A stretch of 64,000 nucleotides of DNA from a virus. Shown here piece by piece: positions 1 through 64,000 of the stretch. Below the pieces are notes generated by a model. The model made no database searches. It saw only the letters and a list, made by a program, of their open reading frames with translations, and had not been told where the DNA came from. The stretch is taken from positions 32,001-96,000 of IMG/VR virus record IMGVR_UViG_3300020159_002019; one strand, given 5' to 3'. How positions within the stretch are numbered: position 1 is the first letter of the stretch; the number at the start of each line of letters is the position of its first letter. The position numbers and the translations under genes are program-made.

Positions 1-3000
1 GATACACCAAATGGTTGGGAAGTCGTAGTAAATGGACAATTTAATAAGGCTTTAGGTGATTATTCATTTGTGGGTAATGGTTTTAGGAATATAGTATCAG
101 GTGCAACATCATTTATTGGTAATGGTTGTAATAACTTAATATCGGCCTCTACATCATCTTTTATTGGTGGTGGTTTAAGTAATACTATAAGAAGTTGTAA
201 TTCAACAATAGGTGGCGGACAAAATAATACAATAAAATTTAATACAGGAACAACGTCAAATACTATCGCTGGTGGTAGTTGTAATACAATTGATGGTTAT
301 TGTAGTTTTATAGGTGGTGGTTATTGGAACACTGTTACTTTAGCGAATTACACAACAATAGGTGGTGGTAGACAAAATTACGCTGTTGGTTCATATACAT
401 CCGTAAGTGGTGGTTATAAAAACTCGGCATCGGCAAATTACTCATTCATTGGTGGTGGTAAAACAAATAGAACATCAGGACAATTTTCTTCTGTTGTTGG
501 TGGGTTATCAAACACATCTTCAGGTTATTGTTCATTTATTGGTGGTGGTGTTGGTAATATATCGTCAGGAAGTATGTCAGGTATAATATCTGGCTCAGGT
601 AATACAGCAACATCACAAAATTCATTTATTGGTAGTGGTTTATGTAATGTAGTAAATGGTATATCATCAAATATTGTTGGTGGTCGTTTAAATAGTGTTA
701 AAATGAATAGTTCATCAGTTGTTGGTGGTTGTGGAAATATTGTAAGTGCAACAACGTCATCAATTTTAGGTGGTGAAGGAAACGTAGTTAATGTACCGAA
801 TTCATTTATAGGTGGCGGTATGATGAACGTAGCCGGTTCTGTCAATGAATACGATATTTTAGGTATAAATAATTTAGACATTACAACATCAGCATCGTCA
901 AGCAATTTTAGTGTTGGTGATGAAATTATTGTATATAATCAAAATGATTTAAAGTCATATAAAACATACATAAGTAATATTAATGTTTTTGGTGGAAATA
1001 CTATAATAACTGTCACATTATCTGTTGGTGGTAATTCTTTCGGTGGTAAGATATATGAATTATTACCATTAAATACCTCAACAAATTACTCAGTATCAAT
1101 AGGAAGTGGTTGGTTTAATAAGGTTAAATCCAAATATTCAACAATATCTAATGGGTATAATAATAATATATCTTCCGAATCTTCATTTATAGGAAGTGGT
1201 AATGGTAATATACTATTTGAGTCAGCACAATTCTCATTTATTGGTGGTGGTAATAATAATAAATCTTGTTGTAGTGCAACTTTTATAGGTGGTGGTTGTG
1301 GGAATATAATAACCGGTAACACATCAGTAATTGTAGGTGGTCGTTCTAACATTATAAAAAACGTGGACTCTTTCATTGGTGGTGGATGTTGTAATTACAC
1401 AACGGCTTGTTTTGGTTTCATTGGTGGTGGATCTAATAATAAATCTGACGCATCTAGTTCTTTTATAGGTGGTGGTAATTTTAATTTAGTTAAAGGATCT
1501 AACGATGTAGTTGTTGGTGGTTGTGGAAATACATCATCAGGTGGGTATTCTATTATTGGTGGTGGTTCATCAAATTGTATTGGTAATCTATTGTCATCAG
1601 TTTTTGGCGGTGCGGCAAATACATCATTAGCGGATTATTCAACCATAGGTGGTGGATGTTGTAATTACACAACGGCTTGTTGTGGTTTTATAGGTGGTGG
1701 TTCATCAAATTGTGCGTCATCAAATAATACAGTTGTCGCCGGTGGTAATGGTAATACATCATCAGGCCCAGCATCGGCAATTTTAGGTGGTAATGTAAAT
1801 AAGTCAACAGGACAATATTCAGCAATTGTAAATGGTTTAACTAATTTATCTTGTTTTAATTTTACATTTGTAGGTAATGGTGTATCAAACTCAGGAACAA
1901 CATTTAACGCAACCGTTGTTAATGGTTGTGAAAATATATCATCAGGTAATTTTTCTTTTATAGGTAATGGTTGTTGTAATATAGCTCGTAGTAATTACGG
2001 TTCGGTTCTTAACGGTTTTCGTAATAATAATGGAGGGTTATATTCATCTATTCTTGGTGGTTGTTCTAATACAATGACTCACAGTAACTCATTTATATTG
2101 GGATCTAACCTAACAAGTGATAAAGATAATACGACTTATGTTGAAAACTTGGACGTTAAAACGAATATTTATGATAGCACAAATAGTGCTGGTAATATAG
2201 GACAAGTATTATCTTCAACATCAACAGGGGTTAAATGGGTTGATATGACAGGTTCAACAAATAGTATTTTTAGTTTCACAGCAACACCTGTAATACAACA
2301 ATATTATACAATCCCATCAAACTTAACGACAAGTGTTGTTGGATCGTCATACAGAATATCTAATGGTAATATAGTTCAAACAACAGCAACTTATTCAACA
2401 ATTAGTGGTGGTAGAGGTAATACCGTTAATAATTCATATTCAACAATTGCTGGTGGGTGGAATAATCAATCCGATTCTTGCGCATCAATTGGTGGTGGGT
2501 TTGGGAACTCTGCTGGAATATGCGCTGTCGTAGGTGGTGGTATAACAAATATATCTAGTGGGGCTGCGAGTGTAATAGGTGGTGGTTTAAGTAATAACGG
2601 AAAATGTTCTTTTTCAACAATCGCTGGTGGTTCTAATAATACATCTTGCGGTGAATCTTCATCAATTGGAGGTGGTTATTTAAATTGTGTTGGTAATAAC
2701 GCAACATTTACTTCAATCGGAGGTGGTTGTAAAAATTCGGCAACAGGTGCAGGGACAACAATTGGTGGTGGGTGTTCAAATCAAACACGTGGTTTTTTAG
2801 ATGTAATTGCCGGTGGTGTTAATAATACAACATCGGGTGGATATACTACAATAAGTGGTGGTAAATCAAATTGTGGTGGGGCTGTATATTCATCAATAGT
2901 AGGTGGATTTAAAAATACAACATTAGGTGATTATGGATTTATCGGTGGTGGTCAATGTAATTATCTTAAAGGAACTACTAATAACACAACATATCCATCA

Positions 3001-4029
3001 GTAATCGGTGGTGGTAATCAAAATACAACTTTAACAGACAATACAGTAATCGGTGGTGGATTCTTTAATATAATAAGTGGATCATCGTCAAACAATTCAT
3101 TTATAGGTGGTGGAACACAAAATAAAATATGTGGTTTAGTTGTCGGATCATTTATAGGGGCTGGACAAAATAATACGATATATAGTAGAGCTTATAGTTC
3201 ATCAATTATTGGTGGAAGTAATAATTATACAATTTATCCGGAAACACATATTTTAGGTTCAAATATTACCGCCACAAGATCGGGTACAACATACGTTGAA
3301 TGTTTAGACATCAAAACACATTTATATGATTACACAAATAGTAAAGGAACTGATGGTCAAGTATTGACTTCTACTGAAAATGGTGTTGTTTGGTCAGATA
3401 CTTCAGGTGGTGGTAGCAGTGCTGTAATTATATTAGGGACAGGAACCGGTTCTTCGGTAAGGAAGGATAATAGTAATTTTACGATGGGTAACTACTCGAC
3501 AGTAAGTGGTGGATATTGTAATTGTGTATCGTCAAATGGAGCTTTTTCAACCATAGGTGGTGGCTGTTGTAATACTGTTCTACAATTGGGTTCAACCGTA
3601 AGTGGTGGATATTGTAATGTAATTAATGGTAGCTGTGGTTTTATAGGTGGTGGTTGTAAAAATAATAATTCAAGTCTATTATCAGCAATAGGTGGTGGTA
3701 TTTGTAACACAATTTTAGCTCATTGTTCATTTGTTGGTGGTGGTTGTAAAAATACAATATTTGCCGGATATGAACAATCACAATACTACTCAACCATAGG
3801 TGGTGGTTATAATAATGTTTTAACCTCTAATTATTCAGGTATTTTAGGTGGATGTGGAAATACGTTAAATTATAATAAATCTTTTATTGTTGGTAGTGAT
3901 ATAACAGCGGATAGAATTTGTGCTACGTTCGTAAATAACTTATCAATTATGAATATCCCAACATCAGCAACAGGATTACCTTCAGGATCTATTTATAAAG
4001 ACGCCAATGGTTTCTTAAAAATTGTTTAA
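1..4029 (+). CDS. Gly/Cys/Asn-rich repeat tail fibre/adhesin-like protein (5' end outside the window)
   Basis: Frame is open from base 1. Dozens of (S/F)IGGGxxN repeats and two copies of a LDxKTxxYDxTNSxGxxGQVLxSTxxGVxW linker. Confidence 0.7.
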   Translation, partial: DTPNGWEVVVNGQFNKALGDYSFVGNGFRNIVSGATSFIGNGCNNLISASTSSFIGGGLSNTIRSCNSTIGGGQNNTIKFNTGTTSNTIAGGSCNTIDGYCSFIGGGYWNTVTLANYTTIGGGRQNYAVGSYTSVSGGYKNSASANYSFIGGGKTNRTSGQFSSVVGGLSNTSSGYCSFIGGGVGNISSGSMSGIISGSGNTATSQNSFIGSGLCNVVNGISSNIVGGRLNSVKMNSSSVVGGCGNIVSATTSSILGGEGNVVNVPNSFIGGGMMNVAGSVNEYDILGINNLDITTSASSSNFSVGDEIIVYNQNDLKSYKTYISNINVFGGNTIITVTLSVGGNSFGGKIYELLPLNTSTNYSVSIGSGWFNKVKSKYSTISNGYNNNISSESSFIGSGNGNILFESAQFSFIGGGNNNKSCCSATFIGGGCGNIITGNTSVIVGGRSNIIKNVDSFIGGGCCNYTTACFGFIGGGSNNKSDASSSFIGGGNFNLVKGSNDVVVGGCGNTSSGGYSIIGGGSSNCIGNLLSSVFGGAANTSLADYSTIGGGCCNYTTACCGFIGGGSSNCASSNNTVVAGGNGNTSSGPASAILGGNVNKSTGQYSAIVNGLTNLSCFNFTFVGNGVSNSGTTFNATVVNGCENISSGNFSFIGNGCCNIARSNYGSVLNGFRNNNGGLYSSILGGCSNTMTHSNSFILGSNLTSDKDNTTYVENLDVKTNIYDSTNSAGNIGQVLSSTSTGVKWVDMTGSTNSIFSFTATPVIQQYYTIPSNLTTSVVGSSYRISNGNIVQTTATYSTISGGRGNTVNNSYSTIAGGWNNQSDSCASIGGGFGNSAGICAVVGGGITNISSGAASVIGGGLSNNGKCSFSTIAGGSNNTSCGESSSIGGGYLNCVGNNATFTSIGGGCKNSATGAGTTIGGGCSNQTRGFLDVIAGGVNNTTSGGYTTISGGKSNCGGAVYSSIVGGFKNTTLGDYGFIGGGQCNYLKGTTNNTTYPSVIGGGNQNTTLTDNTVIGGGFFNIISGSSSNNSFIGGGTQNKICGLVVGSFIGAGQNNTIYSRAYSSSIIGGSNNYTIYPETHILGSNITATRSGTTYVECLDIKTHLYDYTNSKGTDGQVLTSTENGVVWSDTSGGGSSAVIILGTGTGSSVRKDNSNFTMGNYSTVSGGYCNCVSSNGAFSTIGGGCCNTVLQLGSTVSGGYCNVINGSCGFIGGGCKNNNSSLLSAIGGGICNTILAHCSFVGGGCKNTIFAGYEQSQYYSTIGGGYNNVLTSNYSGILGGCGNTLNYNKSFIVGSDITADRICATFVNNLSIMNIPTSATGLPSGSIYKDANGFLKIV

Positions 4030-4043
4030 TAATATTTATATAT

Positions 4044-4412
4044 ATGGATTTCTTTATAACAAAAAATAGCACATTACCAATTCTTACATTAGCTTTAATT
4101 AAAGATGGTAGATTCGATTATCATAAATTAAATGATAAGTTAGAATATGCGTCAATTACATTTTCAATGCGTGATGTAAATACCAATAAATTAGTTGTTG
4201 CTAATAAAGAAGCTAATATTATTTTAGCCAATATGAACCAAACAACGGAATATTATATAATTTATAAATGGAGTGCTAATGATACCAAAAAAGAAGGTAG
4301 GTATGAAGCACAATTCGATATAACTTTTTCAGATGATGGAAGTAAATTGATTGTTCCAATTAGAGAAAAATTATATGTGAATGTTTTGGATAGTTTTGTA
4401 AAATCAAATTAG
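4044..4412 (+). CDS. BppU-like baseplate/fibre attachment protein
   Basis: YKWSANDTKKEGRYEAQFDITF resembles the BppU N-terminal domain; follows the fibre gene. Confidence 0.55.
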   Translation: MDFFITKNSTLPILTLALIKDGRFDYHKLNDKLEYASITFSMRDVNTNKLVVANKEANIILANMNQTTEYYIIYKWSANDTKKEGRYEAQFDITFSDDGSKLIVPIREKLYVNVLDSFVKSN

Positions 4413-4413
4413 T

Positions 4414-5001
4414 ATGAATTATGACATACCCTCTTTTAAAGCTTTAGTTAGACGTTCTTGGCTAACTAAAAATAATAATGATGTTAATAAGTTTGATAAC
4501 TGCTATGTATTTGGACTACAATCGTATTCAGATAAAATAATAACTTTTCATATTATGACTGACTATGGCGCTGCAAGATCCAGAGTTCCATTATCTGAAA
4601 TATTTCATAAAGAACCTATAAATGATATTCCTTATCACCACAAACAACTATGGAATTGTTTTTCAGAAAACGCGAGTGTAAATTCATACAATTACCTAAA
4701 AGATAGAAGATGTAAAGTTTTTCTAAAATCAAAAAAAGAAGTTTGGGGGAGATATCAATTTACCTTAGATTGGTTTAATAATCCCTATTCTGATGAGCCA
4801 ACAGATTATAAATGCGCTCACGTTATATTTGCCGATGATGGTTATTTATTAGCAATGCCAAATAATAGAATTACTGAATGGCATGACACTAATTTTTGTG
4901 TATCAACAGGGGAAACCCACACTTGGAAAGTAGATACTTGGATACCAAATGTGGAACATAATCCTAAGTGGGTTGGTGATGATGATAGCTACTTTTATTA
5001 A
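4414..5001 (+). CDS. hypothetical phage protein
   Basis: 195-aa ORF abutting the previous gene. Confidence 0.6.
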   Translation: MNYDIPSFKALVRRSWLTKNNNDVNKFDNCYVFGLQSYSDKIITFHIMTDYGAARSRVPLSEIFHKEPINDIPYHHKQLWNCFSENASVNSYNYLKDRRCKVFLKSKKEVWGRYQFTLDWFNNPYSDEPTDYKCAHVIFADDGYLLAMPNNRITEWHDTNFCVSTGETHTWKVDTWIPNVEHNPKWVGDDDSYFY

Positions 5002-5711
5002 AAAGAAGATTTCTTATATACGAAATATACTTTTTTAAAGTGTTTAAGTGATTTTCTAATATCTTTTGGTTGTAATCCTGTTATTTCTCTAAGGTATAAT
5101 AAAATTAGATTTTTATTATATTTAACACTTCCTTTGTGATTTCCTTTGTCATCAAATATTGTGTCCCATCTATCTAATAACTCAACAATTGTTTTACCAA
5201 TAATAACATCATTTTGTTTCATATTGGTAGTATCCATTTGTTTTTTAATCGCCTCACCTAAATTATTAAAAAATTGTTTATCGTGAATGTTTTTTTCTTC
5301 GTCAATATGATATGAAAATCTTTCATCATCATTTAACTCTTGGGATATATCTTCATATGAAACAGCCCTTAACTTTTCTTCATATTTATCTTTTAATTTA
5401 GATATTAGATATCTTTTTGCTATTGTTCCGAAATATGAATAAGCTTTAACAGGTTTTCCTGATTTACCAATTTTACCAGGAGTAAAGTTTTCAATTTTTG
5501 TCATAATAAATGATAAAGAGTCGTTAAATTGTTCTTCAAAATCTTCATCTTTATCGTATAATTGATATGTCCTAATTATGCTTTCCACAAGTTTAGTGAA
5601 AGCATTTCTTAAATGCGAATTAAATATGAGAGTTCTGTCATATTGCGTTTTAGCACTTAAAAATAATAACATTCCGTATTCTTCATTTTCACCAAAATAT
5701 GTGGTATTCAA
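4998..5711 (-). CDS. phage RNA polymerase sigma factor (gp55/sigma70 region-2-like)
   Basis: KAYSYFGTIAKRYL region-2-like motif and a C-terminal helical segment. Confidence 0.65.
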   Translation of the reverse strand: MNTTYFGENEEYGMLLFLSAKTQYDRTLIFNSHLRNAFTKLVESIIRTYQLYDKDEDFEEQFNDSLSFIMTKIENFTPGKIGKSGKPVKAYSYFGTIAKRYLISKLKDKYEEKLRAVSYEDISQELNDDERFSYHIDEEKNIHDKQFFNNLGEAIKKQMDTTNMKQNDVIIGKTIVELLDRWDTIFDDKGNHKGSVKYNKNLILLYLREITGLQPKDIRKSLKHFKKVYFVYKKSSF

Positions 5712-5731
5712 AACTTATTTTTATGCATTTT

Positions 5732-6070
5732 TTAGTTTATTATAGAAAAATCTACACTTATTGTAAATTCTTTTATGTTATTTTGTTGTTCAGTATAACT
5801 ACTAACAAAACACCCATAAAATTCTTTATTATCGATATAAATATTATATTTACAGGTAAAATTAATTTCAGATAATAATAAAATTAGATTACTATCATTT
5901 GTTTTAATCGTTAATTGGTTTGTAGAAATAAATAAATGATTTAATGATCTATTGTATGTAATATTATAATCAAAACTCAATATTGGGTAGTGTTTTAATT
6001 CACCCCCAATATCAAGCCTAATAACATTATTATTTTTTTTATTTCTTACGTATTCTTTAATTTCCCTCAT
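5732..6070 (-). CDS. hypothetical protein
   Basis: ORF within the minus-strand operon. Confidence 0.5.
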   Translation of the reverse strand: MREIKEYVRNKKNNNVIRLDIGGELKHYPILSFDYNITYNRSLNHLFISTNQLTIKTNDSNLILLLSEINFTCKYNIYIDNKEFYGCFVSSYTEQQNNIKEFTISVDFSIIN

Positions 6071-6884
6071 ACTTAATTTCTCTATCGAAATTGAAGAAAT
6101 ATTCTTTCATTGCTGTTTGCATCCAAAACTTACCTTCATCTTGTGATAACTTATATCTGTCATCATTTCTATATCTCCAGAATAAAGAATAAGGTCTCAT
6201 ATTCATATGTTTATACCCTGATTTTGGAATTGTCATTACCTTATATCCATTATATGTCATTCTCAATAAGAACTCATATACGAAAGATAATTTAAGGTTA
6301 TTTTTGATACCACCAATATCTTCAAATGTTGCTTTCTTAATCACAGCACCGCTGATTTGGAAATTAGGGAATGTTTTTAACGCTTCTAAATCTAAGAAAC
6401 CTAAATTAGAAAAACTTTCTTCAGGTGTCATACCTTGAACAAATCCTAATGACCAAGTTACCTCATTTGTTGTCCCAACGAATTCATTTTTTTCATTCAC
6501 ATCAATAACGTGTGATAAAAATACATCAACATCTGGATATGCTTTAATATATTTAACAGCATTTTTAAACCAAATAGAAGAATATTCATCATCAAATTCT
6601 AAGATTGAGAAGTAATCTGTTTTAACTTCTTCAACCGCTGAATTTACCATATGAGCAAACTCTTTTGTTTTTTTGGTTTCAACGATTCTGATTTTCTTTT
6701 TCATATCACCGAAATCATATCCTGATAAAAACTCTGTTACTTCAGGACAAGCACATCTAACAATTAAAATTTCGTCAGGTTGAACTGTGTTTTTCGTAAC
6801 ACTTTCTAATGCTTTTGGTAGGTATTGATCTAAATCAATAACTGTATGAATTGGTATAATTACACTTATATTACTCTTTTCCAT
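6057..6884 (-). CDS. glycosyltransferase family 2
   Basis: ISVIIPIH N-terminus, LEFDDEY DxD-type motif, GT-A pattern. Confidence 0.85.
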   Translation of the reverse strand: MEKSNISVIIPIHTVIDLDQYLPKALESVTKNTVQPDEILIVRCACPEVTEFLSGYDFGDMKKKIRIVETKKTKEFAHMVNSAVEEVKTDYFSILEFDDEYSSIWFKNAVKYIKAYPDVDVFLSHVIDVNEKNEFVGTTNEVTWSLGFVQGMTPEESFSNLGFLDLEALKTFPNFQISGAVIKKATFEDIGGIKNNLKLSFVYEFLLRMTYNGYKVMTIPKSGYKHMNMRPYSLFWRYRNDDRYKLSQDEGKFWMQTAMKEYFFNFDREIKYEGN

Positions 6885-6885
6885 A

Positions 6886-7959
6886 TTATAATACTATTGG
6901 TTGTTCTAAATTATTTGGTTCTGATAATCTACTAATATTTGTTTTTAACTCTTCTTTTCTTTCGTTAAATATTTTTGTATAGACATCTTTAATTTGTTTT
7001 GATTGTTCTTCTTCAGTATATTTGTTTTCTATAGCTTTAATCTCATTTAACAAATCAGTATCTTCAACATCTTCAAAGAAGTTTTTACAGAAAATAGCAA
7101 TTGCTTCAGGGATTTGTAATTCATCAAATAACCAAATACCATTCTTTTCACTAATCCACTCAGGTTGAATCATTGGAACTTTACCGATTACAGGAGTTCC
7201 ACATTTCATACTCTCAACAGGGAATGTTCCAAATGAAGATGTTTCATCTACCCATACAGATAAGAAATAATCATTCAATACTTCTGACAATTCTTCTCTT
7301 GGGATTTGCTTAATATCTCTAAATGTAATGAAAGAATATAAAGGATATTTCAAATAGAATGTTTTAACAATTTTTGATGTGGTTCTATCATCTCTACACA
7401 TAATAGCAATGATAGGTTTTTTAAGGCTATTCTTATTAGAAAAATAAGAAGGTATTTGAGGACTTATAATATGTCCTGTTGTTGCGGGAAATAATTTATT
7501 TATTTCTTGTTTAATTGTTTCAGATGTCGTAATAAATGTATTCACACCCAATGAAGTCCAATTAGTTCCCGGTGGTAACATATCTAAAATATAATCATAA
7601 GATTGAGCAAAAATAACTCTCTTACAAGGTAATTTTTGTGTTTGTTGAATAACATTACCGAATAATTCAGGAATAATTAAAAAATCTTGAGGACCTACTT
7701 TAAATGTACCTCCGATTTCTTGAATTGATGAGTGTGGTAAATTATCATACTCTTCACCTAACCAATTACCTACTTTTGTGTATTCATTATTTTCGTGTAA
7801 GATTGAAGCATTGTAACCCAATTTAATCAATTCTTTAACGTGATAATAAATTTCAGCAACTGATGCTCTTGGTGTTCCTTTTAAATCTGGAGTAAGGAAC
7901 ATAACTTGGAAGTCCTTATTTTCAATTTTGCTTAGACTTTCTTTTAACTTTTCTATCAT
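6886..7959 (-). CDS. glycosyltransferase (GT-B/GT4-like)
   Basis: SSFGTFPVESMKCGTPVIG resembles the GT4 signature. Confidence 0.75.
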   Translation of the reverse strand: MIEKLKESLSKIENKDFQVMFLTPDLKGTPRASVAEIYYHVKELIKLGYNASILHENNEYTKVGNWLGEEYDNLPHSSIQEIGGTFKVGPQDFLIIPELFGNVIQQTQKLPCKRVIFAQSYDYILDMLPPGTNWTSLGVNTFITTSETIKQEINKLFPATTGHIISPQIPSYFSNKNSLKKPIIAIMCRDDRTTSKIVKTFYLKYPLYSFITFRDIKQIPREELSEVLNDYFLSVWVDETSSFGTFPVESMKCGTPVIGKVPMIQPEWISEKNGIWLFDELQIPEAIAIFCKNFFEDVEDTDLLNEIKAIENKYTEEEQSKQIKDVYTKIFNERKEELKTNISRLSEPNNLEQPIVL

Positions 7960-8243
7960 TTTGTTTTTGGTTTAAAAAATGTTTTATTTTCTTTTATTTC
8001 TTTTAATACATTATAATATAATAGTGTATTCCATAATATTTTACCACTATCACTTAATGGTTCGCTTTGTTCTGTGGCTTCATTTACATCGAGGTCGTTT
8101 AAGCTAATAAATTGATCAATCCACATTCTTAAAACGTCAAACTTACCAATATTTATTTCACCTTCACCTTGCTCAACGCAACTGATAACCGTATCTAAAT
8201 CTAAGAAATATTCTTTATTTAGAACTTTAAAGTATTCTTTCAT
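7956..8243 (-). CDS. hypothetical protein
   Basis: Overlapping ORF in the operon. Confidence 0.55.
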   Translation of the reverse strand: MKEYFKVLNKEYFLDLDTVISCVEQGEGEINIGKFDVLRMWIDQFISLNDLDVNEATEQSEPLSDSGKILWNTLLYYNVLKEIKENKTFFKPKTK

Positions 8244-8754
8244 TTTCTATATCTAATAAATTATTTATGGAGTAGTCGCTTTGATGGTTTAAGTTGTAAA
8301 ACTTATTTAGTTTAACCACTTTTTTATCTTCAGGTTTATTATCCAATAAAAAAGGACTATCCGTTACAATCATATCAACTTCTTTCCATAAGTCAATAGA
8401 GTTTTTTCTAAAAACATACCCCTCAATATCACAATTCATTTTACATAAGAAATGTAATGTGCTGGGAACCATAATTTCAAATCCATTACATATAATATAA
8501 AATTGATGATTAGAATAATTTTTTTGTAGTTGATTACAATAACTAATAACACCCCTTTCAGATTCTTTAGCGAAACCAAATATTTCTAATACGTTTTCAC
8601 CTATGAAATCAAATATTTCATCACCAAAACTTTCTTCTAAAAAATATGGGTTTATCTCATCATTTAATGGACTTTTCTCATGTTCTTTAAAATACATATC
8701 AATTAATCTGGGGATATAATTTCTTAAAATATTTACATCTATACCTATTTTCAT
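8227..8754 (-). CDS. HAD-fold 5'(3')-deoxyribonucleotidase-like protein (possibly degenerate)
   Basis: MKIGIDVN start and VDMIVTDSP..KFYN end fit the NT5C-like pattern. Confidence 0.5.
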   Translation of the reverse strand: MKIGIDVNILRNYIPRLIDMYFKEHEKSPLNDEINPYFLEESFGDEIFDFIGENVLEIFGFAKESERGVISYCNQLQKNYSNHQFYIICNGFEIMVPSTLHFLCKMNCDIEGYVFRKNSIDLWKEVDMIVTDSPFLLDNKPEDKKVVKLNKFYNLNHQSDYSINNLLDIENERIL

Positions 8755-8771
8755 AACTAATATATTAGTAA

Positions 8772-9104
8772 TTATTTAGTTAAAGTGAAGTGATAAATAT
8801 TTTTACCTACAACTAAATCAGTCATAAGACCTTTATTTATTTCACTAAATTCAATTGTTTTTTTGTGTTTCTTGAATAGAATGATTCCGTATTCTATTTT
8901 TTTACCATTTAATAGGAAGTTATTTTCGTCATAAAAATTTGACATCCTATTTAGTTGTTCTATTAATTCGTGTTGTTTGGTTTCAACTCTAACACCATTT
9001 TTAACAACCCTTAAAGAGTGTATAGGTATTATCACAATTTCTGTTTTGGATAGTTTAAATTCAACATAACCAATTTCTTTTTTAATATCCTTGATGGATT
9101 TCAT
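8772..9104 (-). CDS. hypothetical protein
   Basis: 110-aa ORF. Confidence 0.5.
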   Translation of the reverse strand: MKSIKDIKKEIGYVEFKLSKTEIVIIPIHSLRVVKNGVRVETKQHELIEQLNRMSNFYDENNFLLNGKKIEYGIILFKKHKKTIEFSEINKGLMTDLVVGKNIYHFTLTK

Positions 9105-9171
9105 TAATTTTCATATAATCAAATATTTATTAGTATCAGGAATAATAATAAAATAAAAAAACACAGTAAAT

Positions 9172-9468
9172 ATGAAAGATAAATTAACTAAATTATATTC
9201 TTTTTTTAAGGATAATGATTTAACACATATGATGAAAAATACAACAATTGGTTATTCGCTTAAAAAAGTGATTGCTTTAATAATAACAATTGTATTCTGT
9301 TATTTACAAATATCTAATTGGAGTGAGGCTAATGGTGTATCATTTTTAACTATTGATGCGGGTTTAATTACATCAATTTTAATAACACACGCAGTTCAGA
9401 ATGGTAAAAATAATTCAGATGATGAAACACCAAATGAACCACCAACACAACAAATACTAAGAGGATAG
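9172..9468 (+). CDS. small two-TM membrane protein (holin-like)
   Basis: Two hydrophobic segments; own TATTTAT motif upstream and terminator downstream. Confidence 0.45.
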   Translation: MKDKLTKLYSFFKDNDLTHMMKNTTIGYSLKKVIALIITIVFCYLQISNWSEANGVSFLTIDAGLITSILITHAVQNGKNNSDDETPNEPPTQQILRG

Positions 9469-9472
9469 TAAT

Positions 9473-9507
9473 AAAAAACCCCGACTAATAATCGGGGTTT
9501 ATTTTTT
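9473..9507. terminator. bidirectional intrinsic terminator
   Basis: AAACCCCGA/TCGGGGTTT stem with A/T tracts between convergent genes. Confidence 0.75.
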
Positions 9508-10615
9508 ATTCAGAATCAATACTATTTACAACTTCTGATGTGATTTCAATTTCACCATCATCACTACCTAATTTACTCAATAGATAATCTTTATTCTTAC
9601 TTTTATAGTCATCTAAATCAGCGTAAGTGATAAATCCGTGAGGTGTTGAAATAATCTTACCTAATAATTGGATACCATTAATTTGATTTTTTACAACTTC
9701 AATTTTAGTTCCAATAGCGAATGAATATTCTCTTTTATTACTTGTAGCTTTTAATCTTTCAGTTCCGTGAGCTTGAATACCCCCAAAGTGTAAAATCAAT
9801 CTTGCTCCGTAGAAGAAAGCTTCACCACCTTTATGTTTTACAACACCAGCACCCATACTATCAATCCAAATCTTTTGAACCGCAATCATAGTATTTGTGA
9901 AAGGTTTTCCTTCTTTTCTTGATGCGGGTATTCTATGATTTACAAGTGACTTAAATGCCGCTTCCAACGCTCCTGCGTTCCACATATTATTTCTATTTTT
10001 AGAAGTAACACATTGTTCGCAATCTAAAGTTCCAATTGAATCCCAAGCGAATAATATTTCATATGGTAATTCACCATCAATTTGTTTATCTAATAAATCG
10101 TGACAGAAATCAGCAACATCTTCAATTACAGCTTCTTGTCTATTTTTATCTCTTTTCTTACCGTAGTTATCAATTAGATATTCGTTATTTATAAAGATAA
10201 AAAATCCATCATAATTTACAACTTCACCAGTTTCTTTATCAACAACTTCGTCAAATTGTAATCCCATATCTTTAGCATGTTCCCAACTAAAATTGTTTTC
10301 AGTATCAATAATAACTGGAAGAATACCTAATTTTTGTGATGAAACAATAGCTTCCATTAAAGATGTAGATTTACCTGTATTAGAAAATCCTCTTGATAAT
10401 GTAATGTATCCTTTTGGAATACCAGCTAAACCTGTTGCTTCTGTAAATGCTTTAGAAATAGGAATCCAATCTAATTCTTTATCCTTAACATCTTCATTGA
10501 AGCCATTTTTATTCTTAAAATCTTTTAACTTAGATAAGTCAATTGATTTCTTATCAACTATTTTAGGTTTTACAGTTGATTTCCCTTCTTCTTTTTTTGT
10601 TGTTTTACCCGCCAT
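9506..10615 (-). CDS. uvsX: RecA/UvsX-like recombinase
   Basis: Walker A GFSNTGKS, IDTE, Walker B FAWDSIG, KGGEA, KNQ motifs. Confidence 0.9.
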   Translation of the reverse strand: MAGKTTKKEEGKSTVKPKIVDKKSIDLSKLKDFKNKNGFNEDVKDKELDWIPISKAFTEATGLAGIPKGYITLSRGFSNTGKSTSLMEAIVSSQKLGILPVIIDTENNFSWEHAKDMGLQFDEVVDKETGEVVNYDGFFIFINNEYLIDNYGKKRDKNRQEAVIEDVADFCHDLLDKQIDGELPYEILFAWDSIGTLDCEQCVTSKNRNNMWNAGALEAAFKSLVNHRIPASRKEGKPFTNTMIAVQKIWIDSMGAGVVKHKGGEAFFYGARLILHFGGIQAHGTERLKATSNKREYSFAIGTKIEVVKNQINGIQLLGKIISTPHGFITYADLDDYKSKNKDYLLSKLGSDDGEIEITSEVVNSIDSE

Positions 10616-10790
10616 TTTCTAATTCATCTATTTTTTCTTCTAATTTATTTACCTTAGATTCTAATTCTAAAGTATAATCTTCCATTTCCCATAACTCAGA
10701 TTCCATTCTTGATAAGAAATCCATACAATTTTCTTTATTAAAAGTTTCGTTAGATAATTCTTCTCTTAATAATTCAATCAATTCGTTCAT
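10605..10790 (-). CDS. small coiled-coil protein
   Basis: Acidic heptad pattern, coupled to neighbouring genes. Confidence 0.55.
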   Translation of the reverse strand: MNELIELLREELSNETFNKENCMDFLSRMESELWEMEDYTLELESKVNKLEEKIDELENGG

Positions 10791-11113
10791 TATTCTTCCT
10801 CCTCATCAACATCGTAATCTTCATCACAATCTTCACACTCTTCTGAGGGGATAAACTCTAACCAACTATCTTGGTTTTTGATTTTATCATTCACCGTTTC
10901 CATATTATCCAACTCCTCACTTAATGTTGTAACCCATTCATTTCCATCTCCTGGTGTTGGTTTCATTTCTTGGTAATTTTCTTGGATGTATTCTTGTAAT
11001 TCATCAGCGCTCATACCTTTAGTTTCTTCATACATTTCCGAATCAATTTCAATCGGTTCTTTCGCTATATATGTTGTATATGATTCACACATATAAACTT
11101 TAATTTTTGTCAT
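10790..11113 (-). CDS. highly acidic hypothetical protein
   Basis: 107 aa, Glu/Asp-rich. Confidence 0.6.
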   Translation of the reverse strand: MTKIKVYMCESYTTYIAKEPIEIDSEMYEETKGMSADELQEYIQENYQEMKPTPGDGNEWVTTLSEELDNMETVNDKIKNQDSWLEFIPSEECEDCDEDYDVDEEEE

Positions 11114-11152
11114 ACTTAATAATAATTATTTTTTGTTATTTTCTAAATAGTT

Positions 11153-11201
11153 AAAAAAAAATGAGCATGGACACTTTGTCTATGTGTATGTCCATGCTCA
11201 T
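11153..11201 (-). terminator. intrinsic terminator after the SSB gene
   Basis: 13-bp perfect stem ATGAGCATGGACA/TGTCCATGCTCAT followed on the minus strand by T8. Confidence 0.75.
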
Positions 11202-11205
11202 TAAA

Positions 11206-11994
11206 TTAAAATGGTTCTTCTTCACTCATTACTTCTTCTTCTTCAGATTGGTTTTTTGGTGATGAAACACTTGGAGTTTCTTTCTTCTCATAAGGATTTT
11301 CACCTCTCGCTACTTTTGATAAGTAATCGTAATCTCTTTTACTGAATACATCTTCCCAAGTCATAGTGTCTGATGTCCATTCTGAAATTTGTTCTTCAGT
11401 TCCTAATGGTTCTCTATCATCGTGAATGATTGAACTAACTACTGAATTACCTCTATCATCTTTACCTACGTTGATGATTAAATCTCTACCTTCTGTTGCG
11501 TGTGAAATATCACCTTTTTCAGAAAATACTGCTATCATTTTGTCAAAAACACCAGCACCTTTGTAATTGTGTGGGAATCTCCAAAACTTAACACCTTCAT
11601 CTTCTTTACCTCTTTCAATACCTTTTACGACATAGAACTTTTTAGGTTTGTAAGTTTTAGCTAAATCTTTATCCTCTTTTGAACCCGATTTTTCTAATTC
11701 AGATGCTACTTCACAAAATGGACAAGGATCTCCAGCATTTTTTTCTGGGCAATACAATTTTTTCCATTCCCCATTAACTTGGACATTGTGAAACCACACT
11801 TCTACAAATGGTGATTGTCCTGGTTCTGTTGGAATAATTCTGAATTTCTTTTTGTCTGTAAGTTTACCTTTTGGTAACATTGTTGTGAAGTATTTTGTCA
11901 AATCTACCTCTTTTCTTGGTTTCGCCTTATTGCTTTCGTACTGCTTAAGGATTGCGTCTAATACGCTGTTTTTTGGTTGTGCTTTTGTGCTCAT
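11206..11994 (-). CDS. single-stranded DNA-binding protein (T4 gp32-like)
   Basis: FRIIP..PFVEVWFH, C..CPFC zinc site, GRDLII motif and acidic C-tail ending EEEPF. Confidence 0.85.
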   Translation of the reverse strand: MSTKAQPKNSVLDAILKQYESNKAKPRKEVDLTKYFTTMLPKGKLTDKKKFRIIPTEPGQSPFVEVWFHNVQVNGEWKKLYCPEKNAGDPCPFCEVASELEKSGSKEDKDLAKTYKPKKFYVVKGIERGKEDEGVKFWRFPHNYKGAGVFDKMIAVFSEKGDISHATEGRDLIINVGKDDRGNSVVSSIIHDDREPLGTEEQISEWTSDTMTWEDVFSKRDYDYLSKVARGENPYEKKETPSVSSPKNQSEEEEVMSEEEPF

Positions 11995-12160
11995 AATATA
12001 TAATTTAATAAAGTTTATAACAACTCTAACGAGTTCGAATTTGTATTATATAAATAGTTAAAATCTATAAAAAGTAACTACTTAGTTTATGTTTTAATAA
12101 TAAGATTTTTATTTTAAAAAACAAACTTTTTAGATTTAATTTATTAATGTATTTATTGAT

Positions 12161-12820
12161 ATGGATAAAAATATAATAAATGAAGTTAAAAGAATCAAAC
12201 AACTTATGAATATAAATGAAGTTGTAATTGATGAAGGTTTTAAAGATTTTATTAGAGTCGCTTCTTTATGTGCAATATTAGCTACAGGTGAAATTTCTTG
12301 TAAAAAAATTGATACTTCTGATATCTCAACAAACCAAGTAACTAAAATTTCTGATTGGTCTAAAATACCACAAGAAGAAATGGAAAAAATGGGGTTTAAA
12401 AGTGTTAATACAATTTCTAATGATACTTTAAAATCCGTTAGAAAATATAACTCAAGACAGCCTTGGGTTGGTATATGGAAATTTACTGAAAATTTTAGAT
12501 CAGCAAATAAAGAATTTTTAATAATATCACCAAATAATTTATTAGATAGAAATAATATTGTCGGTAGTAAAGTATATTGGTGTGCTTGGTCAGATGAAAG
12601 ACAAGTTTATGATATATTCCCATTAAGATTTGTATCTGGCGAAATTTACTATCCCTCAATTCACGATAATAAACCTTATAAGTTTGGATTAAAAGGATAT
12701 TCAAAAAGTAAAAATTTAAACGAATATTTTGAAATTACTTTTTATGGTAAAGATTCTTTAGATATAACTAATTGGATTGCAGGTAAAGCAATAAGAATGG
12801 ATAAATTACCTTATCCATAA
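12161..12820 (+). CDS. hypothetical virion-type protein with an internal lipoprotein-like signal
   Basis: Shared NEVKRIKQLM N-terminal motif, then a hydrophobic stretch ending ISC-KK. Confidence 0.55.
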   Translation: MDKNIINEVKRIKQLMNINEVVIDEGFKDFIRVASLCAILATGEISCKKIDTSDISTNQVTKISDWSKIPQEEMEKMGFKSVNTISNDTLKSVRKYNSRQPWVGIWKFTENFRSANKEFLIISPNNLLDRNNIVGSKVYWCAWSDERQVYDIFPLRFVSGEIYYPSIHDNKPYKFGLKGYSKSKNLNEYFEITFYGKDSLDITNWIAGKAIRMDKLPYP

Positions 12821-12876
12821 TTTATTTTTAGCCTATTTATAGGTAACAAAGAATAAATTAAAAAACAAACCAACAA

Positions 12877-14760
12877 ATGAAAAAAATCCTATCGTTTTTG
12901 GCATTATTATGCCTATCTGTTATTACGTTCGGGCAAACATGCCCAACACCTAACGGAAACTCAATTATTATTAAACCAAATTACACGGTTTCATCTTCAA
13001 TAGCTAACCAAACAGATGTAAAACTTTGCTATAATAATACAACCACAAGTAAAATTACAGCTCTACAATTTAAGATTAGTTATGACACTATTGCTTTTAC
13101 AGAGCCATCGGTTAGATTAGTTATTCCTGATAGTTCAGATTCTTATTTACAGTTCTATGTAAATAAAGGAACAATTACTATATCAACAGTATATGACGGA
13201 TCAAATCTTAATTATACTTACCCTTCAGGTGAGTTATTTAATATAAACTTCAAACATTCAAATCCAAACACATTTCAATATTTAACAGGGATTACATCGT
13301 TGGGGTTTGATAATCAATACCCAACAATAGCATCAACTAATTTAGGTAAAGATACAACATTAAATAAATTTAACGGTGGTGGTATATTTATTAGACCTTC
13401 TATCAATTTCACAGGAACATTTAAAAACGTAACTGGTTCATTCACTAAAAACCTATTAGTAGGTTTATGGAAACAACCTAAATCAGGTGGTAATTGGACA
13501 TTAGTTAATGTTGATACTACTGACTTAAATGGTAAATTCGCATTTAGTCCTATCGTAGATACTACATATTGGACTTGTAAAATAGAAGTTAAAGGTGATA
13601 CGTTATCTTTAGGTAATGTGGTAACAACAGCAGATGCTCAAAAAGTTAATAGATTTGTATTAGGTATTGAAAATCCAAAAAGTTTTGATTTCCATTCATC
13701 AGATCCAAATAATTCAGGTAATATATCTATTTCAGACGTATATACAATCTTTAATAGAATTGCAGGTAGATTTAGTAGTTTTACAACACCTGACGTTAGA
13801 TTTTTTACAGATATTCAATATAACACAATTACGACAGATAGTTTAACTAATCATTCATTAGATATACCAGGAAGTGCTAATTATTCATATACAATTGTAA
13901 CAGGTGTTGATTCAATTACAGTTTATGTATTAGCAACAGGTGACGTAAATGAAACAGGTTTCCGTATGGCTAGATTAGTTCCAATTAAAATAACTAATCC
14001 ATTAAACGCACCTAATTTCATTATAGATCAAACAACTGATTACTACGCTTCATTAAATGAAATGGAAATTAATTTACCGACATTAAAAATTGAAGAGGGT
14101 AATTTAGTTAATATTCCGGTAACAGTTTTAACTAACGGACAAGAATTAGGGGCTGTGCAATTAGCAATGAAATATGATACAGATTTATTAGAGTTTAGAG
14201 GTGTAAAAACCCTAAACTCAACCGCTAAATGGATGTCATTTACAAATCCTAACGATGGTGTAGTTGAATGGGGTGGTGTAGATATGAGCGAACAAAATAA
14301 AGTTAAAGATGGTAATGATGTAGTTGTAATGCAATTTTACGCTAAAAAACCTAAAGATGATTGGAATGGTTCTCCATTATATGTGACTCGTAAATTTGTA
14401 GGTAATTCAACAGCTAAAGATTTAAGTATTAAACCTACTGATGGTAGAGTGGAAGTTCTTAAAACATCTCCAATTGTATCAAGGTTAAATGGTAGTTTAA
14501 ATATATTAGTTTATCCAAACCCTTCAACAGGTATAGTATCAGTTCAATTTAACGTACCTGATAACAATAATACTATGGTTTATTTTATAGATATGATTGG
14601 ACATAAAGTGGCTGAAATAACTAATGGTAAAATGCCAAAAGGTGAATACAGATACACTGCAAATTTAACAGATTTACCAGTTAGTGCTTATACAGCGGTA
14701 GTTGAGTGTGATGGTAAAATAATTGGTAGCGCGAAACTAATAAACGGCGTATTTATGTAG
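12877..14760 (+). CDS. secreted cohesin/dockerin-like protein with T9SS-type C-terminal domain
   Basis: Signal peptide; cohesin-like ITALQFKISYD and LGAVQLAMKYD; dockerin-like DPNNSGNISISD; C-terminal VYPNPSTG..KL. Confidence 0.7.
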   Translation: MKKILSFLALLCLSVITFGQTCPTPNGNSIIIKPNYTVSSSIANQTDVKLCYNNTTTSKITALQFKISYDTIAFTEPSVRLVIPDSSDSYLQFYVNKGTITISTVYDGSNLNYTYPSGELFNINFKHSNPNTFQYLTGITSLGFDNQYPTIASTNLGKDTTLNKFNGGGIFIRPSINFTGTFKNVTGSFTKNLLVGLWKQPKSGGNWTLVNVDTTDLNGKFAFSPIVDTTYWTCKIEVKGDTLSLGNVVTTADAQKVNRFVLGIENPKSFDFHSSDPNNSGNISISDVYTIFNRIAGRFSSFTTPDVRFFTDIQYNTITTDSLTNHSLDIPGSANYSYTIVTGVDSITVYVLATGDVNETGFRMARLVPIKITNPLNAPNFIIDQTTDYYASLNEMEINLPTLKIEEGNLVNIPVTVLTNGQELGAVQLAMKYDTDLLEFRGVKTLNSTAKWMSFTNPNDGVVEWGGVDMSEQNKVKDGNDVVVMQFYAKKPKDDWNGSPLYVTRKFVGNSTAKDLSIKPTDGRVEVLKTSPIVSRLNGSLNILVYPNPSTGIVSVQFNVPDNNNTMVYFIDMIGHKVAEITNGKMPKGEYRYTANLTDLPVSAYTAVVECDGKIIGSAKLINGVFM

Positions 14761-14790
14761 TAGAATAAACATACAAATATAAGAAATATT

Positions 14791-15135
14791 ATGGCAGAAG
14801 AAACAGAAAACACAAACGATGGAACATTGTCAGGTTTAAAGAAAACTATTATTGGTACTCTATCAACAGTAGTACTTGGAGCAGGTACTTGGCTAACAAC
14901 AACATTTTTTAACGGACATTCAGATGATAATGCTGAAACTAAAACAGAACAAGCGGCACCTGCCCCAGCGGCAGCACCTGTTGTAATCAACTTATCAAAC
15001 AATAACGAACAAAAACAACAAAATAATAGTGGTGGTGGAAATACTACAATTATTAAAGAAAGAGTTATAGAAAAACCAGCTCCGGTTAAAGAAGAAAAGA
15101 AAAAAGAAGAACCAAAGGAAGAAGCGCCTTGGTAA
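14791..15135 (+). CDS. small single-TM protein
   Basis: TM segment followed by a low-complexity tail. Confidence 0.6.
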   Translation: MAEETENTNDGTLSGLKKTIIGTLSTVVLGAGTWLTTTFFNGHSDDNAETKTEQAAPAPAAAPVVINLSNNNEQKQQNNSGGGNTTIIKERVIEKPAPVKEEKKKEEPKEEAPW

Positions 15136-15165
15136 TAAATCTTAAATAACGAAAACCAACAAAGA

Positions 15166-15879
15166 ATGAAAACCATAAACCAACAAAGCATAATCAACTT
15201 CATAGTGGCTCTTTTAGGGGCGGCTATGATGTTTGGTTGTGGAACAACTAGAACAGAAAAATACACAGCTGATTTTGAAAAGAAACAATCAATACAAGTA
15301 GTAAGTGATTACGATGGGAAACCAATTCCTGTTCAAGTTCTTTCAATCGGTATTAGTGATAATGTCCTTACCTCATACCCAATTCTTAAAGAAAAAAATG
15401 TAGGATTAGGTGTTACAAATATAGCTTTAGATTACTTAGAAGGCACAAATAGATTCGAGTTTACAGAAGATAAAGAAGAAATCAAACTTAAAATGGTTAA
15501 ACAATTCCAAGCAAGTGCTAAAGGCTTTACTGAAAATAAATTAGATGGTAAAGGTAAAATTAAACTTGCAAAGTATTTTGTTTATATTGAAGTATATGAT
15601 TTTTCAGTAGATGAACAAGAAACCTATACTGCGGGTAAAAAGCAATTAGAAGTAACTACAAGATTAGGTCTACAAATTAGATTTGTTGATGCTGAATCTG
15701 GACAAGTTAGAGTAGGTTCTGGTATGGGTGAAGCAACCCAATACGGTCAATCATTTTTGAAATCTCTTGATATGAAATTTGCGCAGTCAACTGTTGGTAT
15801 TTCGACAAGAAAATCCTTAGAAACAGCTTGTTCAAGGGTGGTATCCAAAATGATTAAAGATGGAATCTTTGAAAAATAA
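15166..15879 (+). CDS. CsgG/TolB-N-like lipoprotein
   Basis: Lipobox MFGC; LGLQIRFVDAESGQVRVGSGMGEA is typical of the CsgG fold. Confidence 0.7.
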   Translation: MKTINQQSIINFIVALLGAAMMFGCGTTRTEKYTADFEKKQSIQVVSDYDGKPIPVQVLSIGISDNVLTSYPILKEKNVGLGVTNIALDYLEGTNRFEFTEDKEEIKLKMVKQFQASAKGFTENKLDGKGKIKLAKYFVYIEVYDFSVDEQETYTAGKKQLEVTTRLGLQIRFVDAESGQVRVGSGMGEATQYGQSFLKSLDMKFAQSTVGISTRKSLETACSRVVSKMIKDGIFEK

Positions 15880-17107
15880 AATAATTTCTATTATTTTAAT
15901 TTTATTTATGATGAGTGGGTTGAGCGTAAAAGCTCAATCTATTTCATATTCATATGTTGATCCCTGTACTAAAGAAACTAAAAATATTACAGTATCTGGA
16001 TTAAATGGTACTTTACCTATTGTAATGAATTATTATGGGCAAGTAAAAGCATTTACACCAACAGAACTTCAAAACGGAACTTTTGACTCTTGGGCTAATT
16101 CAGTTTATAATGAATATGGTAAAGGAAATCCTTGCGCTCAAATAGGGATTCAAACAATTACAACGAATGTATTAAATGTAACTAATAACGTAGTTAATAA
16201 TGTTGTTTCATTAGGTTCTATGCTAACTTCAATAACATCTTCAGGGGTTAATTCTATACCTACCGATGTAGTATCAACAACCGGAACTGGATCTAATACT
16301 ACCACTTCTAATAATAATTCAGGTGGAGGAAGAACTATAACAGGTGGTAAATCAGAAAAAGGAGTTCAAAGTAAAGAAGAAAAACAAGAAGAGCAAAAAC
16401 AAGAAGAAGTTAAGCAAGAAGAAACTAAACAATCTTCTAATTCTGCCAAATCAACTAGTAAAGCAACCTCAAAATCAGACAAACCGGCTATTATGTTAAC
16501 AGGCGATTTGGTTGGTATGCAATCTGCTTCTGATAATACACAAGACGCTAAAGCTACAACATCATATATTAGAATATCTGGAAATAAAAAGACATCGTTA
16601 GGTGTATCAGCAGATTTTACAATAAATGCTAATATAGGTAATATAACAGTATTTAGATCTTGGATGACACAAAAAACAGCTCGTAAACATATTGATTTAG
16701 TTTCTAATAGTATATCAATATTACCAAACAGCTTTAGCAATACATTAGTATTTATAAGAATAGATAACGTAAAGAAATTCACTGGACTATATGGTGTTGG
16801 GGGTATGTATGGGGCTTTAAACAAAGAACCGCTAACTTCTTTATTAACTCTTGGTGGTGGGATGTATAAAGGACAACTAACTAAAAATGTTGATGCGGTA
16901 TTTATATTAGTGGCTGTATATGTTCCATATATGAAATATTATACTGAAAGTATAATGAAATCAAAACCATTAATACTTCCATTTATGAATATAAACTATA
17001 AAGTAACTAAATCCTTTAGATTTGGATTAACGGCTGGAACCACATATTCGGTAAATGAACAACTAATAAACTATCAAGTATTATTTGGAGCTAAATTAAC
17101 TTTATGA
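15860..17107 (+). CDS. secreted protein with predicted C-terminal outer-membrane beta-barrel
   Basis: Signal peptide VKA-Q, low-complexity linker, alternating beta strands ending YQVLFGAKLTL. Confidence 0.55.
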   Translation: MESLKNKIISIILILFMMSGLSVKAQSISYSYVDPCTKETKNITVSGLNGTLPIVMNYYGQVKAFTPTELQNGTFDSWANSVYNEYGKGNPCAQIGIQTITTNVLNVTNNVVNNVVSLGSMLTSITSSGVNSIPTDVVSTTGTGSNTTTSNNNSGGGRTITGGKSEKGVQSKEEKQEEQKQEEVKQEETKQSSNSAKSTSKATSKSDKPAIMLTGDLVGMQSASDNTQDAKATTSYIRISGNKKTSLGVSADFTINANIGNITVFRSWMTQKTARKHIDLVSNSISILPNSFSNTLVFIRIDNVKKFTGLYGVGGMYGALNKEPLTSLLTLGGGMYKGQLTKNVDAVFILVAVYVPYMKYYTESIMKSKPLILPFMNINYKVTKSFRFGLTAGTTYSVNEQLINYQVLFGAKLTL

Positions 17108-18759
17108 GAAAAATATTATTATTTTTACTATTATTATCATCAGTTGTTAAAAGTCAAAACTTTTCTCAGACAGGTAGGGTGTTTGGTATAAATAATGTAG
17201 GAGTATCTAATATAAGAATACAATTTTGGAAACGAACAACATCAGCCCTTACAGGATTCACATCCCAAACAAACTATAATGGACATTCTTATTATCGTTC
17301 AACAACAACTAATACTTGGACAGGCTCTAAATCTACTTGTGAAAGTATGGGAGGACATTTAGTTACGATGTCTAACGCAGCTGAAAATACATTTGTGTTT
17401 GGAACATGGCCTTCAGGATGGTTTGGATATTATCAAGATAAAAGTACTGGGTATTTCTTTTCAGAGCCTTTAGGAGGATTTAGATGGACTGAATTACCTG
17501 TAACAACGAGTTTAGTTGCTAATTATGATATAGCAGATACTAATTCATATAAAACAACATCACCTACGTTAGTTAGGAATACTATTAAAGGAACTAACGC
17601 TACTTTATTTAGTACTCCAACATATACAGCAACATCAGGTAAGTATATGTCATTTAATGGTTCAACACAATATATGATGACTGAAAATCTTGGAAGTTAT
17701 TTTAATTCAGGCGTTGTTAGTTTAATGTTATGGTGTTACCCAACAGATGCCGGTGTATTAGTATCTGAACAAGGACAACCTTCCGTTGATGGTGGTTGGT
17801 TTGATTCTCAAATTGAAATAACTAATGTAAGTGGTTCAACCGGAACATTAAGGTGTGGAACTTGGAGTGGTAGTGGATTACAAAGTGTAAGTACAACAAT
17901 AACATTAAATCAATGGAACTTTATATGTTTAACACATTCAGGAACTCAATTAAAAGGATACTTAAATGGGACAAACTTTAATTCTTTATCTTACGTAAGA
18001 CAATACCCTTCTCAATTATATTATACCTTCGCTTCTAAATGTAATACAAATATGGGTGATGGAACATTTGCTAATGCCAGATTAGGTTCATTTCAAGTAT
18101 CTAATGTTGTATGGACAGATGATGAGGTAAATAGAAGTTATATGTTTAATGCTTATAGATTTGGAGTATATCCATATTCTAATTGGAATAATGGCGAGCC
18201 TAATAATGCAGGAACAGAAGATTATGCTCAGTTCGTAAGTGGTGGTAAATGGAATGACTTACCAAACTCAGCGATGCTTAATTATGTATTGGAATTTGAT
18301 TATATAACATCAAACGGAACTTGGGTTTTAGATACAACAGTATTAACAAATACTAGTGGAGATTATTCGGTTTTAAGAACATCTAACCCTTCTATTGAGT
18401 GGAGAATAATATTAGATACATTATCTATATCATCACCGCAAAGAACTAATGCTTTAGATAATAACAACCTTATATTTAATAAAAGAACTATTAACGGAGC
18501 TGATTATTTTAGATATGATTTAAATACTGATAATAATTTTTCAGTTTCAGATATTTATTTACAAATAAAAAAACGTAGAGGATTGATTTGGACGGTACCA
18601 AATTATAGAATATATACACAAACGGAACATTCTACAATTAGGTTATCAGTCACGGATTTAAGATTAACATATCCGGGAGTTCAAACAACTACAGCGTCAC
18701 CACTAACAAATGGTGGTGTGACTAATTTTTATATATTAAGAACAGGCTATGACAATTAA
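17104..18759 (+). CDS. secreted C-type lectin / LamG / dockerin-like protein
   Basis: YNGHSYY..C..MGGHLV, EPNN and WND lectin motifs; LamG LNQWNFICLT..YLNG; DLNTDNNFSVSD. Confidence 0.75.
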   Translation: MRKILLFLLLLSSVVKSQNFSQTGRVFGINNVGVSNIRIQFWKRTTSALTGFTSQTNYNGHSYYRSTTTNTWTGSKSTCESMGGHLVTMSNAAENTFVFGTWPSGWFGYYQDKSTGYFFSEPLGGFRWTELPVTTSLVANYDIADTNSYKTTSPTLVRNTIKGTNATLFSTPTYTATSGKYMSFNGSTQYMMTENLGSYFNSGVVSLMLWCYPTDAGVLVSEQGQPSVDGGWFDSQIEITNVSGSTGTLRCGTWSGSGLQSVSTTITLNQWNFICLTHSGTQLKGYLNGTNFNSLSYVRQYPSQLYYTFASKCNTNMGDGTFANARLGSFQVSNVVWTDDEVNRSYMFNAYRFGVYPYSNWNNGEPNNAGTEDYAQFVSGGKWNDLPNSAMLNYVLEFDYITSNGTWVLDTTVLTNTSGDYSVLRTSNPSIEWRIILDTLSISSPQRTNALDNNNLIFNKRTINGADYFRYDLNTDNNFSVSDIYLQIKKRRGLIWTVPNYRIYTQTEHSTIRLSVTDLRLTYPGVQTTTASPLTNGGVTNFYILRTGYDN

Positions 18760-19192
18760 AAGTTTATTATTTGGGTTATTATTCCTTCCATTGTTTTCAT
18801 TTGGACAATGTGTAAAAGTTGATTCAGTTTATAATAAAACTGAAATGAAATCTATTGAAAATAGATCCGTATTATTTGGTATTAAACAAATCACGGAAGA
18901 TCTTTTACAAGATAAAGGTTTTGATATTTGTCAAGACGGATCACCAATATATGTTGAAATAACCTATATTGGATTACCTGAAAATACATTTAGAATTGCT
19001 GGATTTGCCTTACAAAACAAGATTACGGAAATTAAAGTTAAAATAATAAACGGAATTAGAATAATGGAAGGAACTGGAACTTATAAAACATCTACAAATG
19101 CTATGATGCTTGAAATAAATGAAGAAGTTCCATTTAAACAAACAGTCCTATCTAATGCTATTAAATTAGCTTTGATAAACGCTTTGAGGTAA
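18749..19192 (+). CDS. secreted hypothetical protein
   Basis: Signal peptide FSFG-Q; last gene of the envelope operon. Confidence 0.6.
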   Translation: MTIKSLLFGLLFLPLFSFGQCVKVDSVYNKTEMKSIENRSVLFGIKQITEDLLQDKGFDICQDGSPIYVEITYIGLPENTFRIAGFALQNKITEIKVKIINGIRIMEGTGTYKTSTNAMMLEINEEVPFKQTVLSNAIKLALINALR

Positions 19193-21016
19193 TTATTTAT
19201 TATATTTAGCGTCAATCCTTTCAATGATTTCTTCAATCACACCCTTGTTATCAATTACACCATCAATAGCCATATTAATAATGGATCTTTTTTTATCTAA
19301 AACTTCATATACTATCGTATCCACAGTATCGTCAAAAAGTGGAAAATAACAAATAACGTCCTTAGTTTGCCCTATCCTATACGCCCTATCTAATGATTGG
19401 TCAATATTTGCTGGGGTATAATTTAAATCATTTACAATAACAACTTCAGCTGCGGTTAAAGTTAATCCAACACCAGCAGCAACGGTATTACCAATAAACA
19501 ATCTAACATTTGGATTATTTTGAAAATCCTCAACAGCCTTTTGTCTATCCTTTTGACTTGTTTCACCATTAATAACAACACAAATATCTTTATATTCTTC
19601 TCTTAATGTATTAACAACTGAAGTATAATCGGTAAATACAATTACTTTTTTATCCGATTCTAATGAATTATTGATAAGTTCTTTGGTATGCTTTAATTTA
19701 TTTTCGGCAACCCATCTTCTTAAAACAGATAATTCAACTAGTTTTTTAGCATATGAAACATTCTTACCTTGTTCTTCCCTCATTTGAATATATCTTTCAA
19801 CAGATGAATCATAATCAATTTTATCATCATCATCTAATTGTAAGTATATAGGTGAAATAATTTTATCAGGTAAATCTAATACATCTTCTTTTCTTCTTCT
19901 AATTGAAACAGGTTTAATCCTTCTATTTAATTCTTCTAAATTTGAAGCACCATCAGCCTTAATAATTCTTCTACCTTTAATCATCATAGTTTTAGCATTA
20001 CAATAACTATATAGGAATGAATTATAATTGGTTGATAGTGGATGTTCTACCATAGATAATAATGAAAACAAATCCACAGGTTTATTTGTAATTGGTGTTC
20101 CTGTTAAAAACCACCTTTTTTTAATTGTTTTAGCTATTTTTTTAACGTGTTTTGTTCTATTCGAACTTGATGATTTTAAATAATGTGCCTCATCACAAAT
20201 AATCAAATCAAACTGTTCATTTAATATTTGATTATTAACAGCAACCTCATCGTATTCTTGGAACTTGAACTTAGGTTTTTTTTCTTTTTTAGGTTTTTCA
20301 ATTGTATTAAACTTATCTAAGATATCATAATTTATAATTGTCCATTTATTAGGTTTCCATTCTCTTTGAATAATTGATACATTATCAGAATCATCATATA
20401 TAGATATTTCTTTTTTCCAATTTAATTTAAGTGATGCTGGGCATATAACCAATATTTTTTTAGCGTCAGATTCCAAAGCAGCGATAATTGATGAGGCTGT
20501 TTTACCTAAACCTGGTGTATCTAATAATAAGAAATTATCATTTTGTAATAATTTAATAATAGCTTCTTCTTGATGCTTCATAGGAAGCCTTGAAGAGTAT
20601 TTATTCCAATCCACATTTACTTCAGGTATAACCCTAAATAAATCTTCATTTAGTTGAGCTTTTGGTAGCCAAATAAGTTCAGAGTCTCTATTTTTAAATA
20701 ATTTAACTTGGGCGTGATATACCTTTTCTTGTTCCCCAACAATCTTTTCAATTAGGATTTTTTCTATTTGATTAGTAATATTAAATTGTCTCATTAAAGA
20801 GTTCCTAAAGAAATTAGTTAAATCTAAAAACTTATTTACTTCTTTTACTTGAAAATTATGATTATTTATAATATAATTTGCTTGATTTTCAGTTATCGGT
20901 AAGAATGATTTCTTTTCTCTTGTTTTTTTCAATTCCAAGATATAAGGATTATCCCCCACATAACTTTTTAATAAATCTAGAGCTTTAACTTTAGCAATGT
21001 CATTTAATTCTATCAT
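19193..21016 (-). CDS. SNF2-family helicase (HARP/SMARCAL1-like)
   Basis: PGLGKT, DEAH, LTGTPITN, GVGLTLT and QSLDRAYRIGQ motifs. Confidence 0.92.
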   Translation of the reverse strand: MIELNDIAKVKALDLLKSYVGDNPYILELKKTREKKSFLPITENQANYIINNHNFQVKEVNKFLDLTNFFRNSLMRQFNITNQIEKILIEKIVGEQEKVYHAQVKLFKNRDSELIWLPKAQLNEDLFRVIPEVNVDWNKYSSRLPMKHQEEAIIKLLQNDNFLLLDTPGLGKTASSIIAALESDAKKILVICPASLKLNWKKEISIYDDSDNVSIIQREWKPNKWTIINYDILDKFNTIEKPKKEKKPKFKFQEYDEVAVNNQILNEQFDLIICDEAHYLKSSSSNRTKHVKKIAKTIKKRWFLTGTPITNKPVDLFSLLSMVEHPLSTNYNSFLYSYCNAKTMMIKGRRIIKADGASNLEELNRRIKPVSIRRRKEDVLDLPDKIISPIYLQLDDDDKIDYDSSVERYIQMREEQGKNVSYAKKLVELSVLRRWVAENKLKHTKELINNSLESDKKVIVFTDYTSVVNTLREEYKDICVVINGETSQKDRQKAVEDFQNNPNVRLFIGNTVAAGVGLTLTAAEVVIVNDLNYTPANIDQSLDRAYRIGQTKDVICYFPLFDDTVDTIVYEVLDKKRSIINMAIDGVIDNKGVIEEIIERIDAKYNK

Positions 21017-21190
21017 CTATAACAATATAATATTTTTCAATAAAAAATAAATAAATGTTTATTTTATGCTTTATATATTTATATTGACCAGGACCTTAAT
21101 AATTAATAGTATATTAAATAATATATATAATAACTAGAAACTAGACCAGAACAGCTTTATATAAAATATATTATAGAACTATTTATATAT

Positions 21191-21556
21191 ATGGCAAAGC
21201 AAAAATTAGAATTTAATGATGATAGTTTAACATCATTACTTCAAGAAACATATTGTGAAATAGTTGATCAAAGAAATAAGGCTTTAGGATTACTCAACAA
21301 GTATTTAAAGAATGTTGAAGAGAATAGTGATATAGCTATGGTTGGTAAAATCAATAACGAATTATTAAAAGTAATAGACTCTTCAATTGGTAAAAAGATT
21401 GAAGTGGTTAAACTTATGGCTGATATTATGAATAAGAAAGGTAGTATTAAAAATGATGATTCTTCAACAAATCAAATATCAAAAGAACAAAAAGCCGAAA
21501 TGCGTAAATTGGTTAAAGAAATAAAAGAAGGTAAGATAAATATTAGTGGTGAATAA
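21191..21556 (+). CDS. hypothetical protein
   Basis: ORF with TATTTATA motif directly upstream. Confidence 0.65.
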   Translation: MAKQKLEFNDDSLTSLLQETYCEIVDQRNKALGLLNKYLKNVEENSDIAMVGKINNELLKVIDSSIGKKIEVVKLMADIMNKKGSIKNDDSSTNQISKEQKAEMRKLVKEIKEGKINISGE

Positions 21557-23097
21557 TGGCTAATACCGGACAAGCAGATAAAAAACTTATACTTGATAGA
21601 GTTCAAAACTTTTTAATTACAATTGAGCAATTAAAAAAAGAAAAGCTCGTATTACAATTAACAAATTATTCATTACCTTCATTAAGAATACCTAAAGACG
21701 ATCCATTTGATTTTCTTATGGATTTACTTGGAACAATGAAAGGTAAGAAACAAGCTGTTCAAGAAGTTCTAAATTCAGTATTGGGTAGTATAGATTCAAT
21801 CAATATTAAACTTAAAGAAGGTTTAAAAAAAGTAATTCTTAAATCTTTCTTTTGTAATAATGACTTTGTTGTAAAACCAGAATATACAAATGGTTCAAAT
21901 GATATTGAATTCTCAATATCAAGCATAGATTATTTTTTCTTATTAAAAACTAGTCCATTAGATGATGTAAGTGGGGCTTATGAAATAAATAGTGGATTGA
22001 ATAGATTTATTTATGATACATTAAATGGTTCGGCAGGGACATCATCGTGGCAAGATTTACTAACTAATGTGAGTTTTAATCAATCAACACAAGTTTTAAG
22101 TTTTAGAATAAATCCTAAATATGCGAATCAACCTGTAAGTGTATTTGTAAATGATTATGTAGATTCACTTACTATTATTGATAATGAGTTCTTCAAATCT
22201 TTATTTAGTATCTCTCAAAAACCAAATAAAGAATTACAGAAAAGATTACAATTTTTAAATAAATTGATTAATGATGTAAGAAATGCTTGTGCTCCGACAT
22301 TGAATGATGTGGGTAAAAATAAGACAGAAAAAGAAGCTATATTAGTAGATTTATTAAATAATAAAGGGAAACCTTTAAGTCAAATATTAGCTGAAAGAAT
22401 TGCTAAATACAATGAATATGATACTTTAGCTGATGATTTTACAAATAAAATAAATCAAATTCTTTGTCAGCCCATACAAACACCAATAACAAACCAAACT
22501 GTATTGGATGCTTATAGTCAGATAAATGATGAAATAAACCAATTAAATAGTTTATTAAATGGCATTGATAGTGTATTAAATAATTCATATCAAAATAATG
22601 CTAATGGAACAGGTAATGGTATTGCAACTGGTGGGGATCCAATAACTGATAGCCCTTTTTCTTTACCTACATTAAATATAGATTTCAAGTTAGGTATAAT
22701 AGCTCAAATACCTAATAATATTGCTAGATTATTATTATCCCCAAAGGTAATAATGTTATTTGGTATTTTAACACAATTACAAAATTTACCATGGAATGAA
22801 GGATTTGAAAGTTTTTTACAAAAATTTACAAAATCTTTATTTGATATGATTAAAAGTATTATAACTGAAATATATGATAAGATATATAATTTAGTTGCTG
22901 ATAATATATGGTTGATAATACAAGGTTTAATATTACAAATTGTGGGTGAAAAAACAAAGGCTAGGTTAGCCATAATATTATCCCTAGTGGCCTTATTTGA
23001 TAAATTAAATGGTATTTTAAGTGATATTGATTTCGGTAATTGTAGGTCAATATTGGATGCCTTATTAAAACTAACATCACTATCCAGTCTATTATAA
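21556..23097 (+). CDS. hypothetical (probably structural) protein
   Basis: 513-aa ORF coupled to the previous gene; amphipathic helical C-terminus. Confidence 0.6.
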   Translation: MANTGQADKKLILDRVQNFLITIEQLKKEKLVLQLTNYSLPSLRIPKDDPFDFLMDLLGTMKGKKQAVQEVLNSVLGSIDSINIKLKEGLKKVILKSFFCNNDFVVKPEYTNGSNDIEFSISSIDYFFLLKTSPLDDVSGAYEINSGLNRFIYDTLNGSAGTSSWQDLLTNVSFNQSTQVLSFRINPKYANQPVSVFVNDYVDSLTIIDNEFFKSLFSISQKPNKELQKRLQFLNKLINDVRNACAPTLNDVGKNKTEKEAILVDLLNNKGKPLSQILAERIAKYNEYDTLADDFTNKINQILCQPIQTPITNQTVLDAYSQINDEINQLNSLLNGIDSVLNNSYQNNANGTGNGIATGGDPITDSPFSLPTLNIDFKLGIIAQIPNNIARLLLSPKVIMLFGILTQLQNLPWNEGFESFLQKFTKSLFDMIKSIITEIYDKIYNLVADNIWLIIQGLILQIVGEKTKARLAIILSLVALFDKLNGILSDIDFGNCRSILDALLKLTSLSSLL

Positions 23098-23139
23098 TAT
23101 AGATTTTCTTTTTACATTTTTTTTATTATCCTTGTATAT

Positions 23140-23424
23140 ATGGAAAACAAGGAATACGAACACGTAAATCACCCAAACCATTACAATACTTTTAGTAAAG
23201 AAGTTATTGATATGATGGTAGATATTTGGGGTGTTGAAAAAACAATTGCTTTTTGTGAGATGAATGCTTTTAAGTATAAAATGCGTATGGGTGATAAACC
23301 AAATCAACCGTTGGAACAAGATGCTAAGAAAGCTTCTTGGTATATTAATAAAGCAAAAGAACTAAAAAGTAAGTTAGATACTTATGGTGTAATAGAAACA
23401 ATCACGGAGGTAATATATAAATGA
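23140..23424 (+). CDS. DUF3310 family protein
   Basis: VNHPNHY..NAFKYKMR..K..QDAKKASWY pattern. Confidence 0.85.
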   Translation: MENKEYEHVNHPNHYNTFSKEVIDMMVDIWGVEKTIAFCEMNAFKYKMRMGDKPNQPLEQDAKKASWYINKAKELKSKLDTYGVIETITEVIYK

Positions 23425-24101
23425 TAGAATTCGCAAGAACAAATAAGGATGTTATTAAAACCGTATCGGATGAACAATCGGTTATTATTGATAGCATATT
23501 AAAACTTTATATTCCATCTAGACAAATAGATGTAGATCCGACATATTCTAAAGGTAATTTCTATAAGAAAACAATTATACCTGAACCAAAACATAAGTTT
23601 GATTTATACCCACAAACAGAAGATACAATTCAAGCATCTGCCGATAAACTACCATTACCTGATAATTCAGTAAATAGTATAATGTTCGATCCACCATTTG
23701 TTGTTGGGACTCCTAATACTTCTAAAGGTAAAGTGGGCTCAAATATAATATCAAGCAGGTTTGGTTCATTTAAAAATATTGAAGAGCTTTGGAAATTCTA
23801 TGAAGCATCAATTGGTGAATTTTCAAGAATAATAAACGATAATGGTGTTTTAATTGTAAAATGTCAGGATACTATTAGTTCATCAAAACAATACTTATCA
23901 CATATTGAAGTAATTAATTATGGTATAAGACACGGATTCTATTGTAAGGATTTGTTTATTCAAACAACTAAAAATAGGATATTATCAGGTAAGCATAAAG
24001 TTCAGATGCACGCAAGAAAATACCATTGTTATTGGGTTGTTTTCACTAAGGAAAAGAGTAAGGTAAAATATAATAATTTTTGGGATGAAGAACAAAAATG
24101 A
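23421..24101 (+). CDS. DNA (amino)methyltransferase
   Basis: DPTYSKGNF SAM-binding motif and FDPPF catalytic motif. Confidence 0.8.
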   Translation: MIEFARTNKDVIKTVSDEQSVIIDSILKLYIPSRQIDVDPTYSKGNFYKKTIIPEPKHKFDLYPQTEDTIQASADKLPLPDNSVNSIMFDPPFVVGTPNTSKGKVGSNIISSRFGSFKNIEELWKFYEASIGEFSRIINDNGVLIVKCQDTISSSKQYLSHIEVINYGIRHGFYCKDLFIQTTKNRILSGKHKVQMHARKYHCYWVVFTKEKSKVKYNNFWDEEQK

Positions 24102-24336
24102 GATGAATATAAATCATCTAATTAATTCGGTTAATTTTTACTTCACTTTAGATATTTCTAAATCAAAAGAATATTGGGTTGAATTAAAAAGTAGATTAGA
24201 AAAAATATCTTGGAATGAAGAATTAATTAAAATGTATAATAAACCATTTTATGATAAGTATATAAGTAGTGGTTTATTAAGTAAAAAATTTGAGTTTAAA
24301 AATGGTGTTCCTATTAGTTGGGAGGGAGAAATATGA
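24085..24336 (+). CDS. hypothetical protein
   Basis: Overlapping small ORF. Confidence 0.45.
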   Translation: MKNKNEMNINHLINSVNFYFTLDISKSKEYWVELKSRLEKISWNEELIKMYNKPFYDKYISSGLLSKKFEFKNGVPISWEGEI

Positions 24337-25184
24337 GTTTGGAAATAAATAAAATACATAAAGGATTAACGGAAGAGTTAATCAAACAAATGGATGATAA
24401 GTCAATTAATCTTATTGTCACGTCACCTGATTACGCTAACACAGTAAATTATGGTAAAAAAGTTAAATTATATAATGAGAATACTTTCGCTGATTGGTTT
24501 ATACCGGTTATCAAAGATTTTTACAATAAACTAACTGATGATGGTTCATTTATTATGAATATAAATGATAAGGTATCTAATGGTGAGAGAAGTATCTATG
24601 TTATGGATTTGGTTTGTCGTATTGTTAGAGAAACAGATTTCAAGTTATACGATAGATATATTTGGGGTAAGAAAGCCGCTTTACCGACAGGTGGTAATAA
24701 AAGATTAAATGATAGAATTGAATATATCTTTCATTTTGTAAAATCACCAAAAGATTTTTATTGTGATACAAACGCTATTAGAGAACCATATGCGGAAGCT
24801 TCCGTTAAACGATTTGACTATAAAGTAATGGCGAATGATGTTATTGATGAAAATGGTTTAACTGATAACACAAAAAAGAAAAAGGTGAATGTAAATCCTT
24901 TGGGTAAAGTTCCTGGTACATTATTTCAATTCAATACAGCTGCGACTGTAAGAGATGAAAGTTCAGGAAGGCATCCCGCACCATTTAACCCTGAATTACC
25001 TGAGTTTTTTGTTAAATGGCTAACAAAGGAAGGTGATTTAGTTTTAGATCCTTTTAATGGAGTTGCTTCAAGTGGAGTTGCGTCTTACAATAATAATAGA
25101 AACTATATTGGTTTTGATATGAATGAATTATATATTGATATCAGTAAAGAAAGATTGAATAAATTTAATAAATTAGAAGTATGA
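24333..25184 (+). CDS. DNA methyltransferase, N4-C/N6-A beta class
   Basis: TSPDY motif IV, HPAPF, VLDPFNGVAS motif I; start probably MSLEIN at 24333. Confidence 0.88.
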   Translation: MSLEINKIHKGLTEELIKQMDDKSINLIVTSPDYANTVNYGKKVKLYNENTFADWFIPVIKDFYNKLTDDGSFIMNINDKVSNGERSIYVMDLVCRIVRETDFKLYDRYIWGKKAALPTGGNKRLNDRIEYIFHFVKSPKDFYCDTNAIREPYAEASVKRFDYKVMANDVIDENGLTDNTKKKKVNVNPLGKVPGTLFQFNTAATVRDESSGRHPAPFNPELPEFFVKWLTKEGDLVLDPFNGVASSGVASYNNNRNYIGFDMNELYIDISKERLNKFNKLEV

Positions 25185-25441
25185 AAAAATTGTTTATTTG
25201 GACAAAATTTGGATGTCCAGACTGTATTGAAATGAAAGGTATGTTAGATAACGCTAATATTCCTTATGAGGCTTTGGAAAGTGAATTGTATCAAGGGTGG
25301 GATATTGCGGTTAGCGAAACTAAAAGTAATGGAGTACCGCAAGCTGAATTCGAATACCCTGATGGTAGTATTGTAAGGGTTTGGAACGCCGAAACATTGG
25401 ATGAGTTATTACAAAAAATAAAAGATGAATGGGAAAAATAA
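25181..25441 (+). CDS. glutaredoxin/NrdH-like
   Basis: CPDC and GVPQ motifs. Confidence 0.8.
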   Translation: MKKLFIWTKFGCPDCIEMKGMLDNANIPYEALESELYQGWDIAVSETKSNGVPQAEFEYPDGSIVRVWNAETLDELLQKIKDEWEK

Positions 25442-25522
25442 TCACTAATTTTAGTAGTAAATATTTTACTTTATTAAATTTTTAGTTATTTATATATTAT
25501 AATTCTTTGTTGGTTTTATAAT

Positions 25523-25564
25523 TAACCCACTTATCCGTAAAAAGATATAGTGGGTTATTTTTTT
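25523..25564 (+). terminator. intrinsic terminator
   Basis: TAACCCACT/AGTGGGTTA stem plus T tract. Confidence 0.65.
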
Positions 25565-25587
25565 TATATTTTCATCTATTTATATGT

Positions 25588-28182
25588 ATGAGTAAAATTT
25601 TAATCGAAGAAATCAATAGAAATAGAAAAGTGATGGGTATTCAACCCTTAACAGAATCACAAGAATTAGATTTAATATTAGAAGATATTAACAAAGAAGT
25701 ACTAAATGAAGGTTGGTGGGAAACAACTAAATATGCATTATCTAAATTAGGTAGATATAAAGCTAATGGTAAAATCTTGGGTAAAACACAAGAAACAGCT
25801 AAATCTGAAAGTAAGGTTAGGGATTTACTAATGAAAAAAGGTAATGAAATAATCCAACAATTAGATAAAGACATTCGTGGTATAGATCCTGAATTTCCAA
25901 ATAACAAATCAAGAGTATCATTTTTAAGGTGTGTGATATTGGTTTCACAAGCTTATGATTCTATTGTGGCGGCAACTAAATTACCTCCAACAGATCCTAA
26001 GTTTTTACCTATTGATGCCGCCAATCTTATTATTAATGATTTAAGGGAATACGTTAAAAAGTTTTTAGATACTGATTTAAGTGCGGCTTTTAGTATAATG
26101 GATAGTGAAATTATTGATGGTAATTTAATAACTGAAGATGAATTATTAGATGAGGCTGAACCAAGAAGCGCTAAATTATCACAAGCGGGTAAAACAGGTA
26201 AATTCGGCTCAACTAGAATGGATACACTTAAATCAAATAAATTACCTTTATTATTGGCTGGTTTAGGTGTTAGTTTAGGTGGTTTAAGTTGGTTAATGGA
26301 TTCAGTTTGGGGGCAAAGATTCATTGAAGTTCCAACAGAAGAAGAAAAAGTTAAATATTTAAAAAATACTATTGGGACAATACAACCAGGTCAAGGTTTA
26401 ACTCAATGGTTAAATATGTTTGAAGGTACTGGATTAAATCCAAATTCAACCCCACAACAATTTTTAGATGCCGTTACAAAAGTTGGTAATGGTGATTTAG
26501 ATAAAGGTATTGAGGCTTTAACAGAACAAGGTGGTATATTTAGAAACCCTGATGCGGCTAAACAAGTATTAGAACAAATTAAAAATAATCCTGATGGTTA
26601 TAAAAACTTAGGTGAAATGTTTAAAGGGACTTGGGCTGGAACAGGAAAATCTATTGGTGATACATTAGTAACGGTTCCAGGTGCTTCGGTTGTGGAAACA
26701 ATAGCAAAAAAAGTTGCTGTACCTGTATTAAAGAAAGTGTTAGTTAAAACTGCCGCTGGTTCAGCATCTCCAATTATAGGTGCTTTAGGTATTGGTTTGA
26801 TGGCGGCTGGTGCTCTTGTAAAGGGTATGAGAATTAAAGGACAGAAACAATCAAGAGCTAAAACATTAAATGACTTATATCAATCATTGGTAAATTTAGA
26901 ACCAACAGAAGAAAACCCATCATCAGGTATTATTGAAACAGCTGGTGAAGGTGACGCAACAGGTGGTGATCAATCTAAATTGGGCGGTGCGACAGGTGTA
27001 AATATTGAATGTGTAAAAAATTTAATTAAGGCAACGATTCAGTTAAATGAAATGATTAATAAAGGTGTGGTTAAAAATCCGACTAATAAAAATGCTGCTG
27101 GTAGTAAAGGTAATATTAAAGTAGGTCAAGAATATTTATATAATAATAAACCTGTTTTAGTTCTTAATTTAAAAAATCCTGTAAGTAAAGGTTCTGATAA
27201 GAAATGGTTAACAAAAGATGACATTATTGGTAAAGATACTTTAGGTAATAATATGGTTTCTGTTGTATTTAAAAACAAATTAAATGATTATAGTGATATG
27301 AACGCCAGTACGGCTGTCGATATTTCTAAATTAAAACCTATGACTGGTGGTAATAAACCACAACCAACACAACAAAAACAAGGTAGATTCCCTAATTCTA
27401 AGCCTTTAACTCAATCACAATTAAAATCTAGTATTGATTCAGTTGTTCATAATATACTTAGAGAGTTTATTGAATTACAAGAAGCGGGCGCTGCTTGGAA
27501 TACGGCAAATGCTGCTAACGTAACTCAAACAAACGCACCTAAAGGTGGAGCTTTACAAGCCGGAGAAACAGATGCTGTGAATGGTTGGAATAAAGTCGTA
27601 AATGCATTTAAACAAGCCAATGTATCTGCATTAGTTAAACCTATGGAATTATTGGTTAATACTTCAATTTCACAAGGTAAAGATACATTAAAGGCGGCTC
27701 AAGAGGATATGATGCAAATAGGTAATTTAATTATTCAGAATAGAGCAACTATTGGTAAAGTAATTCCATTTGAACAATTAGTAAAAGAAGCTGAAGACCC
27801 TAAAATAACTAGAAGTAGGAATGTTCAAGCAATAGCTAAATCGATATCATTAGTAAGTAGAATTATTATGGCGTATAAAGAAGATATTGGTTTAACAGGT
27901 GCTTATGGTAGTGCTAAAGCCCCTATGAATTTATTTATTCAAGCTTATGATTGTGTAGTTAAAGGTGGTGGTAAATCAGGGGGACAAACAACTCAAGGAG
28001 GGAATCAACCATCACAAGGGGGAAATAACCAAGCAAATCAAGTTGGGGGTAATCAACCTGAAGGAAATGAAGAGGGTGGGACTGAACAATCTGGAGGGGA
28101 AGAAACCTCAAATCAAAAACAAACCGGTGTTGGATTCGATACAAAAGTTAGTGGTTCTATTAGAGGTGATTACTTTAGATAA
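25588..28182 (+). CDS. large putative internal virion/ejected protein
   Basis: EEINRNRKVM N-terminal motif, multiple LxE sites, two hydrophobic Gly/Ala segments. Confidence 0.55.
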   Translation: MSKILIEEINRNRKVMGIQPLTESQELDLILEDINKEVLNEGWWETTKYALSKLGRYKANGKILGKTQETAKSESKVRDLLMKKGNEIIQQLDKDIRGIDPEFPNNKSRVSFLRCVILVSQAYDSIVAATKLPPTDPKFLPIDAANLIINDLREYVKKFLDTDLSAAFSIMDSEIIDGNLITEDELLDEAEPRSAKLSQAGKTGKFGSTRMDTLKSNKLPLLLAGLGVSLGGLSWLMDSVWGQRFIEVPTEEEKVKYLKNTIGTIQPGQGLTQWLNMFEGTGLNPNSTPQQFLDAVTKVGNGDLDKGIEALTEQGGIFRNPDAAKQVLEQIKNNPDGYKNLGEMFKGTWAGTGKSIGDTLVTVPGASVVETIAKKVAVPVLKKVLVKTAAGSASPIIGALGIGLMAAGALVKGMRIKGQKQSRAKTLNDLYQSLVNLEPTEENPSSGIIETAGEGDATGGDQSKLGGATGVNIECVKNLIKATIQLNEMINKGVVKNPTNKNAAGSKGNIKVGQEYLYNNKPVLVLNLKNPVSKGSDKKWLTKDDIIGKDTLGNNMVSVVFKNKLNDYSDMNASTAVDISKLKPMTGGNKPQPTQQKQGRFPNSKPLTQSQLKSSIDSVVHNILREFIELQEAGAAWNTANAANVTQTNAPKGGALQAGETDAVNGWNKVVNAFKQANVSALVKPMELLVNTSISQGKDTLKAAQEDMMQIGNLIIQNRATIGKVIPFEQLVKEAEDPKITRSRNVQAIAKSISLVSRIIMAYKEDIGLTGAYGSAKAPMNLFIQAYDCVVKGGGKSGGQTTQGGNQPSQGGNNQANQVGGNQPEGNEEGGTEQSGGEETSNQKQTGVGFDTKVSGSIRGDYFR

Positions 28183-28196
28183 AAAATATTAAATTT

Positions 28197-29012
28197 ATGA
28201 AAATTAAAATAACAGAAGAACAATATAATACCTTATTAAATGAAGGTTTTTTTGATAGATTAGGTGCTAAAATATCTGCCGGAACTAAACAAATTAAAGC
28301 TGTTGGGTCAAACATTAAAAATATCGTGACAGGTGATGGTAAAAGAACAAGTTATCAAGGGATAAAAAATTTAGGTGATGAAACTAAATTAAAAAGTATT
28401 GGATTATCAGTATATAATTTTATTGACAACTCAATAAAAAAAATTGTAGAAAATTACCCAAGTAGAAACGTGGATGTTTCTGAATATTTATATCTTTTAG
28501 CTGATTTTACAGATCAAAATACTAAGGTTTTAAACCTAAATACTAAATATATTAAAATACCTAAAGCTCAATACTATACAGGTAAAAATGGGGATAACCG
28601 AGAAAATCTTAAACTAAAAAATGAAGGGATATCAATAAATAAAAATATTGAAAATACGATAAAAGATTTGGAAAAATTATTTTCTTCTAGTGGTAGGAAT
28701 AATAATGATTTAATTGATTTAGCTTATAAATATATGTATTTCTTAAAAGAATTTTTAGGTGCAAATGAAAAAATGTTGAAATTAAATGAGAGTAGTTTAT
28801 CTAAAGATAGTAATTTATTTTTTAATAAAAAAACAAATCAAACACAACCAACTCAAGCGACGCCTAATCAACCACAACCAACTCAAGGGGTTCAAAATAA
28901 ACAAACACCTAATCAAACACAACCAACTCAAACTAATTATCCTGGTAGAACTGAAGAGTTGAGACAAAAAATGCAATCTAGATTAAACCCTAACCCTTAT
29001 TACGGTAAATAA
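28197..29012 (+). CDS. putative internal virion protein
   Basis: MKIKITEEQY..LLNEG N-terminus; Q/P/T-rich tail. Confidence 0.55.
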   Translation: MKIKITEEQYNTLLNEGFFDRLGAKISAGTKQIKAVGSNIKNIVTGDGKRTSYQGIKNLGDETKLKSIGLSVYNFIDNSIKKIVENYPSRNVDVSEYLYLLADFTDQNTKVLNLNTKYIKIPKAQYYTGKNGDNRENLKLKNEGISINKNIENTIKDLEKLFSSSGRNNNDLIDLAYKYMYFLKEFLGANEKMLKLNESSLSKDSNLFFNKKTNQTQPTQATPNQPQPTQGVQNKQTPNQTQPTQTNYPGRTEELRQKMQSRLNPNPYYGK

Positions 29013-29053
29013 GTAAATATTTACAAAAAGTAAAAGTTTCATATATATAGTGT

Positions 29054-29839
29054 ATGGAATTAGATATAAAGAATTTAGATCAGTTAAAAGCTATTGGTGC
29101 CGCTCAAGAGAGTAATGAACCATACGATGTTATACCCTTACCAAGCGAAGGGTTATTTTACACAAATAAAAAATCATCTGTTAAAGTATCATATTTAACC
29201 GCGGCTGATGAAAACATATTATTATCACCAAATCTACTTAAATCAGGTAAAGCTTTAGACGTTTTATTGGAAAGAAAGATAATGGATAAAGATATTAAGC
29301 ACAATGAATTATTACCTGGTGATAGGGATGCTATATATATTTTTTTAAGAACAAGTGGTTATGGTAATATATACCCTGTTAAATTGACTGATCCTAAAAC
29401 AGGTGACGAATTTGAATATGGGGTTGATTTAAGTGATATAAAATATAAAGAATTAGTTGAGCCTGATAGTAATAATGAATACACTATGAAATTACCCTTG
29501 TCAAAATCCACCATTAAATTTAGATTATTAACAACTAAAGATATTGAATCAATTGATGAGGAAATTGAAAAGAAAAAGAAAATGATGAAATTTTATGTTG
29601 ATGAAACATCAACAAAAAAATTAGAAAGAATGATAATGGAAATTGATGGTGATAGAGATAAAGGTAGAATTGCTCAATTTATATTAAATATGAGGATTGG
29701 TGATAGTTCCGCTATTAGAAAAGAATACAATAGGGTAGAACCTGGTTTAGATTTAGGCTTGGAGGTTGAGGCTCCAAGCGGAGAATTTTTTCGTACTTCA
29801 GTACCAATCAGCCTTTCTTTCTTCTGGCCTGATTTTTAA
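29054..29839 (+). CDS. T4 gp26-like baseplate hub/tail assembly chaperone
   Basis: PLPSEGLFY..LTAADENIL..FFWP pattern; upstream of the tape-measure gene. Confidence 0.7.
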   Translation: MELDIKNLDQLKAIGAAQESNEPYDVIPLPSEGLFYTNKKSSVKVSYLTAADENILLSPNLLKSGKALDVLLERKIMDKDIKHNELLPGDRDAIYIFLRTSGYGNIYPVKLTDPKTGDEFEYGVDLSDIKYKELVEPDSNNEYTMKLPLSKSTIKFRLLTTKDIESIDEEIEKKKKMMKFYVDETSTKKLERMIMEIDGDRDKGRIAQFILNMRIGDSSAIRKEYNRVEPGLDLGLEVEAPSGEFFRTSVPISLSFFWPDF

Positions 29840-29993
29840 TACTGAAGAAAACCTATACGATGAATTTGATTTTTTATCACATCATAGGAATATAACTTGG
29901 AATGATTTTTTATCTATGCCTGTTAAAACAAAAAGATATTTAATTGGTAGGGTTATAAAACAATTTGAAGAAATGGAAAACCGCAATAAATAA
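29835..29993 (+). CDS. chaperone C-terminal extension, probably reached by +1 frameshift
   Basis: Frame has no suitable ATG start; GAT TTT TAA T junction. Confidence 0.55.
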   Translation, partial: FNTEENLYDEFDFLSHHRNITWNDFLSMPVKTKRYLIGRVIKQFEEMENRNK

Positions 29994-30026
29994 TTGTGGT
30001 TTTTTTATTTAGACATATTTATATAT

Positions 30027-30650
30027 ATGAAACTTATAGATTTATTTAATGAAATATTAAAAGAAGCTGATGATTTTAAAATTACTAGAGATGGTGGTGG
30101 TAGAGTTGCTTCTAAAATTGCTAATGTTGGTAAACAACTAACACCAGGATTTATCAGATCACCTAAAGAATATAAAGGTATTGGTGGCGCTAGATTAGCT
30201 AATAAAAATGTTGAAAAAGCTGCGGATAAAATAGGTTTTAATATCCCTAGATCAAGACAAACTCGTGATGATGTTGAGGGTGAAGATAAAACTAATAAAA
30301 TAACAATATCTTTTACTACGAGAGATAATTACACAGGATTCCAATATCTTAAAGTTAGTGTGGATGATTACCAAAGAATAAAAGAAATTTTTACTAAAGG
30401 TAATGTTAAAATGAAAACAACGACAGGTTATCCGGATTTATTTTCTGTTGATTTTAATCCAACAGGTAATAAATATTTAGTTAAATTTAATGATATTATA
30501 TATAATAAAAAATCACCAAGTTCAGGTGTTATATACACACCTAATACTTATGATATGACATACTTAACAGCTTTGGATATAAATGATCTTGTAGATAAAA
30601 ACAAATACAAGAAGTATCAATTTAGATTAAATGTAATTAACAAACCTTAA
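30027..30650 (+). CDS. hypothetical virion-type protein
   Basis: ATG at 30027 follows TATTTATA; MKLIDLFNEILKEA N-terminus. Confidence 0.6.
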   Translation: MKLIDLFNEILKEADDFKITRDGGGRVASKIANVGKQLTPGFIRSPKEYKGIGGARLANKNVEKAADKIGFNIPRSRQTRDDVEGEDKTNKITISFTTRDNYTGFQYLKVSVDDYQRIKEIFTKGNVKMKTTTGYPDLFSVDFNPTGNKYLVKFNDIIYNKKSPSSGVIYTPNTYDMTYLTALDINDLVDKNKYKKYQFRLNVINKP

Positions 30651-30663
30651 TACTTAAATAGTT

Positions 30664-32901
30664 ATGGCTACAGGTGGAGATCCTAAAGAAAGTTTAAATA
30701 TATATAGGGAAATTAATGATTTAGTTACCCAAATCAACGCTAATATTGAAAGAACTAACTCATTTCAAAGTGCATTACCTGAAGAAATTAAAAAACAAAA
30801 AGAGTTATTAGAAAGGTTAAATGATTTAAAAAGAATTGAAAATGAATTATTAAATGAGGAATATGATTTAAGACAAAAAACAAGAAAATTAACATTTGAT
30901 GGGTTAAAAGAGAATATTAAAGCAGGTGAAGCTTATCGTAAAATACAAAAAGAAAACAGTAACTTATACCGTTCAATAAATGACTTACAAAAAATAGCAG
31001 ACAAAGCTGAAGGTGAAAGAAAGAAAAATTTAGAAGAAATAATCAAATTAAAAAAACAAGAGTATGCTGAAAATCAAGCGGCTGCTGATAGTGTTGGTAG
31101 GTCCGTAATTGGTGGTAAGGCAATGGCTTCACTTATAGGTAGAATGGTTCCGGTTGCTGGGGTACTTGGTGGTATATTTTCAGAAATTAAAGATTTCTTC
31201 ATTAATTATTACGATAAATTAGATAAAGCGGCTAGAACATTGTCCGTTGATGTTGGTATGACATCAGAACAGATGATGAATTTAAGACGCCAAGCCGCAT
31301 TAACTGCTGTTCATACACAAGCAATGGGTGTTCATATTGCTGATATGTTGGCGGGTCAGAAAGCTTATAACGATGCTTTAGGTAGGAGTGTTGTATTATC
31401 AAGCAAGATGATGGCTGATATGACCGACATTGCTCTCGGGACTGATTTAGGTGCTGATGGTGCGGGTAGAATGGCAGCTTCTTTTGAAGCCTTTGGTTAT
31501 AATATGACTGATGTTAAAGATTTAGTTGAAACAACTTTCATCACCAATCAAAAACTTGGGTTAAACTCATCTAAAGTATTAAAAAATATTGAAGGTAGTT
31601 TAAAAACGGCTCAAAAATATAGTTTCAAGGATGGGGCTAAAAACTTAGCTCAAATGGCTCAAACCGCAACGTCAGTTAAAATGAGTATGGAATCCGTATT
31701 TGGTTTATCTGAAAAGTTATTTGAGTTGGAAGGTGCTGTTGAATTATCTGCTCAATTACAAGTATTAGGTGGTAGTTTTGCATCTTTAGGAGATCCAATG
31801 CAGTTGATATATCAAGCAAGAAATGATATGGAAGGATTACAAAAATCCTTAATTGAAGCAACTAAAGGTGTGGCTATGTTTGATAAAGCAACAGGTGAAT
31901 TTAAAATACCTTCAGCCGAATTACATAGATTGAGAAAAGTTGCTGAAGCAACAGGTATATCTATTGATGAAATGACTGAAAGTGCTTTAGCATTGGCAAG
32001 ACAAGAAAAGGCTTTAAGTCAAGTGAAAAATTTATTTGAATTCGATAAAGAACAGCAAGAATCAATTAAAAACTTAGCTCAATTAAATAAAGGGACTGGG
32101 AAGTTTGAAATTTTAGTTGGGGACAATATGGAATTATTGGAAAATTTAAGTCCTAGTAGTTTAAAGAAAGCTATTGGTGAGCAAAATAGATTGGCAGATG
32201 CCGCAACTCAAAGATTAACATTCTTTGATAAGATGAAAAATTTATTTGAAATTTTAAAGGCTGGATTTGCACCAATAATGGATAAATTTATTGCTGTTTT
32301 AGATAGAACCGATTTTGCTGAAAATTTAACTAAGGCTATGGAAACTGTTGGAAATGTAATTGGTAATATGATTGAAGGTGGTGGTTTAGATAGTTTTCTA
32401 AAAAGTTTAATTGATGGTGTTAAAACTTTAGGTGATTTTATAGCTGGCGCTTTTAGTCCTACTAGGAACAAAACTTTAGGTGATGTATTAAGTAGTTTAG
32501 CTGATGTAATAGCCGGTGTTTTTACGGTTGCATATAATAAAGTGGCTACAAAAAGTTGGCTTTTACCTGATTTAGATAAGGGTGAAACTACTATTGCGGA
32601 ATATGCTAAAATAAATAATATAAAAATACCTGGTTATGCTAATGGCGGAGTTGTTCAAGGACCACCTGGTGTGGATAATGTTTTAGCTAGATTGACACCA
32701 GGTGAATTAGTTGTACCTAAAAATAAAGTCGCTAATGGTTTAAATGCTAACGTAAATATTAATGGTACTTTAAAATTAGATTTAGGGATGGGTGTTACCG
32801 CTGATATGAGAAATGATTTGGCTAGTAGTCCTGATTTTAGATATGCTGTTTTACAACTAGTTTCAAATAATATGACTGAATTAATGAATGGTACTGTATA
32901 A
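30664..32901 (+). CDS. tape measure protein
   Basis: Long helical Ala/Met-rich protein with C-terminal GYANGGVV..ARLTPGELVVP motif; tail module context. Confidence 0.75.
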   Translation: MATGGDPKESLNIYREINDLVTQINANIERTNSFQSALPEEIKKQKELLERLNDLKRIENELLNEEYDLRQKTRKLTFDGLKENIKAGEAYRKIQKENSNLYRSINDLQKIADKAEGERKKNLEEIIKLKKQEYAENQAAADSVGRSVIGGKAMASLIGRMVPVAGVLGGIFSEIKDFFINYYDKLDKAARTLSVDVGMTSEQMMNLRRQAALTAVHTQAMGVHIADMLAGQKAYNDALGRSVVLSSKMMADMTDIALGTDLGADGAGRMAASFEAFGYNMTDVKDLVETTFITNQKLGLNSSKVLKNIEGSLKTAQKYSFKDGAKNLAQMAQTATSVKMSMESVFGLSEKLFELEGAVELSAQLQVLGGSFASLGDPMQLIYQARNDMEGLQKSLIEATKGVAMFDKATGEFKIPSAELHRLRKVAEATGISIDEMTESALALARQEKALSQVKNLFEFDKEQQESIKNLAQLNKGTGKFEILVGDNMELLENLSPSSLKKAIGEQNRLADAATQRLTFFDKMKNLFEILKAGFAPIMDKFIAVLDRTDFAENLTKAMETVGNVIGNMIEGGGLDSFLKSLIDGVKTLGDFIAGAFSPTRNKTLGDVLSSLADVIAGVFTVAYNKVATKSWLLPDLDKGETTIAEYAKINNIKIPGYANGGVVQGPPGVDNVLARLTPGELVVPKNKVANGLNANVNINGTLKLDLGMGVTADMRNDLASSPDFRYAVLQLVSNNMTELMNGTV

Positions 32902-32928
32902 AAATTAAAAATCATTTATTTATTGTAA

Positions 32929-35900
32929 ATGAGTAACTCTAATATCAAATTAACAGACGAAGCAAAAATACAAATTGCCAAATTATTAGGTTTTGATATA
33001 TCACCTGATAAAATGGATGATTACCATCAAATACTTGATGACGCTATTAGAAAAACTGCGTTATTAAATATAAATAATGTTAAGAATCTTGTCCCTACTG
33101 GATTGGAAAATCCTGTTGGTGATCCTTTAATTGAGACACAAATACAAACGCAAAAAAACGAAGTAACCAAAAACATTCAACCAAATGATTTGGTTGCTTA
33201 TCACGGAAGAAATGTTATTGACGATTTATTTGATATAGTTGAAGATTTACCTACAAGAAATAACGTAAATCAAATTAAAACAACTTTAATTGATGATAAC
33301 GCTATTACAGATCCTCAACTTAGAGGGGATATAAAAAATCAAAAAAACCAAATACTTAAAAACTTATCTGAAGCCGATGCGTTACAATATCTTAATTCAG
33401 GTCCAAGACAATATAATGCATTATTTGATGACTTACAAACTGATGGTGCGGTTGCAAATGTTTTAAGAAACGTAATTAATTCTAAGTTAGATGATTTTAT
33501 TGAACCAACAAAAACTTATTTATTAACTAAAAACTTAGAAATACCTGAGTTTATTAATAGATATGGCGCTGGATTATTCCAAAATATTTTAATAAAAGAC
33601 TTATCAAACGCCGATACAGGTAGTATAGATTTCTTTATTGATTATGTGACACAAGTTCAAATAGGTAGAGCGTCATTTTTAGGTAATTTAATGGTGAATA
33701 ATACCCCAGGTGTTGATTTAATATCTAACAATCAAATTGAATTAACGAATAAGGGTAAGGATGCTAAAAAATATATAAAATACACAACAAAAGATGTTGG
33801 TAAAGATGTTGATTTAGATAGGATAAGACAAGTTCCTGATACAACAGGTAGTGATGAATACCCTGTTGATGGTTATTTTGTAATTGGAGAACAAGGAAAT
33901 TATAATTTTTCAGATCAAATAAACAAGTTTTCAAGTGTAGAAAGAACTCAGGTTGATATTCAAAACGATATTCAATTACCTAATGAAAGAACACTTGATG
34001 GTTATTTAATAAATCTTGGTGAGCCAACTAATTCTGCTGGCGAATCTTTAACTCCTTTCATTGGACAAACACAATTCACTAAAAACGATTTAAGTTACGG
34101 TTTCAATGCTAATGGTGGGTCAGAATTACCTGCAACATTTAATTTAATAACTGATTTAGCTTCGGATGGATTACCATTATCTGTTCAAGGGGATTCTGAA
34201 TTAGGTAAGGGTGGTTATATATTCTTAAAACAAACAATATTAAATAGGATTGATAGGGCTCAAACAAAAGAACTTGAGGGTAGGTATGGTAACGTAACTG
34301 ACGCTATGGACGATCCTTTAGGTGCTGGTGTGGCGTTATTAAAAGGACAAGCACCACCATTTACTTTAAGTTATGATATTACAACATTACCAGGATTTTT
34401 AACGGCATTTGATGTCGCTAGAAGATTATCAGGTATTGATTTGGGTATAAGCCCTATCCCTGAAGAAAATATTGCGAGTAGTGTGGTAACTACTATTAAA
34501 AATGGTATAAATACCTTATTTGGTAGAAATATATTTGGTGGTGATATAACTGAATGTGATACTAATAATAGTGAATTAGTTCCTCCACATATCCCAAGAA
34601 ATAAAACATTATTGAGATATACAAGTTCAGGTCAATTATTTAAGATGTATAATACTTTATCTTACAATAAATTTACCCCTGAATGGTTGAGAGATCCTGA
34701 TACATTAGACATATTTGGAAAATTAGTACCAAAACCAAAATCTAATTTATATATTGATAGTGAAAGAAGTTATAGTGTATTTCAGAAAATTGGTGGTATA
34801 TTAGGATTACCTGTTAAAGAACCTGATTCTAATTACGTGATTGATAATACTGACCCTGTAAGATTAAATGACAGTCCAAGAAATAGTGGTTTAGGTAGTG
34901 GTAAATTAAGTGATGATTTTGTAGAATATGATAGTAATGCTGATGGTGCGGTTAAAGGTGGTAGAATTAATACTATTGCTATAAGGGCTGGAGAATCAAC
35001 TGACGATATTTATTGGGAATCAAAGACTCCGTTAAGAGATAACGCTTCCTTTGCAAATCCATATGTTACGAATTATGGTCCATTTTATGACGATAAACAA
35101 AATTGGCTTGTTCCATATTTTTCAAAAGATTATAGTTTTAATGGTGATAGTATTTTATGTGGAACACAAGCTTTGGCTAATAGAGATGATATTATAGGCG
35201 ATGTTGTAAGAAACTCAACTAGAAGTTTAAGAGGTATGTCTAAGGGTAATGCCGTTAAATGGCCTAATAATGAAACAAATAAAAAGTTTTGTAGGGTATG
35301 GACAAAAGATAATAACTATAATCAAATAAGTGATTTAGTTAGAAAAGGTTATAGAGGTTATGGTAGAGGTTTAATGACTGATACGAAATATACTACATTA
35401 GATAAGAATGGTATTCCGATAATAGCCCCAACTAAACAAAACTCAATTATAGATGAATATGGTGAAGGGACACTTGATCCAACAATAGCTAAGAGATATA
35501 TGTTATCAATTGAAAACTTAGCTTGGAGAGGTGCTAAGGTATTTTTACCTTGTGGTGAAGTTGGACCTAATGGTGGTAGAATTATGTGGTTTCCGCCGTA
35601 TAATATATCATTTAGTGATAATACTACTGTTAATTGGACTACGAATGAATTTGTTGGTAGGCCTGAACCAATATATACATATAATAATTCATCAAGAAGC
35701 GGTTCTTTAGGATTTAAGATTGTTGTGGATCATCCATCCATTGTAAATCATTTTAATAGTAGTATTTATAACGAGGATAATTACGGTACAAAACCTGGTG
35801 AATTAGAAGCTTTTTTCGCTGATTGTGTCAATTACCCAATTGAAGATTTATTAGAAAAATATAAACAATTCTCTAGTGATGAAATAAATAATTTAGTTAC

Positions 35901-37473
35901 ATTAATAAATAAAAATAAAGCAATATTAGATTTAATTTATAGTGGTAATCCTAAAGTTTATTACCATAATGATTTACCTGGTGATTGTACCGCTGAAAAA
36001 AGAAATGGTAATAATCCTAATCCTGAAGGATGTTCTGCAACTTTTGTAACTAAAGATTTGGAAAAATTAAAAAATGATTATTTGGATTTACGTAATATGT
36101 ATATTGGTGGTCAAACAGATGAAACGTGGGGTGATATACCAAAAACGGAAGATTTTTTTGATAATATAATTCCTAATGGTTGGACTGATTTAAATAATTT
36201 AATTACTAAAATATGTGATACAATTAAAGAGGTACTTAATCAAAATAAAGATGCTGTGGTTTTAAATATTACAATACCTATCGAAACTAATACATCTTAT
36301 TTAAATGTATCTGAGAATAATTATAATAAAAATTTATCGGAAAGAAGAAAAACAGCTTTAGCTAAGTATATTAAAGAACAAATTAAAAACCAAATATCTG
36401 ATTTTGATGTGAATAAAATTAAATTTAATGGGGGGGTATTAAAATACCAAGCAAACAAAAATTCTTTAGATCAAGGTAGTGTAGTGGAAACTCCATCGGT
36501 TAATTTAAATGATAAGGCTAAAGTAGAATTAGAAGATGAAAATGGTCTTAGAGCTGTATATTCAAAAGAATCTTATTTGTATAGATATGCGGTTATTAAT
36601 GGTGGGGGTGTTAAAATAACATATAGTGATGGTACGGTACAAAATTTAGCTGATAAGGTTAATAGGGATAACGCTGCATTACAATTAAAATTAGATTATT
36701 ATAATTCATTATTTGAAAGATTGAAGGCTGGTGTTTTACAACCATTCAATAAAGAATGTGATATGTTTGAAGAATTAAAAGAAGATTCACCATTTTTATA
36801 TGATAGATTAATTGAAAAGTTAAAGTTTTTCCATCCGGCATTTCACTCAACAACACCTGAAGGATTTAATAGTAGATTAACATTTTTACAACAATGTGCT
36901 AAGGCTGGTGATTCTATTGACACGAGTGTTGTGACAAATACTGCGTTTGGACCTCCACCTGTTTGTATATTAAGAATTGGTGATTTTTACCATACTAAAA
37001 TTATTATAAATGGTATAAACATAACTTACGATCCTTTAGTTTGGGATATGAATTATGAAGGTATTGGTATGCAACCAATGATTGCGAATGTGGATATTCA
37101 GTTTAGTTATATTGGTGGAAGTTCATTAGGTGGCCCAATAAATGAATTACAAAATGCGTTATCGTTTAATTACTTTGCAAATACTAATTTATATGATAAT
37201 AGGGCTAAATTAAGTAAAGATGAACAAGATATTGTTAACTTCGCTAATAAACCTATTTTAAAGAAAAGTGAAGTTGTTGAAATAGAATCAAGACCTTTAT
37301 CACCATTAACTACATCACCTCTTAATGGTAGGGATTTAATTGTACCAAAAAACCCAACACCTGAATTTTATATACGTAAAAAGAATAATCCAAATGCGGA
37401 AACACCTAAAGTTCCGCCATTTATTGGGGATAATCAGGAAGAACAAAATCCGGTGGATCTTGAAACTAGATAA
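32929..37473 (+). CDS. large baseplate/tail-tube-initiator-like protein
   Basis: WFPPYNISFSD..W..GRPEPIYTY and PPVCILRIGD motifs of contractile tail proteins. Confidence 0.65.
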   Translation: MSNSNIKLTDEAKIQIAKLLGFDISPDKMDDYHQILDDAIRKTALLNINNVKNLVPTGLENPVGDPLIETQIQTQKNEVTKNIQPNDLVAYHGRNVIDDLFDIVEDLPTRNNVNQIKTTLIDDNAITDPQLRGDIKNQKNQILKNLSEADALQYLNSGPRQYNALFDDLQTDGAVANVLRNVINSKLDDFIEPTKTYLLTKNLEIPEFINRYGAGLFQNILIKDLSNADTGSIDFFIDYVTQVQIGRASFLGNLMVNNTPGVDLISNNQIELTNKGKDAKKYIKYTTKDVGKDVDLDRIRQVPDTTGSDEYPVDGYFVIGEQGNYNFSDQINKFSSVERTQVDIQNDIQLPNERTLDGYLINLGEPTNSAGESLTPFIGQTQFTKNDLSYGFNANGGSELPATFNLITDLASDGLPLSVQGDSELGKGGYIFLKQTILNRIDRAQTKELEGRYGNVTDAMDDPLGAGVALLKGQAPPFTLSYDITTLPGFLTAFDVARRLSGIDLGISPIPEENIASSVVTTIKNGINTLFGRNIFGGDITECDTNNSELVPPHIPRNKTLLRYTSSGQLFKMYNTLSYNKFTPEWLRDPDTLDIFGKLVPKPKSNLYIDSERSYSVFQKIGGILGLPVKEPDSNYVIDNTDPVRLNDSPRNSGLGSGKLSDDFVEYDSNADGAVKGGRINTIAIRAGESTDDIYWESKTPLRDNASFANPYVTNYGPFYDDKQNWLVPYFSKDYSFNGDSILCGTQALANRDDIIGDVVRNSTRSLRGMSKGNAVKWPNNETNKKFCRVWTKDNNYNQISDLVRKGYRGYGRGLMTDTKYTTLDKNGIPIIAPTKQNSIIDEYGEGTLDPTIAKRYMLSIENLAWRGAKVFLPCGEVGPNGGRIMWFPPYNISFSDNTTVNWTTNEFVGRPEPIYTYNNSSRSGSLGFKIVVDHPSIVNHFNSSIYNEDNYGTKPGELEAFFADCVNYPIEDLLEKYKQFSSDEINNLVTLINKNKAILDLIYSGNPKVYYHNDLPGDCTAEKRNGNNPNPEGCSATFVTKDLEKLKNDYLDLRNMYIGGQTDETWGDIPKTEDFFDNIIPNGWTDLNNLITKICDTIKEVLNQNKDAVVLNITIPIETNTSYLNVSENNYNKNLSERRKTALAKYIKEQIKNQISDFDVNKIKFNGGVLKYQANKNSLDQGSVVETPSVNLNDKAKVELEDENGLRAVYSKESYLYRYAVINGGGVKITYSDGTVQNLADKVNRDNAALQLKLDYYNSLFERLKAGVLQPFNKECDMFEELKEDSPFLYDRLIEKLKFFHPAFHSTTPEGFNSRLTFLQQCAKAGDSIDTSVVTNTAFGPPPVCILRIGDFYHTKIIINGINITYDPLVWDMNYEGIGMQPMIANVDIQFSYIGGSSLGGPINELQNALSFNYFANTNLYDNRAKLSKDEQDIVNFANKPILKKSEVVEIESRPLSPLTTSPLNGRDLIVPKNPTPEFYIRKKNNPNAETPKVPPFIGDNQEEQNPVDLETR

Positions 37474-37519
37474 ATAATTAGGATTTTATATTCTATGTAT
37501 TTATATTATATATAATAAT

Positions 37520-37828
37520 ATGGACAGATATAAAGAAACATTTATAAACAATAAACATAGGACATTACCATTTGTTAAATTACCAAAGAAATCTACCGAT
37601 AAACAATATTTTTATAGTGTTGGTAGTTCTAGGTTAGATAAGATAAGTAATGATTTTTATGGTAATCCTACTTATGGTTGGTTAATAATGATGGCTAACC
37701 CCCAATATGGTGCTTTGGAAATTAATATACCCGATCAAACAATATTAAATGTCCCATATCCTTTACAAGCTAGCTTATTAGATTATAATTCGGCAATAAA
37801 TAATTATTTTAATTTATACGGATATTAA
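37520..37828 (+). CDS. LysM-like baseplate wedge protein (gp53/gpX-like)
   Basis: RLDKISNDFYGNPTYGWLIMMANP. Confidence 0.8.
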   Translation: MDRYKETFINNKHRTLPFVKLPKKSTDKQYFYSVGSSRLDKISNDFYGNPTYGWLIMMANPQYGALEINIPDQTILNVPYPLQASLLDYNSAINNYFNLYGY

Positions 37829-40800
37829 TGAGTGTAAACACAATTGATGGGTTAAATATGTATGACCCTAATGAAAATATTGGGGGTAGTGAATATACGT
37901 CTTATGGTTTTGGGACTAATCCTAATAGCAATAATGCAGTAAATCAAGAAGATTTGATTATGTATTGTAATCTAAGGGCTTTTACTAGACCTAGATCGTA
38001 TATAATGACCTCAAATGCTGATGGTGTTAAAACACAAGCCGTGGCTTCAGGTAGAATTAATTTTCTTAAACCAAATAAGGATAAAGATAAATTTACAACA
38101 GATTGGACTGAATTAGATGCTTCAGGAAAGCCGAATGGTGAAGAAATGTTAGGTATTAACTCAGTTCAAATAACATATGATACATCTTATGTTCCGAGAG
38201 TAACAATAACAATGACAGATGTTAGAGGACAAGCATTAAATGAGGACCCTAAAGATTCTCCATATGGGGCTTTTTTTAATTTTCCATACCCTATGTTTGT
38301 TTTAGAAGTTAAAGGTTATTATGGTAAGGCGGTTAAATACCTATTACATTTATTAAAATACTCATCTAGGTTTGACTATTCAACAGGAAACTTTCAAATA
38401 ACCTGTGAGTTTGTTGGATTTACATATGCTTTATTGTCAGATTTAAGTGTTCAATATGGTTTAGTGGCGTCTCAAATGGAAATAAATGGTAAATCAGCCA
38501 AAGAAAGGTTATGGGAAAAATTTAAGTTACAGTATGATAAATATAAAGATGTTCCTGGATTTAGTGCGGATATATCTTTAATTATTGGAGGGACTGATAG
38601 TTTTAATCCAAATAAGGGTGTTTACACTTTAGTTGATTTAATAAATAAAGCTAAGGATTTAAGTACATTTGTAGAAACTTTAGGACAAGACAATAAAAAA
38701 TTCAGAGAAAAAGCTGCGTTAGATAATTTTATTGATATAATACAAAGATTATACGATTCTATATTTAAAAAAGAAGAAATTTTAAATCAAGGGTTTAATG
38801 ATCAAGTTAAAAATATAAATGCAAATTCATTATTTGCTGAATTCCCTGAATATAAACAACAATTAGAATGTAATGTTACGACTACTGGAAAACCAACCGA
38901 TTTAATAAATCAACAAACAATAGATGAGTATAACAAATATTATAATAATGCAAAAAATGTAATAACTAGTAAAAATACTGACATACAAAAAGAATTAAAT
39001 GATGAGGTTAAATCCCAATTAACTAGTTTTTTAGGATTCAAACCCTCAATAAGGAACATAATGTTGATTATTTGTAATAACTTTGAATTATTCTTGGATT
39101 TATTGACAGAGACAACACAAAGGGCTGCTGAGAATAGAACAAGAAATAATGATTTCAATGGTATAATGAAGGATGGTAATCCAAAAAGAGAGGATAATAA
39201 AAAATTGGAACAAGTTTTTCCTTGGCCTGCTTTATACAATGACAATTATGAAACTTGTTATTTCGATGATTTACCTGAATTAAAAGCTATTGATTATCCG
39301 GAAAAAGAATTTGTTGAGTCGTATTTAAGTGCAACCCAATACACTAATAAGTTATTGGCTGCTACAGGTACAAGTAACACCGTTTCAACTGAAATAACTA
39401 ACCCTGTTAAATTTAATCCAATACACACACAACAATATGATAGTAATACCTTAAAAAAACCCATATTTGATATAGATATAAATAAGATTTTAATTCAAAT
39501 AGTAGAACATGCTTTATTAATTTCTAGTAATTCTTATGGTGTCGATTCCGGAGGTGGTGGTACTCCTAATGTTGTTAAACAAATACAAAATTTTGGTAAG
39601 GTAGATGCTAATAATTTATATGTGCAATTAGGTAATACTGGTATGAATACTATTTTACCTATACTTAGAAAAAGTTTAAATTGGATAACGGATAAAGATA
39701 AAGCTGTAGAAAGTACAAGAGGTATATTACAAACTATAATTGGTAATGATAATGTTATTGCTATTGGCGAATTAACCAACCCTTTTAATAATATAAAGAA
39801 ACAATTTCAATACATTAAAGATTATAGTTCTGATTATTTAACAGATATTGTAGAAACTCAAGATATAATAAAGTTAAAGGATAAGTATTCTAAATTACAA
39901 GAATTAAGATTTGTGCCTGAAGTTACAGGTAATTTATTAGGTGTTGGTGAATATGGCGCTGGTTCTGTTACAACCGATGGAAATAATGGTTTTATTTATT
40001 ATGAAAAAGAAAACAAATTTTCATTCCCTGAGAAAATATCGTTAACTATGTTTATGCCATTTATGGAAACTAGAAAAATTAATGATAAAGATATTAAATA
40101 TATTAACAAAGAATATTTAAAAAATAACGATTTATTATTAAAATCTTTAATTAATGTTTTAAAAACAATACAACAAAGTGGTAGTGTTTTAGGACCTGAA
40201 GAATTATTAACTAATATACCTGGTATCACAGACAATTTTGATTTTATTTTATTTAATGGAATTCATAAAACAAAAATGGTGAATGCTTTAAGTACTTTAT
40301 TTTTTAATGATGAATATGTTATTGATAATGTTAGTTATAATAATGGTGATAAAATAAAGGAATTAAAAAAATATAGGTATTATTTTCCTTTTACAACGGA
40401 AGGTACGGAATCATACGAAAATAATCCTAGTTATTATACAAAAAATAAATTGGCATTTTTGTCTGTTTATAGAGAATTGTTGATTAATCAGTTAAATAAA
40501 TTTACTGAACAATTTACGAAAGATCAAATAAATGCAAATCCATCATTAAATGATATAAGTGAGCTTGAATTATATAGGGAAAAATTAGATGGCGCTGCTT
40601 TTAAAGTGGATAAAAACGGTGTTGTGGGTTTAGATCCGACAACTAGTGATGCTTTTAAAAAATCTGTCGATAATAAAGTGTATGTTGACATTTATGCCGA
40701 TTTTAAAGAGTTTTTTGAAACACCGATACAAATGGTTGCAAAATCAAAAGGTTTATCAGATATTTATAAAAATCCATATAAATATTGGACGAATAATAGT

Positions 40801-42906
40801 ACGTGGAATAAAACTCCCACAAATGATCGAACAAAATTTATTAGGTATAATAACAAAATTTATGATGCATATAATAGTGGTAGTTTAATAAATTTTTATC
40901 TGAAAGGTTTCCAAGAAAGAATTATTGAAATTGAAAAAGGTGTAATTGAAAGTGATAAAAATAATCCCCAATCTGGATCTAATACAGCTGGCGTAAAAAC
41001 AGCTAGTGATTTAAAAAGATCTATATACCAAACATTTAAAAATATAAACGATAAATGGATTATTGATAAACCTAATGGTGGTAAAAATCAATATAGTTGG
41101 GGTTTAGAAGGTGATGTTGATCCAAATAACAATAATGAATTAAAGTATAATCCTAAAAGAGAATTTTTATTTGATCATTTCTTTTTTGTTGATAGAGTTA
41201 ATAGAGATATTGGTAACGAAGTATTGTTAGATTTTAGAGTATTATATAATTACTATGATAAAGTAAATACTAAAAATAGTTTATATAGTATCATAGGTGA
41301 ATTGGCGAAAATGAATGAAATGATTTTTCATCCATTAACATCATATATTAGTTTTAATGGTGCGACTTCAGACAAAGCATCAATTGATAATTTATTTAAA
41401 CCAACAACCGTATTGGATTTTCAATCCACATCACCTGTATTTATTATGCAATATGTGGGTAAAAATGCTTCATATCAATATGAAAACCAAAACCATTTAC
41501 CTGATGTGGTTAAAATTGATTTTTCAGGAAATGGTAAATTTTTAAGCCCTAAAGATTCGCCATTTAAAGATAATACTAATAGAATAAATGAGCCGGTGGC
41601 TTTTTTTGTTGATATGGGTATTAAAAATCAAAATATGTTTAGAGGTATTAGTTTAGATCAGGCTGAATTTAGGGAGACAAATGAAAGTATTACTGTTTGG
41701 GATCAATTAACATCTCAAAAAGAAAGTAGATCGATACAAACAATAGGTAATAACATATATCCTATTTTATCTAGAAGAAGTTATACCTGTAAAGTTGAAT
41801 CGTTAGGTAATATGATGATACAACCAACAATGTATTTTTATTTAAGATATATTCCATTATTTAGTGGTTTGTATTTGATAACAAAAGTATCCCATTCAAT
41901 ACAACCAAACAATGTTGTAACAAACTTTGAAGGTGTTAGAATGTCTAGCTTAAACTTCCCATTTGTAAGCGAATTCGTTTCAACAATAACAAAAGAAATA
42001 TTAGAAAAAGGTGCTGGTGCGGTTACACCATATTTAACTAATCAAGATCCTAATTGGTGGGCTAATCAAAAAGATGTTGCATTGAGAAATAGAATTGTTA
42101 ATTTCTATAATAACATTAAAAATGTAATACCAAACCCTGCCGTTCAAGCTGCTTTGATTGCTATTGCGTATAAAGAATCTGGACTAAAACCCAAAAATGA
42201 ATCTTCATATGGTGGGACAACCTCTTTTGAAACATTTAATTCATTTAATAACTTAACACCATACACTACTAAAGGTGCTAACGGTAAAGAAACATCCCAA
42301 TTTATAAATCAATTAAAAACATATGATGCCGCATTTTATAATTTTATTTATGGTACAAATGTACCGGGCACTAAAAACCCAAACAAAGCTAAAGAACTTG
42401 GTAATATCCCTATTAGTTCTAAGAATAAAAATCCTATAACTATTAAAGATAATAATGGTAATAATATTACTGTTTATAATGATGAAAATGGTGATGGTTA
42501 TAAGTATAGGGGTAGAGGGTATAATGGAATAACCGGTAGGGGGGGATATGAAAAGGCTCAAAAAGATACAAATGTTGATGTTATTACATATCCTGATAAA
42601 TTGAATGATCTTGATACAGCGGCTAAAGCTTATGTGGGGTATATGAATAGAGGTGCTGAAGGTAAAGTTACGCAACCAACCAACAAAGAAAATTTATTTT
42701 ATCAAGTATATAGTAGAACACCATTAAAGAATTTTGATCCCGCAAACTATCAAAAAGCGTATAATACTTTATTTTCAATAAACGCTGGATCTGGTAATAG
42801 TATGGAAGTACATCTTAGTAACGCTATAAAAAAGGGTGGTTATAATGATGGTTATTTTATATTACAATCAATATATAACGCAATAAATGCCGGTGAAATT
42901 AAATAA
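37828..42906 (+). CDS. baseplate hub protein with C-terminal GH19-like peptidoglycan hydrolase
   Basis: Hub-like GNMMIQPTMYF..GLYLITKVSHSI; C-terminal KESG and GDGYKYRGRGYNGITGR. Confidence 0.75.
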   Translation: MSVNTIDGLNMYDPNENIGGSEYTSYGFGTNPNSNNAVNQEDLIMYCNLRAFTRPRSYIMTSNADGVKTQAVASGRINFLKPNKDKDKFTTDWTELDASGKPNGEEMLGINSVQITYDTSYVPRVTITMTDVRGQALNEDPKDSPYGAFFNFPYPMFVLEVKGYYGKAVKYLLHLLKYSSRFDYSTGNFQITCEFVGFTYALLSDLSVQYGLVASQMEINGKSAKERLWEKFKLQYDKYKDVPGFSADISLIIGGTDSFNPNKGVYTLVDLINKAKDLSTFVETLGQDNKKFREKAALDNFIDIIQRLYDSIFKKEEILNQGFNDQVKNINANSLFAEFPEYKQQLECNVTTTGKPTDLINQQTIDEYNKYYNNAKNVITSKNTDIQKELNDEVKSQLTSFLGFKPSIRNIMLIICNNFELFLDLLTETTQRAAENRTRNNDFNGIMKDGNPKREDNKKLEQVFPWPALYNDNYETCYFDDLPELKAIDYPEKEFVESYLSATQYTNKLLAATGTSNTVSTEITNPVKFNPIHTQQYDSNTLKKPIFDIDINKILIQIVEHALLISSNSYGVDSGGGGTPNVVKQIQNFGKVDANNLYVQLGNTGMNTILPILRKSLNWITDKDKAVESTRGILQTIIGNDNVIAIGELTNPFNNIKKQFQYIKDYSSDYLTDIVETQDIIKLKDKYSKLQELRFVPEVTGNLLGVGEYGAGSVTTDGNNGFIYYEKENKFSFPEKISLTMFMPFMETRKINDKDIKYINKEYLKNNDLLLKSLINVLKTIQQSGSVLGPEELLTNIPGITDNFDFILFNGIHKTKMVNALSTLFFNDEYVIDNVSYNNGDKIKELKKYRYYFPFTTEGTESYENNPSYYTKNKLAFLSVYRELLINQLNKFTEQFTKDQINANPSLNDISELELYREKLDGAAFKVDKNGVVGLDPTTSDAFKKSVDNKVYVDIYADFKEFFETPIQMVAKSKGLSDIYKNPYKYWTNNSTWNKTPTNDRTKFIRYNNKIYDAYNSGSLINFYLKGFQERIIEIEKGVIESDKNNPQSGSNTAGVKTASDLKRSIYQTFKNINDKWIIDKPNGGKNQYSWGLEGDVDPNNNNELKYNPKREFLFDHFFFVDRVNRDIGNEVLLDFRVLYNYYDKVNTKNSLYSIIGELAKMNEMIFHPLTSYISFNGATSDKASIDNLFKPTTVLDFQSTSPVFIMQYVGKNASYQYENQNHLPDVVKIDFSGNGKFLSPKDSPFKDNTNRINEPVAFFVDMGIKNQNMFRGISLDQAEFRETNESITVWDQLTSQKESRSIQTIGNNIYPILSRRSYTCKVESLGNMMIQPTMYFYLRYIPLFSGLYLITKVSHSIQPNNVVTNFEGVRMSSLNFPFVSEFVSTITKEILEKGAGAVTPYLTNQDPNWWANQKDVALRNRIVNFYNNIKNVIPNPAVQAALIAIAYKESGLKPKNESSYGGTTSFETFNSFNNLTPYTTKGANGKETSQFINQLKTYDAAFYNFIYGTNVPGTKNPNKAKELGNIPISSKNKNPITIKDNNGNNITVYNDENGDGYKYRGRGYNGITGRGGYEKAQKDTNVDVITYPDKLNDLDTAAKAYVGYMNRGAEGKVTQPTNKENLFYQVYSRTPLKNFDPANYQKAYNTLFSINAGSGNSMEVHLSNAIKKGGYNDGYFILQSIYNAINAGEIK

Positions 42907-42935
42907 TTTAACTATTTATATAGAAAGATAAAATT

Positions 42936-43106
42936 ATGGAAACTCAAAATATTAATGACTTCATTGAAATTGAAGGTAAAGAAAAAAAAGATAACGAAAA
43001 AGTAGTTATCACAACTAAAGATGGTCTTGTAGAAAGAATCGACAAAAAATTAGTTGTTGAAGATGGTAGAGAATTAATCAGAGAAATTACCTACGGAATA
43101 TTATAA
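42936..43106 (+). CDS. small protein (56 aa, not in the ORF track)
   Basis: METQNINDFIEIEGKEKK..EITYGIL*, preceded by TATTTATA. Confidence 0.65.
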   Translation: METQNINDFIEIEGKEKKDNEKVVITTKDGLVERIDKKLVVEDGRELIREITYGIL

Positions 43107-43132
43107 ATAATAAATCTGGCATATTTATTACT

Positions 43133-43804
43133 ATGAAAGAAACATTATTAGAAAAAGAATTAAAAAGATTCAATAATATACTTGGATATAAGTATTATAT
43201 AAAAGAAGCGGAAGGTGATAAACCATTTGAAACCGCTGACGATACAACTATGGATGATGTTATTGATTTAGATAATCCAGTTGAAGAACAACAACCAACA
43301 TCAGGTAAAGATGCTCAAGGTATAAATGTTACAGATATTGTAAATAAAGTTGGTGACGTTGAAGAAAAGGTGGTTGATAGTGATGATAATTTAACTAAAA
43401 TTATGGACACTATTTCTAGTTTAGAAGCTAAATTAGGTAATATGGAACAAATCTTATCTAAAATAGATGATTTGGAAAATAAGATTGAAAAAACAATGCC
43501 GAAAACACCTGAACAAAAGTTAGAACTTAGAAGTTTAGATTCGTATCCATATAATGTTAAACTTGATGACTTTTGGAAGAAAGATATACCAGGTTATGAT
43601 ATTGAAAAATCTAATGGTGAAACATTTAAGAAAAAGGAATTGGTATTAACTCAAGATGAGGTTGATGATTATTCGGATCAAGAAGTGAGAGATTCTTTCT
43701 CAATCCCTGATTATGATGCTGACGAAGAGGATAAAAACTATAAGTTTGAGAAAAAAGTGGCTTTTAAAACCGGACCTAGTAGAATGACAGGTGGTTATTG
43801 GTAA
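43133..43804 (+). CDS. acidic coiled-coil protein (possible prohead/scaffold component)
   Basis: LLEKELKRF N-terminal motif and coiled coil. Confidence 0.6.
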   Translation: MKETLLEKELKRFNNILGYKYYIKEAEGDKPFETADDTTMDDVIDLDNPVEEQQPTSGKDAQGINVTDIVNKVGDVEEKVVDSDDNLTKIMDTISSLEAKLGNMEQILSKIDDLENKIEKTMPKTPEQKLELRSLDSYPYNVKLDDFWKKDIPGYDIEKSNGETFKKKELVLTQDEVDDYSDQEVRDSFSIPDYDADEEDKNYKFEKKVAFKTGPSRMTGGYW

Positions 43805-43827
43805 TATTTAAATTAAAGAATATAAAA

Positions 43828-44019
43828 ATGGGAAAGAAAATACAATTAACAGAAACGGAACTAATCAATCTTATTGAAAAGATGGTTAAAGAATATGATA
43901 AACCAGCAATGGCTTCATTCCAAAAACAATACGGAAAGAAAAAAGGAAAATCTGTTTATTATGCAACAGCAAATAAACAAAAAAGAAGTCCTGAAACTTT
44001 TAAGTTAAAAAGAAAATAA
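43828..44019 (+). CDS. small basic virion-type protein
   Basis: MGKKIQLTETELINLIEKMVKE N-terminal motif. Confidence 0.6.
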   Translation: MGKKIQLTETELINLIEKMVKEYDKPAMASFQKQYGKKKGKSVYYATANKQKRSPETFKLKRK

Positions 44020-44048
44020 TAAAAATAAAAAAAGTAAATAATAGACAA

Positions 44049-44468
44049 ATGAAAAAAATTGTAAGATTAACAGAAAACGATATTAGAAGAATCGTTAAAA
44101 GAGTTATGAATGAAGCTAAAGGTCCTGGTATGAATGAGGCTTTAGGTTTATTAGATGGTGATAGTGATACTCCAAGATCGGGTAGAAAAATGCCAAAACA
44201 ATATCTGACTAGACATATAGAATCAAGGGAAGATGCTGCAAGATATACTAAAGGAACTAAGATATCCGCTAGAGTATTGTTTGATATGTATATGAAAGGT
44301 ACAGATATTGAAGTTATAATGAATCCTGATAATGTTACCGGTCCTAATGGTAGACATAAGAAATTATTTGTTCTTAGTACGGGTCAAGTATATAATGAAT
44401 TAGATGAATATATGGGTAATTATAAAAAAGAAGGGTTTGATAAATTTGAAGATTATTTAGAATCTTAA
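44049..44468 (+). CDS. hypothetical virion-type protein
   Basis: MKKIVRLTENDIRRIVKRVMNE N-terminal motif. Confidence 0.6.
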   Translation: MKKIVRLTENDIRRIVKRVMNEAKGPGMNEALGLLDGDSDTPRSGRKMPKQYLTRHIESREDAARYTKGTKISARVLFDMYMKGTDIEVIMNPDNVTGPNGRHKKLFVLSTGQVYNELDEYMGNYKKEGFDKFEDYLES

Positions 44469-44479
44469 AAAATAAATAA

Positions 44480-44508
44480 AAAAATCCCCTAACAAAGGGG
44501 ATTTTTTT
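44480..44508 (+). terminator. intrinsic terminator
   Basis: AAAATCCCCT/AGGGGATTTT stem plus T tract. Confidence 0.7.
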
Positions 44509-44533
44509 ATGCCTTTTTATTATACTTGTAATA

Positions 44534-45481
44534 ATGGATTATTCACTTATTACAGATTTAGTTGTTTCAATATTTGGAAACATTAAAAAAACTTATCACG
44601 GAAACTCACAAGTAACCGTTGATTGTCCTTTGTGTTCCGCCGATAAAGGTGTTGAATATGATGGGAAAGGAAACCTTGAAATAAACCTTGAACAAGGATT
44701 ATCTCATTGTTGGTCTTGCGAAAGAACACCCGGAACAATTGATGGACTTATTAAAAAGTTCGGAAATAAACCCCAATATAAGACATTTAAAGTTATTGCC
44801 CCTGAATATGATTACCAAATCAATAAAAGAAAATATACTAAAAAAGATAATAACATTACGGAGTTTCCAAAAGAATTTATCCCGTTCTCAACAATAAATA
44901 AAAGAAACTATATCCACCTTCAACCATATAATTACATTATATCGAGAGGTTATACAGATGAATTATTAAAGGAATATAATATAGGGTTTTGTTTAGAAGG
45001 GAAATATAAACAAAGAATAGTAATACCATTATACGATAAGAAAGGTAATATTATTTATTTCTCAACCAGGTCATATACAGGTGCTAAACAAAAATATCTA
45101 AATCCTGATACAGATAAAGATGATTTAATATTTAATGAAAATAGAATTGATTGGGAAAAACCATTATATATTACAGAAGGTGTATTTGATGGATTACCAA
45201 TACCTAACCATTTCTTATTATTAGGGAAATCATTATCGGAGTTTAAATGGAAAACAATATATGATAACGCTAAATCGGATATTGTAATTGCTTTAGATCC
45301 TGACGCTAAAGAACAGACGTATAGAATGTATCAGAAGTTAAATGCTGGTAAATTAAGGAATAAAGTATTTGTATTACAATATACCGATGATAGGGATTTA
45401 GGTAAATTATTTGAAAATAAAAAAGATTTTAACGATACGATATTGAATTACAGATATTTAAGTGAATTTGAAATAATTTAA
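44534..45481 (+). CDS. DNA primase (zinc finger + TOPRIM)
   Basis: CPLC..HCWSC, RIVIP, KYLNP, ITEGVFD, ALDPDA, DLG motifs. Confidence 0.88.
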   Translation: MDYSLITDLVVSIFGNIKKTYHGNSQVTVDCPLCSADKGVEYDGKGNLEINLEQGLSHCWSCERTPGTIDGLIKKFGNKPQYKTFKVIAPEYDYQINKRKYTKKDNNITEFPKEFIPFSTINKRNYIHLQPYNYIISRGYTDELLKEYNIGFCLEGKYKQRIVIPLYDKKGNIIYFSTRSYTGAKQKYLNPDTDKDDLIFNENRIDWEKPLYITEGVFDGLPIPNHFLLLGKSLSEFKWKTIYDNAKSDIVIALDPDAKEQTYRMYQKLNAGKLRNKVFVLQYTDDRDLGKLFENKKDFNDTILNYRYLSEFEII

Positions 45482-45581
45482 TTTAAAAAACATTTGGAAG
45501 TATAAAAAATTATATTACCTTTGTGGTATGAAAAATTAATTACATATTTAATGGTAATTATTTAAAAAAAATAAAAAAAAG

Positions 45582-45612
45582 TTTGACAATTAAAAAAAAA
45601 GTAGTATCTTTG
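45582..45612 (+). promoter_or_regulatory. Bacteroidetes sigmaA-type promoter of tRNA array 1
   Basis: TTTG-N19-TATCTTTG. Confidence 0.75.
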
Positions 45613-45658
45613 TATCACAAATAAGAAAAACATACTATTTATTAGTAAGAAAATATAT

Positions 45659-45731
45659 CGTGGAGTAGTAGCAGTGGTAGCTCGCAAGGCTCATAACCTT
45701 GAGGTCGGTGGTTCGAATCCATCCTCCGCAA
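45659..45731 (+). tRNA. tRNA-fMet(CAT)
   Basis: Cloverleaf with CAAGG-CTCATAA-CCTTG arm and C1:A72 mismatch. Confidence 0.85.
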
Positions 45732-45769
45732 CAATTTAAAAAAAGTAAAACAATTAAAAAAAAAAGATT

Positions 45770-45847
45770 ATGACAACAATTATTAACATATTTGAATTTA
45801 ACGTGATTGAGGATAGAAGCCTCGGTTTGGGATATCTTTGTGTCTAA
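45770..45847 (+). CDS. leader peptide of attenuator 1 (MTTIINIFEFNVIEDRSLGLGYLCV)
   Basis: 25-aa ORF rich in I/F/E/D codons, overlapping the antiterminator strand. Confidence 0.75.
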   Translation: MTTIINIFEFNVIEDRSLGLGYLCV

Positions 45848-45870
45848 TAATGTGTAGTTAGAATGAATTA

Positions 45871-45905
45871 AAAGAAACCCAAACCTAATAAGTTTGGGTT
45901 TTTTT
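45871..45905 (+). terminator. attenuator terminator 1
   Basis: AAACCCAAAC/GTTTGGGTTT stem plus U tract; 5' arm also pairs with GGTTTGGG at 45824-45831. Confidence 0.8.
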
Positions 45906-45930
45906 GTTTTATATTGTTATTTGAAAATAC

Positions 45931-46006
45931 GGTTCATAGGTCAAATGGTTAAGATATCTCCCTGTCACGGAGTATGGAGCGGGTTCGATTCCCGTATGAA
46001 CCGCCA
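45931..46006 (+). tRNA. tRNA-Asp(GTC)
   Basis: CTCC-CTGTCAC-GGAG arm; encoded CCA. Confidence 0.9.
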
Positions 46007-46012
46007 AAATAG

Positions 46013-46089
46013 GGTATCAGGGGCTGCTGGGTGTGGCTACTTGACTGTCACTCAAGAAAAACAGGTGGGTTCGAATCCCATTGGTACCG
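46013..46089 (+). tRNA. tRNA-Asp(GTC), second divergent copy
   Basis: CTTGA-CTGTCAC-TCAAG arm; canonical T arm. Confidence 0.8.
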
Positions 46090-46100
46090 CAAAAATAAAT

Positions 46101-46174
46101 GTTCCGTTGGACAAATTGGTTAAGTCGTTTCCCTTTCAAGGAAAAGATTGCGGGTTCAAATCCCGTACGGAATA
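46101..46174 (+). tRNA. tRNA-Glu(TTC)
   Basis: TTTCC-CTTTCAA-GGAAA arm. Confidence 0.88.
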
Positions 46175-46181
46175 CAAAAAT

Positions 46182-46254
46182 GGGTTTATAGTGAAATTGG
46201 TGATCACGCATCCCTGATAAGGATGTATTATAGGTTCAAATCCTATTAGACCTA
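46182..46254 (+). tRNA. tRNA-Ile(GAT)
   Basis: CATCC-CTGATAA-GGATG arm. Confidence 0.88.
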
Positions 46255-46260
46255 CAATAT

Positions 46261-46333
46261 GGTGCAGTGGCAGATAAGGTTATTGCGGCGGACTGAAAAT
46301 CCGTAGGAGTCGGATCGTTACCGACCTGCACCA
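46261..46333 (+). tRNA. tRNA-Phe(GAA)
   Basis: GCGGA-CTGAAAA-TCCGT arm; variant T loop ATCGTTA. Confidence 0.85.
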
Positions 46334-46342
46334 CAATAATAT

Positions 46343-46416
46343 ACTACCATAGCTCAATTGGTGAGAGCAGGATGCTTATACCATCAAGGTTGTCGGTTCA
46401 AATCCGGTTGGTAGTA
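46343..46416 (+). tRNA. tRNA-Ile(TAT)
   Basis: GATG-CTTATAC-CATC arm; canonical D and T arms. Confidence 0.82.
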
Positions 46417-46421
46417 CAAAT

Positions 46422-46492
46422 GGGATAAAAGCACATAAGGATGTGCAGACCCTAAACAGGGTAAGGATTGGGTTCGAATCCCAGATATTCCA
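46422..46492 (+). tRNA. tRNA-like gene with aberrant anticodon arm (undetermined)
   Basis: Acceptor, D and T arms present; anticodon arm ACCCT-AAAC-AGGGT lacks a 7-nt loop. Confidence 0.6.
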
Positions 46493-46545
46493 CAAAAAAA
46501 TTAAAAAAAGTTTGGAAATAATAAAAAAAGGAGTATCTTTGTAGT

Positions 46546-47403
46546 ATGGCAAAAATAGAAACATTAAAAGCAAAATTCCCTAATATAACCGAACAAACAT
46601 TTATTCGTTTATTTGAGGGTGACAAGACATCTACTAAAAAGTATGCTGAATTTTTACTTTCCGCTTGGAATAGAAAAGGGACAAATTATGGTGGTTTAAG
46701 GGGTGTTGATGACTATATTAAATTGGTTGAGAATTTTGAGAAATTAACCCCTTATATTGATAATAAGGATATATACTCTTATGGAGATATTCAATCAATA
46801 GTTGGTGTTGTTAAAATAGCTGAAGCCGAAAAAAATGAAAAATCTTTTGATAAAGATGAACACATTTCAGTTATTGAAGAAACTGAAGATTATATCTTTT
46901 TGATACCTAAAACACACGTTGGTTCATTAAAATATGGTTCTAATACTAAATGGTGCACAGCGGCATCAACAAGTCCTGGAACTTTTAAATCATATATTGA
47001 TAGAGGTTTTTTAGCTTATTTAGTTGATAAGAAAAATAAAAAGACGAATAATCAAAATAAATTGGCTTTTTATTTTACAAATAAAGAAAACTTACTTACA
47101 CAAGTAATCCAAATCTTTAATCAATTAGATTCACTTGTAAATGAAAACCAAGTAATACAGAGTGGTTGGGATATTATGTTATTGAGTAATCTTATAACTA
47201 AATTGAGGGTTTTCTTATTTGAGTTTAAGGAGAAAGAAAAAGTTAGGGTTGAAGTATCTAAAACAATTCAACAATTGAATCAAATCAATTACGATAACTT
47301 CTTTAATGCTTTAAATACGTTAAAGATAAATCCTGAGAATGTTGAAGAATTGAAAAACGCTTTAGGGTTAGTTAAAACTTCAATGAAAAAAATCAAAGTA
47401 TGA
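46546..47403 (+). CDS. hypothetical protein, YGxxxKWCT family
   Basis: KYGSNTKWCTA motif; sigmaA-type promoter at 46511-46541 directly upstream. Confidence 0.65.
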   Translation: MAKIETLKAKFPNITEQTFIRLFEGDKTSTKKYAEFLLSAWNRKGTNYGGLRGVDDYIKLVENFEKLTPYIDNKDIYSYGDIQSIVGVVKIAEAEKNEKSFDKDEHISVIEETEDYIFLIPKTHVGSLKYGSNTKWCTAASTSPGTFKSYIDRGFLAYLVDKKNKKTNNQNKLAFYFTNKENLLTQVIQIFNQLDSLVNENQVIQSGWDIMLLSNLITKLRVFLFEFKEKEKVRVEVSKTIQQLNQINYDNFFNALNTLKINPENVEELKNALGLVKTSMKKIKV

Positions 47404-47750
47404 GGAGTGTAAAACAAATCAAAAAGTTAAGATATACTAATGATTGGGTGTCAAATGTTGATGATTCAAATATAACTTATCGTCTTTTTACTTATAATGG
47501 TTTAACTTGGAATGTTATTTTAACTAACCGACAAGAATTAGGTGGTTGGACAATAAGGTTATGTAATAATGATGGTGATGAATTATACATTTTTAATTCA
47601 GGTGTGAATAGAATGTCCATATCAATAAATGACGATTTAATTTACGAATTAGATGGTTGGTATTATGAAAATATAACTGAATTGAAGAATAGGTTAGAAA
47701 ACGATTTAATCGTATTATTAAGGAAATATGAGGAGTATATCAAAAATTAG
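47400..47750 (+). CDS. hypothetical protein
   Basis: Coupled ORF. Confidence 0.55.
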   Translation: MRSVKQIKKLRYTNDWVSNVDDSNITYRLFTYNGLTWNVILTNRQELGGWTIRLCNNDGDELYIFNSGVNRMSISINDDLIYELDGWYYENITELKNRLENDLIVLLRKYEEYIKN

Positions 47751-48060
47751 GGTAAGTGTAAAACAAGATTTTCAAGAATGGTTGGAAAAAACTACCATTA
47801 GTAGATGGATGCCAAGACATAGAATAATATGTAATGATGGGTTTTCTATGTCAGTTCAGGGTGGTGAGTTTACATATTCAAACCCAAGACAATTTGGTAG
47901 TAGTTTTACTGAAATGGAGATTGGGTTTCCTTCTGAGTATGAAGAATTGATTAGTAGTTATTCTGACTCTAATGAATATACTCAAACTGTTTATCCATAT
48001 GTCCCAGTAAGTTTAATTATTGAAGTGATTGAAAAACACGGAGGAATAAAAAAAGATTAG
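47728..48060 (+). CDS. hypothetical phage protein
   Basis: ICNDGFSMSVQG..YSNPR..EIGFPS..VYPYVP. Confidence 0.65.
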   Translation: MRSISKIRVSVKQDFQEWLEKTTISRWMPRHRIICNDGFSMSVQGGEFTYSNPRQFGSSFTEMEIGFPSEYEELISSYSDSNEYTQTVYPYVPVSLIIEVIEKHGGIKKD

Positions 48061-48077
48061 AAAAAAATAAAAAAAGA

Positions 48078-48108
48078 TTTGACAAGTTAAAAAAAAATGT
48101 TATCTTTG
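48078..48108 (+). promoter_or_regulatory. Bacteroidetes sigmaA-type promoter of tRNA array 2
   Basis: TTTG-N19-TATCTTTG. Confidence 0.75.
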
Positions 48109-48187
48109 TATAACAAATGGGATATGAAAATATTTTTTAGATTTCCTTGACAAAAACAAAAAAACAAACTATTTATAAATTAAAGAT

Positions 48188-48298
48188 ATGAAAAACACGA
48201 ATAAAAATATGACTATGGTTGTGAAAGCAACGGCAAAAGGTGGGAATAGAAATACCACACTTGGTTTAGGGCGTGTTATGTCTTTAATGGATAGATAA
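48188..48298 (+). CDS. leader peptide of attenuator 2 (MKNTNKNMTMVVKATAKGGNRNTTLGLGRVMSLMDR)
   Basis: 36-aa ORF; the first 24 codons encode only M/K/N/T/V/A/G/R. Confidence 0.8.
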   Translation: MKNTNKNMTMVVKATAKGGNRNTTLGLGRVMSLMDR

Positions 48299-48322
48299 TA
48301 CAATAATATAAAAAGATATATT

Positions 48323-48359
48323 AAAAACCCTGAACCATAAAAAAGTTCAGGGTTTTTTT
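48323..48359 (+). terminator. attenuator terminator 2
   Basis: AAAAACCCTGAAC/GTTCAGGGTTTTT stem; 5' arm also pairs with TGGTTTAGGG at 48262-48271. Confidence 0.8.
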
Positions 48360-48367
48360 ATTTATAA

Positions 48368-48439
48368 TCCAGATTAGTTTAATTGGGAAAACACGTCTCT
48401 TGTAAAGATGAAAAGTTGGTTCGAATCCGACATTTGGAT
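48368..48439 (+). tRNA. tRNA-Thr(TGT)
   Basis: CGTCT-CTTGTAA-AGATG arm. Confidence 0.85.
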
Positions 48440-48545
48440 CAAAGAAAATAGTAAAAAATTAATTAAAAATATGAAACGAAAACAGTAGGGTGTATGATCA
48501 ATTAGGAATAGGTTGCATACACTAAAAATTAAAAAAAATGTATAT

Positions 48546-48633
48546 GCACCTATGGCTTAATTGGTAGAGCAACCGGCTTTTAACCGGTGGGGTAGACGAA
48601 AGTCCGTTGAAGGTTCGAGTCCTTCTGGGTGCA
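48546..48633 (+). tRNA. tRNA-Lys(TTT) with long variable arm
   Basis: ACCGG-CTTTTAA-CCGGT arm; extra GAC-GAAA-GTC hairpin. Confidence 0.85.
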
Positions 48634-48639
48634 CAATTT

Positions 48640-48712
48640 ACTTTCGTAGCTTAATTGGTAAAGAAACTAACTCTTAATTAGTGTGATGTGAGTTCGAGTC
48701 TCACTGGAAGTA
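48640..48712 (+). tRNA. tRNA-Lys(CTT)
   Basis: ACTAA-CTCTTAA-TTAGT arm. Confidence 0.82.
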
Positions 48713-48739
48713 CTAAATGTTATTTGAAATATTATAAAT

Positions 48740-48812
48740 TGGGATGTAACTCAGAGGCTAGAGTGTTTGCCTGTTAAGCAAAAAGTCGAGATATCGTAAT
48801 TCTCCATCCCAG
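48740..48812 (+). tRNA. tRNA-Asn(GTT)
   Basis: TTTGC-CTGTTAA-GCAAA arm; variant T loop. Confidence 0.8.
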
Positions 48813-48873
48813 CAAAAATTGAAAGATAAACGTATGAAACAAAGGAATGTAGTGGTTTATTAAGTAAATATAT

Positions 48874-48945
48874 GGCTCTATCGTTTAACGCATAAGACAT
48901 TTCTCTTCTAAAGAAAGAATAGGGGTTGGATTCCCTTTAGAGCCA
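48874..48945 (+). tRNA. tRNA-Arg(TCT)
   Basis: TTTCT-CTTCTAA-AGAAA arm. Confidence 0.8.
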
Positions 48946-48952
48946 CAGCAAT

Positions 48953-48977
48953 CCAAGTTCGATTCTTGGTGGGAGTA
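48953..48977 (+). pseudogene. tRNA 3' fragment (T arm + acceptor 3' strand)
   Basis: CCAAG-TTCGATT-CTTGG-TGGGAGT-A with no 5' half. Confidence 0.6.
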
Positions 48978-48986
48978 CAAAAAAAT

Positions 48987-49057
48987 ACCTTCTTAGTTAA
49001 ATGGGAGAATATCTGTTTTACATACAGAAGATAACTGTTCGATTCAGTTAGGGGGTA
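48987..49057 (+). tRNA. tRNA-Val(TAC)
   Basis: TCTGT-TTTACAT-ACAGA arm. Confidence 0.82.
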
Positions 49058-49109
49058 CAAAAAAAGATTTGATTTTTTAAAAAAAATTATTATCTTTAAA
49101 AAACAATAT

Positions 49110-49182
49110 GGGGTTATGGTATAGTTGGCGAACACAGTAGCTTTGCAAGCTTCAGTCCCGAGTTCAAATCTCGGTAGCTCCA
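49110..49182 (+). tRNA. tRNA-Ala(TGC)
   Basis: TTTGCAA anticodon loop; G3:U70 pair. Confidence 0.88.
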
Positions 49183-49185
49183 CAA

Positions 49186-49255
49186 TGTTTCACTTAGAAT
49201 AAAAACAAACGCTTAATAGCAACAAACTCTTAATTTGTCAATTATTAGTGAAACA
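49186..49255 (+). ncRNA. Y-RNA-like stem element A with a Lys(CTT) anticodon-stem-loop mimic
   Basis: TGTTTCACT/AGTGAAACA closing stem, CACTTAGAATAA motif, internal ACAAA-CTCTTAA-TTTGT. Confidence 0.55.
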
Positions 49256-49258
49256 AAT

Positions 49259-49329
49259 GTCGATATAGTTAAATGGGATAACACCCCTCTCATCAAGGGA
49301 AGTTATTGGTTCGAATCCAGTTATCGATA
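49259..49329 (+). tRNA. tRNA-Met(CAT), elongator (Ile2 not excluded)
   Basis: CCCT-CTCATCA-AGGG arm; paired 1:72. Confidence 0.78.
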
Positions 49330-49340
49330 CCCTGAAATAA

Positions 49341-49417
49341 TATTTCACTTAGAATAAAAAACTATTTGAATTTATCCTCCAATGGAGGGTGTATTTAATC
49401 CAATTAATAGTGAAATA
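49341..49417 (+). ncRNA. Y-RNA-like stem element B
   Basis: TATTTCACT/AGTGAAATA closing stem with the same CACTTAGAATAAAAA and CAATTAxTAGTGAAA ends as element A. Confidence 0.55.
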
Positions 49418-49420
49418 AAT

Positions 49421-49493
49421 GCGGGTGTAGCTCAATTGGTAGAGCGCGACCTTGCCAAGGTCGAGGCTGTGGGATCGTACCCCATCACCCGCT
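49421..49493 (+). tRNA. tRNA-Gly(GCC)
   Basis: CGACC-TTGCCAA-GGTCG arm. Confidence 0.9.
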
Positions 49494-49496
49494 CAT

Positions 49497-49703
49497 TGAG
49501 TAAGAGGTACTCAGTAGTCTTTAATCCAAGACTCATTTAACAATGGATTCGCTTAAATCGGACAGCGAAAATGCCGGTTCTTAGGAATAAGGAGCGAAGC
49601 ACACCTCCCCTTCGTAGTGTGACTATTTTTAATGGGGATGCCCTTCAGGTTTTTGGAAAGAAGAAAACCGAAATGACTACTCACCTAAATCTCAAGGTGG
49701 GGT
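49497..49703 (+). ncRNA. unidentified ~200-nt structured RNA with two potential pseudoknots
   Basis: Series of hairpins with loop-to-downstream complementarity; GC richer than flanks; lies between two Gly tRNAs. Confidence 0.55.
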
Positions 49704-49709
49704 AAACAA

Positions 49710-49781
49710 GCGAGTATCGTATAATGGCTATTATACCACGCTTCCAACGTGGGGATGTGATTTCGATTATCACTACTCGCT
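49710..49781 (+). tRNA. tRNA-Gly(TCC)
   Basis: CCACG-CTTCCAA-CGTGG arm. Confidence 0.85.
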
Positions 49782-49794
49782 CCGGACGTTTTAG

Positions 49795-49832
49795 AAATCA
49801 GTAATATTTTTTTGGTATTACTGATTTTTTTT
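49795..49832 (+). terminator. terminator ending tRNA array 2 (overlaps the yqeY promoter)
   Basis: AAATCAGTAATA/TATTACTGATTT stem plus T tract; TACCTTTG at 49835. Confidence 0.7.
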
Positions 49833-49858
49833 ATTACCTTTGTAGAAATAATAAAATT

Positions 49859-50308
49859 ATGACACTTAAAGAACAAATTCAAAAAGACTTCATCACGGCT
49901 ATGAAAAATAAAGATGAATGGACTAAATCCGCTCTAAGTGGGTTAAAATCAAAGATTACTGAAGCTGAAAAAGTTAATGGAACAGAATTATCAGACGCTG
50001 ATATTCTTAAACTAATTAATAAAGGTATTAAACAAAGGGAAGAATCTGCTACTATATATAGTGAAGCAGGTCGTCCGGAATTAGCTGCGAAAGAATTACT
50101 TGAACTTAATGTTTTAATGGATTATATGCCAGCTCAAATGACTGATGAGGAAATTGAAACGGCTGTAAGGGAAATTATTGTTGGATTACCTACAATGACA
50201 AACGCAAATGCCTTGTCAGGAAAAACTATGGGTGAATTCAATAAAAAGTATCAAGGAATGGCTGATTCTAAAAGAGTTTCAGAAATTATAAAAAAAGTTG
50301 TATCATAA
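49859..50308 (+). CDS. yqeY: GatB/YqeY domain protein
   Basis: LKEQIQKDFITAMKNKD..KQREESATIYSEAGRPELA..YMPAQM. Confidence 0.9.
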   Translation: MTLKEQIQKDFITAMKNKDEWTKSALSGLKSKITEAEKVNGTELSDADILKLINKGIKQREESATIYSEAGRPELAAKELLELNVLMDYMPAQMTDEEIETAVREIIVGLPTMTNANALSGKTMGEFNKKYQGMADSKRVSEIIKKVVS

Positions 50309-50352
50309 TTTGACTTTCAATAAACAATAAACTATAATTAAAAAACAAAAAT

Positions 50353-50463
50353 GGGGGGTAATTTTTTAGTGGATTGAAAATACCACTTAGAATAACTCTA
50401 AACTATATTGGTAAAAGTTTGACTAATAATCAAATATAGAAGGTTCGAACCCTTCACCCCCCG
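50353..50463 (+). ncRNA. tRNA-like RNA with expanded anticodon loop (YrlA-like, or intron-containing tRNA-Leu(TAG))
   Basis: GGGGGGT/ACCCCCC acceptor, GAAGG-TTCGAAC-CCTTC T arm, variable hairpin, TACCA-[CTTAGAATAACTCTAAACTATAT]-TGGTA. Confidence 0.6.
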
Positions 50464-50493
50464 CAATTATTAACAATATAAAACATAAAGTAT

Positions 50494-52332
50494 ATGACAG
50501 AATTAGTAAAAGAAAAAATGAAGTTATCTAACACATTAGATACATTACAATTTTTAAGAACCGCTAAAGGTGCTTCAGATGAAAAAATTCATTTGGCTTT
50601 AGATAAAGCCTATGCTGAAACAACATCTAATGGAGTTGAGGAAATGTTATATAGAATTATGTTTCATATTGGAGATATTTCAAGAAAGCATAATATCTTT
50701 AAAGAATTTGAAATCAACTCAGAAGTGGGTGGGGCTCAAGAAAGAAAGATATTTAGATCTTGTGTAAGATGGATGCAAAAGAACACCCCAGAGTTCTTGC
50801 ATAACAACTTAAAGTTAGTAGTTGAATATACTTCATACGAAACTTTAATGTATTACCAAGTAAGCACAAACAGATATTTGGGTAATGTTATGGGTGTTGA
50901 AAAACTATTCATTGACAACCAATATTTGTTCCCTTTCTTAAAGTCTGAGATTGAATCAGGTGTAAACTTGAACTTAATCGCAAGACACTTACCTAAATAT
51001 GCTACAGGTAAGCAAAGAACAACTAAAAAGACTTTAGTTGGTAAAAGGGGAAGAACTGAATTCAGTTGGACATTACCGAAAGGTAAGACTTGGGTTAAAA
51101 TCAATGGAAACCTTGTAAATGGTGATAAAATCACGGTTAAGCATGGTGATGTTGCTGAATACCCAAGAGAAAAGAAATCTGAGTCTTTAACAAGACAAAG
51201 TTTCTTAAACAAGTGGATTAAGGATTTCTGTGATTATATGAAATGGACAATCGCTGATTACAAAGCATTTAAGGGTAAGCAGAATACTGCTGAACAAAAA
51301 ATGTCAAGTGGTTCAGTAATGTCTATGACAGAAGATCAATTTAATGGTTTCTTGGATTCTTTGACTGCGGGACAAAGAAAAAGGGTTGTAAAATCATTGG
51401 GTAATCCTAAATGGGGACAGCTAACTAAATGGTATAAGGCTTGGGAAGATGACCAATCTAACTTAGCTGAAAAAATTAGAAAAGCTACCACACCTGCTGA
51501 AAAAGCCGCTTTGATGAAAGATTTCAAAGTTAAAACAACAGGGGATCAAACAATTGATTTGTTGGCTGAAATGCTTGGTAAGGGTTTAAATGCTCAACAA
51601 GTAAATAACAACTATCAATCAATGATTGAGAGAATGAACATTAAACATTCAGTATTTCCAATTATTGACGGTTCGGGTTCTATGGATAGTACTTTTGACC
51701 ATAACGGTGTAGGAATATCTAACAGACAAGTAGCATACGCAATGGCAATTGCATTTACTACAATGAATCCAAACCCAAGATTTAGAAATACTTATGGTTG
51801 GTTCTCAAACGACTTTAAGGTTTTTGGTAGGTCTGAGTATGGTGATACCTATATATCTATGTTTAAGAATGTGGATAAGTATGTAAGTCATACAAAGACT
51901 TTTACTGAGAATTACAGATTACTTATGGAGACAGATCCAAAAGAAATTACATCTACAAATATGTTTGCTTCGGTAGAATATTTTGTAAATCTTGTGAAAA
52001 CAGGAAGATGTACTATGGAAGAATTACCTGAAACATTACTTTATCTTACAGATAATGAGTATAATTCAGGTAAATCACCAAAAGAAGCGGTTACTTTAGC
52101 CAATTCAATTGGATGGAGACCAAAGTTAATTTTTTGGGGTATTACCACAATGACTCATTCTATTAAGGAAGAGTTAAAATATACTCCGAATGGTTTATTC
52201 ATCGGTGGTTTCAACGAAAGTTGTTTATCACAAATCTTGGATGGAATCTCAAAAGATTCAATAAATCCAGAAGATGAATTGTGGGCTATTTATAACGATA
52301 TTCGTTATAGTGTAATTAAAGTAGGTGAATAA
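50494..52332 (+). CDS. Ro60/TROVE-like (DUF2828-type) protein with C-terminal vWA domain
   Basis: Helical N-terminal region with GAQERKIFR; MIDAS motif IIDGSGSM; STNM, LTDNEY, LIFWG. Confidence 0.7.
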   Translation: MTELVKEKMKLSNTLDTLQFLRTAKGASDEKIHLALDKAYAETTSNGVEEMLYRIMFHIGDISRKHNIFKEFEINSEVGGAQERKIFRSCVRWMQKNTPEFLHNNLKLVVEYTSYETLMYYQVSTNRYLGNVMGVEKLFIDNQYLFPFLKSEIESGVNLNLIARHLPKYATGKQRTTKKTLVGKRGRTEFSWTLPKGKTWVKINGNLVNGDKITVKHGDVAEYPREKKSESLTRQSFLNKWIKDFCDYMKWTIADYKAFKGKQNTAEQKMSSGSVMSMTEDQFNGFLDSLTAGQRKRVVKSLGNPKWGQLTKWYKAWEDDQSNLAEKIRKATTPAEKAALMKDFKVKTTGDQTIDLLAEMLGKGLNAQQVNNNYQSMIERMNIKHSVFPIIDGSGSMDSTFDHNGVGISNRQVAYAMAIAFTTMNPNPRFRNTYGWFSNDFKVFGRSEYGDTYISMFKNVDKYVSHTKTFTENYRLLMETDPKEITSTNMFASVEYFVNLVKTGRCTMEELPETLLYLTDNEYNSGKSPKEAVTLANSIGWRPKLIFWGITTMTHSIKEELKYTPNGLFIGGFNESCLSQILDGISKDSINPEDELWAIYNDIRYSVIKVGE

Positions 52333-52342
52333 CCTACTTTTT

Positions 52343-52561
52343 TTATGCCTTTATTTTAACCACAACCTCACCTTCATTATTAGTGGTTAGATAATATTCT
52401 TTTTTGTTTGTAAATCCATATTTTTTAGATATGTTTGATTCTATCCTTTTTTTGGTTGATGGTGTGTTAGCAAATGTAATATGTGGTTGAACATATTCAT
52501 CTTTGAATTGTTCCATTTTATTTACCGTTTCTTTAATAATTCTCTTAATTAAATTTTTCAT
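52343..52561 (-). CDS. small virion-type protein
   Basis: MKNLIKRIIKE N-terminal motif; TATTTAT upstream on the minus strand. Confidence 0.55.
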   Translation of the reverse strand: MKNLIKRIIKETVNKMEQFKDEYVQPHITFANTPSTKKRIESNISKKYGFTNKKEYYLTTNNEGEVVVKIKA

Positions 52562-52628
52562 ATAAATAAATATTTGGTTTTATGAAAACTATTATTTATA
52601 TTTGTATTGTAATTAAAAAATAAAATAT

Positions 52629-53294
52629 ATGTATAATAACAAAACAGATTTTAACAAATTCGCAACATCGCATATGGGTATATCGTCTTTATACCTCGAT
52701 GATCTTCAATCGTCAATGACACCTCACATCTTAGAAGAAAGACCGACAAGAGCAAATCTTATGTCAGTATTTGATAGATTGATGCAAGATAGGATTATTT
52801 GGGTTGCCGGTGCGGTTGATGAGGGTATGTCACAAGTTATTCAAGCGCAATTGATTTACTTGTCAAACTCAGACCCTAAGAAAGAAATTACGATGCACAT
52901 TGACACTCCTGGTGGTTCAGTAAAGGCTGGATTATCAATCGTGGATGTAATGGATTATGTTAAACCTGACATTAGAACAATCAATACAGGTATGGCGGCA
53001 TCAATGGGTTCAGTATTGTTAGGCGCTGGAACCAAAGGAAAAAGAATGTCTTTAAGATTTTCACAAACAATGCTACACCAATCTTCAGGTGGTGTGAGAG
53101 GAAATATTCAGGATGCTAGGATAACAATGATTGAATGGGAAAAAATAAATGATTTGTTATTTAATTTGTTAGGTGGGTATTGTGGTAAGGATGCTATCCA
53201 AGTAAAAGAAGATGCTTCTCGTGATTTATGGTTAAGTTCTGAAGAAGCGTTGGCTTATGGGATAATTGACGAAATAATCAAACCAAAAAAATAA
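52629..53294 (+). CDS. clpP: ATP-dependent Clp protease proteolytic subunit
   Basis: DRIIW, TPGGSV, GMAASMG (Ser), MLHQ (His), RDLWL (Asp), YGIID. Confidence 0.95.
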   Translation: MYNNKTDFNKFATSHMGISSLYLDDLQSSMTPHILEERPTRANLMSVFDRLMQDRIIWVAGAVDEGMSQVIQAQLIYLSNSDPKKEITMHIDTPGGSVKAGLSIVDVMDYVKPDIRTINTGMAASMGSVLLGAGTKGKRMSLRFSQTMLHQSSGGVRGNIQDARITMIEWEKINDLLFNLLGGYCGKDAIQVKEDASRDLWLSSEEALAYGIIDEIIKPKK

Positions 53295-53305
53295 TTAAAA
53301 AAAAG

Positions 53306-53336
53306 TTTGACAATTAGAAAAAAAATATTATCTTTG
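53306..53336 (+). promoter_or_regulatory. Bacteroidetes sigmaA-type promoter of tRNA array 3
   Basis: TTTG-N19-TATCTTTG. Confidence 0.75.
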
Positions 53337-53411
53337 TATTATAAATGGGATGTGAAAAATATTTTTCACATTTCCATAACAAAAACAAAAAAACAAACTA
53401 TTTAATATAAA

Positions 53412-53546
53412 ATGAAAACATTAATTAACATATCATTATCGTCATTGTATCTATTACAGTCGCTATGCCAAAGTTGTGTTTCGGTATTACCGTTACATCA
53501 GTATTGGTTAGTGCTAGGATTTAGTGCGGTGGGTATGTTAAGTTGA
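53412..53546 (+). CDS. leader peptide of attenuator 3 (MKTLINISLSSLYLLQSLCQSCVSVLPLHQYWLVLGFSAVGMLS)
   Basis: 44-aa ORF; 24 of codons 8-33 encode S/L/Y/Q/C/P/H/W. Confidence 0.8.
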   Translation: MKTLINISLSSLYLLQSLCQSCVSVLPLHQYWLVLGFSAVGMLS

Positions 53547-53568
53547 TAAGACAATAATATACCTTATT

Positions 53569-53610
53569 AAACCCCCTAAATCCGTATAAATGAGATTTAG
53601 GGGGTTTTTT
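53569..53610 (+). terminator. attenuator terminator 3
   Basis: AAACCCCCTAAATC/GATTTAGGGGGTTT stem plus U tract; 5' arm also pairs with GGATTTAG at 53517-53524. Confidence 0.8.
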
Positions 53611-53644
53611 ATTTTAGTTATTTGACATATTGTATTAGAAATAT

Positions 53645-53717
53645 CAGGGTGTATATCAATTGGGAGATTACTCCATTTGGATTGGAGAGGTTGTAGGTTC
53701 GAGTCCTATCACCCTGA
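53645..53717 (+). tRNA. tRNA-Pro(TGG)
   Basis: CTCCA-TTTGGAT-TGGAG arm. Confidence 0.85.
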
Positions 53718-53724
53718 CAAATAT

Positions 53725-53795
53725 TCCCCTTTCGTCTAACGGCAGGACAGATGGTTTTGAGCTATCGAATCGAGGTTCGAATCCTTGAGGGGGAA
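53725..53795 (+). tRNA. tRNA-Gln(TTG)
   Basis: GATGG-TTTTGAG-CTATC arm; U1:A72. Confidence 0.85.
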
Positions 53796-53847
53796 CCGGT
53801 TTGGGTTTTACACTTTTAAACTTACGAGATAAGGAAAAAGTGAAATT

Positions 53848-53918
53848 GGGATGATGCCGAGAGTGGTCAGACGGTCTGTAAAACCGAACTGCATAGTGTT
53901 TGAGTCACTTCCATCCCA
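53848..53918 (+). tRNA. tRNA-Tyr(GTA), atypical (short variable region)
   Basis: CGGT-CTGTAAA-ACCG arm; divergent D and T arms. Confidence 0.65.
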
Positions 53919-53928
53919 CAAAATAAAC

Positions 53929-54002
53929 GTAAGTGTAGTGAACAATGGCTAACACGTTCGGTTCCAACCCGAAAGATGTGGGTTCGACCCCTACCACTTG
54001 CG
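53929..54002 (+). tRNA. tRNA-Trp(CCA)
   Basis: TTCGG-TTCCAAC-CCGAA arm; G73. Confidence 0.85.
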
Positions 54003-54009
54003 CAAATAA

Positions 54010-54104
54010 GGAGAGGTGCTAGAGATGGATTATTGGGCTAGTCTTGAAAACTAGAGATCGTCAGTGATGGGGATCCGTGGGTTCGAATCCCACTCTCTCC
54101 TCCA
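54010..54104 (+). tRNA. tRNA-Ser(TGA)
   Basis: CTAGT-CTTGAAA-ACTAG arm, long variable arm, encoded CCA. Confidence 0.88.
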
Positions 54105-54109
54105 AATAT

Positions 54110-54188
54110 GGGTTTGTTGGTGTTAATTGGATGAGCATTTACGATTGTGGCTCGTAAGGTGAGGGGTTCGAATCCCCCATAAACCCCA
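54110..54188 (+). tRNA. tRNA-His(GTG)
   Basis: TACGA-TTGTGGC-TCGTA arm; G-1:C73. Confidence 0.85.
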
Positions 54189-54268
54189 AAAGTAAGGAAT
54201 TAGGTTATTATACGTAGGCTCCGAGTGTAATAACTGAAATTTAGATCCTTATGAACTTCGGTCCGCAG

Positions 54269-54356
54269 GGAGAATTGACAGAGTGGTAATGTATCGGTTT
54301 GCTAATCCGTAGTCTATGTAAAAGTAGCGGGGGCTCGAATCCCTCATTCTCCGCCA
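54269..54356 (+). tRNA. tRNA-Ser(GCT)
   Basis: TTGCTAA loop, long variable arm, encoded CCA. Confidence 0.82.
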
Positions 54357-54365
54357 AAAATAAAT

Positions 54366-54454
54366 GCTTCTGTGGCGAAATTGGTAGCACGCGATGGACT
54401 TAAAATCCATTGGGAAATAACAGTACCGTGTCGGTTCGATTCCGACCAGAAGTA
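54366..54454 (+). tRNA. tRNA-Leu(TAA)
   Basis: ATGGA-CTTAAAA-TCCAT arm, long variable arm. Confidence 0.88.
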
Positions 54455-54461
54455 CAAACAT

Positions 54462-54547
54462 ACCCCAATGTTGGAATGTAGACAACCTAGTTTTAGAAAC
54501 TAGTGTGAAGTAATAGTAGCGTCTGGGTTCAAATCCCAGTTGGGGTA
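54462..54547 (+). tRNA. tRNA-Leu(TAG)
   Basis: CTAGT-TTTAGAA-ACTAG arm. Confidence 0.82.
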
Positions 54548-54553
54548 CAAAAT

Positions 54554-54641
54554 GGGAATGTGGTGTGAGTGGTTGAAACCGGGGGTCTGCAAAACCCCAA
54601 AAACGAAAGTTTTCACGTCAGTTCGAATCTGATCATTCCCT
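54554..54641 (+). tRNA. tRNA-Cys(GCA) with long variable arm
   Basis: GGGGT-CTGCAAA-ACCCC arm; U73; extra AAAAC-GAAA-GTTTT hairpin. Confidence 0.82.
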
Positions 54642-54650
54642 CAATTACAT

Positions 54651-54723
54651 GACCCCATAGTTCAATGGATTAGAATACTTGAATACGGATCAGGAGATGA
54701 GAGTTCAAATCTTTCTGGGGTTA
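54651..54723 (+). tRNA. tRNA-Arg(ACG)
   Basis: CTTGA-ATACGGA-TCAGG arm. Confidence 0.8.
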
Positions 54724-54726
54724 CAA

Positions 54727-54755
54727 AAAGAAAACCATTTTTATATGGTTTTTTT
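54727..54755 (+). terminator. terminator ending tRNA array 3
   Basis: AAAACCAT/ATGGTTTT stem plus T tract. Confidence 0.65.
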
Positions 54756-54779
54756 TATGCCATTACATATTTATTACAT

Positions 54780-57452
54780 ATGATTATTATTGAAGGAAAA
54801 TTAGAAGATTTATCTAAGAAATATATACCGAAGTTTAATAGGGATTCATTTACTGAAGGTTTAACCCCTGAATCTGTTATTGAGCATTTATATGTTTCAG
54901 ATCCATCACCAACAAAGAAATACTTTGAGTGGATGATTAAAGAATGTTTGGGATTGATAGAACGTAATTATGTTATTAACAATGAAAAAATAGCTAAACT
55001 TGTAACGGATATCCAAGAATTTGATAGAAATATTGATAAACTTAGTCAGGATTTTTTAGATTATAATAAAGAAGAAATTGGTGAAATTGCGTATAAGTTT
55101 TTAAATGGTAAGGCTTTAAAAGATATTGGTACATATAATTACGATATTTTAAGAAAAATAATACCTTCATTGGTAGAATATAAGACAGAAAGTCAAAGAA
55201 GAAGATTGGCTAAAGAAGGTGCTAAAATTATATTTCAAGATGAAAAATATGATGTTTATGAAATAGATACTTATGACGCTTCTTGTTTTTATGGTCAAGG
55301 TTCTAAATGGTGTACAACTTATAAACAAAGTGATTCACATTTTAAATCATATGGTACTGGTAGGAATAAATTATTATATGTTATTAGTAAAACTAAGACA
55401 AAAGAAACTGATCCTCAATTTTATAAGATTGCTATAAATATAAGGTATGTTGATGAACAAATAACATTTTGGGATGCTCCTGATAATAGTTTTAATGGTT
55501 GGAAATATTTTAGGGAACAAGATCCAAATATTTTAACTTTTTTGATTTCTTATATTAAAGAAAAGAATCCTGAAGGATATCTTAAAATGATACCTGAAAA
55601 CTATTTAATAACGATTAAACAAGAAGAAGAAGGTTTAAGTGATTTAAATATTATTTCGGTTTTAGATGTTGATAAATCTAGTGATTGGTTAAGTCATAAA
55701 TATGGGTTAAATGGTGTGGATACTATTATTAAAAAATTGGATATATTACAAGGTAATGTCAGTAATTTTTTAGGTGATTATTTTACCAGTGATGAAAAAG
55801 AGTATTTAATCATAAAAAGAAGTGAGAAATTAGAACCAAGAGGTTTGTCGTGGAAAGATTTAGTTAAAAGTTATCACCAATTAGCAATTACTCTAGATAG
55901 CTATCAACCAAGTTGGTTTATTGATAATTTTTTAGGTGGGGATAAAAACAAAGCGTTAGAAATTGGGACAAAAGAACCGATAGTACTATATTGGTTGGCT
56001 AGAGGTAGTGTTAATATAAAGGATTTGGGTGATTTATATGGAGCTGAAAAACTTGTTAAATATATTACTAAAAGTAAAGTTAAAGTTATTTTTGGGTTAA
56101 GTGATATATTGGGTGGTTTATTTACAAATGAAACTCCAAAGAAAAGAAAGGAGTTATATGAAATTGCTTATAAGTATGATGGCAAAAAAAGGAATATTGA
56201 ATTAGTCGATTATTTGTCTAGACGTATGGGTAAAGAGGGATTCATTGCGTCATTTAATAAAGGTGATGGATATGGAATTGAACCTGATTCATATGGAAGA
56301 GCATTTTTATATGTTAAAAATAATAACCCTGATTTAATAAGTAATGTATTTAACATTGAGGATATTAGTAAAATCTTCAAGTCAAACGAAAAAGCGTTTA
56401 CTTATTTATTAAAAAATTATGATGAATTTACACGTAATTTAGATATTAGTGATTTAACTGAAATGTTTAGTGGTGATGTTCCTGATAGTATATATGGTAA
56501 ATATATGAGTGATTGGGAAAAGAGGAATGTTGCGTCAATATATAGAATGAAAAATGGTTCTGAAAAACTATTTGATTTTGTTCTTAAAAAGTTTTCTTTT
56601 AAAAAGTTAGCCGATATCATCGGATATGATGGAGTATTTCAATTATTTTCTATTGTTAAGTTTAAAAAAGGTATAAACTATATGATTGAAAATAAGGTTG
56701 GCGATATCGCTATTGATGATATAAAAATAAAAGATGGTAAGGTGGTATTGGTTGTTAATGATAGAACGGATTATGCGTTTTTATTTGATGATGAAGATTT
56801 GGCTAAAACTATATTGGGTGAAGATATGGATTGGGAACCGTATAACGATACTATTTATAATTGGTATGATCAAGTATGGGATTGTATGGTACCAAAATCA
56901 ATTGAACTGGTTAAGTCTTGGATTAAAAGTAATATAACAGATTATGAGAATGATGAAGGTGAAAAAATTGATTTAGGTGATACATATTTAAATGAAATAG
57001 ATGATGATGATTTGGGTAAAATAATAGATGAGTACGATGAATTTAGGGATTTAAAAAATGAGATGAGTTGGGCTTATGATAATGGTTATAATTCTGTTGC
57101 TCAAAGTGATATTATTAGTAAAACACAAGATCAATTAGAAGAATATTTAGGTAGTTATATAGGGTATGAACCAGTTAAAAAGAATGGTCGTAGATATAAT
57201 AAAGAAACAGGTAATTCTGAATCATACGAATATACAGCATATGAATACTTATATAATGTGGGTGATGGTTTATATGATATATTATATGATTATGCAACTA
57301 CTAATTGGGGTCATTCGGTTGATTACAACACATATTTTAGCACTTTATTAAAGGATTCTGACCCTAAAAAGTTATATATTGATACTGAGGCTTATCCAGA
57401 CGATAAAGAAATTTGTGAGTATTTTAATGATGATTTACCGGAAAGAATATGA
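54780..57452 (+). CDS. large hypothetical protein, YGxxxKWCT family
   Basis: DPSPTKKYFEWM and FYGQGSKWCTT motifs; acidic C-terminal region. Confidence 0.65.
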   Translation: MIIIEGKLEDLSKKYIPKFNRDSFTEGLTPESVIEHLYVSDPSPTKKYFEWMIKECLGLIERNYVINNEKIAKLVTDIQEFDRNIDKLSQDFLDYNKEEIGEIAYKFLNGKALKDIGTYNYDILRKIIPSLVEYKTESQRRRLAKEGAKIIFQDEKYDVYEIDTYDASCFYGQGSKWCTTYKQSDSHFKSYGTGRNKLLYVISKTKTKETDPQFYKIAINIRYVDEQITFWDAPDNSFNGWKYFREQDPNILTFLISYIKEKNPEGYLKMIPENYLITIKQEEEGLSDLNIISVLDVDKSSDWLSHKYGLNGVDTIIKKLDILQGNVSNFLGDYFTSDEKEYLIIKRSEKLEPRGLSWKDLVKSYHQLAITLDSYQPSWFIDNFLGGDKNKALEIGTKEPIVLYWLARGSVNIKDLGDLYGAEKLVKYITKSKVKVIFGLSDILGGLFTNETPKKRKELYEIAYKYDGKKRNIELVDYLSRRMGKEGFIASFNKGDGYGIEPDSYGRAFLYVKNNNPDLISNVFNIEDISKIFKSNEKAFTYLLKNYDEFTRNLDISDLTEMFSGDVPDSIYGKYMSDWEKRNVASIYRMKNGSEKLFDFVLKKFSFKKLADIIGYDGVFQLFSIVKFKKGINYMIENKVGDIAIDDIKIKDGKVVLVVNDRTDYAFLFDDEDLAKTILGEDMDWEPYNDTIYNWYDQVWDCMVPKSIELVKSWIKSNITDYENDEGEKIDLGDTYLNEIDDDDLGKIIDEYDEFRDLKNEMSWAYDNGYNSVAQSDIISKTQDQLEEYLGSYIGYEPVKKNGRRYNKETGNSESYEYTAYEYLYNVGDGLYDILYDYATTNWGHSVDYNTYFSTLLKDSDPKKLYIDTEAYPDDKEICEYFNDDLPERI

Positions 57453-58234
57453 AAGAACTAATAAGAAAAATATTAAGGGAAGAGGTTGGGATGAAATCCA
57501 CCGATAAAGAATTTGATGAGATTAAGGATTCTTGGTTTTATAGATTAAGAAATTATACATTGGGAGATATTGTAGATAATTGGGATTCGTTAAAAAATAA
57601 CGAAAATGATAACATACAAACAATAAAATATTTTGTTGAAAATCCTGATAAGATAACTGACTTAATTTATGATGAAAAAGGTTTGGAAGATGGATATCAC
57701 AGATTGACCGCTGCTAAAATATTGGGGATACCAAAATTTAAATATATAAAGGGAGAAACCATAACTGAAAGTCGTGTTAAGAAGAGTGATAGGATTGATA
57801 TTTATAGGGATGAGAACATAGTGGTTGTCGCCCCTTTAACCCACGAAGCATTACAAAAATACGCGAGTGAATGTGCTTGGTGTATAAATCGCGATAAATA
57901 CGAATGGACACATTACCATCAAGGTAAGATTGCTGTTATAATACAAAGAAAACCTAAAAAAAATAAAATAGGTAAAACAGAACAAGAAACTTCGGAGGAG
58001 ATTTATGACTTTACCCATAATGGGACGAGAAATCAAGAAGAAGATCATTATTTTGATGACCTAATTAGTAGTATGAGTAATTTTGATACCAACATTGTTT
58101 ATTATAACCCCAGTGAAAGTATTATCTATGATAAAGGTGATAATTGTATGAGTGATTTTGGTTATTCTATCTATGATATTCCATATATAACTGAAGAAAT
58201 TATAAAGAAAATAAAATCAACTTTAATGAATTAG
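57449..58234 (+). CDS. ParB-like N-terminal domain plus WC-motif domain protein
   Basis: LEDGYHRLTAAKILG; VVVAPLTHEALQKYASECAWCI. Confidence 0.6.
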   Translation: MKELIRKILREEVGMKSTDKEFDEIKDSWFYRLRNYTLGDIVDNWDSLKNNENDNIQTIKYFVENPDKITDLIYDEKGLEDGYHRLTAAKILGIPKFKYIKGETITESRVKKSDRIDIYRDENIVVVAPLTHEALQKYASECAWCINRDKYEWTHYHQGKIAVIIQRKPKKNKIGKTEQETSEEIYDFTHNGTRNQEEDHYFDDLISSMSNFDTNIVYYNPSESIIYDKGDNCMSDFGYSIYDIPYITEEIIKKIKSTLMN

Positions 58235-58758
58235 AAGCCACGAAATTCCGTAATATCCACAGGAACACATAAGATTTTATTATAAAAAGTTTTATACCCA
58301 CCACGAGTTTTTTCGGTTTCAGCTTCAATCCTATTAGGATCTACAACTTTATAATATTTAACATTTGTTTCACTATCCGCATACCCAACAAAATCACCCA
58401 ATTCTATATCACATTTCTTTTCTTCCAATTGTTTTTTATAAACATAAAATGTAAGATTGCCATAATCCTCATAGAATAATGTACCATTAGGGTTATATGA
58501 TTTTGGAGCATTATCCTCAATACTTACCAATACTTTCAGTTCAATTGGGGGTTTAAATCTTATTTCATCTTGAAGAGTTTCTCCGTAAATATCGTCATAA
58601 TTTGTTTTTTGTCTGTCTATTTGATATAAGACAACTGTAAAGTTATTATCATCTTCTAGGTATTCGCGGCCCATTTCTATGTCAAGCGAAAAATCTACAT
58701 CGTCATACCATTTTGATAATCTGGTAATAGGTATTTTTTTGTTATTTAATGGATTCAT
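58231..58758 (-). CDS. putative neck/head-tail joining protein
   Basis: DDIYGE..F.PPIEL and IELGDFV pattern. Confidence 0.55.
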   Translation of the reverse strand: MNPLNNKKIPITRLSKWYDDVDFSLDIEMGREYLEDDNNFTVVLYQIDRQKTNYDDIYGETLQDEIRFKPPIELKVLVSIEDNAPKSYNPNGTLFYEDYGNLTFYVYKKQLEEKKCDIELGDFVGYADSETNVKYYKVVDPNRIEAETEKTRGGYKTFYNKILCVPVDITEFRGF

Positions 58759-58818
58759 TTCTAATAAATATTTGTTTTTAATATTTTATTGTTTATAGTT
58801 ATGATAATTAAAAAAATT

Positions 58819-59295
58819 ATGAAATTTGAGATACCTAAAAAAATGTCTATGGTGGATGCCAAGAACATTAAAGATATTAAATTATACATTAGTGATTATA
58901 TAAATACTAATGGTAGTGTGAAATTATTCATTGGTTGTGATTCAAAACAATCTGGGGATTTTACTACTTATGCGGTATCTGCTGTTCTATATAAAAAAGG
59001 ATTGGGTGGGCATGTTGTGTATTCCATTGATAAAGTTCCAAGAATTAGGGATATGTTTACTAAATTATGGGGTGAAGTAGAAAGAACAAAAGAGTTTTTA
59101 GAATACTTAGGTGAAGATATGAAACCTTTTGTTGAGGAAGTTCATTTAGATTTTAATCCATCACCCACACATAAATCAAATATGGTGCATGATGCGGGTA
59201 TTGGATTAATTAGTTCTATGGGTTATAAAGCAATTGCTAAATACGGTAGTTGGTGTGCCACACACGCGAGTGATAAAATATTAAAAAATGAGTAA
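58819..59295 (+). CDS. RNase H-like YkuK (DUF458) family protein
   Basis: LFIGCDSKQ, KLWGEVE, EVHLDFN, ATHASD motifs. Confidence 0.8.
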   Translation: MKFEIPKKMSMVDAKNIKDIKLYISDYINTNGSVKLFIGCDSKQSGDFTTYAVSAVLYKKGLGGHVVYSIDKVPRIRDMFTKLWGEVERTKEFLEYLGEDMKPFVEEVHLDFNPSPTHKSNMVHDAGIGLISSMGYKAIAKYGSWCATHASDKILKNE

Positions 59296-59303
59296 TAGAT
59301 AAA

Positions 59304-59909
59304 ATGGAAAATAAAGATTGGGTAGGGAATAAGAATAGTATTTTTAAAACATTAGGTGCGAGTAATCATACGGATAAAGAGCGTGAAAATGATGATTTTT
59401 ATGCTACAGATCCTGATGCTGGTAAAATGTTATTAGATTTAGTTGAGTTAAATAAGAATATTTGGGAATGTGCTTGTGGTCAAGGACATCTAAGTGAAAT
59501 ATTTAAAAATGCTGAACATAATGTTAAATCAACAGATTTAGTTGATAGGGGTTATGGTGAAACAGGTATTGATTTTTTATCACAAACTGAATTATTTGAT
59601 GGTGATATCGTAACAAATCCACCATATAAATACGCTAAGGAGTTTGTTGAGAAAGGATTGGAATTAGTGAATGATGGTAATAAAGTTATTATGTTTCTTA
59701 AATTACAATTTATGGAAGGTAAAGCCAGAAAAAAGTTATTTACTAAACACCCACCAAAAACAATTTACGTATCTTCAAGTAGAATAACCTGTGCTAAAAA
59801 TGCTGATTTTGAAATGATGAAAGCGGGTGGTGGTTCTGCCGTAGCCTATGCTTGGTATGTATGGGAAAAGGGTTTTAATGGGGAAACTATCGTAAAATGG
59901 TTTAACTAA
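59304..59909 (+). CDS. DNA adenine methyltransferase
   Basis: DFYATDP, WECACGQG, VTNPPY, YAWYVWEKG. Confidence 0.85.
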   Translation: MENKDWVGNKNSIFKTLGASNHTDKERENDDFYATDPDAGKMLLDLVELNKNIWECACGQGHLSEIFKNAEHNVKSTDLVDRGYGETGIDFLSQTELFDGDIVTNPPYKYAKEFVEKGLELVNDGNKVIMFLKLQFMEGKARKKLFTKHPPKTIYVSSSRITCAKNADFEMMKAGGGSAVAYAWYVWEKGFNGETIVKWFN

Positions 59910-59947
59910 TATTTGTTTATTTAAGTTTTAATTCATACATTTGTAAA

Positions 59948-60439
59948 ATGGTTAAAGTATTAGCGAGATTTTTATTTTGGGGTATGTTGAAGAAACAAGG
60001 GATTACCGATTCTAATGTTGAGAATCAGGATAATACCTATTTCATATCAATTAATTCAACTGAAGGGAATGATATGGAGCCTTATTTTAAGGAAAAACAT
60101 TCAAATGTATTGACATTATATTTTGATGATTGTAATGAATATAAAAAACATCCCATTATTGGTTGTTCTGGTGAGTTCTACGAGCAAATACCTATGAGTG
60201 AAGAACAAGCGTTAGAGGTGGTTAATTTCGTTGAAAAAATGAATGAAAACTCTAAAGTGTATGTTCATTGTACTGCTGGCGTATCAAGAAGTGGTGCTGT
60301 TGGTGCATTTATAAATGATTATTTTGGTATGAGTTGGGATAAGTTTAAGTTTGATAACCCACAAGTGATTCCAAATTCACATATATCATCATTGTTAAAG
60401 AAGGTGTATTATGGGAAATATCCTGACATATATAAATAA
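59948..60439 (+). CDS. dual-specificity/tyrosine phosphatase family protein
   Basis: VHCTAGVSRS (CX5R) motif. Confidence 0.88.
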   Translation: MVKVLARFLFWGMLKKQGITDSNVENQDNTYFISINSTEGNDMEPYFKEKHSNVLTLYFDDCNEYKKHPIIGCSGEFYEQIPMSEEQALEVVNFVEKMNENSKVYVHCTAGVSRSGAVGAFINDYFGMSWDKFKFDNPQVIPNSHISSLLKKVYYGKYPDIYK

Positions 60440-60468
60440 AAAAAGGGGTTTATTTAACCCCTTTTTTT
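60437..60468. terminator. bidirectional terminator
   Basis: AAAAAAAGGGGTT/AACCCCTTTTTTT between convergent genes. Confidence 0.7.
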
Positions 60469-61352
60469 ATGATTAAAATTTCGTGTGATTCTTTAACTAT
60501 TTTACCTTCATTTAATTCTAATCTATTTTTACCAATTCTTTTTTCACCATTAGACATAGAATAATTCCATTCAGGAAAATAGAAATCGAAATCTTTATAA
60601 TATTCTCTTATGGTTTCACAATTATTATATGAAAGAACAAAATCTCCTTTATGTTCTAATAACATATCTCTTAGAAGTTGGTGGTTGAAACCTGAATGAT
60701 GAACATCTATATTTTTCATCGGATACATACCTTTATGCATTTTATTATCACTATCTTTATCCAAGTAGTAAGGTGGGTCTAAATAAAGAAAATTTTCTTT
60801 ATGTTTATCTAAAGTCACATCAAAAGTTTGATTATAAACAGATAAGTTTGGACAACTAAATAATCTTACATTGTTTATCATATCACCCCATTTTTTATCC
60901 GTTAAATAAACACTACTACCCCAACCAAGATAACCGGGCCCATATGAACAATTATGGTTGAAATAATAATAAGCTGCTAATGTAATATCATCTAAAGTAA
61001 TAACATCATTTCTTTTATAGTAGTCGGTATTCCAATTTTTAAGCAATTCTTGTGTTTTATCACATTTAATGAGAATATCTTTTATTCTACTATATTCTTC
61101 ATTGGTTGGATTTATTTCACTCATTTTTTGAGATAATTCATTTGGTTTAGATAATAAAACATTCCAAAAGTTAGTCAGAACATCAAATACATCATAACCA
61201 ATAACTGTCTTATTTAAATTACCAGCCCAATGAACTTCTAATGAACCACCACCAATAAAGGGAGAAATAATTTTATCGTAATCAACTATGAATGGTGTAA
61301 TATGTTTAATTGCCTTTGATTTACCGCCAGCGTATCTAATAATTGTTTTCAT
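60450..61352 (-). CDS. dam: Dam-like (D12 class) DNA adenine methyltransferase
   Basis: RYAGGKS, SPFIGGGS, YLDPPY, LSYN motifs. Confidence 0.88.
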   Translation of the reverse strand: MKTIIRYAGGKSKAIKHITPFIVDYDKIISPFIGGGSLEVHWAGNLNKTVIGYDVFDVLTNFWNVLLSKPNELSQKMSEINPTNEEYSRIKDILIKCDKTQELLKNWNTDYYKRNDVITLDDITLAAYYYFNHNCSYGPGYLGWGSSVYLTDKKWGDMINNVRLFSCPNLSVYNQTFDVTLDKHKENFLYLDPPYYLDKDSDNKMHKGMYPMKNIDVHHSGFNHQLLRDMLLEHKGDFVLSYNNCETIREYYKDFDFYFPEWNYSMSNGEKRIGKNRLELNEGKIVKESHEILIIKKGVK

Positions 61353-61435
61353 AATAAAAATATATGGTTTGATGATATAAAAACATAGATATAGGTAATA
61401 TTTATTTTTAGTAATCTTATACTTATATATGGTGT

Positions 61436-61492
61436 ATGAGTAAAATTAAAATGTTGGTTACAACGATAGATGGCGCTGGTGTGGGTGCTTAA
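61436..61492 (+). pseudogene. stranded original 5' end of the glycosyltransferase (MSKIKMLVTTIDGAGVGA*)
   Basis: Joins in frame to YRMRWPH at 62628 if the intervening element is removed. Confidence 0.75.
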
Positions 61493-62255
61493 TATTTTTT
61501 ATTTCATTTAATATAAAATCAATACCTTTTTCTTTGTAATCATACTCCCAAATCGTAATAACGGTAAATCCTTTACTCTCACCTAATATGGTTTTTTGTT
61601 TATCATATTCCCATAATTCTTTTGCCGTCATACCCTTTTTTTTGTTCATATAATCACTATTATATAATTTAGGGTTACAATGCCAGTAATCACCATTGAA
61701 CTCAATTAGAATGTTTTTATTGGGTATATGGAAATCAAATAATTTACCTTCAATGTTGAAGTTTAATTTTATATCGTTATAATTTTTTTTAAGTAGAGAT
61801 AGTATTTCATTTTGTGTTTTTGATGTTGGCGAGTATTTTAATTTACCTAATTTATGTCTATTAGACATAACTTTCTTCATTTTTTCTCTGGTTTTTTCTA
61901 AATTACCACTATCCCAAGACTTTTTAAGACCTTCAGAAACTTTTTTTCTATTTTCAGGTTTATTCATAGCGTTAGCGTCACCACAACCCTTATTTTTTCT
62001 TGATTTTGATATTTTTTTTATTGACTCTTCATTGTGTTTTTTACCCGCAAATGGATTACCTGAACCTGTTTGTGATATTACTGTACATTTATGACATTTT
62101 TTATTTTTCTTAGTAAAGGTTTTTATGTTTCGTATTAAATAATATTTGGCGTTTTTTTGATTACCATCTGTTGAATGTGTTATTTTATCACCACAAATAG
62201 GGCAATTTCTATTAGCGTAATACCTACCATTTTCATATTTTATATCTATATCCAT
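61458..62255 (-). CDS. homing-type endonuclease (zinc finger, NUMOD3-like, Vsr/DUF559 nuclease)
   Basis: CPIC..CHKC, NPFAGKKHNEESIKKIS, FDF..LIEFNGDYWH, ITIWE motifs. Confidence 0.82.
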   Translation of the reverse strand: MDIDIKYENGRYYANRNCPICGDKITHSTDGNQKNAKYYLIRNIKTFTKKNKKCHKCTVISQTGSGNPFAGKKHNEESIKKISKSRKNKGCGDANAMNKPENRKKVSEGLKKSWDSGNLEKTREKMKKVMSNRHKLGKLKYSPTSKTQNEILSLLKKNYNDIKLNFNIEGKLFDFHIPNKNILIEFNGDYWHCNPKLYNSDYMNKKKGMTAKELWEYDKQKTILGESKGFTVITIWEYDYKEKGIDFILNEIKNIKHPHQRHLSL

Positions 62256-62428
62256 TATATAATAAAATCTTCATTTATTTTATTGTTTTTTAATAAATCT
62301 CTATAAACTAAATGCTCAATATACTTAGATTTATTTTTATGTGATTCACCCATAATCTTATCTAATTCAGGATTTAAGGTTATACTTACTTTAACTTTCT
62401 TTTTTCCTTCTTCTATTTTATTTCTCAT
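62255..62428 (-). CDS. small ribbon-helix-helix protein
   Basis: KKKVKVSITLNPEL..NKSKYIEHLV; ATG start at 62428. Confidence 0.65.
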   Translation of the reverse strand: MRNKIEEGKKKVKVSITLNPELDKIMGESHKNKSKYIEHLVYRDLLKNNKINEDFII

Positions 62429-62523
62429 ATTATATAAATACACAAAAAAAATAAAAAACAAGATTTTTATAGTATTTTTTCATTAATGTTTATTTTTCTT
62501 ACTACATTAGTTATATATGGTGT

Positions 62524-62616
62524 ATGAAAAATAACGAAATTACGGGAGAACAAAAATACAACCCTGGCAAGATCAAGATGTTGGTGACAACTATTGATGG
62601 TGCTGGGGTTGGTTGA
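62524..62616 (+). CDS. recoded replacement 5' segment of the glycosyltransferase (ends GAGVG*)
   Basis: Encodes KIKMLVTTIDGAGVG with synonymous changes; stops at TGA 62614-62616. Confidence 0.65.
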   Translation: MKNNEITGEQKYNPGKIKMLVTTIDGAGVG

Positions 62617-63776
62617 ATAAAGGTGCTTATAGAATGAGATGGCCTCACGTTCATCTACAAGAAATGTTTCAGGATGAAATACATATAGATATTATTGATA
62701 TATCTGACTTTACAGATATTACAATATATAAAGATTATAATATTATATTCTGTCATAGAAGTTTAACTCCTGATATTGGAGCAACTCCTGAAATATATAA
62801 AAGATTAAAACAACAAAACCCTAATCAAATTATTATTGGTGATATTGACGATCATTGGTTGGTTGATCCATCACACGGATTATATCAAATCATCAAGTTC
62901 CAACAAATAGATAAAAAGATTGTTGAGAATTTAAAAATATTTGATTATGTGACAACAACCAATTTATATTTCGCTTCTAAGATAAGGCAATATAATAAGA
63001 ATGTGGTAATATTCCCAAATGCTATTAATCCAAGAGATAGACAATTTATCCCTAATAGGGAAGAAAATGATAAGATTGGTATTGGTTATTTAGGTGGTTC
63101 ATCACATTTAAAAGATTTACAATTATTGCATGGTGTGACGAATGTTCTATCAGGCGATAAGTCCGTTATGGATAAGATACAATTGGTTTTATGTGGTTTT
63201 GATTTAAGGGGGACAAAAACAACCATAAATGCTCAAACTGGGGAACAAATGCAAGAACCGATTAAACCTCACGAAACTGTTTGGTATGATTACGAAAAAA
63301 TTGTAACGGATAATTATAATATTATTTCACCACAATATAAGAACTATTTAGATAGATTTACTCAAGGATCATTTGATGATAAGAATGAACCGTATAGAAG
63401 AAGATGGACATTACCAATCAACAAATATGCTACAAACTATAACTACTTTGATATATCATTGGCTCCATTAGTAGAAACTGAGTTTAATAGGGTTAAATCG
63501 TCATTGAAGGTAATGGAAGCAGGTTTCCATAAGAAAGCTTTAATTGCGTCACATATTGAACCATATTCAGAAGATATTATTGATGGTAAGAATGGGTTTT
63601 TAATTGAACAAAAAAGAAGTCATAAAGATTGGCATAAAACAATTAAGAAATTGGTTAATAACCCTGAACAAATAAAAGATATGGGTGAAGCGTTATATGA
63701 AACCGTAAAGGAAAAATATAACTTAGATTTTGTATCAAAAAATAGGATGGAATTTTATAGGTCAGTAATAAAATGA
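62613..63776 (+). CDS. glycosyltransferase (GT-B/GT4-like), main body
   Basis: YRMRWPH, DIDDHW, GYLGGSSHLKDL, DISLAPL..FNRVKSSLKVMEAG. Confidence 0.85.
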   Translation: MNKGAYRMRWPHVHLQEMFQDEIHIDIIDISDFTDITIYKDYNIIFCHRSLTPDIGATPEIYKRLKQQNPNQIIIGDIDDHWLVDPSHGLYQIIKFQQIDKKIVENLKIFDYVTTTNLYFASKIRQYNKNVVIFPNAINPRDRQFIPNREENDKIGIGYLGGSSHLKDLQLLHGVTNVLSGDKSVMDKIQLVLCGFDLRGTKTTINAQTGEQMQEPIKPHETVWYDYEKIVTDNYNIISPQYKNYLDRFTQGSFDDKNEPYRRRWTLPINKYATNYNYFDISLAPLVETEFNRVKSSLKVMEAGFHKKALIASHIEPYSEDIIDGKNGFLIEQKRSHKDWHKTIKKLVNNPEQIKDMGEALYETVKEKYNLDFVSKNRMEFYRSVIK

Positions 63777-64000
63777 GGACTATAAATCAATACATTATTG
63801 AAAACAAACGGAAAGTTAAATTAAATTTAAGAACCGTTAATGTTAATGTTGGTGCTCGACCAATTAGAGCGATTTGGACACCTGAAATGGTTCAAGATAT
63901 TTCTGCGTTTCATAATATAGATGCTGAGGCTGAATTATCTAGAATATTAAATGAAGAATTAAGTAGGAATATTGATTATCAAATTATTAGGAATTTTTTA
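63773..64000 (+). CDS. short protein resembling an internal segment of T4 gp23 major capsid protein (runs off the window)
   Basis: RPIRAIWTPEMVQDISAFHNIDAEAELSRILNEELSRNID starts about 28 aa after an ATG coupled to the upstream gene. Confidence 0.65.
   Translation, partial: MRTINQYIIENKRKVKLNLRTVNVNVGARPIRAIWTPEMVQDISAFHNIDAEAELSRILNEELSRNIDYQIIRNFL

Follow-up and report, generated by a model that had tools for sequence, protein, structure and literature searches.

Codon-matched leader reading frames upstream of three phage tRNA arrays: putative ribosome-mediated transcription attenuators

How does a phage control the transcription of its own tRNA genes? These genes are usually viewed as constitutive codon-usage helpers or as replacements for cleaved host tRNAs, and to our knowledge the control of their expression is largely unknown. 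The question is raised by three tRNA arrays found in the window analysed here, i.e. a stretch of 64,000 nucleotides from the genome of a freshwater phage. Since the contig comprises 109 kb, the designation “jumbo” phage used in a first-pass annotation of this DNA has not been demonstrated. We propose that each array is likely to be controlled by its own ribosome-mediated (leader-peptide) transcription attenuator, a reading that is not backed by data on expression, ribosome occupancy or 3' ends; the public RNA runs comprised contigs only, and a leader is covered by none of them.

Three tRNA arrays with a common upstream layout

ARAGORN detects 27 tRNAs, all on the plus strand (as are all features located below), and no others in the 109,290 bp phage genome. 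Array 1 (45931-46417) encodes Asp, Asp, Glu, Ile(GAT), Phe and Ile(TAT). Array 2 (48368-49783) comprises Thr, Lys(TTT), Lys(CTT), Asn, Arg(TCT), Val, Ala, Met, Gly(GCC) and Gly(TCC); it is interrupted by a 215-nt gap without tRNA (49495-49709) and closed by a terminator-like hairpin with T tract that was read from the sequence (49795-49832). Array 3 (53645-54724) contains Pro, Gln, a weak Tyr(GTA), Trp, Ser(TGA), His, Ser(GCT), Leu(TAA), Leu(TAG), Cys and Arg(ACG). The arrays rest on ARAGORN and Rfam, with the exception of the Tyr(GTA) slot (53848-53919), where the ARAGORN call needs a relaxed threshold and Rfam gives none at E<=0.1; the relative L002 carries a normal Tyr tRNA in the matching slot. 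The earlier description of tRNAs for all 20 amino acids split into three arrays thus holds for the arrays, but a fully intact 20-amino-acid set is a slight overstatement. Neither is the complete set gated, as had been assumed. A tRNA-Met(CAT) missed before (45659-45732; ARAGORN, Rfam), which is a probable initiator because of its C1-A72 mismatch, is located between promoter 1 and leader 1 and therefore outside the attenuator gate. A Met tRNA occupies this slot upstream of leader 1 also in L001, L002, L108 and L165.

The arrays belong to three paralogous units composed of promoter, short ORF with an antiterminator strand in its 3' part, intrinsic terminator and tRNA array, so that the same upstream layout postulated for each array is indeed repeated three times. 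The promoters (45583-45612, 48079-48108 and 53307-53336) share one motif, namely TTGACA, an A-rich spacer of 16 nt and a Bacteroidota-type TAnnTTTG box. This combined motif occurs three times genome-wide if both strands of the 109 kb are considered, in all cases at these units. Sequence and folding place intrinsic terminators between leader and tRNA array in all three units, at 45871-45905, 48323-48357 and about 53570-53610, formed by stem-loops with T tracts and with hairpin energies of -11 to -23 kcal/mol. No TAnnTTTG box was found between terminator and first tRNA or within the arrays of the three units of the window, and only 10 nt separate the T tract of terminator 2 from the start of tRNA-Thr; for these reasons the tRNA arrays appear to depend on readthrough. 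Between promoter 3 and leader 3 a strong 5' hairpin is predicted (53345-53377; -13.5 kcal/mol, z -4.8), whereas its counterpart in unit 2 (48119-48146) is weak (-3.9, z 0.1). Directly upstream of each leader ATG the RNA is A-rich and unstructured, which fits the Shine-Dalgarno-poor initiation of Bacteroidota.

Codon content of the leaders and its variation among phages

Leader ORF 1 (45770-45847) encodes 25 amino acids with codons 4-15 rich in I, F, E and D, ATT and ATA being both present. In leader ORF 2 (48188-48298, 36 amino acids) codons 2-24 specify exclusively T, K, N, R, V, A, M and G, all eight of them being represented, and the Arg codon is AGA, in accordance with Arg(TCT) of array 2. 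Leader ORF 3 (53412-53546, 44 amino acids) has S, L, Y, Q, C, P, H and W in 24 of the 26 codons at positions 8-33, with only TTA, TTG and CTA for Leu and with TCA, TCG and AGT for Ser. Over the sensing parts of the three leaders 57 of 72 residues belong to the own array, a value reached by none of 200,000 shuffles of the amino-acid labels. For the single units the match yields p = 0.007 (unit 1), <5e-6 (unit 2) and 0.024 (unit 3) against random sets of the same size, and p = 0.009, 8e-9 and 5e-7, respectively, against proteome composition. It is weak if whole peptides are taken in place of the sensing parts (p = 0.04 for unit 1 and 0.09 for unit 3), and the first 2-7 codons of each leader specify amino acids from other arrays. 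With the exception of Lys(CTT) and Arg(ACG), the array anticodons (24 of 26) have a cognate codon in the own leader, and among 417 short ORFs of the genome none but the leaders themselves score as high as leaders 2 and 3. The weakest match is that of leader 1 (own set 9/17), which contains nine own residues versus six of array 2. The claim that each leader mirrors its own array is therefore upheld, but avoidance of the other arrays’ amino acids cannot be maintained for leader 1.

Comparison with other phages reveals the same correspondence. In 13 homologous leader copies the frame is intact, without stop or indel, even though 20 codons are changed in one of them. Among substitutions in the sensor part of close relatives 14 of 18 remain within the unit’s own set (6.4 expected, p = 2.6e-4), in contrast with 1 of 11 in the tail (Fisher p = 4e-4 versus the sensor part). 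Four other phage contigs (L084, L062/L064, L018 and L133) show different amino-acid groupings and leaders that match their arrays; the true leader-array pairing ranks first among 5,040 permutations, and the covariation of leader composition with array content expected at the outset is thereby found. Unlike its homologue L062, L018 is devoid of tRNAs for Pro and Ala, and its leader has no Pro and one Ala codon compared with one and three in L062. The class of Arg codon also tracks the Arg tRNA: AGA accompanies Arg(TCT) in unit 2, L062 and L018, while Arg(ACG) goes together with CGC in unit 3 of L001 and with CGT in L133. As an exception, array 1 of L165 extends into Gly and Ala tRNAs that its leader does not list.

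Alternative pairings, proposed mechanism and competing explanations

Each leader contains a strand that is complementary to the 5' arm of its terminator. In unit 1, 45824-45831 pairs with 45878-45885 (-14.4 kcal/mol), in unit 2, 48262-48271 pairs with 48328-48337 (-16.8 kcal/mol) and in unit 3, 53517-53524 pairs with 53576-53583 (-16.4 kcal/mol). Duplexes as strong occurred in 0, 0 and 12 of 500 shuffled ORFs, respectively. A second segment seen in the fold of unit 2 (48277-48285) can pair with 48313-48321. Both antiterminator strand and 5' terminator arm vary between the units and between L062 and L018 with complementarity being kept, as predicted for covarying stems; in L133 the duplex test revealed no clear antiterminator within the ORF.

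When the RNA was folded with a ribosome footprint at successive leader positions (ribosome-mask model), the probability of the antiterminator was about 0.7-0.84 as long as the ribosome stalled no further than D15, R21 and W32, and <=0.1 just beyond. The switch point thus lies at or near the last matched codon, i.e. D15 in unit 1, R21 in unit 2 and W32/L33 in unit 3, so that in these calculations a stall within the matched codons keeps the antiterminator and a ribosome further on abolishes it. The same position-dependent switch is obtained for L062 and L084. Folding of both RNA states therefore agrees with the earlier proposal of ribosome-mediated attenuation. Classical attenuators carry the stop codon in such a position that a ribosome at the leader end masks the antiterminator, and a 1:2 hairpin leads to termination in the absence of translation. 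Here a ribosome at the leader end masks the antiterminator in unit 1 (with a wide footprint) and partly in unit 3 but not in unit 2, where the stop codon follows the strand only after 25-34 nt and a ribosome at the stop leaves a probability of about 0.7. Because the strand remains unmasked, termination in unit 2 must be brought about by timing, by trailing ribosomes or by the second antiterminator segment. Moreover, units 1 and 3 deviate from trp-type attenuators in that folding predicts the antiterminated state for their free RNA.

The mechanism that we propose builds on anatomy, codon match, ribosome-position-dependent alternative pairings and evolutionary pattern as established in silico, and it takes leader translation, transcription-translation coupling in the host, the natural trigger and the response of readthrough to tRNA supply as inferences without experimental data. 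Transcription would initiate at the dedicated strong promoter and a ribosome would load on the unstructured A-rich 5' region and translate the leader. With fast decoding of all codons served by the array it would move onto the antiterminator strand, located in the 3' part of the ORF, so that the terminator hairpin could form and transcription would end before the tRNAs. A stall at any sensing codon, due to shortage of the matching aminoacyl-tRNA, would leave the antiterminator strand free; by pairing with the terminator’s 5' arm this strand would let RNA polymerase continue into the array for the missing tRNAs. Since a stall at one sensing codon would suffice to open the array, each unit would constitute a multi-input OR gate with negative feedback on tRNA supply. 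With each array placed behind a matched leader and a switchable terminator, the phage is likely to produce a given tRNA block exclusively under slow decoding of the corresponding codons. Candidate triggers are a codon-usage mismatch with the host, loss of host tRNAs in the course of infection or a host defence that cleaves tRNAs.

Alternatively, attenuation might depend on translation without being specific for certain tRNAs. The units would then respond to general translation capacity, with the availability of ribosomes, shut-off of the host or infection timing as the signal, and the codon match would be secondary, e.g. because leaders are tuned to the phage tRNAs. The antiterminated state of the free RNA speaks for this possibility, since any failure of translation would then turn the arrays on, and so do the single promoter type of the three units and the first leader codons, which are not array-specific. 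We regard it as unlikely, because it leaves unexplained why three disjoint leader compositions mirror three arrays in one genome, why leaders differ accordingly in phages whose tRNAs are grouped otherwise and why in-set substitutions are confined to the sensing part.

Somewhat less probable still is that short ORF and terminator form a self-contained small gene or small RNA and that the arrays are driven by promoters that lie beyond the terminators and have escaped recognition. Such a promoter could include a conserved 12-nt box that follows terminator 3 (53621-53632) and is found again ahead of the first tRNAs in several contigs. In L062 and L018 a TAnnTTTG box, i.e. a consensus -7 box, is found between terminator and tRNAs, hence some relatives may also transcribe their tRNAs independently, and in L119 and L002 the same promoter type drives tRNAs without any leader. 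However, in L119 the 12-nt box is downstream of the promoter and hence is transcribed and not itself a promoter, the window is devoid of the TAnnTTTG box in the relevant positions with no room for a promoter in unit 2, and both codon match and antiterminator pairing would remain unexplained. That the leaders are merely accidental open frames in AT-rich spacers beside ordinary terminators is hardly credible. At 29% GC an open frame of 25 codons is not rare and the p values of units 1 and 3 are modest under the most conservative null, but this explanation is opposed by the joint shuffle, by the singular position of the leaders among the short ORFs, by the frame preserved in all 13 copies including the one with numerous changed codons, and by the independent instances in other phages. 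Ribosome-mediated attenuation as put forward in the first-pass annotation is thus supported in silico by folding, leader-array pairing, complementarity and sensor substitutions, all computational checks suggested there having come out as expected.

Relation to known regulatory systems

Among enterobacterial leader-peptide attenuators those of thr, ilvGMEDA and ilvBN are multivalent, whereas trp, his, leu and phe respond to single amino acids (in part after PMC1183508). The phage units as proposed share with them the short leader with regulatory codons, the intrinsic terminator, the stall-dependent antiterminator and charged tRNA supply as readout. They differ in controlling tRNA genes instead of biosynthetic enzymes, in the location of the antiterminator strand inside the ORF and in the number of amino acids sensed per leader (4-9, mostly with 1-4 codons per amino acid and without a long run). 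A cmscan of 45400-54900 at E<=0.1 gave no match to the Rfam amino-acid leader families (His, Trp, Leu, Thr and others) or to the T-box; matched were tRNA and, below threshold, plastid cis-regulatory families over tRNAs or terminator 3 on the opposite strand. T-box riboswitches also switch between terminator and antiterminator by tRNA status, but they bind one uncharged tRNA directly and have no ORF, whereas in the phage units a ribosome would read many codons. The pheST operon (phenylalanyl-tRNA synthetase) of E. coli has a leader-peptide attenuator responding to decoding of its own amino acid’s codons. It likewise controls a component of the translation apparatus, but this is a synthetase and one amino acid is sensed; in the phage the product is the tRNA itself, which implies a direct feedback loop on tRNA supply.

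Another accessory tRNA array with induced expression is the long trn operon of Anabaena sp. PCC 7120, which is not expressed unless translational stress induces it (PMC8421152). In contrast with the attenuators proposed here it is controlled by the ribbon-helix-helix repressor TrcR (PMC10272220), and the 2021 paper on this operon (PMC8421152) does not mention attenuator, leader peptide or terminator. In antibiotic-sensing leader ORFs (ermC, cat, topAI uORF) ribosome stalling in a short uORF remodels the downstream RNA as proposed for the phage units (in part after PMC12121999), but these stalls depend on drug and nascent peptide and not on codon supply, and they mostly regulate translation or Rho action. 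Literature searches found no published account of leader-peptide attenuation controlling tRNA genes, in line with what had been stated before.

If the proposed mechanism is true, the translation machinery would measure its own substrate supply and order more in a direct feedback loop, and a single ORF of 100 nt would act as natural multiplexed sensor for up to nine amino-acid families. A textbook mechanism would gain a new class of targets and be extended to phages of Bacteroidota. It would provide a testable rule for the sorting of phage tRNAs into particular arrays, and also compact, designable parts with which the supply of single tRNAs can be sensed. More tentatively, it is conceivable that this is a widespread device of freshwater Bacteroidota phages (and beyond) that monitors the usable tRNA pool of the host per codon family and switches on exactly the needed block once host tRNAs are lacking, are degraded on infection or are cleaved by anticodon-nuclease defences. 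In that case the sorting of tRNAs into arrays would be dictated by the sensing leader and the units would represent a self-tuning circuit of counter-defence and codon adaptation.

Organization of the tRNA arrays and their upstream regions

The whole contig holding the window comprises 109,290 bp with 29% G+C, and the sequencing runs in which the window occurs come from freshwater and lake metagenomes. When the region was compared with the phage collection by megablast, short tRNA matches alone and no close deposited relative were obtained. ARAGORN detects 27 tRNA genes, all on the plus strand at 45659-54724 (counted from the window start), and none elsewhere in the genome. They are arranged as array 1 (D, D, E, I, F, I), array 2 (T, K, K, N, R, V, A, M, G, G) and array 3 (P, Q, W, S, H, S, L, L, C, R). 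The first-pass annotation had described three arrays that together serve all 20 amino acids. The three arrays stand, but completeness of the set depends on a Tyr(GTA) candidate (53848-53919) that needs a relaxed threshold to be called and has no Rfam hit; in the related phage contig L002 this slot is occupied by a normal Tyr tRNA. The tRNA-Lys(TTT) at 48546-48634 and the tRNA-Cys(GCA) at 54554-54642 measure 89 nt each according to ARAGORN; Lys and Cys tRNAs normally possess a short variable arm, and this length is unusual.

Each array is preceded by the same succession of promoter, short ORF and terminator, as had been noticed from the sequence, and this layout is seen in all three units. In the promoters a 16-nt A-rich spacer separates TTGACA from a TAnnTTTG box, and the combined motif has three sites in the entire genome, all of them at these units. 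TAnnTTTG boxes also occur 5' of neighbouring protein genes, which points to a host among the Bacteroidota. An A-rich and unstructured stretch leads to the leader ORFs (45770-45847, 48188-48298 and 53412-53546, plus strand), which start with ATG and have 25, 36 or 44 codons. A G+C-rich hairpin with T tract follows 23-28 nt downstream, and then the first tRNA. No TAnnTTTG box was found between terminators and tRNAs or within the window's arrays, and terminator 2 is separated from the start of tRNA-Thr by 10 nt, so transcription of the arrays should need readthrough. In the relatives L062 and L018 a promoter-like box lies 3' of the terminator.

A tRNA-Met(CAT) with a C1-A72 mismatch (45659-45732), probably the initiator, is located between promoter 1 and leader 1, where units 2 and 3 have a hairpin at the 5' end of the leader transcript. 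This hairpin is pronounced in unit 3 (53345-53377; -13.5 kcal/mol, z -4.8), weak and no better than shuffles in unit 2 (48119-48146), and missing in the relative L003. Upstream of leader 1 a tRNA-Met is also found in L108 and L165, and in L001 (5608-5682) and L002, where its sequence is clearly unlike that in the window, L108 and L165; judged from these sequences, the slot is conserved, with a replacement of the tRNA that occupies it. Between terminator 3 and tRNA-Pro a conserved 12-nt box (53621-53632) occurs once in the genome and is related to a box near 45914-45922. With at most one mismatch it lies 10-25 nt 5' of first tRNAs in L001-L003, L094, L084 and L119, and in L133 it sits between two tRNAs. 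It may act as a pre-tRNA leader or in processing; a role as promoter was rejected because in L119 it is located downstream of the promoter.

The genes around the arrays encode a DnaG-type primase (44534-45481), a YqeY-like protein (49859-50308) and a ClpP protease (52629-53294). Homologues of this ClpP with 65-70% identity are found in hundreds of viral contigs, and many of these contigs have tRNAs close by. A 612-aa ORF (50494-52332) located between arrays 2 and 3 is without any Pfam match; in tblastn it is similar to proteins of Campylobacter phages with the annotation “RNA-binding protein” or von Willebrand factor A-like (Ro60-like). Array 2 contains a non-tRNA gap of 215 nt (49495-49709) between its two Gly tRNAs, without Rfam match at E<=0.1, which could hold a small RNA partnering the 612-aa protein. 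Small portions of the window occur in six RNA runs. Metatranscriptome contigs from four studies cover the gene of this protein (50405-52238); the other pieces are tRNA-like and mostly from other organisms. None spans a leader and only contigs were available, hence nothing can be inferred on leader expression.

Leader codons and the predicted RNA switch

In all three units the 3' third of the ORF contains a strand of 8-10 nt complementary to the 5' arm of its own terminator. The resulting antiterminator duplexes reach -14.4, -16.8 and -16.4 kcal/mol in units 1, 2 and 3, energies matched by 0/500, 0/500 and 12/500 shuffled ORFs, respectively. The strands differ among the units, which means that the pairing covaries among these paralogues. 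We define the sensing part of a leader as codon 2 up to the codon preceding this strand.

That the codons of each leader match its own array, as had been claimed, is supported by 57 of 72 sensing residues corresponding to a tRNA of the own array, a count not reached by any of 200,000 shuffles of amino-acid labels (maximum 53). For units 1, 2 and 3 the p tails are 0.009, 8e-9 and 5e-7 against proteome composition, and the p values 0.007, <5e-6 and 0.024 against random amino-acid sets of equal size. With whole peptides the latter comparison is weak for units 1 (p = 0.04) and 3 (p = 0.09) and strong for unit 2 and for the leaders of L018, L084 and L062. The test on sensing parts, bounded by the antiterminator strand, is better posed than the diluted whole-peptide test. 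Leader 2 clearly has the strongest match and leader 1 the weakest, and the first codons of each leader have no array specificity. At the level of anticodons, 24 of 26 find a cognate codon in their own leader, the exceptions being Lys(CTT) and Arg(ACG) only. Among the matches, Ile(TAT) has ATA and Arg(TCT) has AGA; the two Gly tRNAs are represented by GGT and GGG, the two Leu tRNAs by TTA/TTG and CTA, and the two Ser tRNAs by TCN and AGT.

Both states of the switch could be reproduced by folding a transcript that ends at the terminator loop, the ribosome footprint being masked codon by codon. The antiterminator has a predicted probability of ~0.7-0.84 at every A-site position through residues D15, R21 and W32 of the leaders, and of <=0.1 from S17, T23 and V34 onward. 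The matched codons thus end nearly where the productive stall positions end. Full-length RNA adopts the terminator fold; for free RNA of units 1 and 3 the antiterminated fold is predicted. In unit 2 the antiterminator strand lies 25-34 nt upstream of the stop codon and is therefore not masked by a ribosome parked at the stop.

Related and independent units in other phage contigs

Homologous units are present in L001, L002, L003, L094, L108, L144 and L165, and the 13 leader copies keep their frame without stop or indel. The unit 3 leader of L003 differs in 20 codons, with its sensing residues reordered and their composition unchanged. In sensing parts 14 of 18 distinct non-synonymous changes lead to amino acids of the own array (6.4 expected, p = 2.6e-4) versus 1 of 11 in the tails (Fisher p = 4e-4). 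A Cys to Arg(CGC) change in L001 supplies the leader codon for Arg(ACG) that is absent from the window's leader. Behind leader 1 of L165 there are Gly and Ala tRNAs unlisted in that leader. At 9209-9340 of L002 (a contig shared with L144) a natural deletion has removed leader 2 together with the T, K, K, N, R, V, A and M tRNAs, and promoter 2 is fused directly 5' of the two Gly tRNAs. Insertions within arrays occur in L001 (14092-14868) and, on the reverse strand, in L062 (9749-10285) and L108 (about 10240-10765); among them are ORFs bearing the Cys and His motifs that characterize HNH homing endonucleases.

Other tRNA groupings are found in L084 (P, Q, K, Y, T, G), L062/L064 (P, N, G, G, D, T, A, L, R), L018 (N, G, G, D, T, L, R, L) and L133 (T, Q, S, P, K, Y, N, S, H, R, W, F, then contig end), and each has a matching leader. 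A strand complementary to the own terminator is present in the first three of these; in L133 no convincing antiterminator strand was found within the ORF. L018 is a homologue of L062 without Pro and Ala tRNAs, and its leader contains no Pro and one Ala versus one Pro and three Ala in L062. Covariation of the stem, which the first-pass annotation had named as a check, is seen in this pair, since strand and partner differ at two positions with complementarity kept. The correlation between leaders and arrays also passed permutation, the true pairing being the best of 5,040 for seven pairs and the best of 720 for six non-homologous pairs. Selection is a caveat here, since some independent instances were spotted before being tested. 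Among 25 short ORFs listed objectively for their position 5' of a T tract and a tRNA array, these leaders account for all of the lowest p values, and for wrong-frame ORFs at the same sites p scatters between 0.2 and 1. Most of 80 loci reached via the ClpP neighbour have tRNAs scattered among genes, and a leader is not obvious in them. Candidate leaders in L053, L070, L049 and L058 are partial matches on incomplete loci and were left out of the counts.

Relation to known attenuators and proposed mechanism

Among published systems the stress-induced trn array of Anabaena (PMC8421152) comes closest; its control is exerted by the repressor TrcR (PMC10272220). It was considered as prior art and rejected as an example of the same mechanism. 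Full-text literature searches yielded no published description of such attenuation of tRNA genes and no paper joining “tRNA array” with “leader peptide”. Rfam at E<=0.1 gave no match to a leader family, T-box or Y RNA, the hits being tRNAs and sub-threshold plastid cis-regulatory matches over tRNAs or terminator 3.

Architecturally, the units show those features defining a leader-peptide attenuator for which an in silico test is possible. They differ from the described attenuators known to us in having tRNA genes as target, in sensing four to nine amino acids and in the location of the antiterminator strand inside the ORF. The units are best read as classical ribosome-mediated attenuators acting on tRNA genes, with translation, coupling and natural trigger being inferred. 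A stall at any sensing codon would leave the antiterminator free, and RNA polymerase would enter the array encoding the missing tRNAs. Upon smooth translation the ribosome would move onto the antiterminator strand and the terminator would form. The initiator-like tRNA upstream of leader 1 would be made regardless of the gate. As an outcome, the supply of tRNAs would be under demand-driven feedback.

Follow-up and report, generated by a model that had tools for sequence, protein, structure and literature searches.

An open reading frame of 25 codons and the terminator behind it probably act as a ribosome-mediated (leader-peptide) transcription attenuator that gates an Asp/Asp/Glu/Ile/Phe/Ile tRNA array in a phage genome, as judged from the sequence and from RNA folding. 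We refer to this arrangement as unit 1. The initial annotation had proposed an attenuator in front of this array (array 1), and in silico the proposal is supported by paralogous units, by antiterminator statistics, by conservation, by the drift of homologues and by the lack of an intervening promoter. The parts of unit 1, their complementarity, their conservation and the match between leader and array can be read in the sequence itself, and from these we infer that ribosomes translate the leader, that they do so while it is being transcribed, and that the switch responds to the supply of tRNA.

In the proposed mechanism, transcription from the promoter at 45583-45612 would yield first an initiator-like tRNA-Met and then the leader mRNA. 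If charged tRNAs were scarce, codons 8-15 (Phe, Glu, Phe, Asn, Val, Ile, Glu, Asp) would be decoded slowly, and a ribosome stalled upstream of 45824-45831 would leave this strand to pair with 45878-85, which would prevent formation of the terminator and let the polymerase enter the tRNA genes. With fast decoding, a ribosome at the stop codon would mask or separate the two strands, and the hairpin at 45873-45903 with its T-run would end the transcript. Termination is also the predicted default when no ribosome is present. Unit 1 and its two paralogues, as three gates, would jointly cover the whole tRNA set of the phage.

Genome setting and parts of unit 1

The window, the whole 64,000-nucleotide stretch that was analysed, comprises bases 32001-96000 of a 109-kb IMG/VR virus record, which is a fragment of an uncultured jumbo T4-like phage with a GC content of 29%. 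Because the record is 34% complete by the CheckV estimate, the full genome would measure about 320 kb. ARAGORN detects 27 tRNA genes in the record, all of them (27/27) inside the window, on the plus strand and in three blocks; the upstream neighbour of unit 1 is a DnaG-type primase gene. Most of the phage genes have A-rich starts with no Shine-Dalgarno (SD) motif, an SD-like tetramer being present in only 5 of 37 long ORFs. One promoter form recurs in the window, TTTGACA followed after 16 nt by TATCTTTG, a type that we take to be similar to the promoters of Bacteroidota; together with the SD-less starts, this promoter type indicates that the host is probably a member of that phylum. Megablast of window positions 44000-50000 against the phage collection returned nothing beyond tRNA-sized matches.

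The components of unit 1 are collected in the table below; every coordinate and every letter of the initial annotation was found again at its position. The promoter lies in a 58-nt block that is repeated at 46494, 48061 and 53288. Upstream of the leader, the A fraction at positions -20 to -1 is 0.70, compared with a mean of 0.44 for the 37 long ORFs, and the last 14 nt of the A-rich spacer are invariant in six homologues. The terminator consists of a 12-14 bp stem with a T-run (-13.4 kcal/mol for the hairpin), and a promoter motif scan between it and the first tRNA found none.

Features of unit 1 and of the array that it would gate (window coordinates)
Feature	Position	Strand	Basis
Unit 1 promoter: TTGACA-like box, 16-nt spacer, TATCTTTG box	45583-45612	+	Motif listing; recurring block
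Initiator-like tRNA-Met(CAT), ungated	about 45659-45732	+	ARAGORN, Rfam
A-rich spacer, SD-less translation start region of the leader	45732-45769	+	Base composition
Leader ORF, 25 codons and TAA (45845-45847)	45770-45847	+	ATG at 45770
Family-wide prefix, codons 1-7, M[KT]T[ILF]INI	45770-45790	+	Shared with leaders of unrelated arrays
Predicted sensing codons 8-15 (FEFNVIED)	45791-45814	+	6/8 read by array 1 tRNAs
Region 1: 5' arm of predicted protector hairpin, pairs with 45820-45827	45805-45812	+	Folding
Region 2: 5' strand of predicted antiterminator, core GGTTTGGG at 45824-45831	45820-45831	+	Duplex and folding
TATCTTTG box within the leader ORF, same as second promoter box	45833-45840	+	Motif identity
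Region 3: 5' arm of terminator, shared with antiterminator, CCCAAACC at 45878-45885	45873-45885	+	
Region 4: 3' arm of terminator and T-run	45892-45909	+	
Short spacer ahead of first tRNA, without promoter motif	45910-45930	+	Motif scan
Array 1: tRNA-Asp, Asp, Glu, Ile(GAT), Phe, Ile(TAT)	45931-46417	+	ARAGORN, Rfam

The annotated placement of a tRNA-fMet upstream of the gate, and hence outside it, held up. The gene shows a mismatch, C1-A72, and of the three G-C pairs that mark the anticodon stem of bacterial initiators it retains two. Its best match in E. coli, at four places per genome, is the three-gene tRNA-Met cluster beside mltA, presumably the initiator genes metZWV; the tRNA-Met of array 2 has no E. 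coli match. A tRNA or tRNA-like gene with a CAT anticodon lies between promoter and leader in all six unit 1 homologues. Loci L007 and L015 have this tRNA-Met swapped for a different sequence with the leader kept, and in L020 the leader is likewise kept behind a SegE-like GIY-YIG homing endonuclease gene (7682-8380) that is inserted between tRNA and leader. The tRNA-Met genes of L007 (9191-9265) and L015 (about 3205-3280) have a poor acceptor stem and the T loop ATCGATA, with A at position 54, and that of L050 is truncated in the 5' acceptor strand (26 bits). Because an initiator tRNA is never read in the A site, a sensor based on an elongation stall could not measure it; the sensor also could not start without it and the state without a ribosome is predicted to terminate, so that a position outside the gate would be coherent.

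Several further elements were observed around array 1. Following tRNA-Ile(TAT), a tRNA-like element at 46422-46492 is missed by ARAGORN and reaches a sub-threshold 23.8 bits in Rfam, with an anticodon loop that is too short for decoding. Because both L007 and L015 retain it and its T stem shows compensatory changes there, it is probably functional, perhaps as a decoy or a processing signal. At 46510-46548, TATCTTTG ends 5 nt before the ATG of the ORF 46546-47403, so the mRNA of this ORF probably has no leader or almost none. A second recurrent promoter-like motif, TTATTACCTTTGT, occurs at 45516, at 49835 and at about 4575 of L016; it differs from the TTTGACA/TATCTTTG class and may represent another temporal class.

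The predicted RNA switch

The complementarity between GGTTTGGG (45824-45831) and CCCAAACC (45878-45885), on which the initial annotation rested its antiterminator, exceeds that of shuffled sequence: the 8-bp duplex has an energy of -13.3 kcal/mol, compared with -6.2 kcal/mol for 1000 dinucleotide shuffles (P=0.002). Its upstream strand begins at codon 18, three codons past the last matched codon, and re-counting gave the same 9 nt between the last Asp codon (45812-45814) and the first G of GGTTTGGG. The two structures exclude each other, as had been proposed, through the shared strand 45878-45885, with predicted energies of -18.3 kcal/mol for the antiterminator fold and -13.4 kcal/mol for the terminator; a protector hairpin (45805-12/45820-27) is predicted at -7.7 kcal/mol. 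In 9 of 10 units taken from different phages, the equivalent duplex beats its shuffles (P 0.001-0.07), and in seven of those nine, units 1-3 included, it starts just past the matched codons.

Equilibrium folding assigns the terminator a probability of 0.95 when no ribosome is placed on the leader. With the A site on codons 8-15 this value falls to 0.0-0.6, and from codon 16 onward it is at least 0.9; the dip is confined to codons 8-15 under three footprint sizes. When transcripts are cut before region 4, region 3 is paired (0.9) for an A site up to codon 14 and free once the A site reaches codon 17. In these models, a stall at codons 8-15 frees the antiterminator strand, and a ribosome at the stop codon favours the terminator. 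For five other units (unit 2, unit 3, unit 3 of L016 and both G001 units), folding of truncated transcripts likewise puts the switch point where the matched codons end. For those five, equilibrium folding always favours the terminator and the switch is visible only in the co-transcriptional view; for unit 1, the ribosome-dependent switch is predicted by equilibrium folding as well as in the co-transcriptional view.

When the ORF upstream of region 2 is shuffled, the protector hairpin is not distinguishable from the shuffles; since 96% of these also keep termination as the default, the hairpin is not statistically special. Its 5' arm is invariant in six homologues, and the sole change in the stem, U-G to U-A in L020, falls in the partner arm and costs one antiterminator pair. 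The RNA of the leader prefix (codons 1-7) pairs best with the region around the stop codon, 45838-45861 (-11.6 versus -7.6 kcal/mol, P=0.046). The same pairing is the best one in most units that bear this prefix, with single P values of 0.02-0.16, and Fisher's method, applied by hand to the P values of 11 independent units, gives an estimate of about 1e-4. This suggests a second role for the prefix, whose RNA would contribute a strand to the off state.

Comparison with Rfam leader families yielded nothing above the gathering threshold. Thr_leader (RF00506) came to 27 bits against a threshold of 55 (E=0.11, 45834-45908), and the sub-threshold matches to the Thr and Phe (RF01859) leaders are driven by the terminator; for the homologue L050, the leader scores are 23 and 20 bits. 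The T-box covariance model had no match at E up to 1 within 45400-55000.

Leader codons, paralogous units and homologues

The same layout, a promoter followed by a short ORF, a hairpin with a T-run and a tRNA array, is found three times in the window. In units 2 and 3, as in unit 1, the 5' arm of the terminator has a complementary strand in the 3' portion of the ORF, and there is no promoter motif between terminator and tRNAs. Codons 1-24 of unit 2 are confined to the eight amino acids of its ten tRNAs, and the tRNAs of unit 3 decode, under strict wobble rules, 22 codons in a run of 26 in their own leader. The leader-by-array matrix of the three units is diagonal. When 417 small ATG ORFs of the 109-kb record were scored against the three arrays (1251 tests), the leaders of units 2 and 3 took the top two ranks, each for its own array (P 7e-7 and 6e-12), and the leader of unit 1 ranked 40-44. 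Codon enrichment in the latter is modest (best window P about 3e-4), and unit 1 is the weakest codon match among the three units. The case for unit 1 therefore draws strength from its paralogues.

Some further observations concern blocks 2 and 3. The 5' UTRs of units 2 and 3 contain a conserved hairpin (48110-48140 and 53338-53370) at the position that the tRNA-Met occupies in unit 1. Between tRNA-Gln and tRNA-Trp, at about 53848-53929, lies a non-canonical tRNA-Tyr(GTA)-like gene that both ARAGORN and Rfam miss, and L015 has a canonical tRNA-Tyr in this slot; its presence in array 3 explains the two Tyr codons of the unit 3 leader. A 215-nt spacer separates two tRNA-Gly genes at 49495-49709; nothing in Rfam matches it, and its folding signal is weak (z=-1.7). 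Gaps of similar size separate the two tRNA-Gly genes of L007 and those of L015. Unit 2 of L015 (4756-4880) has lost leader and terminator; its promoter runs straight into two tRNA-Gly genes, and the other eight block 2 tRNAs are absent.

The initial annotation had counted nine Ile, Phe, Glu or Asp codons among codons 4-15 of the unit 1 leader. The count of 9/12 is correct, but it does not serve as an array-specific score, for which only codons 8-15 apply and which then amounts to 6/8; the remaining two sensing codons, AAC and GTG, are decoded by array 2 tRNAs. Codons 1-7 belong to the prefix M[KT]T[ILF]INI, which unit 1 has in common with unit 3 and with the leaders of Pro/His, Ser/Arg and Cys/Val/Leu arrays and which thereby heads leaders of arrays without any Ile tRNA. 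Because the prefix is generic, the two ATT codons and the ATA codon of unit 1 are unusable as probes for Ile tRNAs. The idea that ATA matches the rare tRNA-Ile(TAT) downstream was thus not sustained: the codon sits in the shared prefix, and it is common in this phage (32 per 1000, compared with 40 per 1000 for ATT). We rejected ATA as a specific probe for tRNA-Ile(TAT) also on the ground that it falls outside the modelled sensing window.

When viral and metagenome contigs were scanned for the prefix, many further short ORFs came up that are followed by a terminator and then a tRNA array, along with ordinary genes that share the N-terminus. The arrays behind these ORFs include Pro/His, Pro/Met/His/Gln/Glu, Cys/Val/Leu/Phe/Asp, Ser/Arg, Ser/Trp/Arg and Ser/Gln, and in each such unit what follows the prefix spells out the amino acids of the array behind it. 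The prefix-bearing loci are 45770-45790 and 53412-53432 in the window, together with L033, L034, L038 and L046-L083.

Conservation around unit 1 is concentrated on the leader and the terminator. The leader ORF is intact and of equal length in six homologues, and its peptide tail, LGLGYLCV, is conserved. In the close relatives L007, L015 and L020, the leader is 97-100% identical, and leader and terminator together differ by 0-2 mismatches in 113 nt; the flanking sequence diverges by 8-11% in the primase gene and by 13-20% in the tRNAs of the array. This conservation reaches synonymous sites and the non-coding terminator, of which region 4 (45892-45909) is 100% conserved in L007 and L015. In the diverged homologues L050 and L078, seven of the eight sensing codons fall in the D/E/I/F set, with E9D staying inside the set and N11I entering it. 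Only about 10 nt lie between their T-run and the first tRNA, too few for a separate promoter. An apparent absence of tRNA-Ile(TAT) from L007 did not stand: a diverged tRNA-like sequence, which ARAGORN fails to call, occupies the slot.

Leaders and arrays also change together in the other units. All eight substitutions in the matched part of unit 2 of L020 stay within the set of its array, as do three of four in L007, and in unit 3 of L007 a Cys codon is replaced by Arg(CGC), again within the set. In one relative, the gain of tRNA-Leu(AAG) is accompanied by a CTT codon that is new in the leader. In a distant, complete relative of 317 kb, whose arrays are of a different composition, namely Pro Asn Asp Gly Gly Thr and Glu Phe Cys Trp Tyr Met Gln Arg His Ser, the leaders take 13/16 and 17/21 residues from their own array sets. 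In a set of 14 independent units from several phages, the share of leader residues represented in the unit's own array averages 0.53, a value matched by 0 of 100,000 permutations of leaders to arrays. General codon adaptation does not explain such block-specific matching, because the three blocks together cover all amino acids. Near the homologous genes of distant protein relatives (L008-L012 and L021-L026), there were no tRNA arrays.

Unit 1 could alternatively report any slowdown or loss of translation, caused for instance by host shut-off, ribosome-targeting toxins or global starvation, rather than the supply of the array 1 amino acids. Two of its eight sensing codons lie outside the array 1 set, its prefix is generic, and geometry alone would set the sensing window whatever codons it contains, all of which would suit such a general function. 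We nevertheless consider it unlikely, given the highly specific matching in units 2 and 3 and in the units of other phages and the drift of unit 1 homologues within and into the D/E/I/F set. Moreover, as the state without a ribosome is predicted to terminate, a loss of translation would not induce array 1. It is likewise improbable that the hairpin is a plain terminator that ends or insulates a transcript of tRNA-fMet and the small ORF, with the ORF encoding a micropeptide or being incidental and array 1 expressed by constitutive leak or from an unrecognised promoter. In its favour are the conserved ORF and peptide tail and the modest codon statistics of unit 1, and phage-specific promoters may escape a motif scan. 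Against this stand the antiterminator duplex (P=0.002), which recurs with different sequences in the paralogues and in other phages, the short gap between T-run and first tRNA in L050 and L078, the conservation at synonymous and non-coding sites, and the outcome of the permutations (0/100,000).

The TATCTTTG box within the leader (45833-45840) raises the question of an internal promoter, from which an RNA of about 55 nt would extend to the terminator, the leader being secondary. Its sequence equals that of the second box in four promoters of the window, and six homologues carry it without any change. However, there is no TTGACA-like first box at promoter spacing upstream of 45833, about five such eight-letter matches per window are expected by chance, and the leaders of units 2 and 3 have no such box. 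With the first box missing and the count at chance level, we rejected an internal promoter as the main reading and regard it as very improbable; the box may serve as a pause element or as a weak start, or it may be a chance occurrence. At L017 (G001:C1:130500-140500, reverse strand), which belongs to the distant 317-kb relative, every terminator is followed by TATCTTTG ahead of the first tRNA, so an additional promoter may serve some arrays. At the same locus, TATCTTTG also precedes a lone tRNA-Arg, and small ORFs are interspersed among the tRNAs.

Relation to known systems and possible roles

Attenuation by leader peptides is well known from the enterobacterial trp, his, leu and pheA operons, and multivalent leaders control ilvGMEDA (Ile/Leu/Val) and thr (Thr/Ile). 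These share with unit 1 a short ORF, clustered codons for several amino acids, mutually exclusive hairpins and an outcome decided by the position of the stall. Whereas the enterobacterial attenuators gate biosynthetic enzymes, unit 1 would gate tRNA genes, and its product would therefore directly relieve the shortage that is measured. It further differs from them in being phage-borne, in occurring in three copies that divide the tRNA set and in carrying a shared, non-specific prefix. The pheST operon of E. coli, in which the pheM leader controls phenylalanyl-tRNA synthetase, similarly subjects a component of the translation apparatus to the decoding speed of its own codons; that attenuator is cellular, senses one amino acid and gates a synthetase, whereas unit 1 is viral and would sense several amino acids and gate tRNAs. 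T-box riboswitches also place translation-related genes under terminator/antiterminator control by tRNA status, but they bind uncharged tRNA directly and need neither ribosome nor ORF.

The nearest published system is the trn operon of Anabaena sp. PCC 7120, whose long tRNA array is kept silent until an impairment of translation induces it (PMC8421152, PMC10272220). It resembles unit 1 in being an induced array of accessory tRNAs, and differs in that control is exerted at the promoter, by the ribbon-helix-helix repressor TrcR on direct repeats (PMC8421152, PMC10272220). The words attenuat-, leader peptide and terminator are absent from the text of PMC8421152. Full-text literature searches returned no account of leader-peptide attenuation of tRNA genes; by the literature searched, gating of tRNA genes by leader attenuation in the style of the trp operon would be a new use of a known type of regulation.

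Phage tRNA genes are usually viewed either as constitutive aids to codon usage or as substitutes for tRNAs that host defences have destroyed, and to our knowledge little has been established about how their expression is controlled. A tentative possibility is that the three tRNA blocks are supplied on demand, each switched by a sampler peptide that is decoded slowly when tRNAs run short, with the initiator left ungated, and that the natural trigger is a loss of host tRNAs. If so, the gates would respond to tRNA-cleaving defences of the host or to phage-induced host shut-off rather than to amino-acid starvation, and as sensors they would release replacement tRNAs solely at the time and place of need.

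If leader codons indeed list the tRNAs encoded behind them, decoding speed would feed back directly on tRNA synthesis, and a testable rule would follow, namely that the sequence of the leader predicts the array. To this, unit 1 adds a switch that is seen even in equilibrium folding and an initiator tRNA that is placed outside the gate. The gates would constitute compact, portable sensors of individual tRNA pools, and they may help to find out which host tRNAs run short as infection proceeds.

Follow-up and report, generated by a model that had tools for sequence, protein, structure and literature searches.

Three tRNA arrays on a phage contig

The window (the whole stretch of 64,000 nucleotides analyzed here) is part of a contig of 109,290 bp with 29% GC, which has the appearance of a complete or near-complete phage genome. 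On this contig, 27 tRNA genes are confidently called, grouped into three arrays that are all on the same strand. Jointly, arrays 1, 2, and 3 span all 20 amino acids. Here, we focus on array 2, whose ten tRNAs serve eight amino acids (for the Met-cat gene, an elongator Met and a lysidine-type Ile tRNA were not distinguished), and on the short region in front of it. The features of this region and of its two sister loci are collected in Table 1.

Table 1. Features of the array 2 locus and of the loci of arrays 1 and 3, in window coordinates (regulatory roles are putative)
Feature	Position	Strand	Details	Basis
Promoter-like site	48078-48108	+	TTTG, spacer, TAnnTTTG	pattern search
Optional 5'-UTR hairpin	48119-48147	+		sequence, alignment
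Conserved 16-nt UTR motif	48160-48175	+	before all three array leaders	
Leader ORF 2	48188-48298	+	36 codons; stop TAA 48296-48298	
Putative sensor stretch	48188-48259	+	codons 1-24, array-2 amino acids only	
Putative antiterminator 5' arm	48262-48271	+	inside leader ORF 2, codons 25-28	
Intrinsic terminator	48326-48359	+	hairpin 48326-48354 overlapping seven-T run 48353-48359	
tRNA array 2	48368-49783	+	Thr-tgt, Lys-ttt, Lys-ctt, Asn-gtt, Arg-tct, Val-tac, Ala-tgc, Met-cat, Gly-gcc, Gly-tcc	ARAGORN, Rfam
Internal promoter-like site	49068-49098	+	between tRNA-Val and tRNA-Ala; kept in L001	
Initiator-like Met tRNA	45659-45732	+	upstream of leader 1	
Putative sister attenuator 1	45770-45906	+	leader ORF 45770-45847, arm 45824-45831, terminator from 45875	
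tRNAs of array 1		+	Asp, Asp, Glu, Ile, Phe, Ile (behind sister attenuator 1)	
Putative sister attenuator 3	53412-53612	+	leader ORF 53412-53546, arm 53517-53524, terminator from 53570	
tRNAs of array 3		+	Pro, Gln, (Tyr-like), Trp, Ser, His, Ser, Leu, Leu, Cys, Arg(acg) (behind sister attenuator 3)	

Besides the 27 genes, two more tRNA-like elements fall below threshold. One of them, a Tyr-gta tRNA-like element at 53848-53919 (+) between Gln and Trp, is reported by ARAGORN only at relaxed settings and not by Rfam. The membership of Tyr in array 3, which the earlier note had taken for granted, is thus weaker than assumed. At the matching position the relative L002 has a confident tRNA-Tyr; the window copy may have degenerated or be of an atypical form. 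At the end of array 1, a tRNA-like element at 46422-46493 (+) is likewise sub-threshold (Rfam 23.8 bits; ARAGORN at relaxed settings only); its anticodon loop is abnormally short by eye, and the element is kept in L001 and L002. Two of the called genes, tRNA-Lys(ttt) at 48546-48634 and tRNA-Cys(gca) at 54554-54642 (both +), measure 89 nt each and carry a long extra arm that is unusual for their isotypes; at the same positions, the Lys gene of L001 has 75 nt and the Cys gene of L002 has 72 nt. The Met tRNA of array 2 has a C at position 37. The spacer between both Gly tRNAs (49495-49709, +) is 215 nt long, of similar length in L001 and L002, and apparently richer in G+C than its surroundings; it gave no tRNA or Rfam match, and its fold is not unusual (z -1.7).

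Several protein-coding genes accompany the arrays. Directly 3' of array 2 lies a gene for a YqeY/GatB-like "tRNA amidotransferase" protein (49859-50308, +; phrog_1460), and a 221-aa ORF that is ClpP-like by eye only is found directly 5' of the array-3 promoter (52629-53294, +). Between arrays 2 and 3, a 612-aa protein is encoded (50494-52332, +) that matches the phage "RNA-binding protein" family phrog_850 and, distantly in a protein search, vWA-domain/RNA-binding proteins of Campylobacter phages. From what such annotations usually cover, and without a Pfam comparison, we presume that it may be Ro60/TROVE-like. Given its position among tRNAs and tRNA-like elements, it may have a Y-RNA-like partner; none was found by Rfam. 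In other phages, inserted ORFs interrupt the arrays or separate the initiator-like tRNA from the leader: L006 (reverse strand, between Met tRNA and leader 1, ~230 aa), L003 (5002-5964), and L275 (2654-3254). These are probably homing-endonuclease-type insertions, and they show the mosaic nature of the arrays.

Promoter-like sites and the 5'-UTR

Strict matches to the pattern TTTG-spacer-TAnnTTTG, the Bacteroidota consensus of Bacteroides and Flavobacterium promoters, number four on the + strand, and three of these stand before the three arrays. The site ahead of array 2 is promoter-like and may drive both leader 2 and array 2, an assignment resting on the pattern match without expression data. 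Leader ORF 2 starts 80 nt beyond its -7 box. In the intervening UTR, the 16-nt motif is a shared element of the three loci, as its perfect matches in the window number exactly three, one per array (0.13 expected), and it also occurs in the more distant L082 lineage. The UTR hairpin is optional: a similar one is present in the array-3 UTR, and the L136 and L003 orthologs have none.

Between the leader ORF and tRNA-Thr (48299-48367), no promoter-like site was found, and the T run of the terminator ends 8 nt before tRNA-Thr. Because of this short gap and the lack of a promoter-like site, expression of array 2 from the site at 48078-48108 needs read-through of the terminator. A possible bypass for the end of the array had been pointed out in the earlier note, namely a near-consensus internal promoter at 49068-49098. 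The site is real and conserved in one relative; its -7 box has an A in place of the consensus G. Through it, the last four tRNAs (Ala, Met, Gly, and Gly) might be expressed independently. Four other lineages have a canonical -7 box located 3' of the terminator and ahead of the array. This is suggestive of basal or dual control, so that gating by the attenuator may be only partial.

A leader that spells out the amino acids of its array

The earlier note had claimed that the first 24 codons of leader ORF 2 are drawn only from M, K, N, T, V, A, G, and R. This is borne out, and the set equals the eight amino acids of array 2 as called by ARAGORN and Rfam. All eight are present: M (3), K (4), N (5), T (5), V (2), A (2), G (2), and R (1). 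The match extends to the codons, as the only Arg codon of the stretch is AGA and its Gly codons are GGT and GGG, again as claimed. By strict wobble, the anticodons of array 2 decode 20/23 sensor codons vs 5/12 codons of the tail; the remaining three sensor codons (ACT, ACC, and GTT) need extended wobble. Codons 25-36 include L, S, D, and a CGT Arg, none of which is served by array 2.

How likely such a match is by chance can be calculated in several ways. With amino-acid frequencies taken from 103 long ORFs, the array-2 set has a frequency of 0.443 in the proteome, and the chance that 23 further codons all fall in the set is 7e-9. When the nucleotides of the stretch itself are shuffled (300,000 times), none of the shuffles reaches 23/23 and the maximum is 21; the corresponding per-codon probability of 0.536 gives a chance of ~6e-7. 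The remaining two frames over the sensor stretch score only 9/24 each. Compared with other ORFs, leader 2 also stands apart: among the 396 ORFs of the genome that start with ATG and have at least 25 codons, the runner-up scores 17/24, and a composition no better matched than that of random short ORFs, which the earlier note had named as grounds for abandoning the idea, can be discounted. In a whole-genome six-frame scan for the array-2 set, the sensor segment comes first with a statistic of 17.1 vs 12.4 for the second.

Most sensor amino acids are present as scattered single codons rather than runs, and leader 2 may for that reason have a low sensitivity to mild shortage. Leader 3 is enriched in rare codons read by its own array (57/20,000); for leader 2 this enrichment is marginal (1343/20,000).

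A terminator and a competing helix

The terminator hairpin alone has a predicted energy of -13.6 kcal/mol, and it is contained in the fold of the full region (-38.3 kcal/mol, z -3.8). Its 5' half (48328-48337) doubles as the 3' arm of a competing helix. When the 3' half of the terminator is left out, the minimum free energy (MFE) structure pairs 48262-48271 with 48328-48337 (-23.2 kcal/mol, z -4.4). The duplex of arm and terminator amounts to -14.4 kcal/mol, which is equalled by 1/1000 shuffles. Over 48255-48362, the terminator state (-25.5 kcal/mol) and the enforced antiterminator state (-23.8 kcal/mol) are nearly iso-energetic, as would be expected of a kinetic switch.

The earlier note had described the antiterminator as bipartite, and its two parts fared differently. 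The outer helix (10 bp, one G.U) is the one just described, recovered in the MFE structure without the terminator 3' half. For the inner helix (48277-48285 with 48312-48320), the complementarity is as written (9 bp, one G.U), but the MFE structure has two local hairpins instead, and the helix is not conserved in L136. The bipartite form is thus not supported.

The position of the ribosome deserves some attention here. At the stop codon, its footprint would cover ~48281-48311 and leave the arm at 48262-48271 uncovered, and by energy alone the outer helix would still be possible (-12.5 kcal/mol). The OFF state must therefore rest on kinetics and sterics. Neither an anti-antiterminator (region 1:2) nor a pause hairpin was found at leader 2; a small hairpin at ~48237-48262 adjoins the arm without sequestering it. 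In the absence of an anti-antiterminator, an untranslated transcript is predicted to read through and not to super-attenuate.

The loci of arrays 1 and 3, and related phages

The layout of array 2 is repeated at arrays 1 and 3, where each arm is complementary to its own terminator. The composition match of leader 1 alone is weak (9/12, z 1.3), whereas the array-3 leader is the second-best segment genome-wide for its set in the six-frame scan. The arm/terminator duplex of array 3 performs weakly in the shuffling test (92/1000 shuffles), and folding without the terminator 3' half recovers the arm proposed in the earlier note. The peptide encoded by leader 3 is hydrophobic enough for a small membrane peptide. 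Counting the more distant units introduced below, the arm/terminator topology is present in five units beyond array 2, namely those of arrays 1 and 3, L082, and G001 b and d.

In three related phages of IMG/VR, a neighboring protein has 86-94% identity. Leader ORF 2 and its start are kept in L001, L136, and L340, with a heavily rewritten middle. Between the window, L001, and L136, the sensor stretch has 12 amino-acid changes in 24 codons, 9 of which stay in the set; the three that leave it are found at codon 20 of L001 and codons 23-24 of L136. The proportion 9/12 is only suggestive, as about half of all single-nucleotide changes stay in the set anyway. At the nucleotide level, the sensor has diverged by 12.5% vs 2-5% for the flanking UTR and terminator. 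Judged from these alignments, and keeping the small numbers in mind, the pattern appears to be turnover within a fixed alphabet and not peptide conservation.

Two relatives also hint at agreement at the level of isoacceptors. L003 has an extra Leu-aag tRNA and is alone in having a CTT codon in the leader-3 sensor stretch; leader 3 of L001 contains a CGC codon, matching the Arg-acg of array 3, in a phage where CGN makes up ~6% of the Arg codons. A natural deletion is seen in L002 (9200-9340, set against 48078-49420 of the window), which lacks leader, terminator, and all eight tRNAs Thr through Met as a single block and has the promoter joined directly to the Gly-Gly pair of array 2.

Independent lineages and the covariation of leaders with arrays

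Pattern scans with the A-rich UTR motif are unspecific; among the matches listed were L082, L227, and, by chance, L229 (G001). In L082, 11/12 of the central leader residues come from L, R, I, E, and Q, and the array that follows consists of Leu, Arg, Arg, Leu, Ile(tat), Glu, Gln, and Gln. The leader codons AGA, TTA, ATA, GAA, and CAA match the anticodons. The G001 contig holds two leader/array units: one leader draws 18/20 residues from P, N, D, G, T, and A and precedes exactly those tRNAs, and in the second leader, every one of the twelve amino acids served by its 13-tRNA array is found, among them C, W, and H. G001 also has a third array, a small one with a promoter and no leader. L227 is a weak case, as its leader appears unmatched by its four visible tRNAs; two more Ala tRNAs are seen in its relative L332, where the match remains weak (z 0.2). 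Even with L227 included, comparing seven leaders with seven arrays (whole ORFs) makes the true assignment the single best of 5040 permutations.

For a sample that is blind to composition, we searched with a 12-nt element of array 3 (53621-53632) and its preceding T run. This search gave at least 19 loci (at least 15 distinct sequences) with a tRNA array starting within 250 nt. An ORF of 23-57 aa, counted from its first ATG in frame, is present at each listed locus and ends 48-104 nt 5' of the element, and in 15/15 distinct listed sequences a G+C-rich hairpin and a T run lie between the two (by inspection, without folding). With tRNAs up to 1 kb apart assigned to one array and the longest ORF taken as the leader, the sample yields 13 non-redundant pairs, for which 0/200,000 permutations reach the observed summed in-set z-score or coverage. 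The same is true (0/200,000) for all 19 pairs, i.e., the three of the window and 16 non-redundant ones from other phage contigs, 13/16 of which were chosen blind to leader composition. For 11 leaders, their own array ranks first of 19; leader 2 of the window does so with a z of 4.9 (rank 1/19). Weak matches are seen for leader 1 of the window, L313, L332, L341, and L368. We thus observe that the units recur across phages and that leader and array co-vary.

L340 illustrates this covariation within a single homologous leader. At the DNA level, it is homologous to attenuator 2, with the start and the terminator stem kept. The rewritten middle lists I, W, Q, F, S, C, Y, P, and H, in keeping with its own array, which differs from array 2 (Pro, Ile, Lys, Cys, Trp, Asn, Tyr, Gln, Met, Val, Phe, His, and Ser).

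The element used for the search is itself a curious feature. It reads TTTGACATATTG (usually with TTC before and G after), lies between the attenuator T run and the first tRNA, and is also present in L281, L302, L309, L313, L325, L332, L340, L341, L348, L357, L358, L368, L373, L381, and L389. In many otherwise diverged phage arrays it typically ends 7-14 nt ahead of the mature 5' end of the tRNA; it is absent from array 2. In four lineages a canonical -7 box is found just upstream, and the element could thus mark a transcript start, an operator, or a processing site.

Other searches were less productive. A pattern based on tRNA-Pro was dropped since the genes are too diverged. In the cultured Flavobacterium phage immuto (MW353175), Ser-Glu-Gln tRNAs lie behind a 51-aa ORF without a terminator, and we do not count it as an example. 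A DNA search for relatives of the tRNA region among 50,697 phage records gave only generic tRNA matches and no cultured relative.

A proposed ribosome-mediated attenuator and its alternatives

We interpret the region in front of array 2 as a ribosome-mediated (leader-peptide) transcription attenuator, which controls the tRNA operon of the phage in response to how well the tRNAs of that operon are supplied. Sequence and comparative data support this reading; in the absence of expression data, we give it a probability of roughly three in four. Transcription would begin at the promoter-like site 48078-48108, and a ribosome would load on the 36-codon leader while RNA polymerase proceeds; translation of leader ORF 2 is itself inferred. 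As long as the Thr, Lys, Asn, Arg(AGA), Val, Ala, Met, and Gly codons are decoded fast, the ribosome would traverse the 3' part of the ORF and unwind or occlude the arm region (from 48262) along with the structures as far as the stop codon. With the arm blocked, the hairpin 48326-48354 would form, and transcription would stop 8 nt before tRNA-Thr. If charged tRNA is scarce for any sensor codon, the ribosome is predicted to stall within 48188 to ~48250, leaving the arm free to pair with the 5' half of the terminator once this has been made, and the polymerase would pass the terminator and transcribe the ten tRNA genes. Both the direction in which the switch works and the dependence of read-through on stalling are inferences. 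The OFF state would require passage of the ribosome through the arm in the decision window (i.e., while the outcome is being settled), together with steric hindrance of a helix that encloses the ribosome. The outcome would be a negative feedback on tRNA supply with multi-input OR logic.

The physiological trigger, too, is inferred. Possible ones are the loss of host tRNAs in infection, tRNA-cleaving defense nucleases, and the codon-usage mismatch of a phage with 29% GC. Nuclease-based defenses and phage tRNA escape have been documented (PMC10264068, PMC11555353, PMC11464382), and tRNA-cleaving defenses are a plausible trigger.

A different signal could act on the same attenuator hardware. All that the leader ORF can register is how fast codons are decoded, and this varies with charging and not only with the amount of tRNA; the leader might therefore respond to general translation stress or amino-acid starvation, or serve mainly as an infection-stage timer. 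The scattered single codons suit a gross failure of translation more than a fine titration, and the tRNA array of Anabaena is induced by general translational stress (PMC8421152, PMC10272220). Neither the tracking of arrays by the alphabets of their own leaders over 19 pairs nor the agreement at the isoacceptor level (AGA vs CGY) would be required under such a signal, however, and we consider it unlikely, if still worth keeping in mind. We have stronger reservations about the idea that the ORF and terminator are an independent mini-gene (for a small peptide or sRNA), with tRNAs made from other promoters and a match unrelated to read-through control. At array 2, the terminator-to-tRNA-Thr gap of 8 nt and the lack of promoter-like sites in 48299-48367 speak against it, even though canonical -7 boxes 3' of the terminator in four related lineages, the internal promoter-like site, and a hydrophobic leader 3 with the potential of a small membrane peptide could be cited in its favor. 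Furthermore, the complementarity between arm and terminator is significant and recurs with different sequences in the paralogs, and homologs rewrite the middle of the peptide and keep only its alphabet, which argues against a conserved peptide function. On balance, a mini-gene seems quite improbable.

Finally, the stretch is 49% A and the array-2 set holds the A-rich codon families Lys, Asn, and Thr, such that one might suspect a chance or compositional artifact of an A-rich intergenic region. The shuffles of identical composition (0/300,000), the other frames (9/24), and the next ORF (17/24) all contradict this, and the sets of other lineages, with a quite different codon make-up, are matched equally well. 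This explanation is effectively refuted already, and hardly any weight remains on it.

Extending the preferred reading, an attenuator that senses the tRNAs of its own array, to other phages is more speculative. It is possible, at somewhat less than even odds in our judgment, that phages (probably of Bacteroidota) carry widespread modular tRNA homeostats, in which each leader lists the amino acids and isoacceptor codons of its own array. Each leader would work as a multi-input OR gate: depletion of any cognate tRNA, be it through anticodon nucleases of the host or through a decay of host tRNAs induced by the phage, would then cause exactly that set to be resupplied. This would amount to an inducible counter-defense and a self-tuning system of decoding, and to the first tRNA genes under ribosome-mediated attenuation.

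Comparison with known systems

Leader-peptide attenuation is a textbook mechanism that, to our knowledge, has been described for amino-acid operons and for a single synthetase but not for tRNA genes. Attenuator-like leaders were reportedly discussed near E. coli tRNA-Phe genes in the 1980s. A literature search among 8.4 million papers gave no paper joining tRNA arrays or clusters with attenuators or leader peptides. If the proposed control is true, the ribosome itself would feedback-control tRNA supply, one tRNA set at a time. It would also bear on the old question of why phages carry tRNAs. Synthesis on demand speaks for a compensation of tRNA losses; codon supplementation alone would have no need for a switch of this kind. 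In addition, the leaders would be compact natural sensors for defined tRNA pools, useful in synthetic biology.

The closest precedents are the attenuators of amino-acid operons. Classical leaders are those of trp, his, leu, and phe; more than one amino acid is represented in the ilvGMEDA leader (Ile/Leu/Val codons) and the thr leader (Thr/Ile codons). As in these operons, the phage unit has a promoter-proximal short ORF with regulatory codons, an intrinsic terminator, and an antiterminator that would depend on the position of the ribosome, and more than one amino acid would be sensed. Unlike them, it is phage-borne and would regulate tRNAs instead of biosynthetic enzymes. Its leader lists eight amino acids, mostly as scattered codons, and no pairing of the region-1/anti-antiterminator type was found. 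The pheST attenuator comes nearer in its target, as the level of Phe-tRNA controls phenylalanyl-tRNA synthetase through the pheM leader. Both cases concern leader-peptide attenuation of a component of the translation apparatus, with feedback via the level of charged tRNA; pheST has a synthetase as its target and a single amino acid as its signal, whereas the phage unit would output the very tRNA species that it senses.

T-box riboswitches are comparable in that a terminator/antiterminator switch answers to tRNA status and controls translation-related genes. In contrast to the phage unit, they bind uncharged tRNA directly via a specifier codon and need no ribosome. A cmscan of 45400-55000 (E up to 1) gave no T-box hit and no other Rfam leader family above threshold; the only leader-family hits were two sub-threshold Thr_leader matches over the terminators (23-27 bits vs a 55-bit cut-off).

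In its output, the phage unit is most readily compared with the trn operon of Anabaena sp. PCC 7120, a 26-gene tRNA array that is induced by translational stress (PMC8421152). The words leader, attenuator, and terminator are absent from that paper, and control is exerted at the promoter, where the RHH repressor TrcR binds direct repeats (PMC10272220). In both systems, an accessory tRNA array would be kept off and switched on when translation is impaired; the Anabaena operon does so without amino-acid-specific sensing, whereas the phage leader would tie the response to the amino acids of its own array.

Follow-up and report, generated by a model that had tools for sequence, protein, structure and literature searches.

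What decides when a phage transcribes its tRNA genes? To our knowledge, little is known about the control of phage tRNA genes, and a locus in the 109-kb genome of a freshwater phage raises this question. In the 64,000-nucleotide stretch of DNA that was analyzed (the window), a promoter, an open reading frame (ORF; 53412-53546), a terminator (53572-53610) and a tRNA array follow one another on a single strand at a site that we call attenuator 3. Leader 3 (the ORF), tRNA array 3 and all features of the locus given below lie on the (+) strand. A first-pass annotation had proposed a leader-peptide attenuator with codons that mirror the downstream tRNA array, and this core reading held in all the tests that were run. 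We estimate a probability of about 0.75 that attenuator 3 is a ribosome-mediated, multi-input leader-peptide attenuator that senses the decoding of codons cognate to its array. tRNA array 3 would then probably be made only upon slow ribosome reading of these leader codons. The reading is built on the parts and their order, the alternative pairings, the match in composition and the conservation, which were taken from the sequence directly or computed from it.

The leader 3 ORF starts with ATG and comprises 44 codons followed by TGA. Direct reading and an ORF listing confirmed the coordinates given earlier for this ORF and for the strands of the RNA switch, and the ORF was also found in the relatives L001, L003, L004 and L010. 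We infer from its sequence that the ORF is translated. Codon composition delimits a sensor stretch, codons 8-33 (53433-53510), in which, as previously noted, 24 of the 26 codons specify Ser, Leu, Tyr, Gln, Cys, Pro, His or Trp; the remaining two codons are for Val. The amino acid set of array 3 consists of amino acids with codons starting with U or C. Over the whole ORF, 29 of 43 codons belong to this set (background 0.30, P = 5e-7), and the sensor stretch is the top scorer for the set among the 1576 six-frame ORFs of the genome. Its score is 22.5, and the runners-up (18.6 and 17.3) are antisense frames of AT-rich genes; because such frames score fairly high, the binomial P overstates how unusual the composition is by itself. 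Ten of the 11 tRNA classes of array 3 are represented in leader 3 (P = 0.009). Rare synonymous codons are over-represented in the sensor (P = 0.004), with seven G-ending codons against 1.8 expected; the leu leader is likewise spelled with rare CUA codons. The leader had also been described as matched to the isoacceptors of the array. The codons reported for this are indeed the ones used, the Leu codons being all TTA, TTG or CTA and the Ser codons all TCA, TCG or AGT, but the matching goes only weakly beyond codon usage (24/24 codons readable vs 21.1 expected, P = 0.03). The leader 3 sequences of the relatives carry CTT, CTC and TCT. No protein homologue of leader 3 was found among 5.8 billion proteins, and the ORF is not called by gene callers; because it has probably never been called, this null result says nothing on the conservation of the leader.

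Array 3 (53645-54724) contains Pro(TGG), Gln(TTG), a Tyr-like sequence, Trp(CCA), Ser(TGA), His(GTG), Ser(GCT), Leu(TAA), Leu(TAG), Cys(GCA) and Arg(ACG), all called by ARAGORN except the Tyr-like one. The latter is a divergent tRNA-like sequence of 71 nt with a GTA (Tyr) anticodon loop, seen in the gap between Gln and Trp at about 53848-53918. Neither ARAGORN nor Rfam called a tRNA-Tyr in the window, and in the relatives L003 and L010 the place of the divergent sequence is taken by a canonical tRNA-Tyr(GTA). The terminal Arg(ACG) tRNA had been considered to lack a matching leader codon and to be perhaps a later addition. Leader 3 of this genome does lack CGN codons, but leader 3 of the relative L001 has CGC at codon 19. 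A later addition is not supported, given this CGC codon and the CGY codons of three distant leaders whose arrays carry Arg(ACG). Its absence from relatives had been suggested as a check, and Arg(ACG) is the last tRNA of array 3 in all relatives seen. Where the array has Arg(ACG), the Arg codons of the sensor are CGC or CGT (leader 3 of L001 and, in distant phages, the leaders of G001 and G004 and leader ii of G005); where the array has Arg(TCT), they are AGA (leader 2 of the window) or AGG (leader i of G005).

A sequence motif places a promoter of the Bacteroidota type (TTTG ... TAnnTTTG) at 53306-53339. The extended promoter motif has three matches in the window (45582, 48078 and 53306), with none expected in shuffles, and stands once ahead of each attenuated tRNA array and nowhere else in the window. 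Sequence comparison revealed a 5'-UTR hairpin at 53347-53375, which is common to attenuator 2 and missing in the relatives L004, L010 and L013. An A-rich motif (AAAAACAAACTATTTA; 53389-53404) is located directly 5' of the leader 3 start codon, and near-identical copies are located ahead of leader 2 and of the tRNA-fMet of unit 1. No Shine-Dalgarno sequence is present before the leader 3 start codon, which is usual in Bacteroidota. The U-run of the terminator is separated from the first tRNA by 34 nt at attenuator 3, 8 nt at attenuator 2 and 25 nt at attenuator 1, gaps that have no room for a canonical promoter and hold none. Therefore, the arrays should be expressible only via terminator read-through. 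The 34-nt gap contains a spacer motif (TTGACATATTG...; 53622-53635) that is conserved in comparison and recurs right before the first tRNAs in distant phages, there 3' of the promoter. We considered this motif as a second promoter and rejected it, since in the window it does not mark promoters in general and its distant copies lie downstream of a canonical promoter.

The terminator hairpin (53572-53604, -22.8 kcal/mol) is formed by a 5' arm at 53572-53583 (strand 3) and a 3' arm at 53594-53604 (strand 4), and the six U residues at 53605-53610 complete an intrinsic terminator. In the predicted alternative fold, the antiterminator 5' strand (strand 2; 53517-53530, in leader codons 36-40) pairs with 53572-53584 and hence shares the terminator 5' arm, so that the two structures are mutually exclusive. 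The strands proposed in the first-pass annotation were found in place, with the core of strand 2, GGATTTAG, at 53517-53524 facing CTAAATCC at 53576-53583, and the inner pair GGGTATGTT at 53531-53539 with AATATACCT at 53556-53564. This inner pair belongs to a predicted hairpin (53531-53564) around the leader stop codon at 53544-53546. The gap of 9 nt between the Trp codon (53505-53507) and the antiterminator strand, and its recurrence at attenuator 1 between the Asp codon at 45812-45814 and GGTTTGGG at 45824-45831, were likewise as reported. When strand 4 is absent, the minimum-energy fold pairs strands 2 and 3 in all three attenuators of the window (z = -3.4 to -4.0 for attenuators 2 and 3); when strand 4 is present, the terminator is predicted to form in all three. 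The antiterminator is the predicted default fold of the leader RNA without a ribosome. A further hairpin is predicted within the sensor (53461-53513), and its core CGGTA/TACCG is kept in relatives; it may serve as a pause element. A pairing of strands 1 and 2 (53438-53452 with 53517-53530) is also predicted in this genome. This pairing, a candidate anti-antiterminator, is not clearly retained in L004, and the antiterminator is favored in the full fold.

The close relatives bear on both the RNA and the peptide. The terminator and antiterminator helices of leader 3 are both 100% paired in close relatives. Over five relatives, all cells of strand 2 and of the terminator are paired, the terminator with one compensatory change; in the inner hairpin 84% of cells are paired, and two pairs show changes on both sides. 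The two changes in strand 3 fit both of its partners. The reading frame, the start codon and the stop codon of leader 3 are kept in four relatives despite many substitutions. In the 26 sensor codons, 12 distinct replacements were found, nine of them within the array 3 set; pooled with leader 2, 18 of 24 replacements stay within the set vs about 50% expected (P about 0.01 by our own binomial estimate). Because the sensor residues drift mostly inside the set, the leader 3 peptide is not conserved as a protein, contrary to the possibility, raised earlier, of a membrane protein conserved regardless of array content. Residues 1-7 and 25-38 are conserved in the relatives, and residues 34-40, which are conserved, are encoded where the RNA strands of the switch lie. 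The idea that the attenuators are more conserved than their flanking genes was dropped, since it is true of attenuator 1 alone (95% vs 77-88% for genes); the conservation of attenuators 2 and 3 is 81-82%.

Searches for further relatives returned few loci. A search with the leader alignment found just three contigs, all already known, and a metagenome scan with the downstream 890-aa protein found four loci, including one new leader (L010). No relative was present in the cultured-phage collection, where DNA matches were limited to tRNAs and ClpP and the 612-aa protein matched only Campylobacter phages at about 24% identity. The 634-kb phage LR745206.1, matched through ClpP, has no tRNAs near its ClpP gene. 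No tRNA arrays adjoin YqeY (loci L014-L026) or primase (loci L031-L036), and three of these YqeY- or primase-linked records have tRNA arrays elsewhere.

Attenuator 3 has two sister attenuators in the window with the same layout, other amino acid sets and other, again complementary, strands. The leaders follow their own arrays: 29 of 35 codons of leader 2 match array 2, compared with 1/35 for array 1 and 5/35 for array 3, and leader 3, which matches its own array as given above, has 3/43 codons for array 1 and 11/43 for array 2. The whole-ORF match of the attenuator 1 leader to its own array is weak (P = 0.14). Together, the three attenuated arrays cover all 20 amino acids, and the initiator tRNA is outside the gate. 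The same design was found in three distant jumbo phages of independent lineages, in which the tRNAs are partitioned otherwise and the leaders (G001, G004, G005 leader i and G005 leader ii) again follow their own arrays. Three of these leaders match their own array over the whole ORF with P = 1e-3, 7e-4 and 8e-5, and one match is weak (P = 0.08); coverage of the classes of the own array reaches 13/13, 16/16 and 17/18 (P = 2e-4, 2.5e-6 and 3e-4). In all, the match recurs in seven leader-array pairs of the window and the distant phages. The strands 2 and 3 of the window attenuators (GGUUUGGG/CCCAAACC, GGUUUAGGG/CCCUGAACC and GGAUUUAG/CUAAAUCC) and the four pairs of the distant phages are wholly different between attenuators yet complementary within each, so that complementarity is retained in six attenuators besides attenuator 3.

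We propose the following sequence of events. Transcription would start from the promoter at 53306-53339, and a ribosome would translate the 44-codon leader while RNA polymerase proceeds. When the Ser, Leu, Tyr, Gln, Cys, Pro, His and Trp codons are decoded fast, the ribosome would cover strand 2, the terminator hairpin would form, and transcription would stop at the U-run, leaving the array silent. When any cognate charged tRNA is scarce, the ribosome would stall within codons 8-33, and a stall as late as the last sensor codons would still leave its leading edge just short of strand 2. The free strand 2 could then pair with the terminator 5' arm, preventing the terminator, and the polymerase would enter the tRNA genes. 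In this scheme, stalling on leader 3 would be the cause of the read-through. Because the product, more of the sensed tRNAs, relieves the stall, the circuit would amount to negative feedback on tRNA supply, and the three sister attenuators would give the phage three such feedback channels. As a tentative extension, which we regard as possible, the three would be independent, codon-resolved feedback loops on the charged-tRNA pool, each attenuator being an OR-gate with 4 to 10 tRNA species as inputs and providing replacement tRNAs only when one of them is limiting. A limiting tRNA could arise from host shut-off, host anticodon nucleases or other tRNA-depleting defences. In this reading, the limiting signal would be the supply of tRNA and not of amino acids; because stalling reports charged tRNA, the actual signal could also be starvation for amino acids or a general stress on translation. 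RNA contigs from four metatranscriptomes do not cover the leaders and show neither transcript ends nor levels, and hence provide no evidence either way. They cover the gene of the 612-aa protein at 50405-52238 and, in one run, also 49106-49319 inside array 2; the remaining matches are short tRNA-like pieces that probably belong to other organisms.

The same hardware might instead serve as a general gauge, of either translation capacity or the supply of amino acids, in which any slowdown or non-loading of ribosomes opens all arrays and the codon match is a by-product of the use of "own" codons. Since the antiterminator is the default fold predicted without a ribosome, loss of translation alone would give read-through, and in Anabaena general translation stress turns on an accessory tRNA array (PMC8421152, PMC10272220). 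However, such a gauge has no need for three leaders with disjoint amino acid sets, each equal to that of its own array, for near-complete coverage of the classes of each array, or for Arg codon families that track the array isoacceptor, and we consider it unlikely.

Two other explanations dispense with the sensing of codons, and we rate both still lower. Leader 3 could be a stand-alone, always-terminating small gene for a micro-protein or small RNA, with the array transcribed from elsewhere and the composition match coincidental or serving another purpose. The distant phage G001 has a canonical promoter between its terminator and its array, and its attenuator therefore cannot be the sole control there. 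The leader 3 peptide is also rather hydrophobic and might reside in a membrane, and it has the conserved residues 1-7 and 25-38 noted above. However, the gaps after the terminators in the window are too short for a canonical promoter, neither leader 1 nor leader 2 is hydrophobic, the sensor residues are not conserved as a sequence, the conserved residues 34-40 overlap the switch strands, and the match recurs in seven leader-array pairs, all of which makes a stand-alone gene very improbable. The least probable reading is a translation-independent RNA switch, in which a protein or uncharged tRNA binds the leader RNA in a T-box- or TRAP-like manner and the ORF is incidental. Alternation of terminator and antiterminator alone is indeed no proof of ribosome involvement. 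However, leader 3 has no Rfam family, with nothing in 53306-53644 but sub-threshold matches of the terminator hairpin to plastid 3'UTRs, and no match to the T-box covariance model (RF00230) was found at E <= 1 in 45000-55500. The Thr_leader family (RF00506) gave sub-threshold matches at attenuators 1 and 2 (27 and 23 bits vs a cut-off of 55) and none at attenuator 3. Moreover, the frame, start and stop are kept in all relatives through many substitutions, and the composition signal lies in the codon frame and tracks amino acid identity, which an RNA-binding model does not predict.

Leader codons that list the downstream tRNAs would mean that the phage gauges decoding speed for each codon class and replenishes what is lacking. 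The logic of trp and his attenuation, "sense the amino acid, make the enzyme", would be recast as "sense the tRNA, make the tRNA". The leader would also allow prediction, by a sequence rule, of the tRNAs that a phage handles as one unit, and the reading makes a testable prediction, namely that exchange of the sensor codons should exchange the specificity. A link of the attenuators to tRNA-targeting host defences may exist; if true, they would act as the sensory branch of phage counter-defence and embody a general principle by which large Bacteroidota phages maintain tRNA homeostasis. For synthetic biology, they would supply compact, programmable sensors of individual tRNA supply. For some 50 years, there has been debate over the purpose of tRNA genes in phages (PMC10264068). 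Our full-text literature search found no description of conditional, codon-matched control of phage tRNA arrays and no published account of leader-peptide control of tRNA genes.

Among known systems, the enterobacterial attenuators (ilvGMEDA for Ile/Leu/Val, thr for Thr/Ile, and trpL, hisL, leuL and pheL) share with attenuator 3 a short leader ORF, which is translated and probably is so in the phage too, a cluster of regulatory codons, a position between promoter and genes, and a terminator 5' arm that alternatively pairs with a strand just 3' of the regulatory codons. The ilvGMEDA and thr leaders sense more than one amino acid, as leader 3 would. In the classical scope, attenuation regulates amino-acid biosynthesis or synthetase genes, whereas the genes downstream of leader 3 are tRNAs rather than genes of biosynthetic enzymes; tRNA genes as the regulated target are what is new here, and the locus does not for this reason fall outside attenuation as a mechanism. 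Because the regulated genes are tRNA genes, the output would feed back on the sensed molecule itself. The phage sensor also differs in covering at least eight amino acids with one or a few codons each, compared with runs of one to three amino acids, and in having the leader stop codon inside the antiterminator loop, and it has no sequence or Rfam relationship to the enterobacterial attenuators. In the pheST attenuator of E. coli (pheM leader), leader-peptide attenuation of phenylalanyl-tRNA synthetase senses charged tRNA. It resembles the phage attenuators in acting on a component of the translation apparatus and differs from them in sensing one amino acid and in regulating a host gene and a protein, the synthetase. 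T-box riboswitches, as proposed for the phage attenuators, sense tRNA status through a terminator/antiterminator switch upstream of translation-related genes; however, a T-box binds one uncharged tRNA via a specifier codon and the T-box motif with no ribosome, whereas the phage signal is an ORF of many codons. Phage tRNA clusters in general, as in T4-like and jumbo phages, have been linked to codon compensation and to escape from tRNA-targeting defences (PMC10264068), and the arrays described here share with them a near-complete tRNA set. The trn operon of Anabaena sp. PCC 7120 resembles the phage arrays, as read here, in being a supernumerary, horizontally mobile tRNA array that is silent by default and induced upon impairment of translation (PMC8421152). 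The text of that study contains none of the terms "attenuat", "leader" and "terminator". Control of the trn operon is exerted at the promoter, where direct repeats are bound by the repressor TrcR (PMC8421152, PMC10272220), whereas in the phage the promoter is followed by a leader and a terminator.

The virus record (109,290 bp, 29% G+C; the window corresponds to its bases 32001-96000) encodes phage-type proteins, among them a UvsX-like recombinase, a helicase and methyltransferases, and the sequencing runs containing the virus come from freshwater or lake metagenomes. The strong promoters of the virus have the form TTTG ... TAnnTTTG, which is the Bacteroidota promoter consensus, making a freshwater bacterium of this phylum the probable host. 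Together, ARAGORN and Rfam revealed 27 tRNA genes, every one on the + strand, in three arrays: Asp, Asp, Glu, Ile, Phe and Ile, preceded by a lone tRNA-Met (array 1); Thr, Lys, Lys, Asn, Arg(TCT), Val, Ala, Met, Gly and Gly (array 2); and Pro, Gln, Trp, Ser, His, Ser, Leu, Leu, Cys and Arg(ACG) (array 3). The sole class absent from these calls across the three arrays was tRNA-Tyr. In array 3, the gap between the Gln and Trp genes contains a tRNA-like sequence of 71 nt whose anticodon loop reads GTA, and a canonical tRNA-Tyr occupies exactly this position in two close relatives (L003 and L010). The 50-nt spacer between tRNA-Gln and the Tyr position (53798-53847) is nearly identical in four otherwise diverged phages, which suggests a functional element, e.g., a small RNA or a processing signal. 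The arrays (45931-54724) divide the genetic code according to the first codon base: the amino acids of array 3 have codons beginning with U or C and those of array 2 codons beginning with A or G, with Arg divided between array 2 (AGR) and array 3 (CGN). Array 1 serves Asp, Glu, Ile and Phe, and the partition is different in distant phages. Two tRNA-like matches fall below the Rfam cut-off of 29 bits, one at 46422-46492 directly 3' of array 1 (23.8 bits) and the other at 50402-50455 (23.6 bits); these may represent tRNAs of degenerate or unusual form.

Direct reading and an ORF listing placed the leader ORF of attenuator 3 at 53412-53546, in agreement with the first-pass annotation, whose observation on this element is confirmed. 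A recount of codons 8-33, the sensor, again gave 24 of 26 from S, L, Y, Q, C, P, H and W, and the listed Leu (TTA, TTG, CTA) and Ser (TCA, TCG, AGT) codons are correct. The strand GGATTTAG lies at 53517-53524 with its complement at 53576-53583, the inner pair is formed by 53531-53539 with 53556-53564, and the Trp codon is separated from the antiterminator strand by 9 nt, a gap identical to that in attenuator 1. When all 43 codons after the start were counted against the proteome background (0.30), without choosing a sub-window, 29 belonged to the array 3 classes (P = 5e-7), and 10 of the 11 classes were represented (P = 0.009). In a six-frame scan of all ORFs of 15 codons or more (n = 1576), the leader 3 stretch ranked best for the array 3 set, and leader 2 was likewise top for its own set. 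Antisense frames of AT-rich genes scored fairly high for the array 3 set, with its U- or C-first codons (18.6 and 17.3, against 22.5 for leader 3), so the rank-based figure (1 in about 1600) is the safer one.

The three leaders are paralogous in layout and different in content. Leader 2 has 29 of 35 codons from the classes of array 2, with one from array 1 and five from array 3, and the corresponding counts for leader 3 are 29 of 43 from array 3, 3 from array 1 and 11 from array 2. Leader 1 is short and its match is weak over the whole ORF (9/24, P = 0.14); nine of its codons 4-15 specify Ile, Phe, Glu or Asp. The strand pairs GGUUUGGG/CCCAAACC, GGUUUAGGG/CCCUGAACC and GGAUUUAG/CUAAAUCC are unlike in sequence between attenuators, yet each strand is complementary to its own partner.

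An extended promoter motif has just three copies in the window, one ahead of each unit. Downstream of it, units 2 and 3 have a 5' hairpin, an A-rich stretch and then the leader, and unit 1 has first a tRNA-Met and then leader 1. By reading of the sequence, this tRNA-Met (45659-45732) has a C1:A72 mismatch and is therefore probably an initiator. Because it lies upstream of leader 1 and the terminator, it would be made with the gate open or closed; an ungated initiator would make sense, as leader translation needs one. In L013, one of the relatives, the tRNA-Met and leader 1 are separated by an inserted ORF for a GIY-YIG-like homing endonuclease (L013 3279-3977).

A region of alternative RNA structure was found at, or just past, the end of each leader. 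Folding of the whole sequence gave a strong hairpin followed by a U-run (-22.8 kcal/mol in unit 3). When the 3' arm was omitted, the 5' arm paired with a strand within the last codons of the leader, and this helix stacks on an inner hairpin, within which the stop codon lies; the antiterminator folds of units 2 and 3 had z values of about -3.4 to -4.0. The parts of the switch and their alternative pairings are thus present. The U-run is separated from the first tRNA by 34, 8 and 25 nt in units 3, 2 and 1, respectively, and no canonical promoter was found in these spacers, indicating that the arrays are expressed only by polymerases passing the terminators. This is the strongest structural argument for conditional termination at the arrays. 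A motif, TTGACATATTGG/T..., at 53622-53635 lies a few bases 5' of the first tRNA of arrays in this phage. It also occurs in very distant jumbo phages, there downstream of a canonical promoter, with copies at L037 16219-16232 (- strand), L039 7983-7996 and L038 8723-8736 (- strand). A role as a general promoter motif of the window was ruled out, and it is possibly a pre-tRNA processing or protein-binding site.

On sequence evidence throughout, we consider that attenuator 3 is probably a leader-peptide attenuator of a variant type gating a phage tRNA array (probability of about 0.75). The core interpretation of the first-pass annotation is thus supported, apart from two side claims, on isoacceptor matching and on Arg(ACG). 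The ribosome footprint is taken to extend about 12 nt past the first base of the A-site codon. Because the Trp codon ends 9 nt ahead of strand 2 (53517-53530), a stall anywhere in codons 8-32 would leave this strand uncovered. It would then pair with the emerging terminator 5' arm (strand 3), block the terminator and admit the polymerase into the array. An undelayed ribosome would cover strand 2 and reach the inner hairpin during synthesis of strand 3 and the 3' arm (strand 4), and the terminator would win. The classical model is the source from which we infer that the ORF is translated, how the events are timed and in which direction the switch responds. Without a ribosome, the antiterminator is the predicted fold, and conservation of a 1:2 pairing possible in this genome (53438-53452 with 53517-53530) could not be shown. 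The default state of the switch may therefore be on, with efficient translation needed to turn it off, in which case a general translation failure would also open the arrays.

Five relatives were found in IMG/VR and metagenomes via the flanking 890-aa protein, YqeY and primase, and leader 3 is present in four of them (L001, L003, L004 and L010), with start, stop and frame all retained. A peptide conserved as a protein, which the first-pass annotation had set against attenuation, was looked for in these relatives, and the opposite outcome was seen. Residues 1-7 and 25-38 hardly vary, and the second of these segments overlaps strand 2 and the sensor hairpin. Codons 8-24 have been reshuffled: of 12 distinct replacements, 9 keep to the set of array classes; for leaders 2 and 3 pooled, 18 of 24 stayed within the set, against about half for random single-base changes. 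Because the sensor replacements are mostly within the set, the alignments argue that amino-acid composition is conserved and the peptide as a protein is not. Pairing is 100% in all five genomes for both the terminator helix and the main antiterminator helix. The shared strand carries two changes that fit both partners, one with a compensatory change in the terminator, which is modest support as the events are few. L003 lacks leader 2 and its terminator together with eight array 2 tRNAs, and its unit 2 promoter directly adjoins two Gly tRNAs (L003 4750-4881). The proposal that Arg(ACG) is a late addition found no support, as this tRNA ends array 3 in every relative and CGC is present at codon 19 of the L001 leader. 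Gaps of about 0.6-1 kb, which are probably due to inserted genes, break up array 3 of L004 (4927-7812), and L001 and L010 have an additional ORF between ClpP and attenuator 3.

The same leader-array design was found in three distant records (G001, G004 and G005). The distant records, reached via weak YqeY or primase similarity (36-56% identity), are phages of 165-309 kb with 26-30 tRNA matches. The 40-codon leader of G001, whose array is Ser, Gln, Met, Tyr, Phe, Asn, His, Arg(ACG), Ser, Pro, Ile, Cys and Trp, has 28 of 39 codons in the set and all 13 classes (P = 2e-4); this attenuator could only add to a basal level, because a canonical promoter lies between terminator and array. G005 has two units. 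Leader i, ahead of Leu(TAA), Arg(TCT), Thr, Asp and Glu, matches weakly over the whole ORF (10/23, 5/5 classes), and leader ii, ahead of a 16-class array, has 28 of 31 codons in the set and 16/16 classes (P = 2.5e-6). All 34 codons of the G004 leader fall in the 18 classes of its array, 17 of which are present. Every distant leader has a strand at the ORF 3' end complementary to the terminator 5' arm. These phages supply the covariation between leaders and the content of their arrays that was not available from the close family. In other YqeY-linked distant phages (L018 and L021; e.g., L018 18350-18830), tRNA-like genes located near Ala and Gly tRNAs seem to be split, or to have long inserts interrupting them.

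Isoacceptor matching was a further claim of the first-pass annotation. All 24 in-set sensor codons of leader 3 are readable by the array anticodons under strict wobble rules, but 21.1 are expected from codon usage alone (P = 0.03), and CTT, CTC and TCT occur in the leaders of relatives; for Leu and Ser the claim is therefore weak. L004 carries an extra tRNA-Leu(AAG) alongside its CTT codon, and L010 has CTC without such a tRNA. The G004 leader uses CTA and CTC for Leu and its array carries Leu(TAG), the Leu(TAA) gene lying in a separate array. Better evidence for matching below the amino-acid level comes from Arg, whose codon family tracks the array in 6/6 leaders with a sensor Arg codon. With Arg(TCT) arrays, AGA is found in leader 2 of the window and AGG in G005 leader i; with Arg(ACG) arrays, CGC or CGT is found in L001 leader 3, G001, G004 and G005 leader ii. 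CGN makes up about 7% of Arg codons in this phage genome. The leader 3 sensor also over-uses rare synonymous codons, mostly G-ending (7 versus 1.8 expected; P = 0.004). These could raise sensitivity, as rare CUA codons do in the leu leader, or simply serve RNA structure.

Between the arrays lie genes for a YqeY-like (GatB-domain) protein and a ClpP protease (49859-50308 and 52629-53294). A 612-aa protein encoded between arrays 2 and 3 (50494-52332) has no Pfam match. Its PHROG match is to family 850 ("RNA-binding protein"), and it can be aligned at about 24% identity to Campylobacter phage proteins that have a vWA domain. In four metatranscriptome studies its gene is covered by RNA contigs at 95-99% identity, which makes transcription in lakes probable for this gene or for the copy in a close relative. 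An RNA-binding protein of the Ro/vWA-like type beside tRNA arrays may point to a link with tRNA quality control.

An Rfam search at leader 3 gave no family match and no T-box. Leader-peptide control of tRNA genes was not found in the full-text literature covered, which includes few subscription journals, so this absence is not proof. Among published cases of accessory tRNA arrays under regulation, the nearest is the trn operon of Anabaena, where the repressor TrcR acts at the promoter (PMC8421152, PMC10272220); the terms "attenuat", "leader" and "terminator" are absent from the text of the 2021 paper (PMC8421152). In its working mode, the proposed phage element would resemble the enterobacterial multivalent leader-peptide attenuators of amino-acid operons and the pheST attenuator. 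It has no sequence relationship with those attenuators, and differs from them in its broader sensor and in having tRNA genes as its target.
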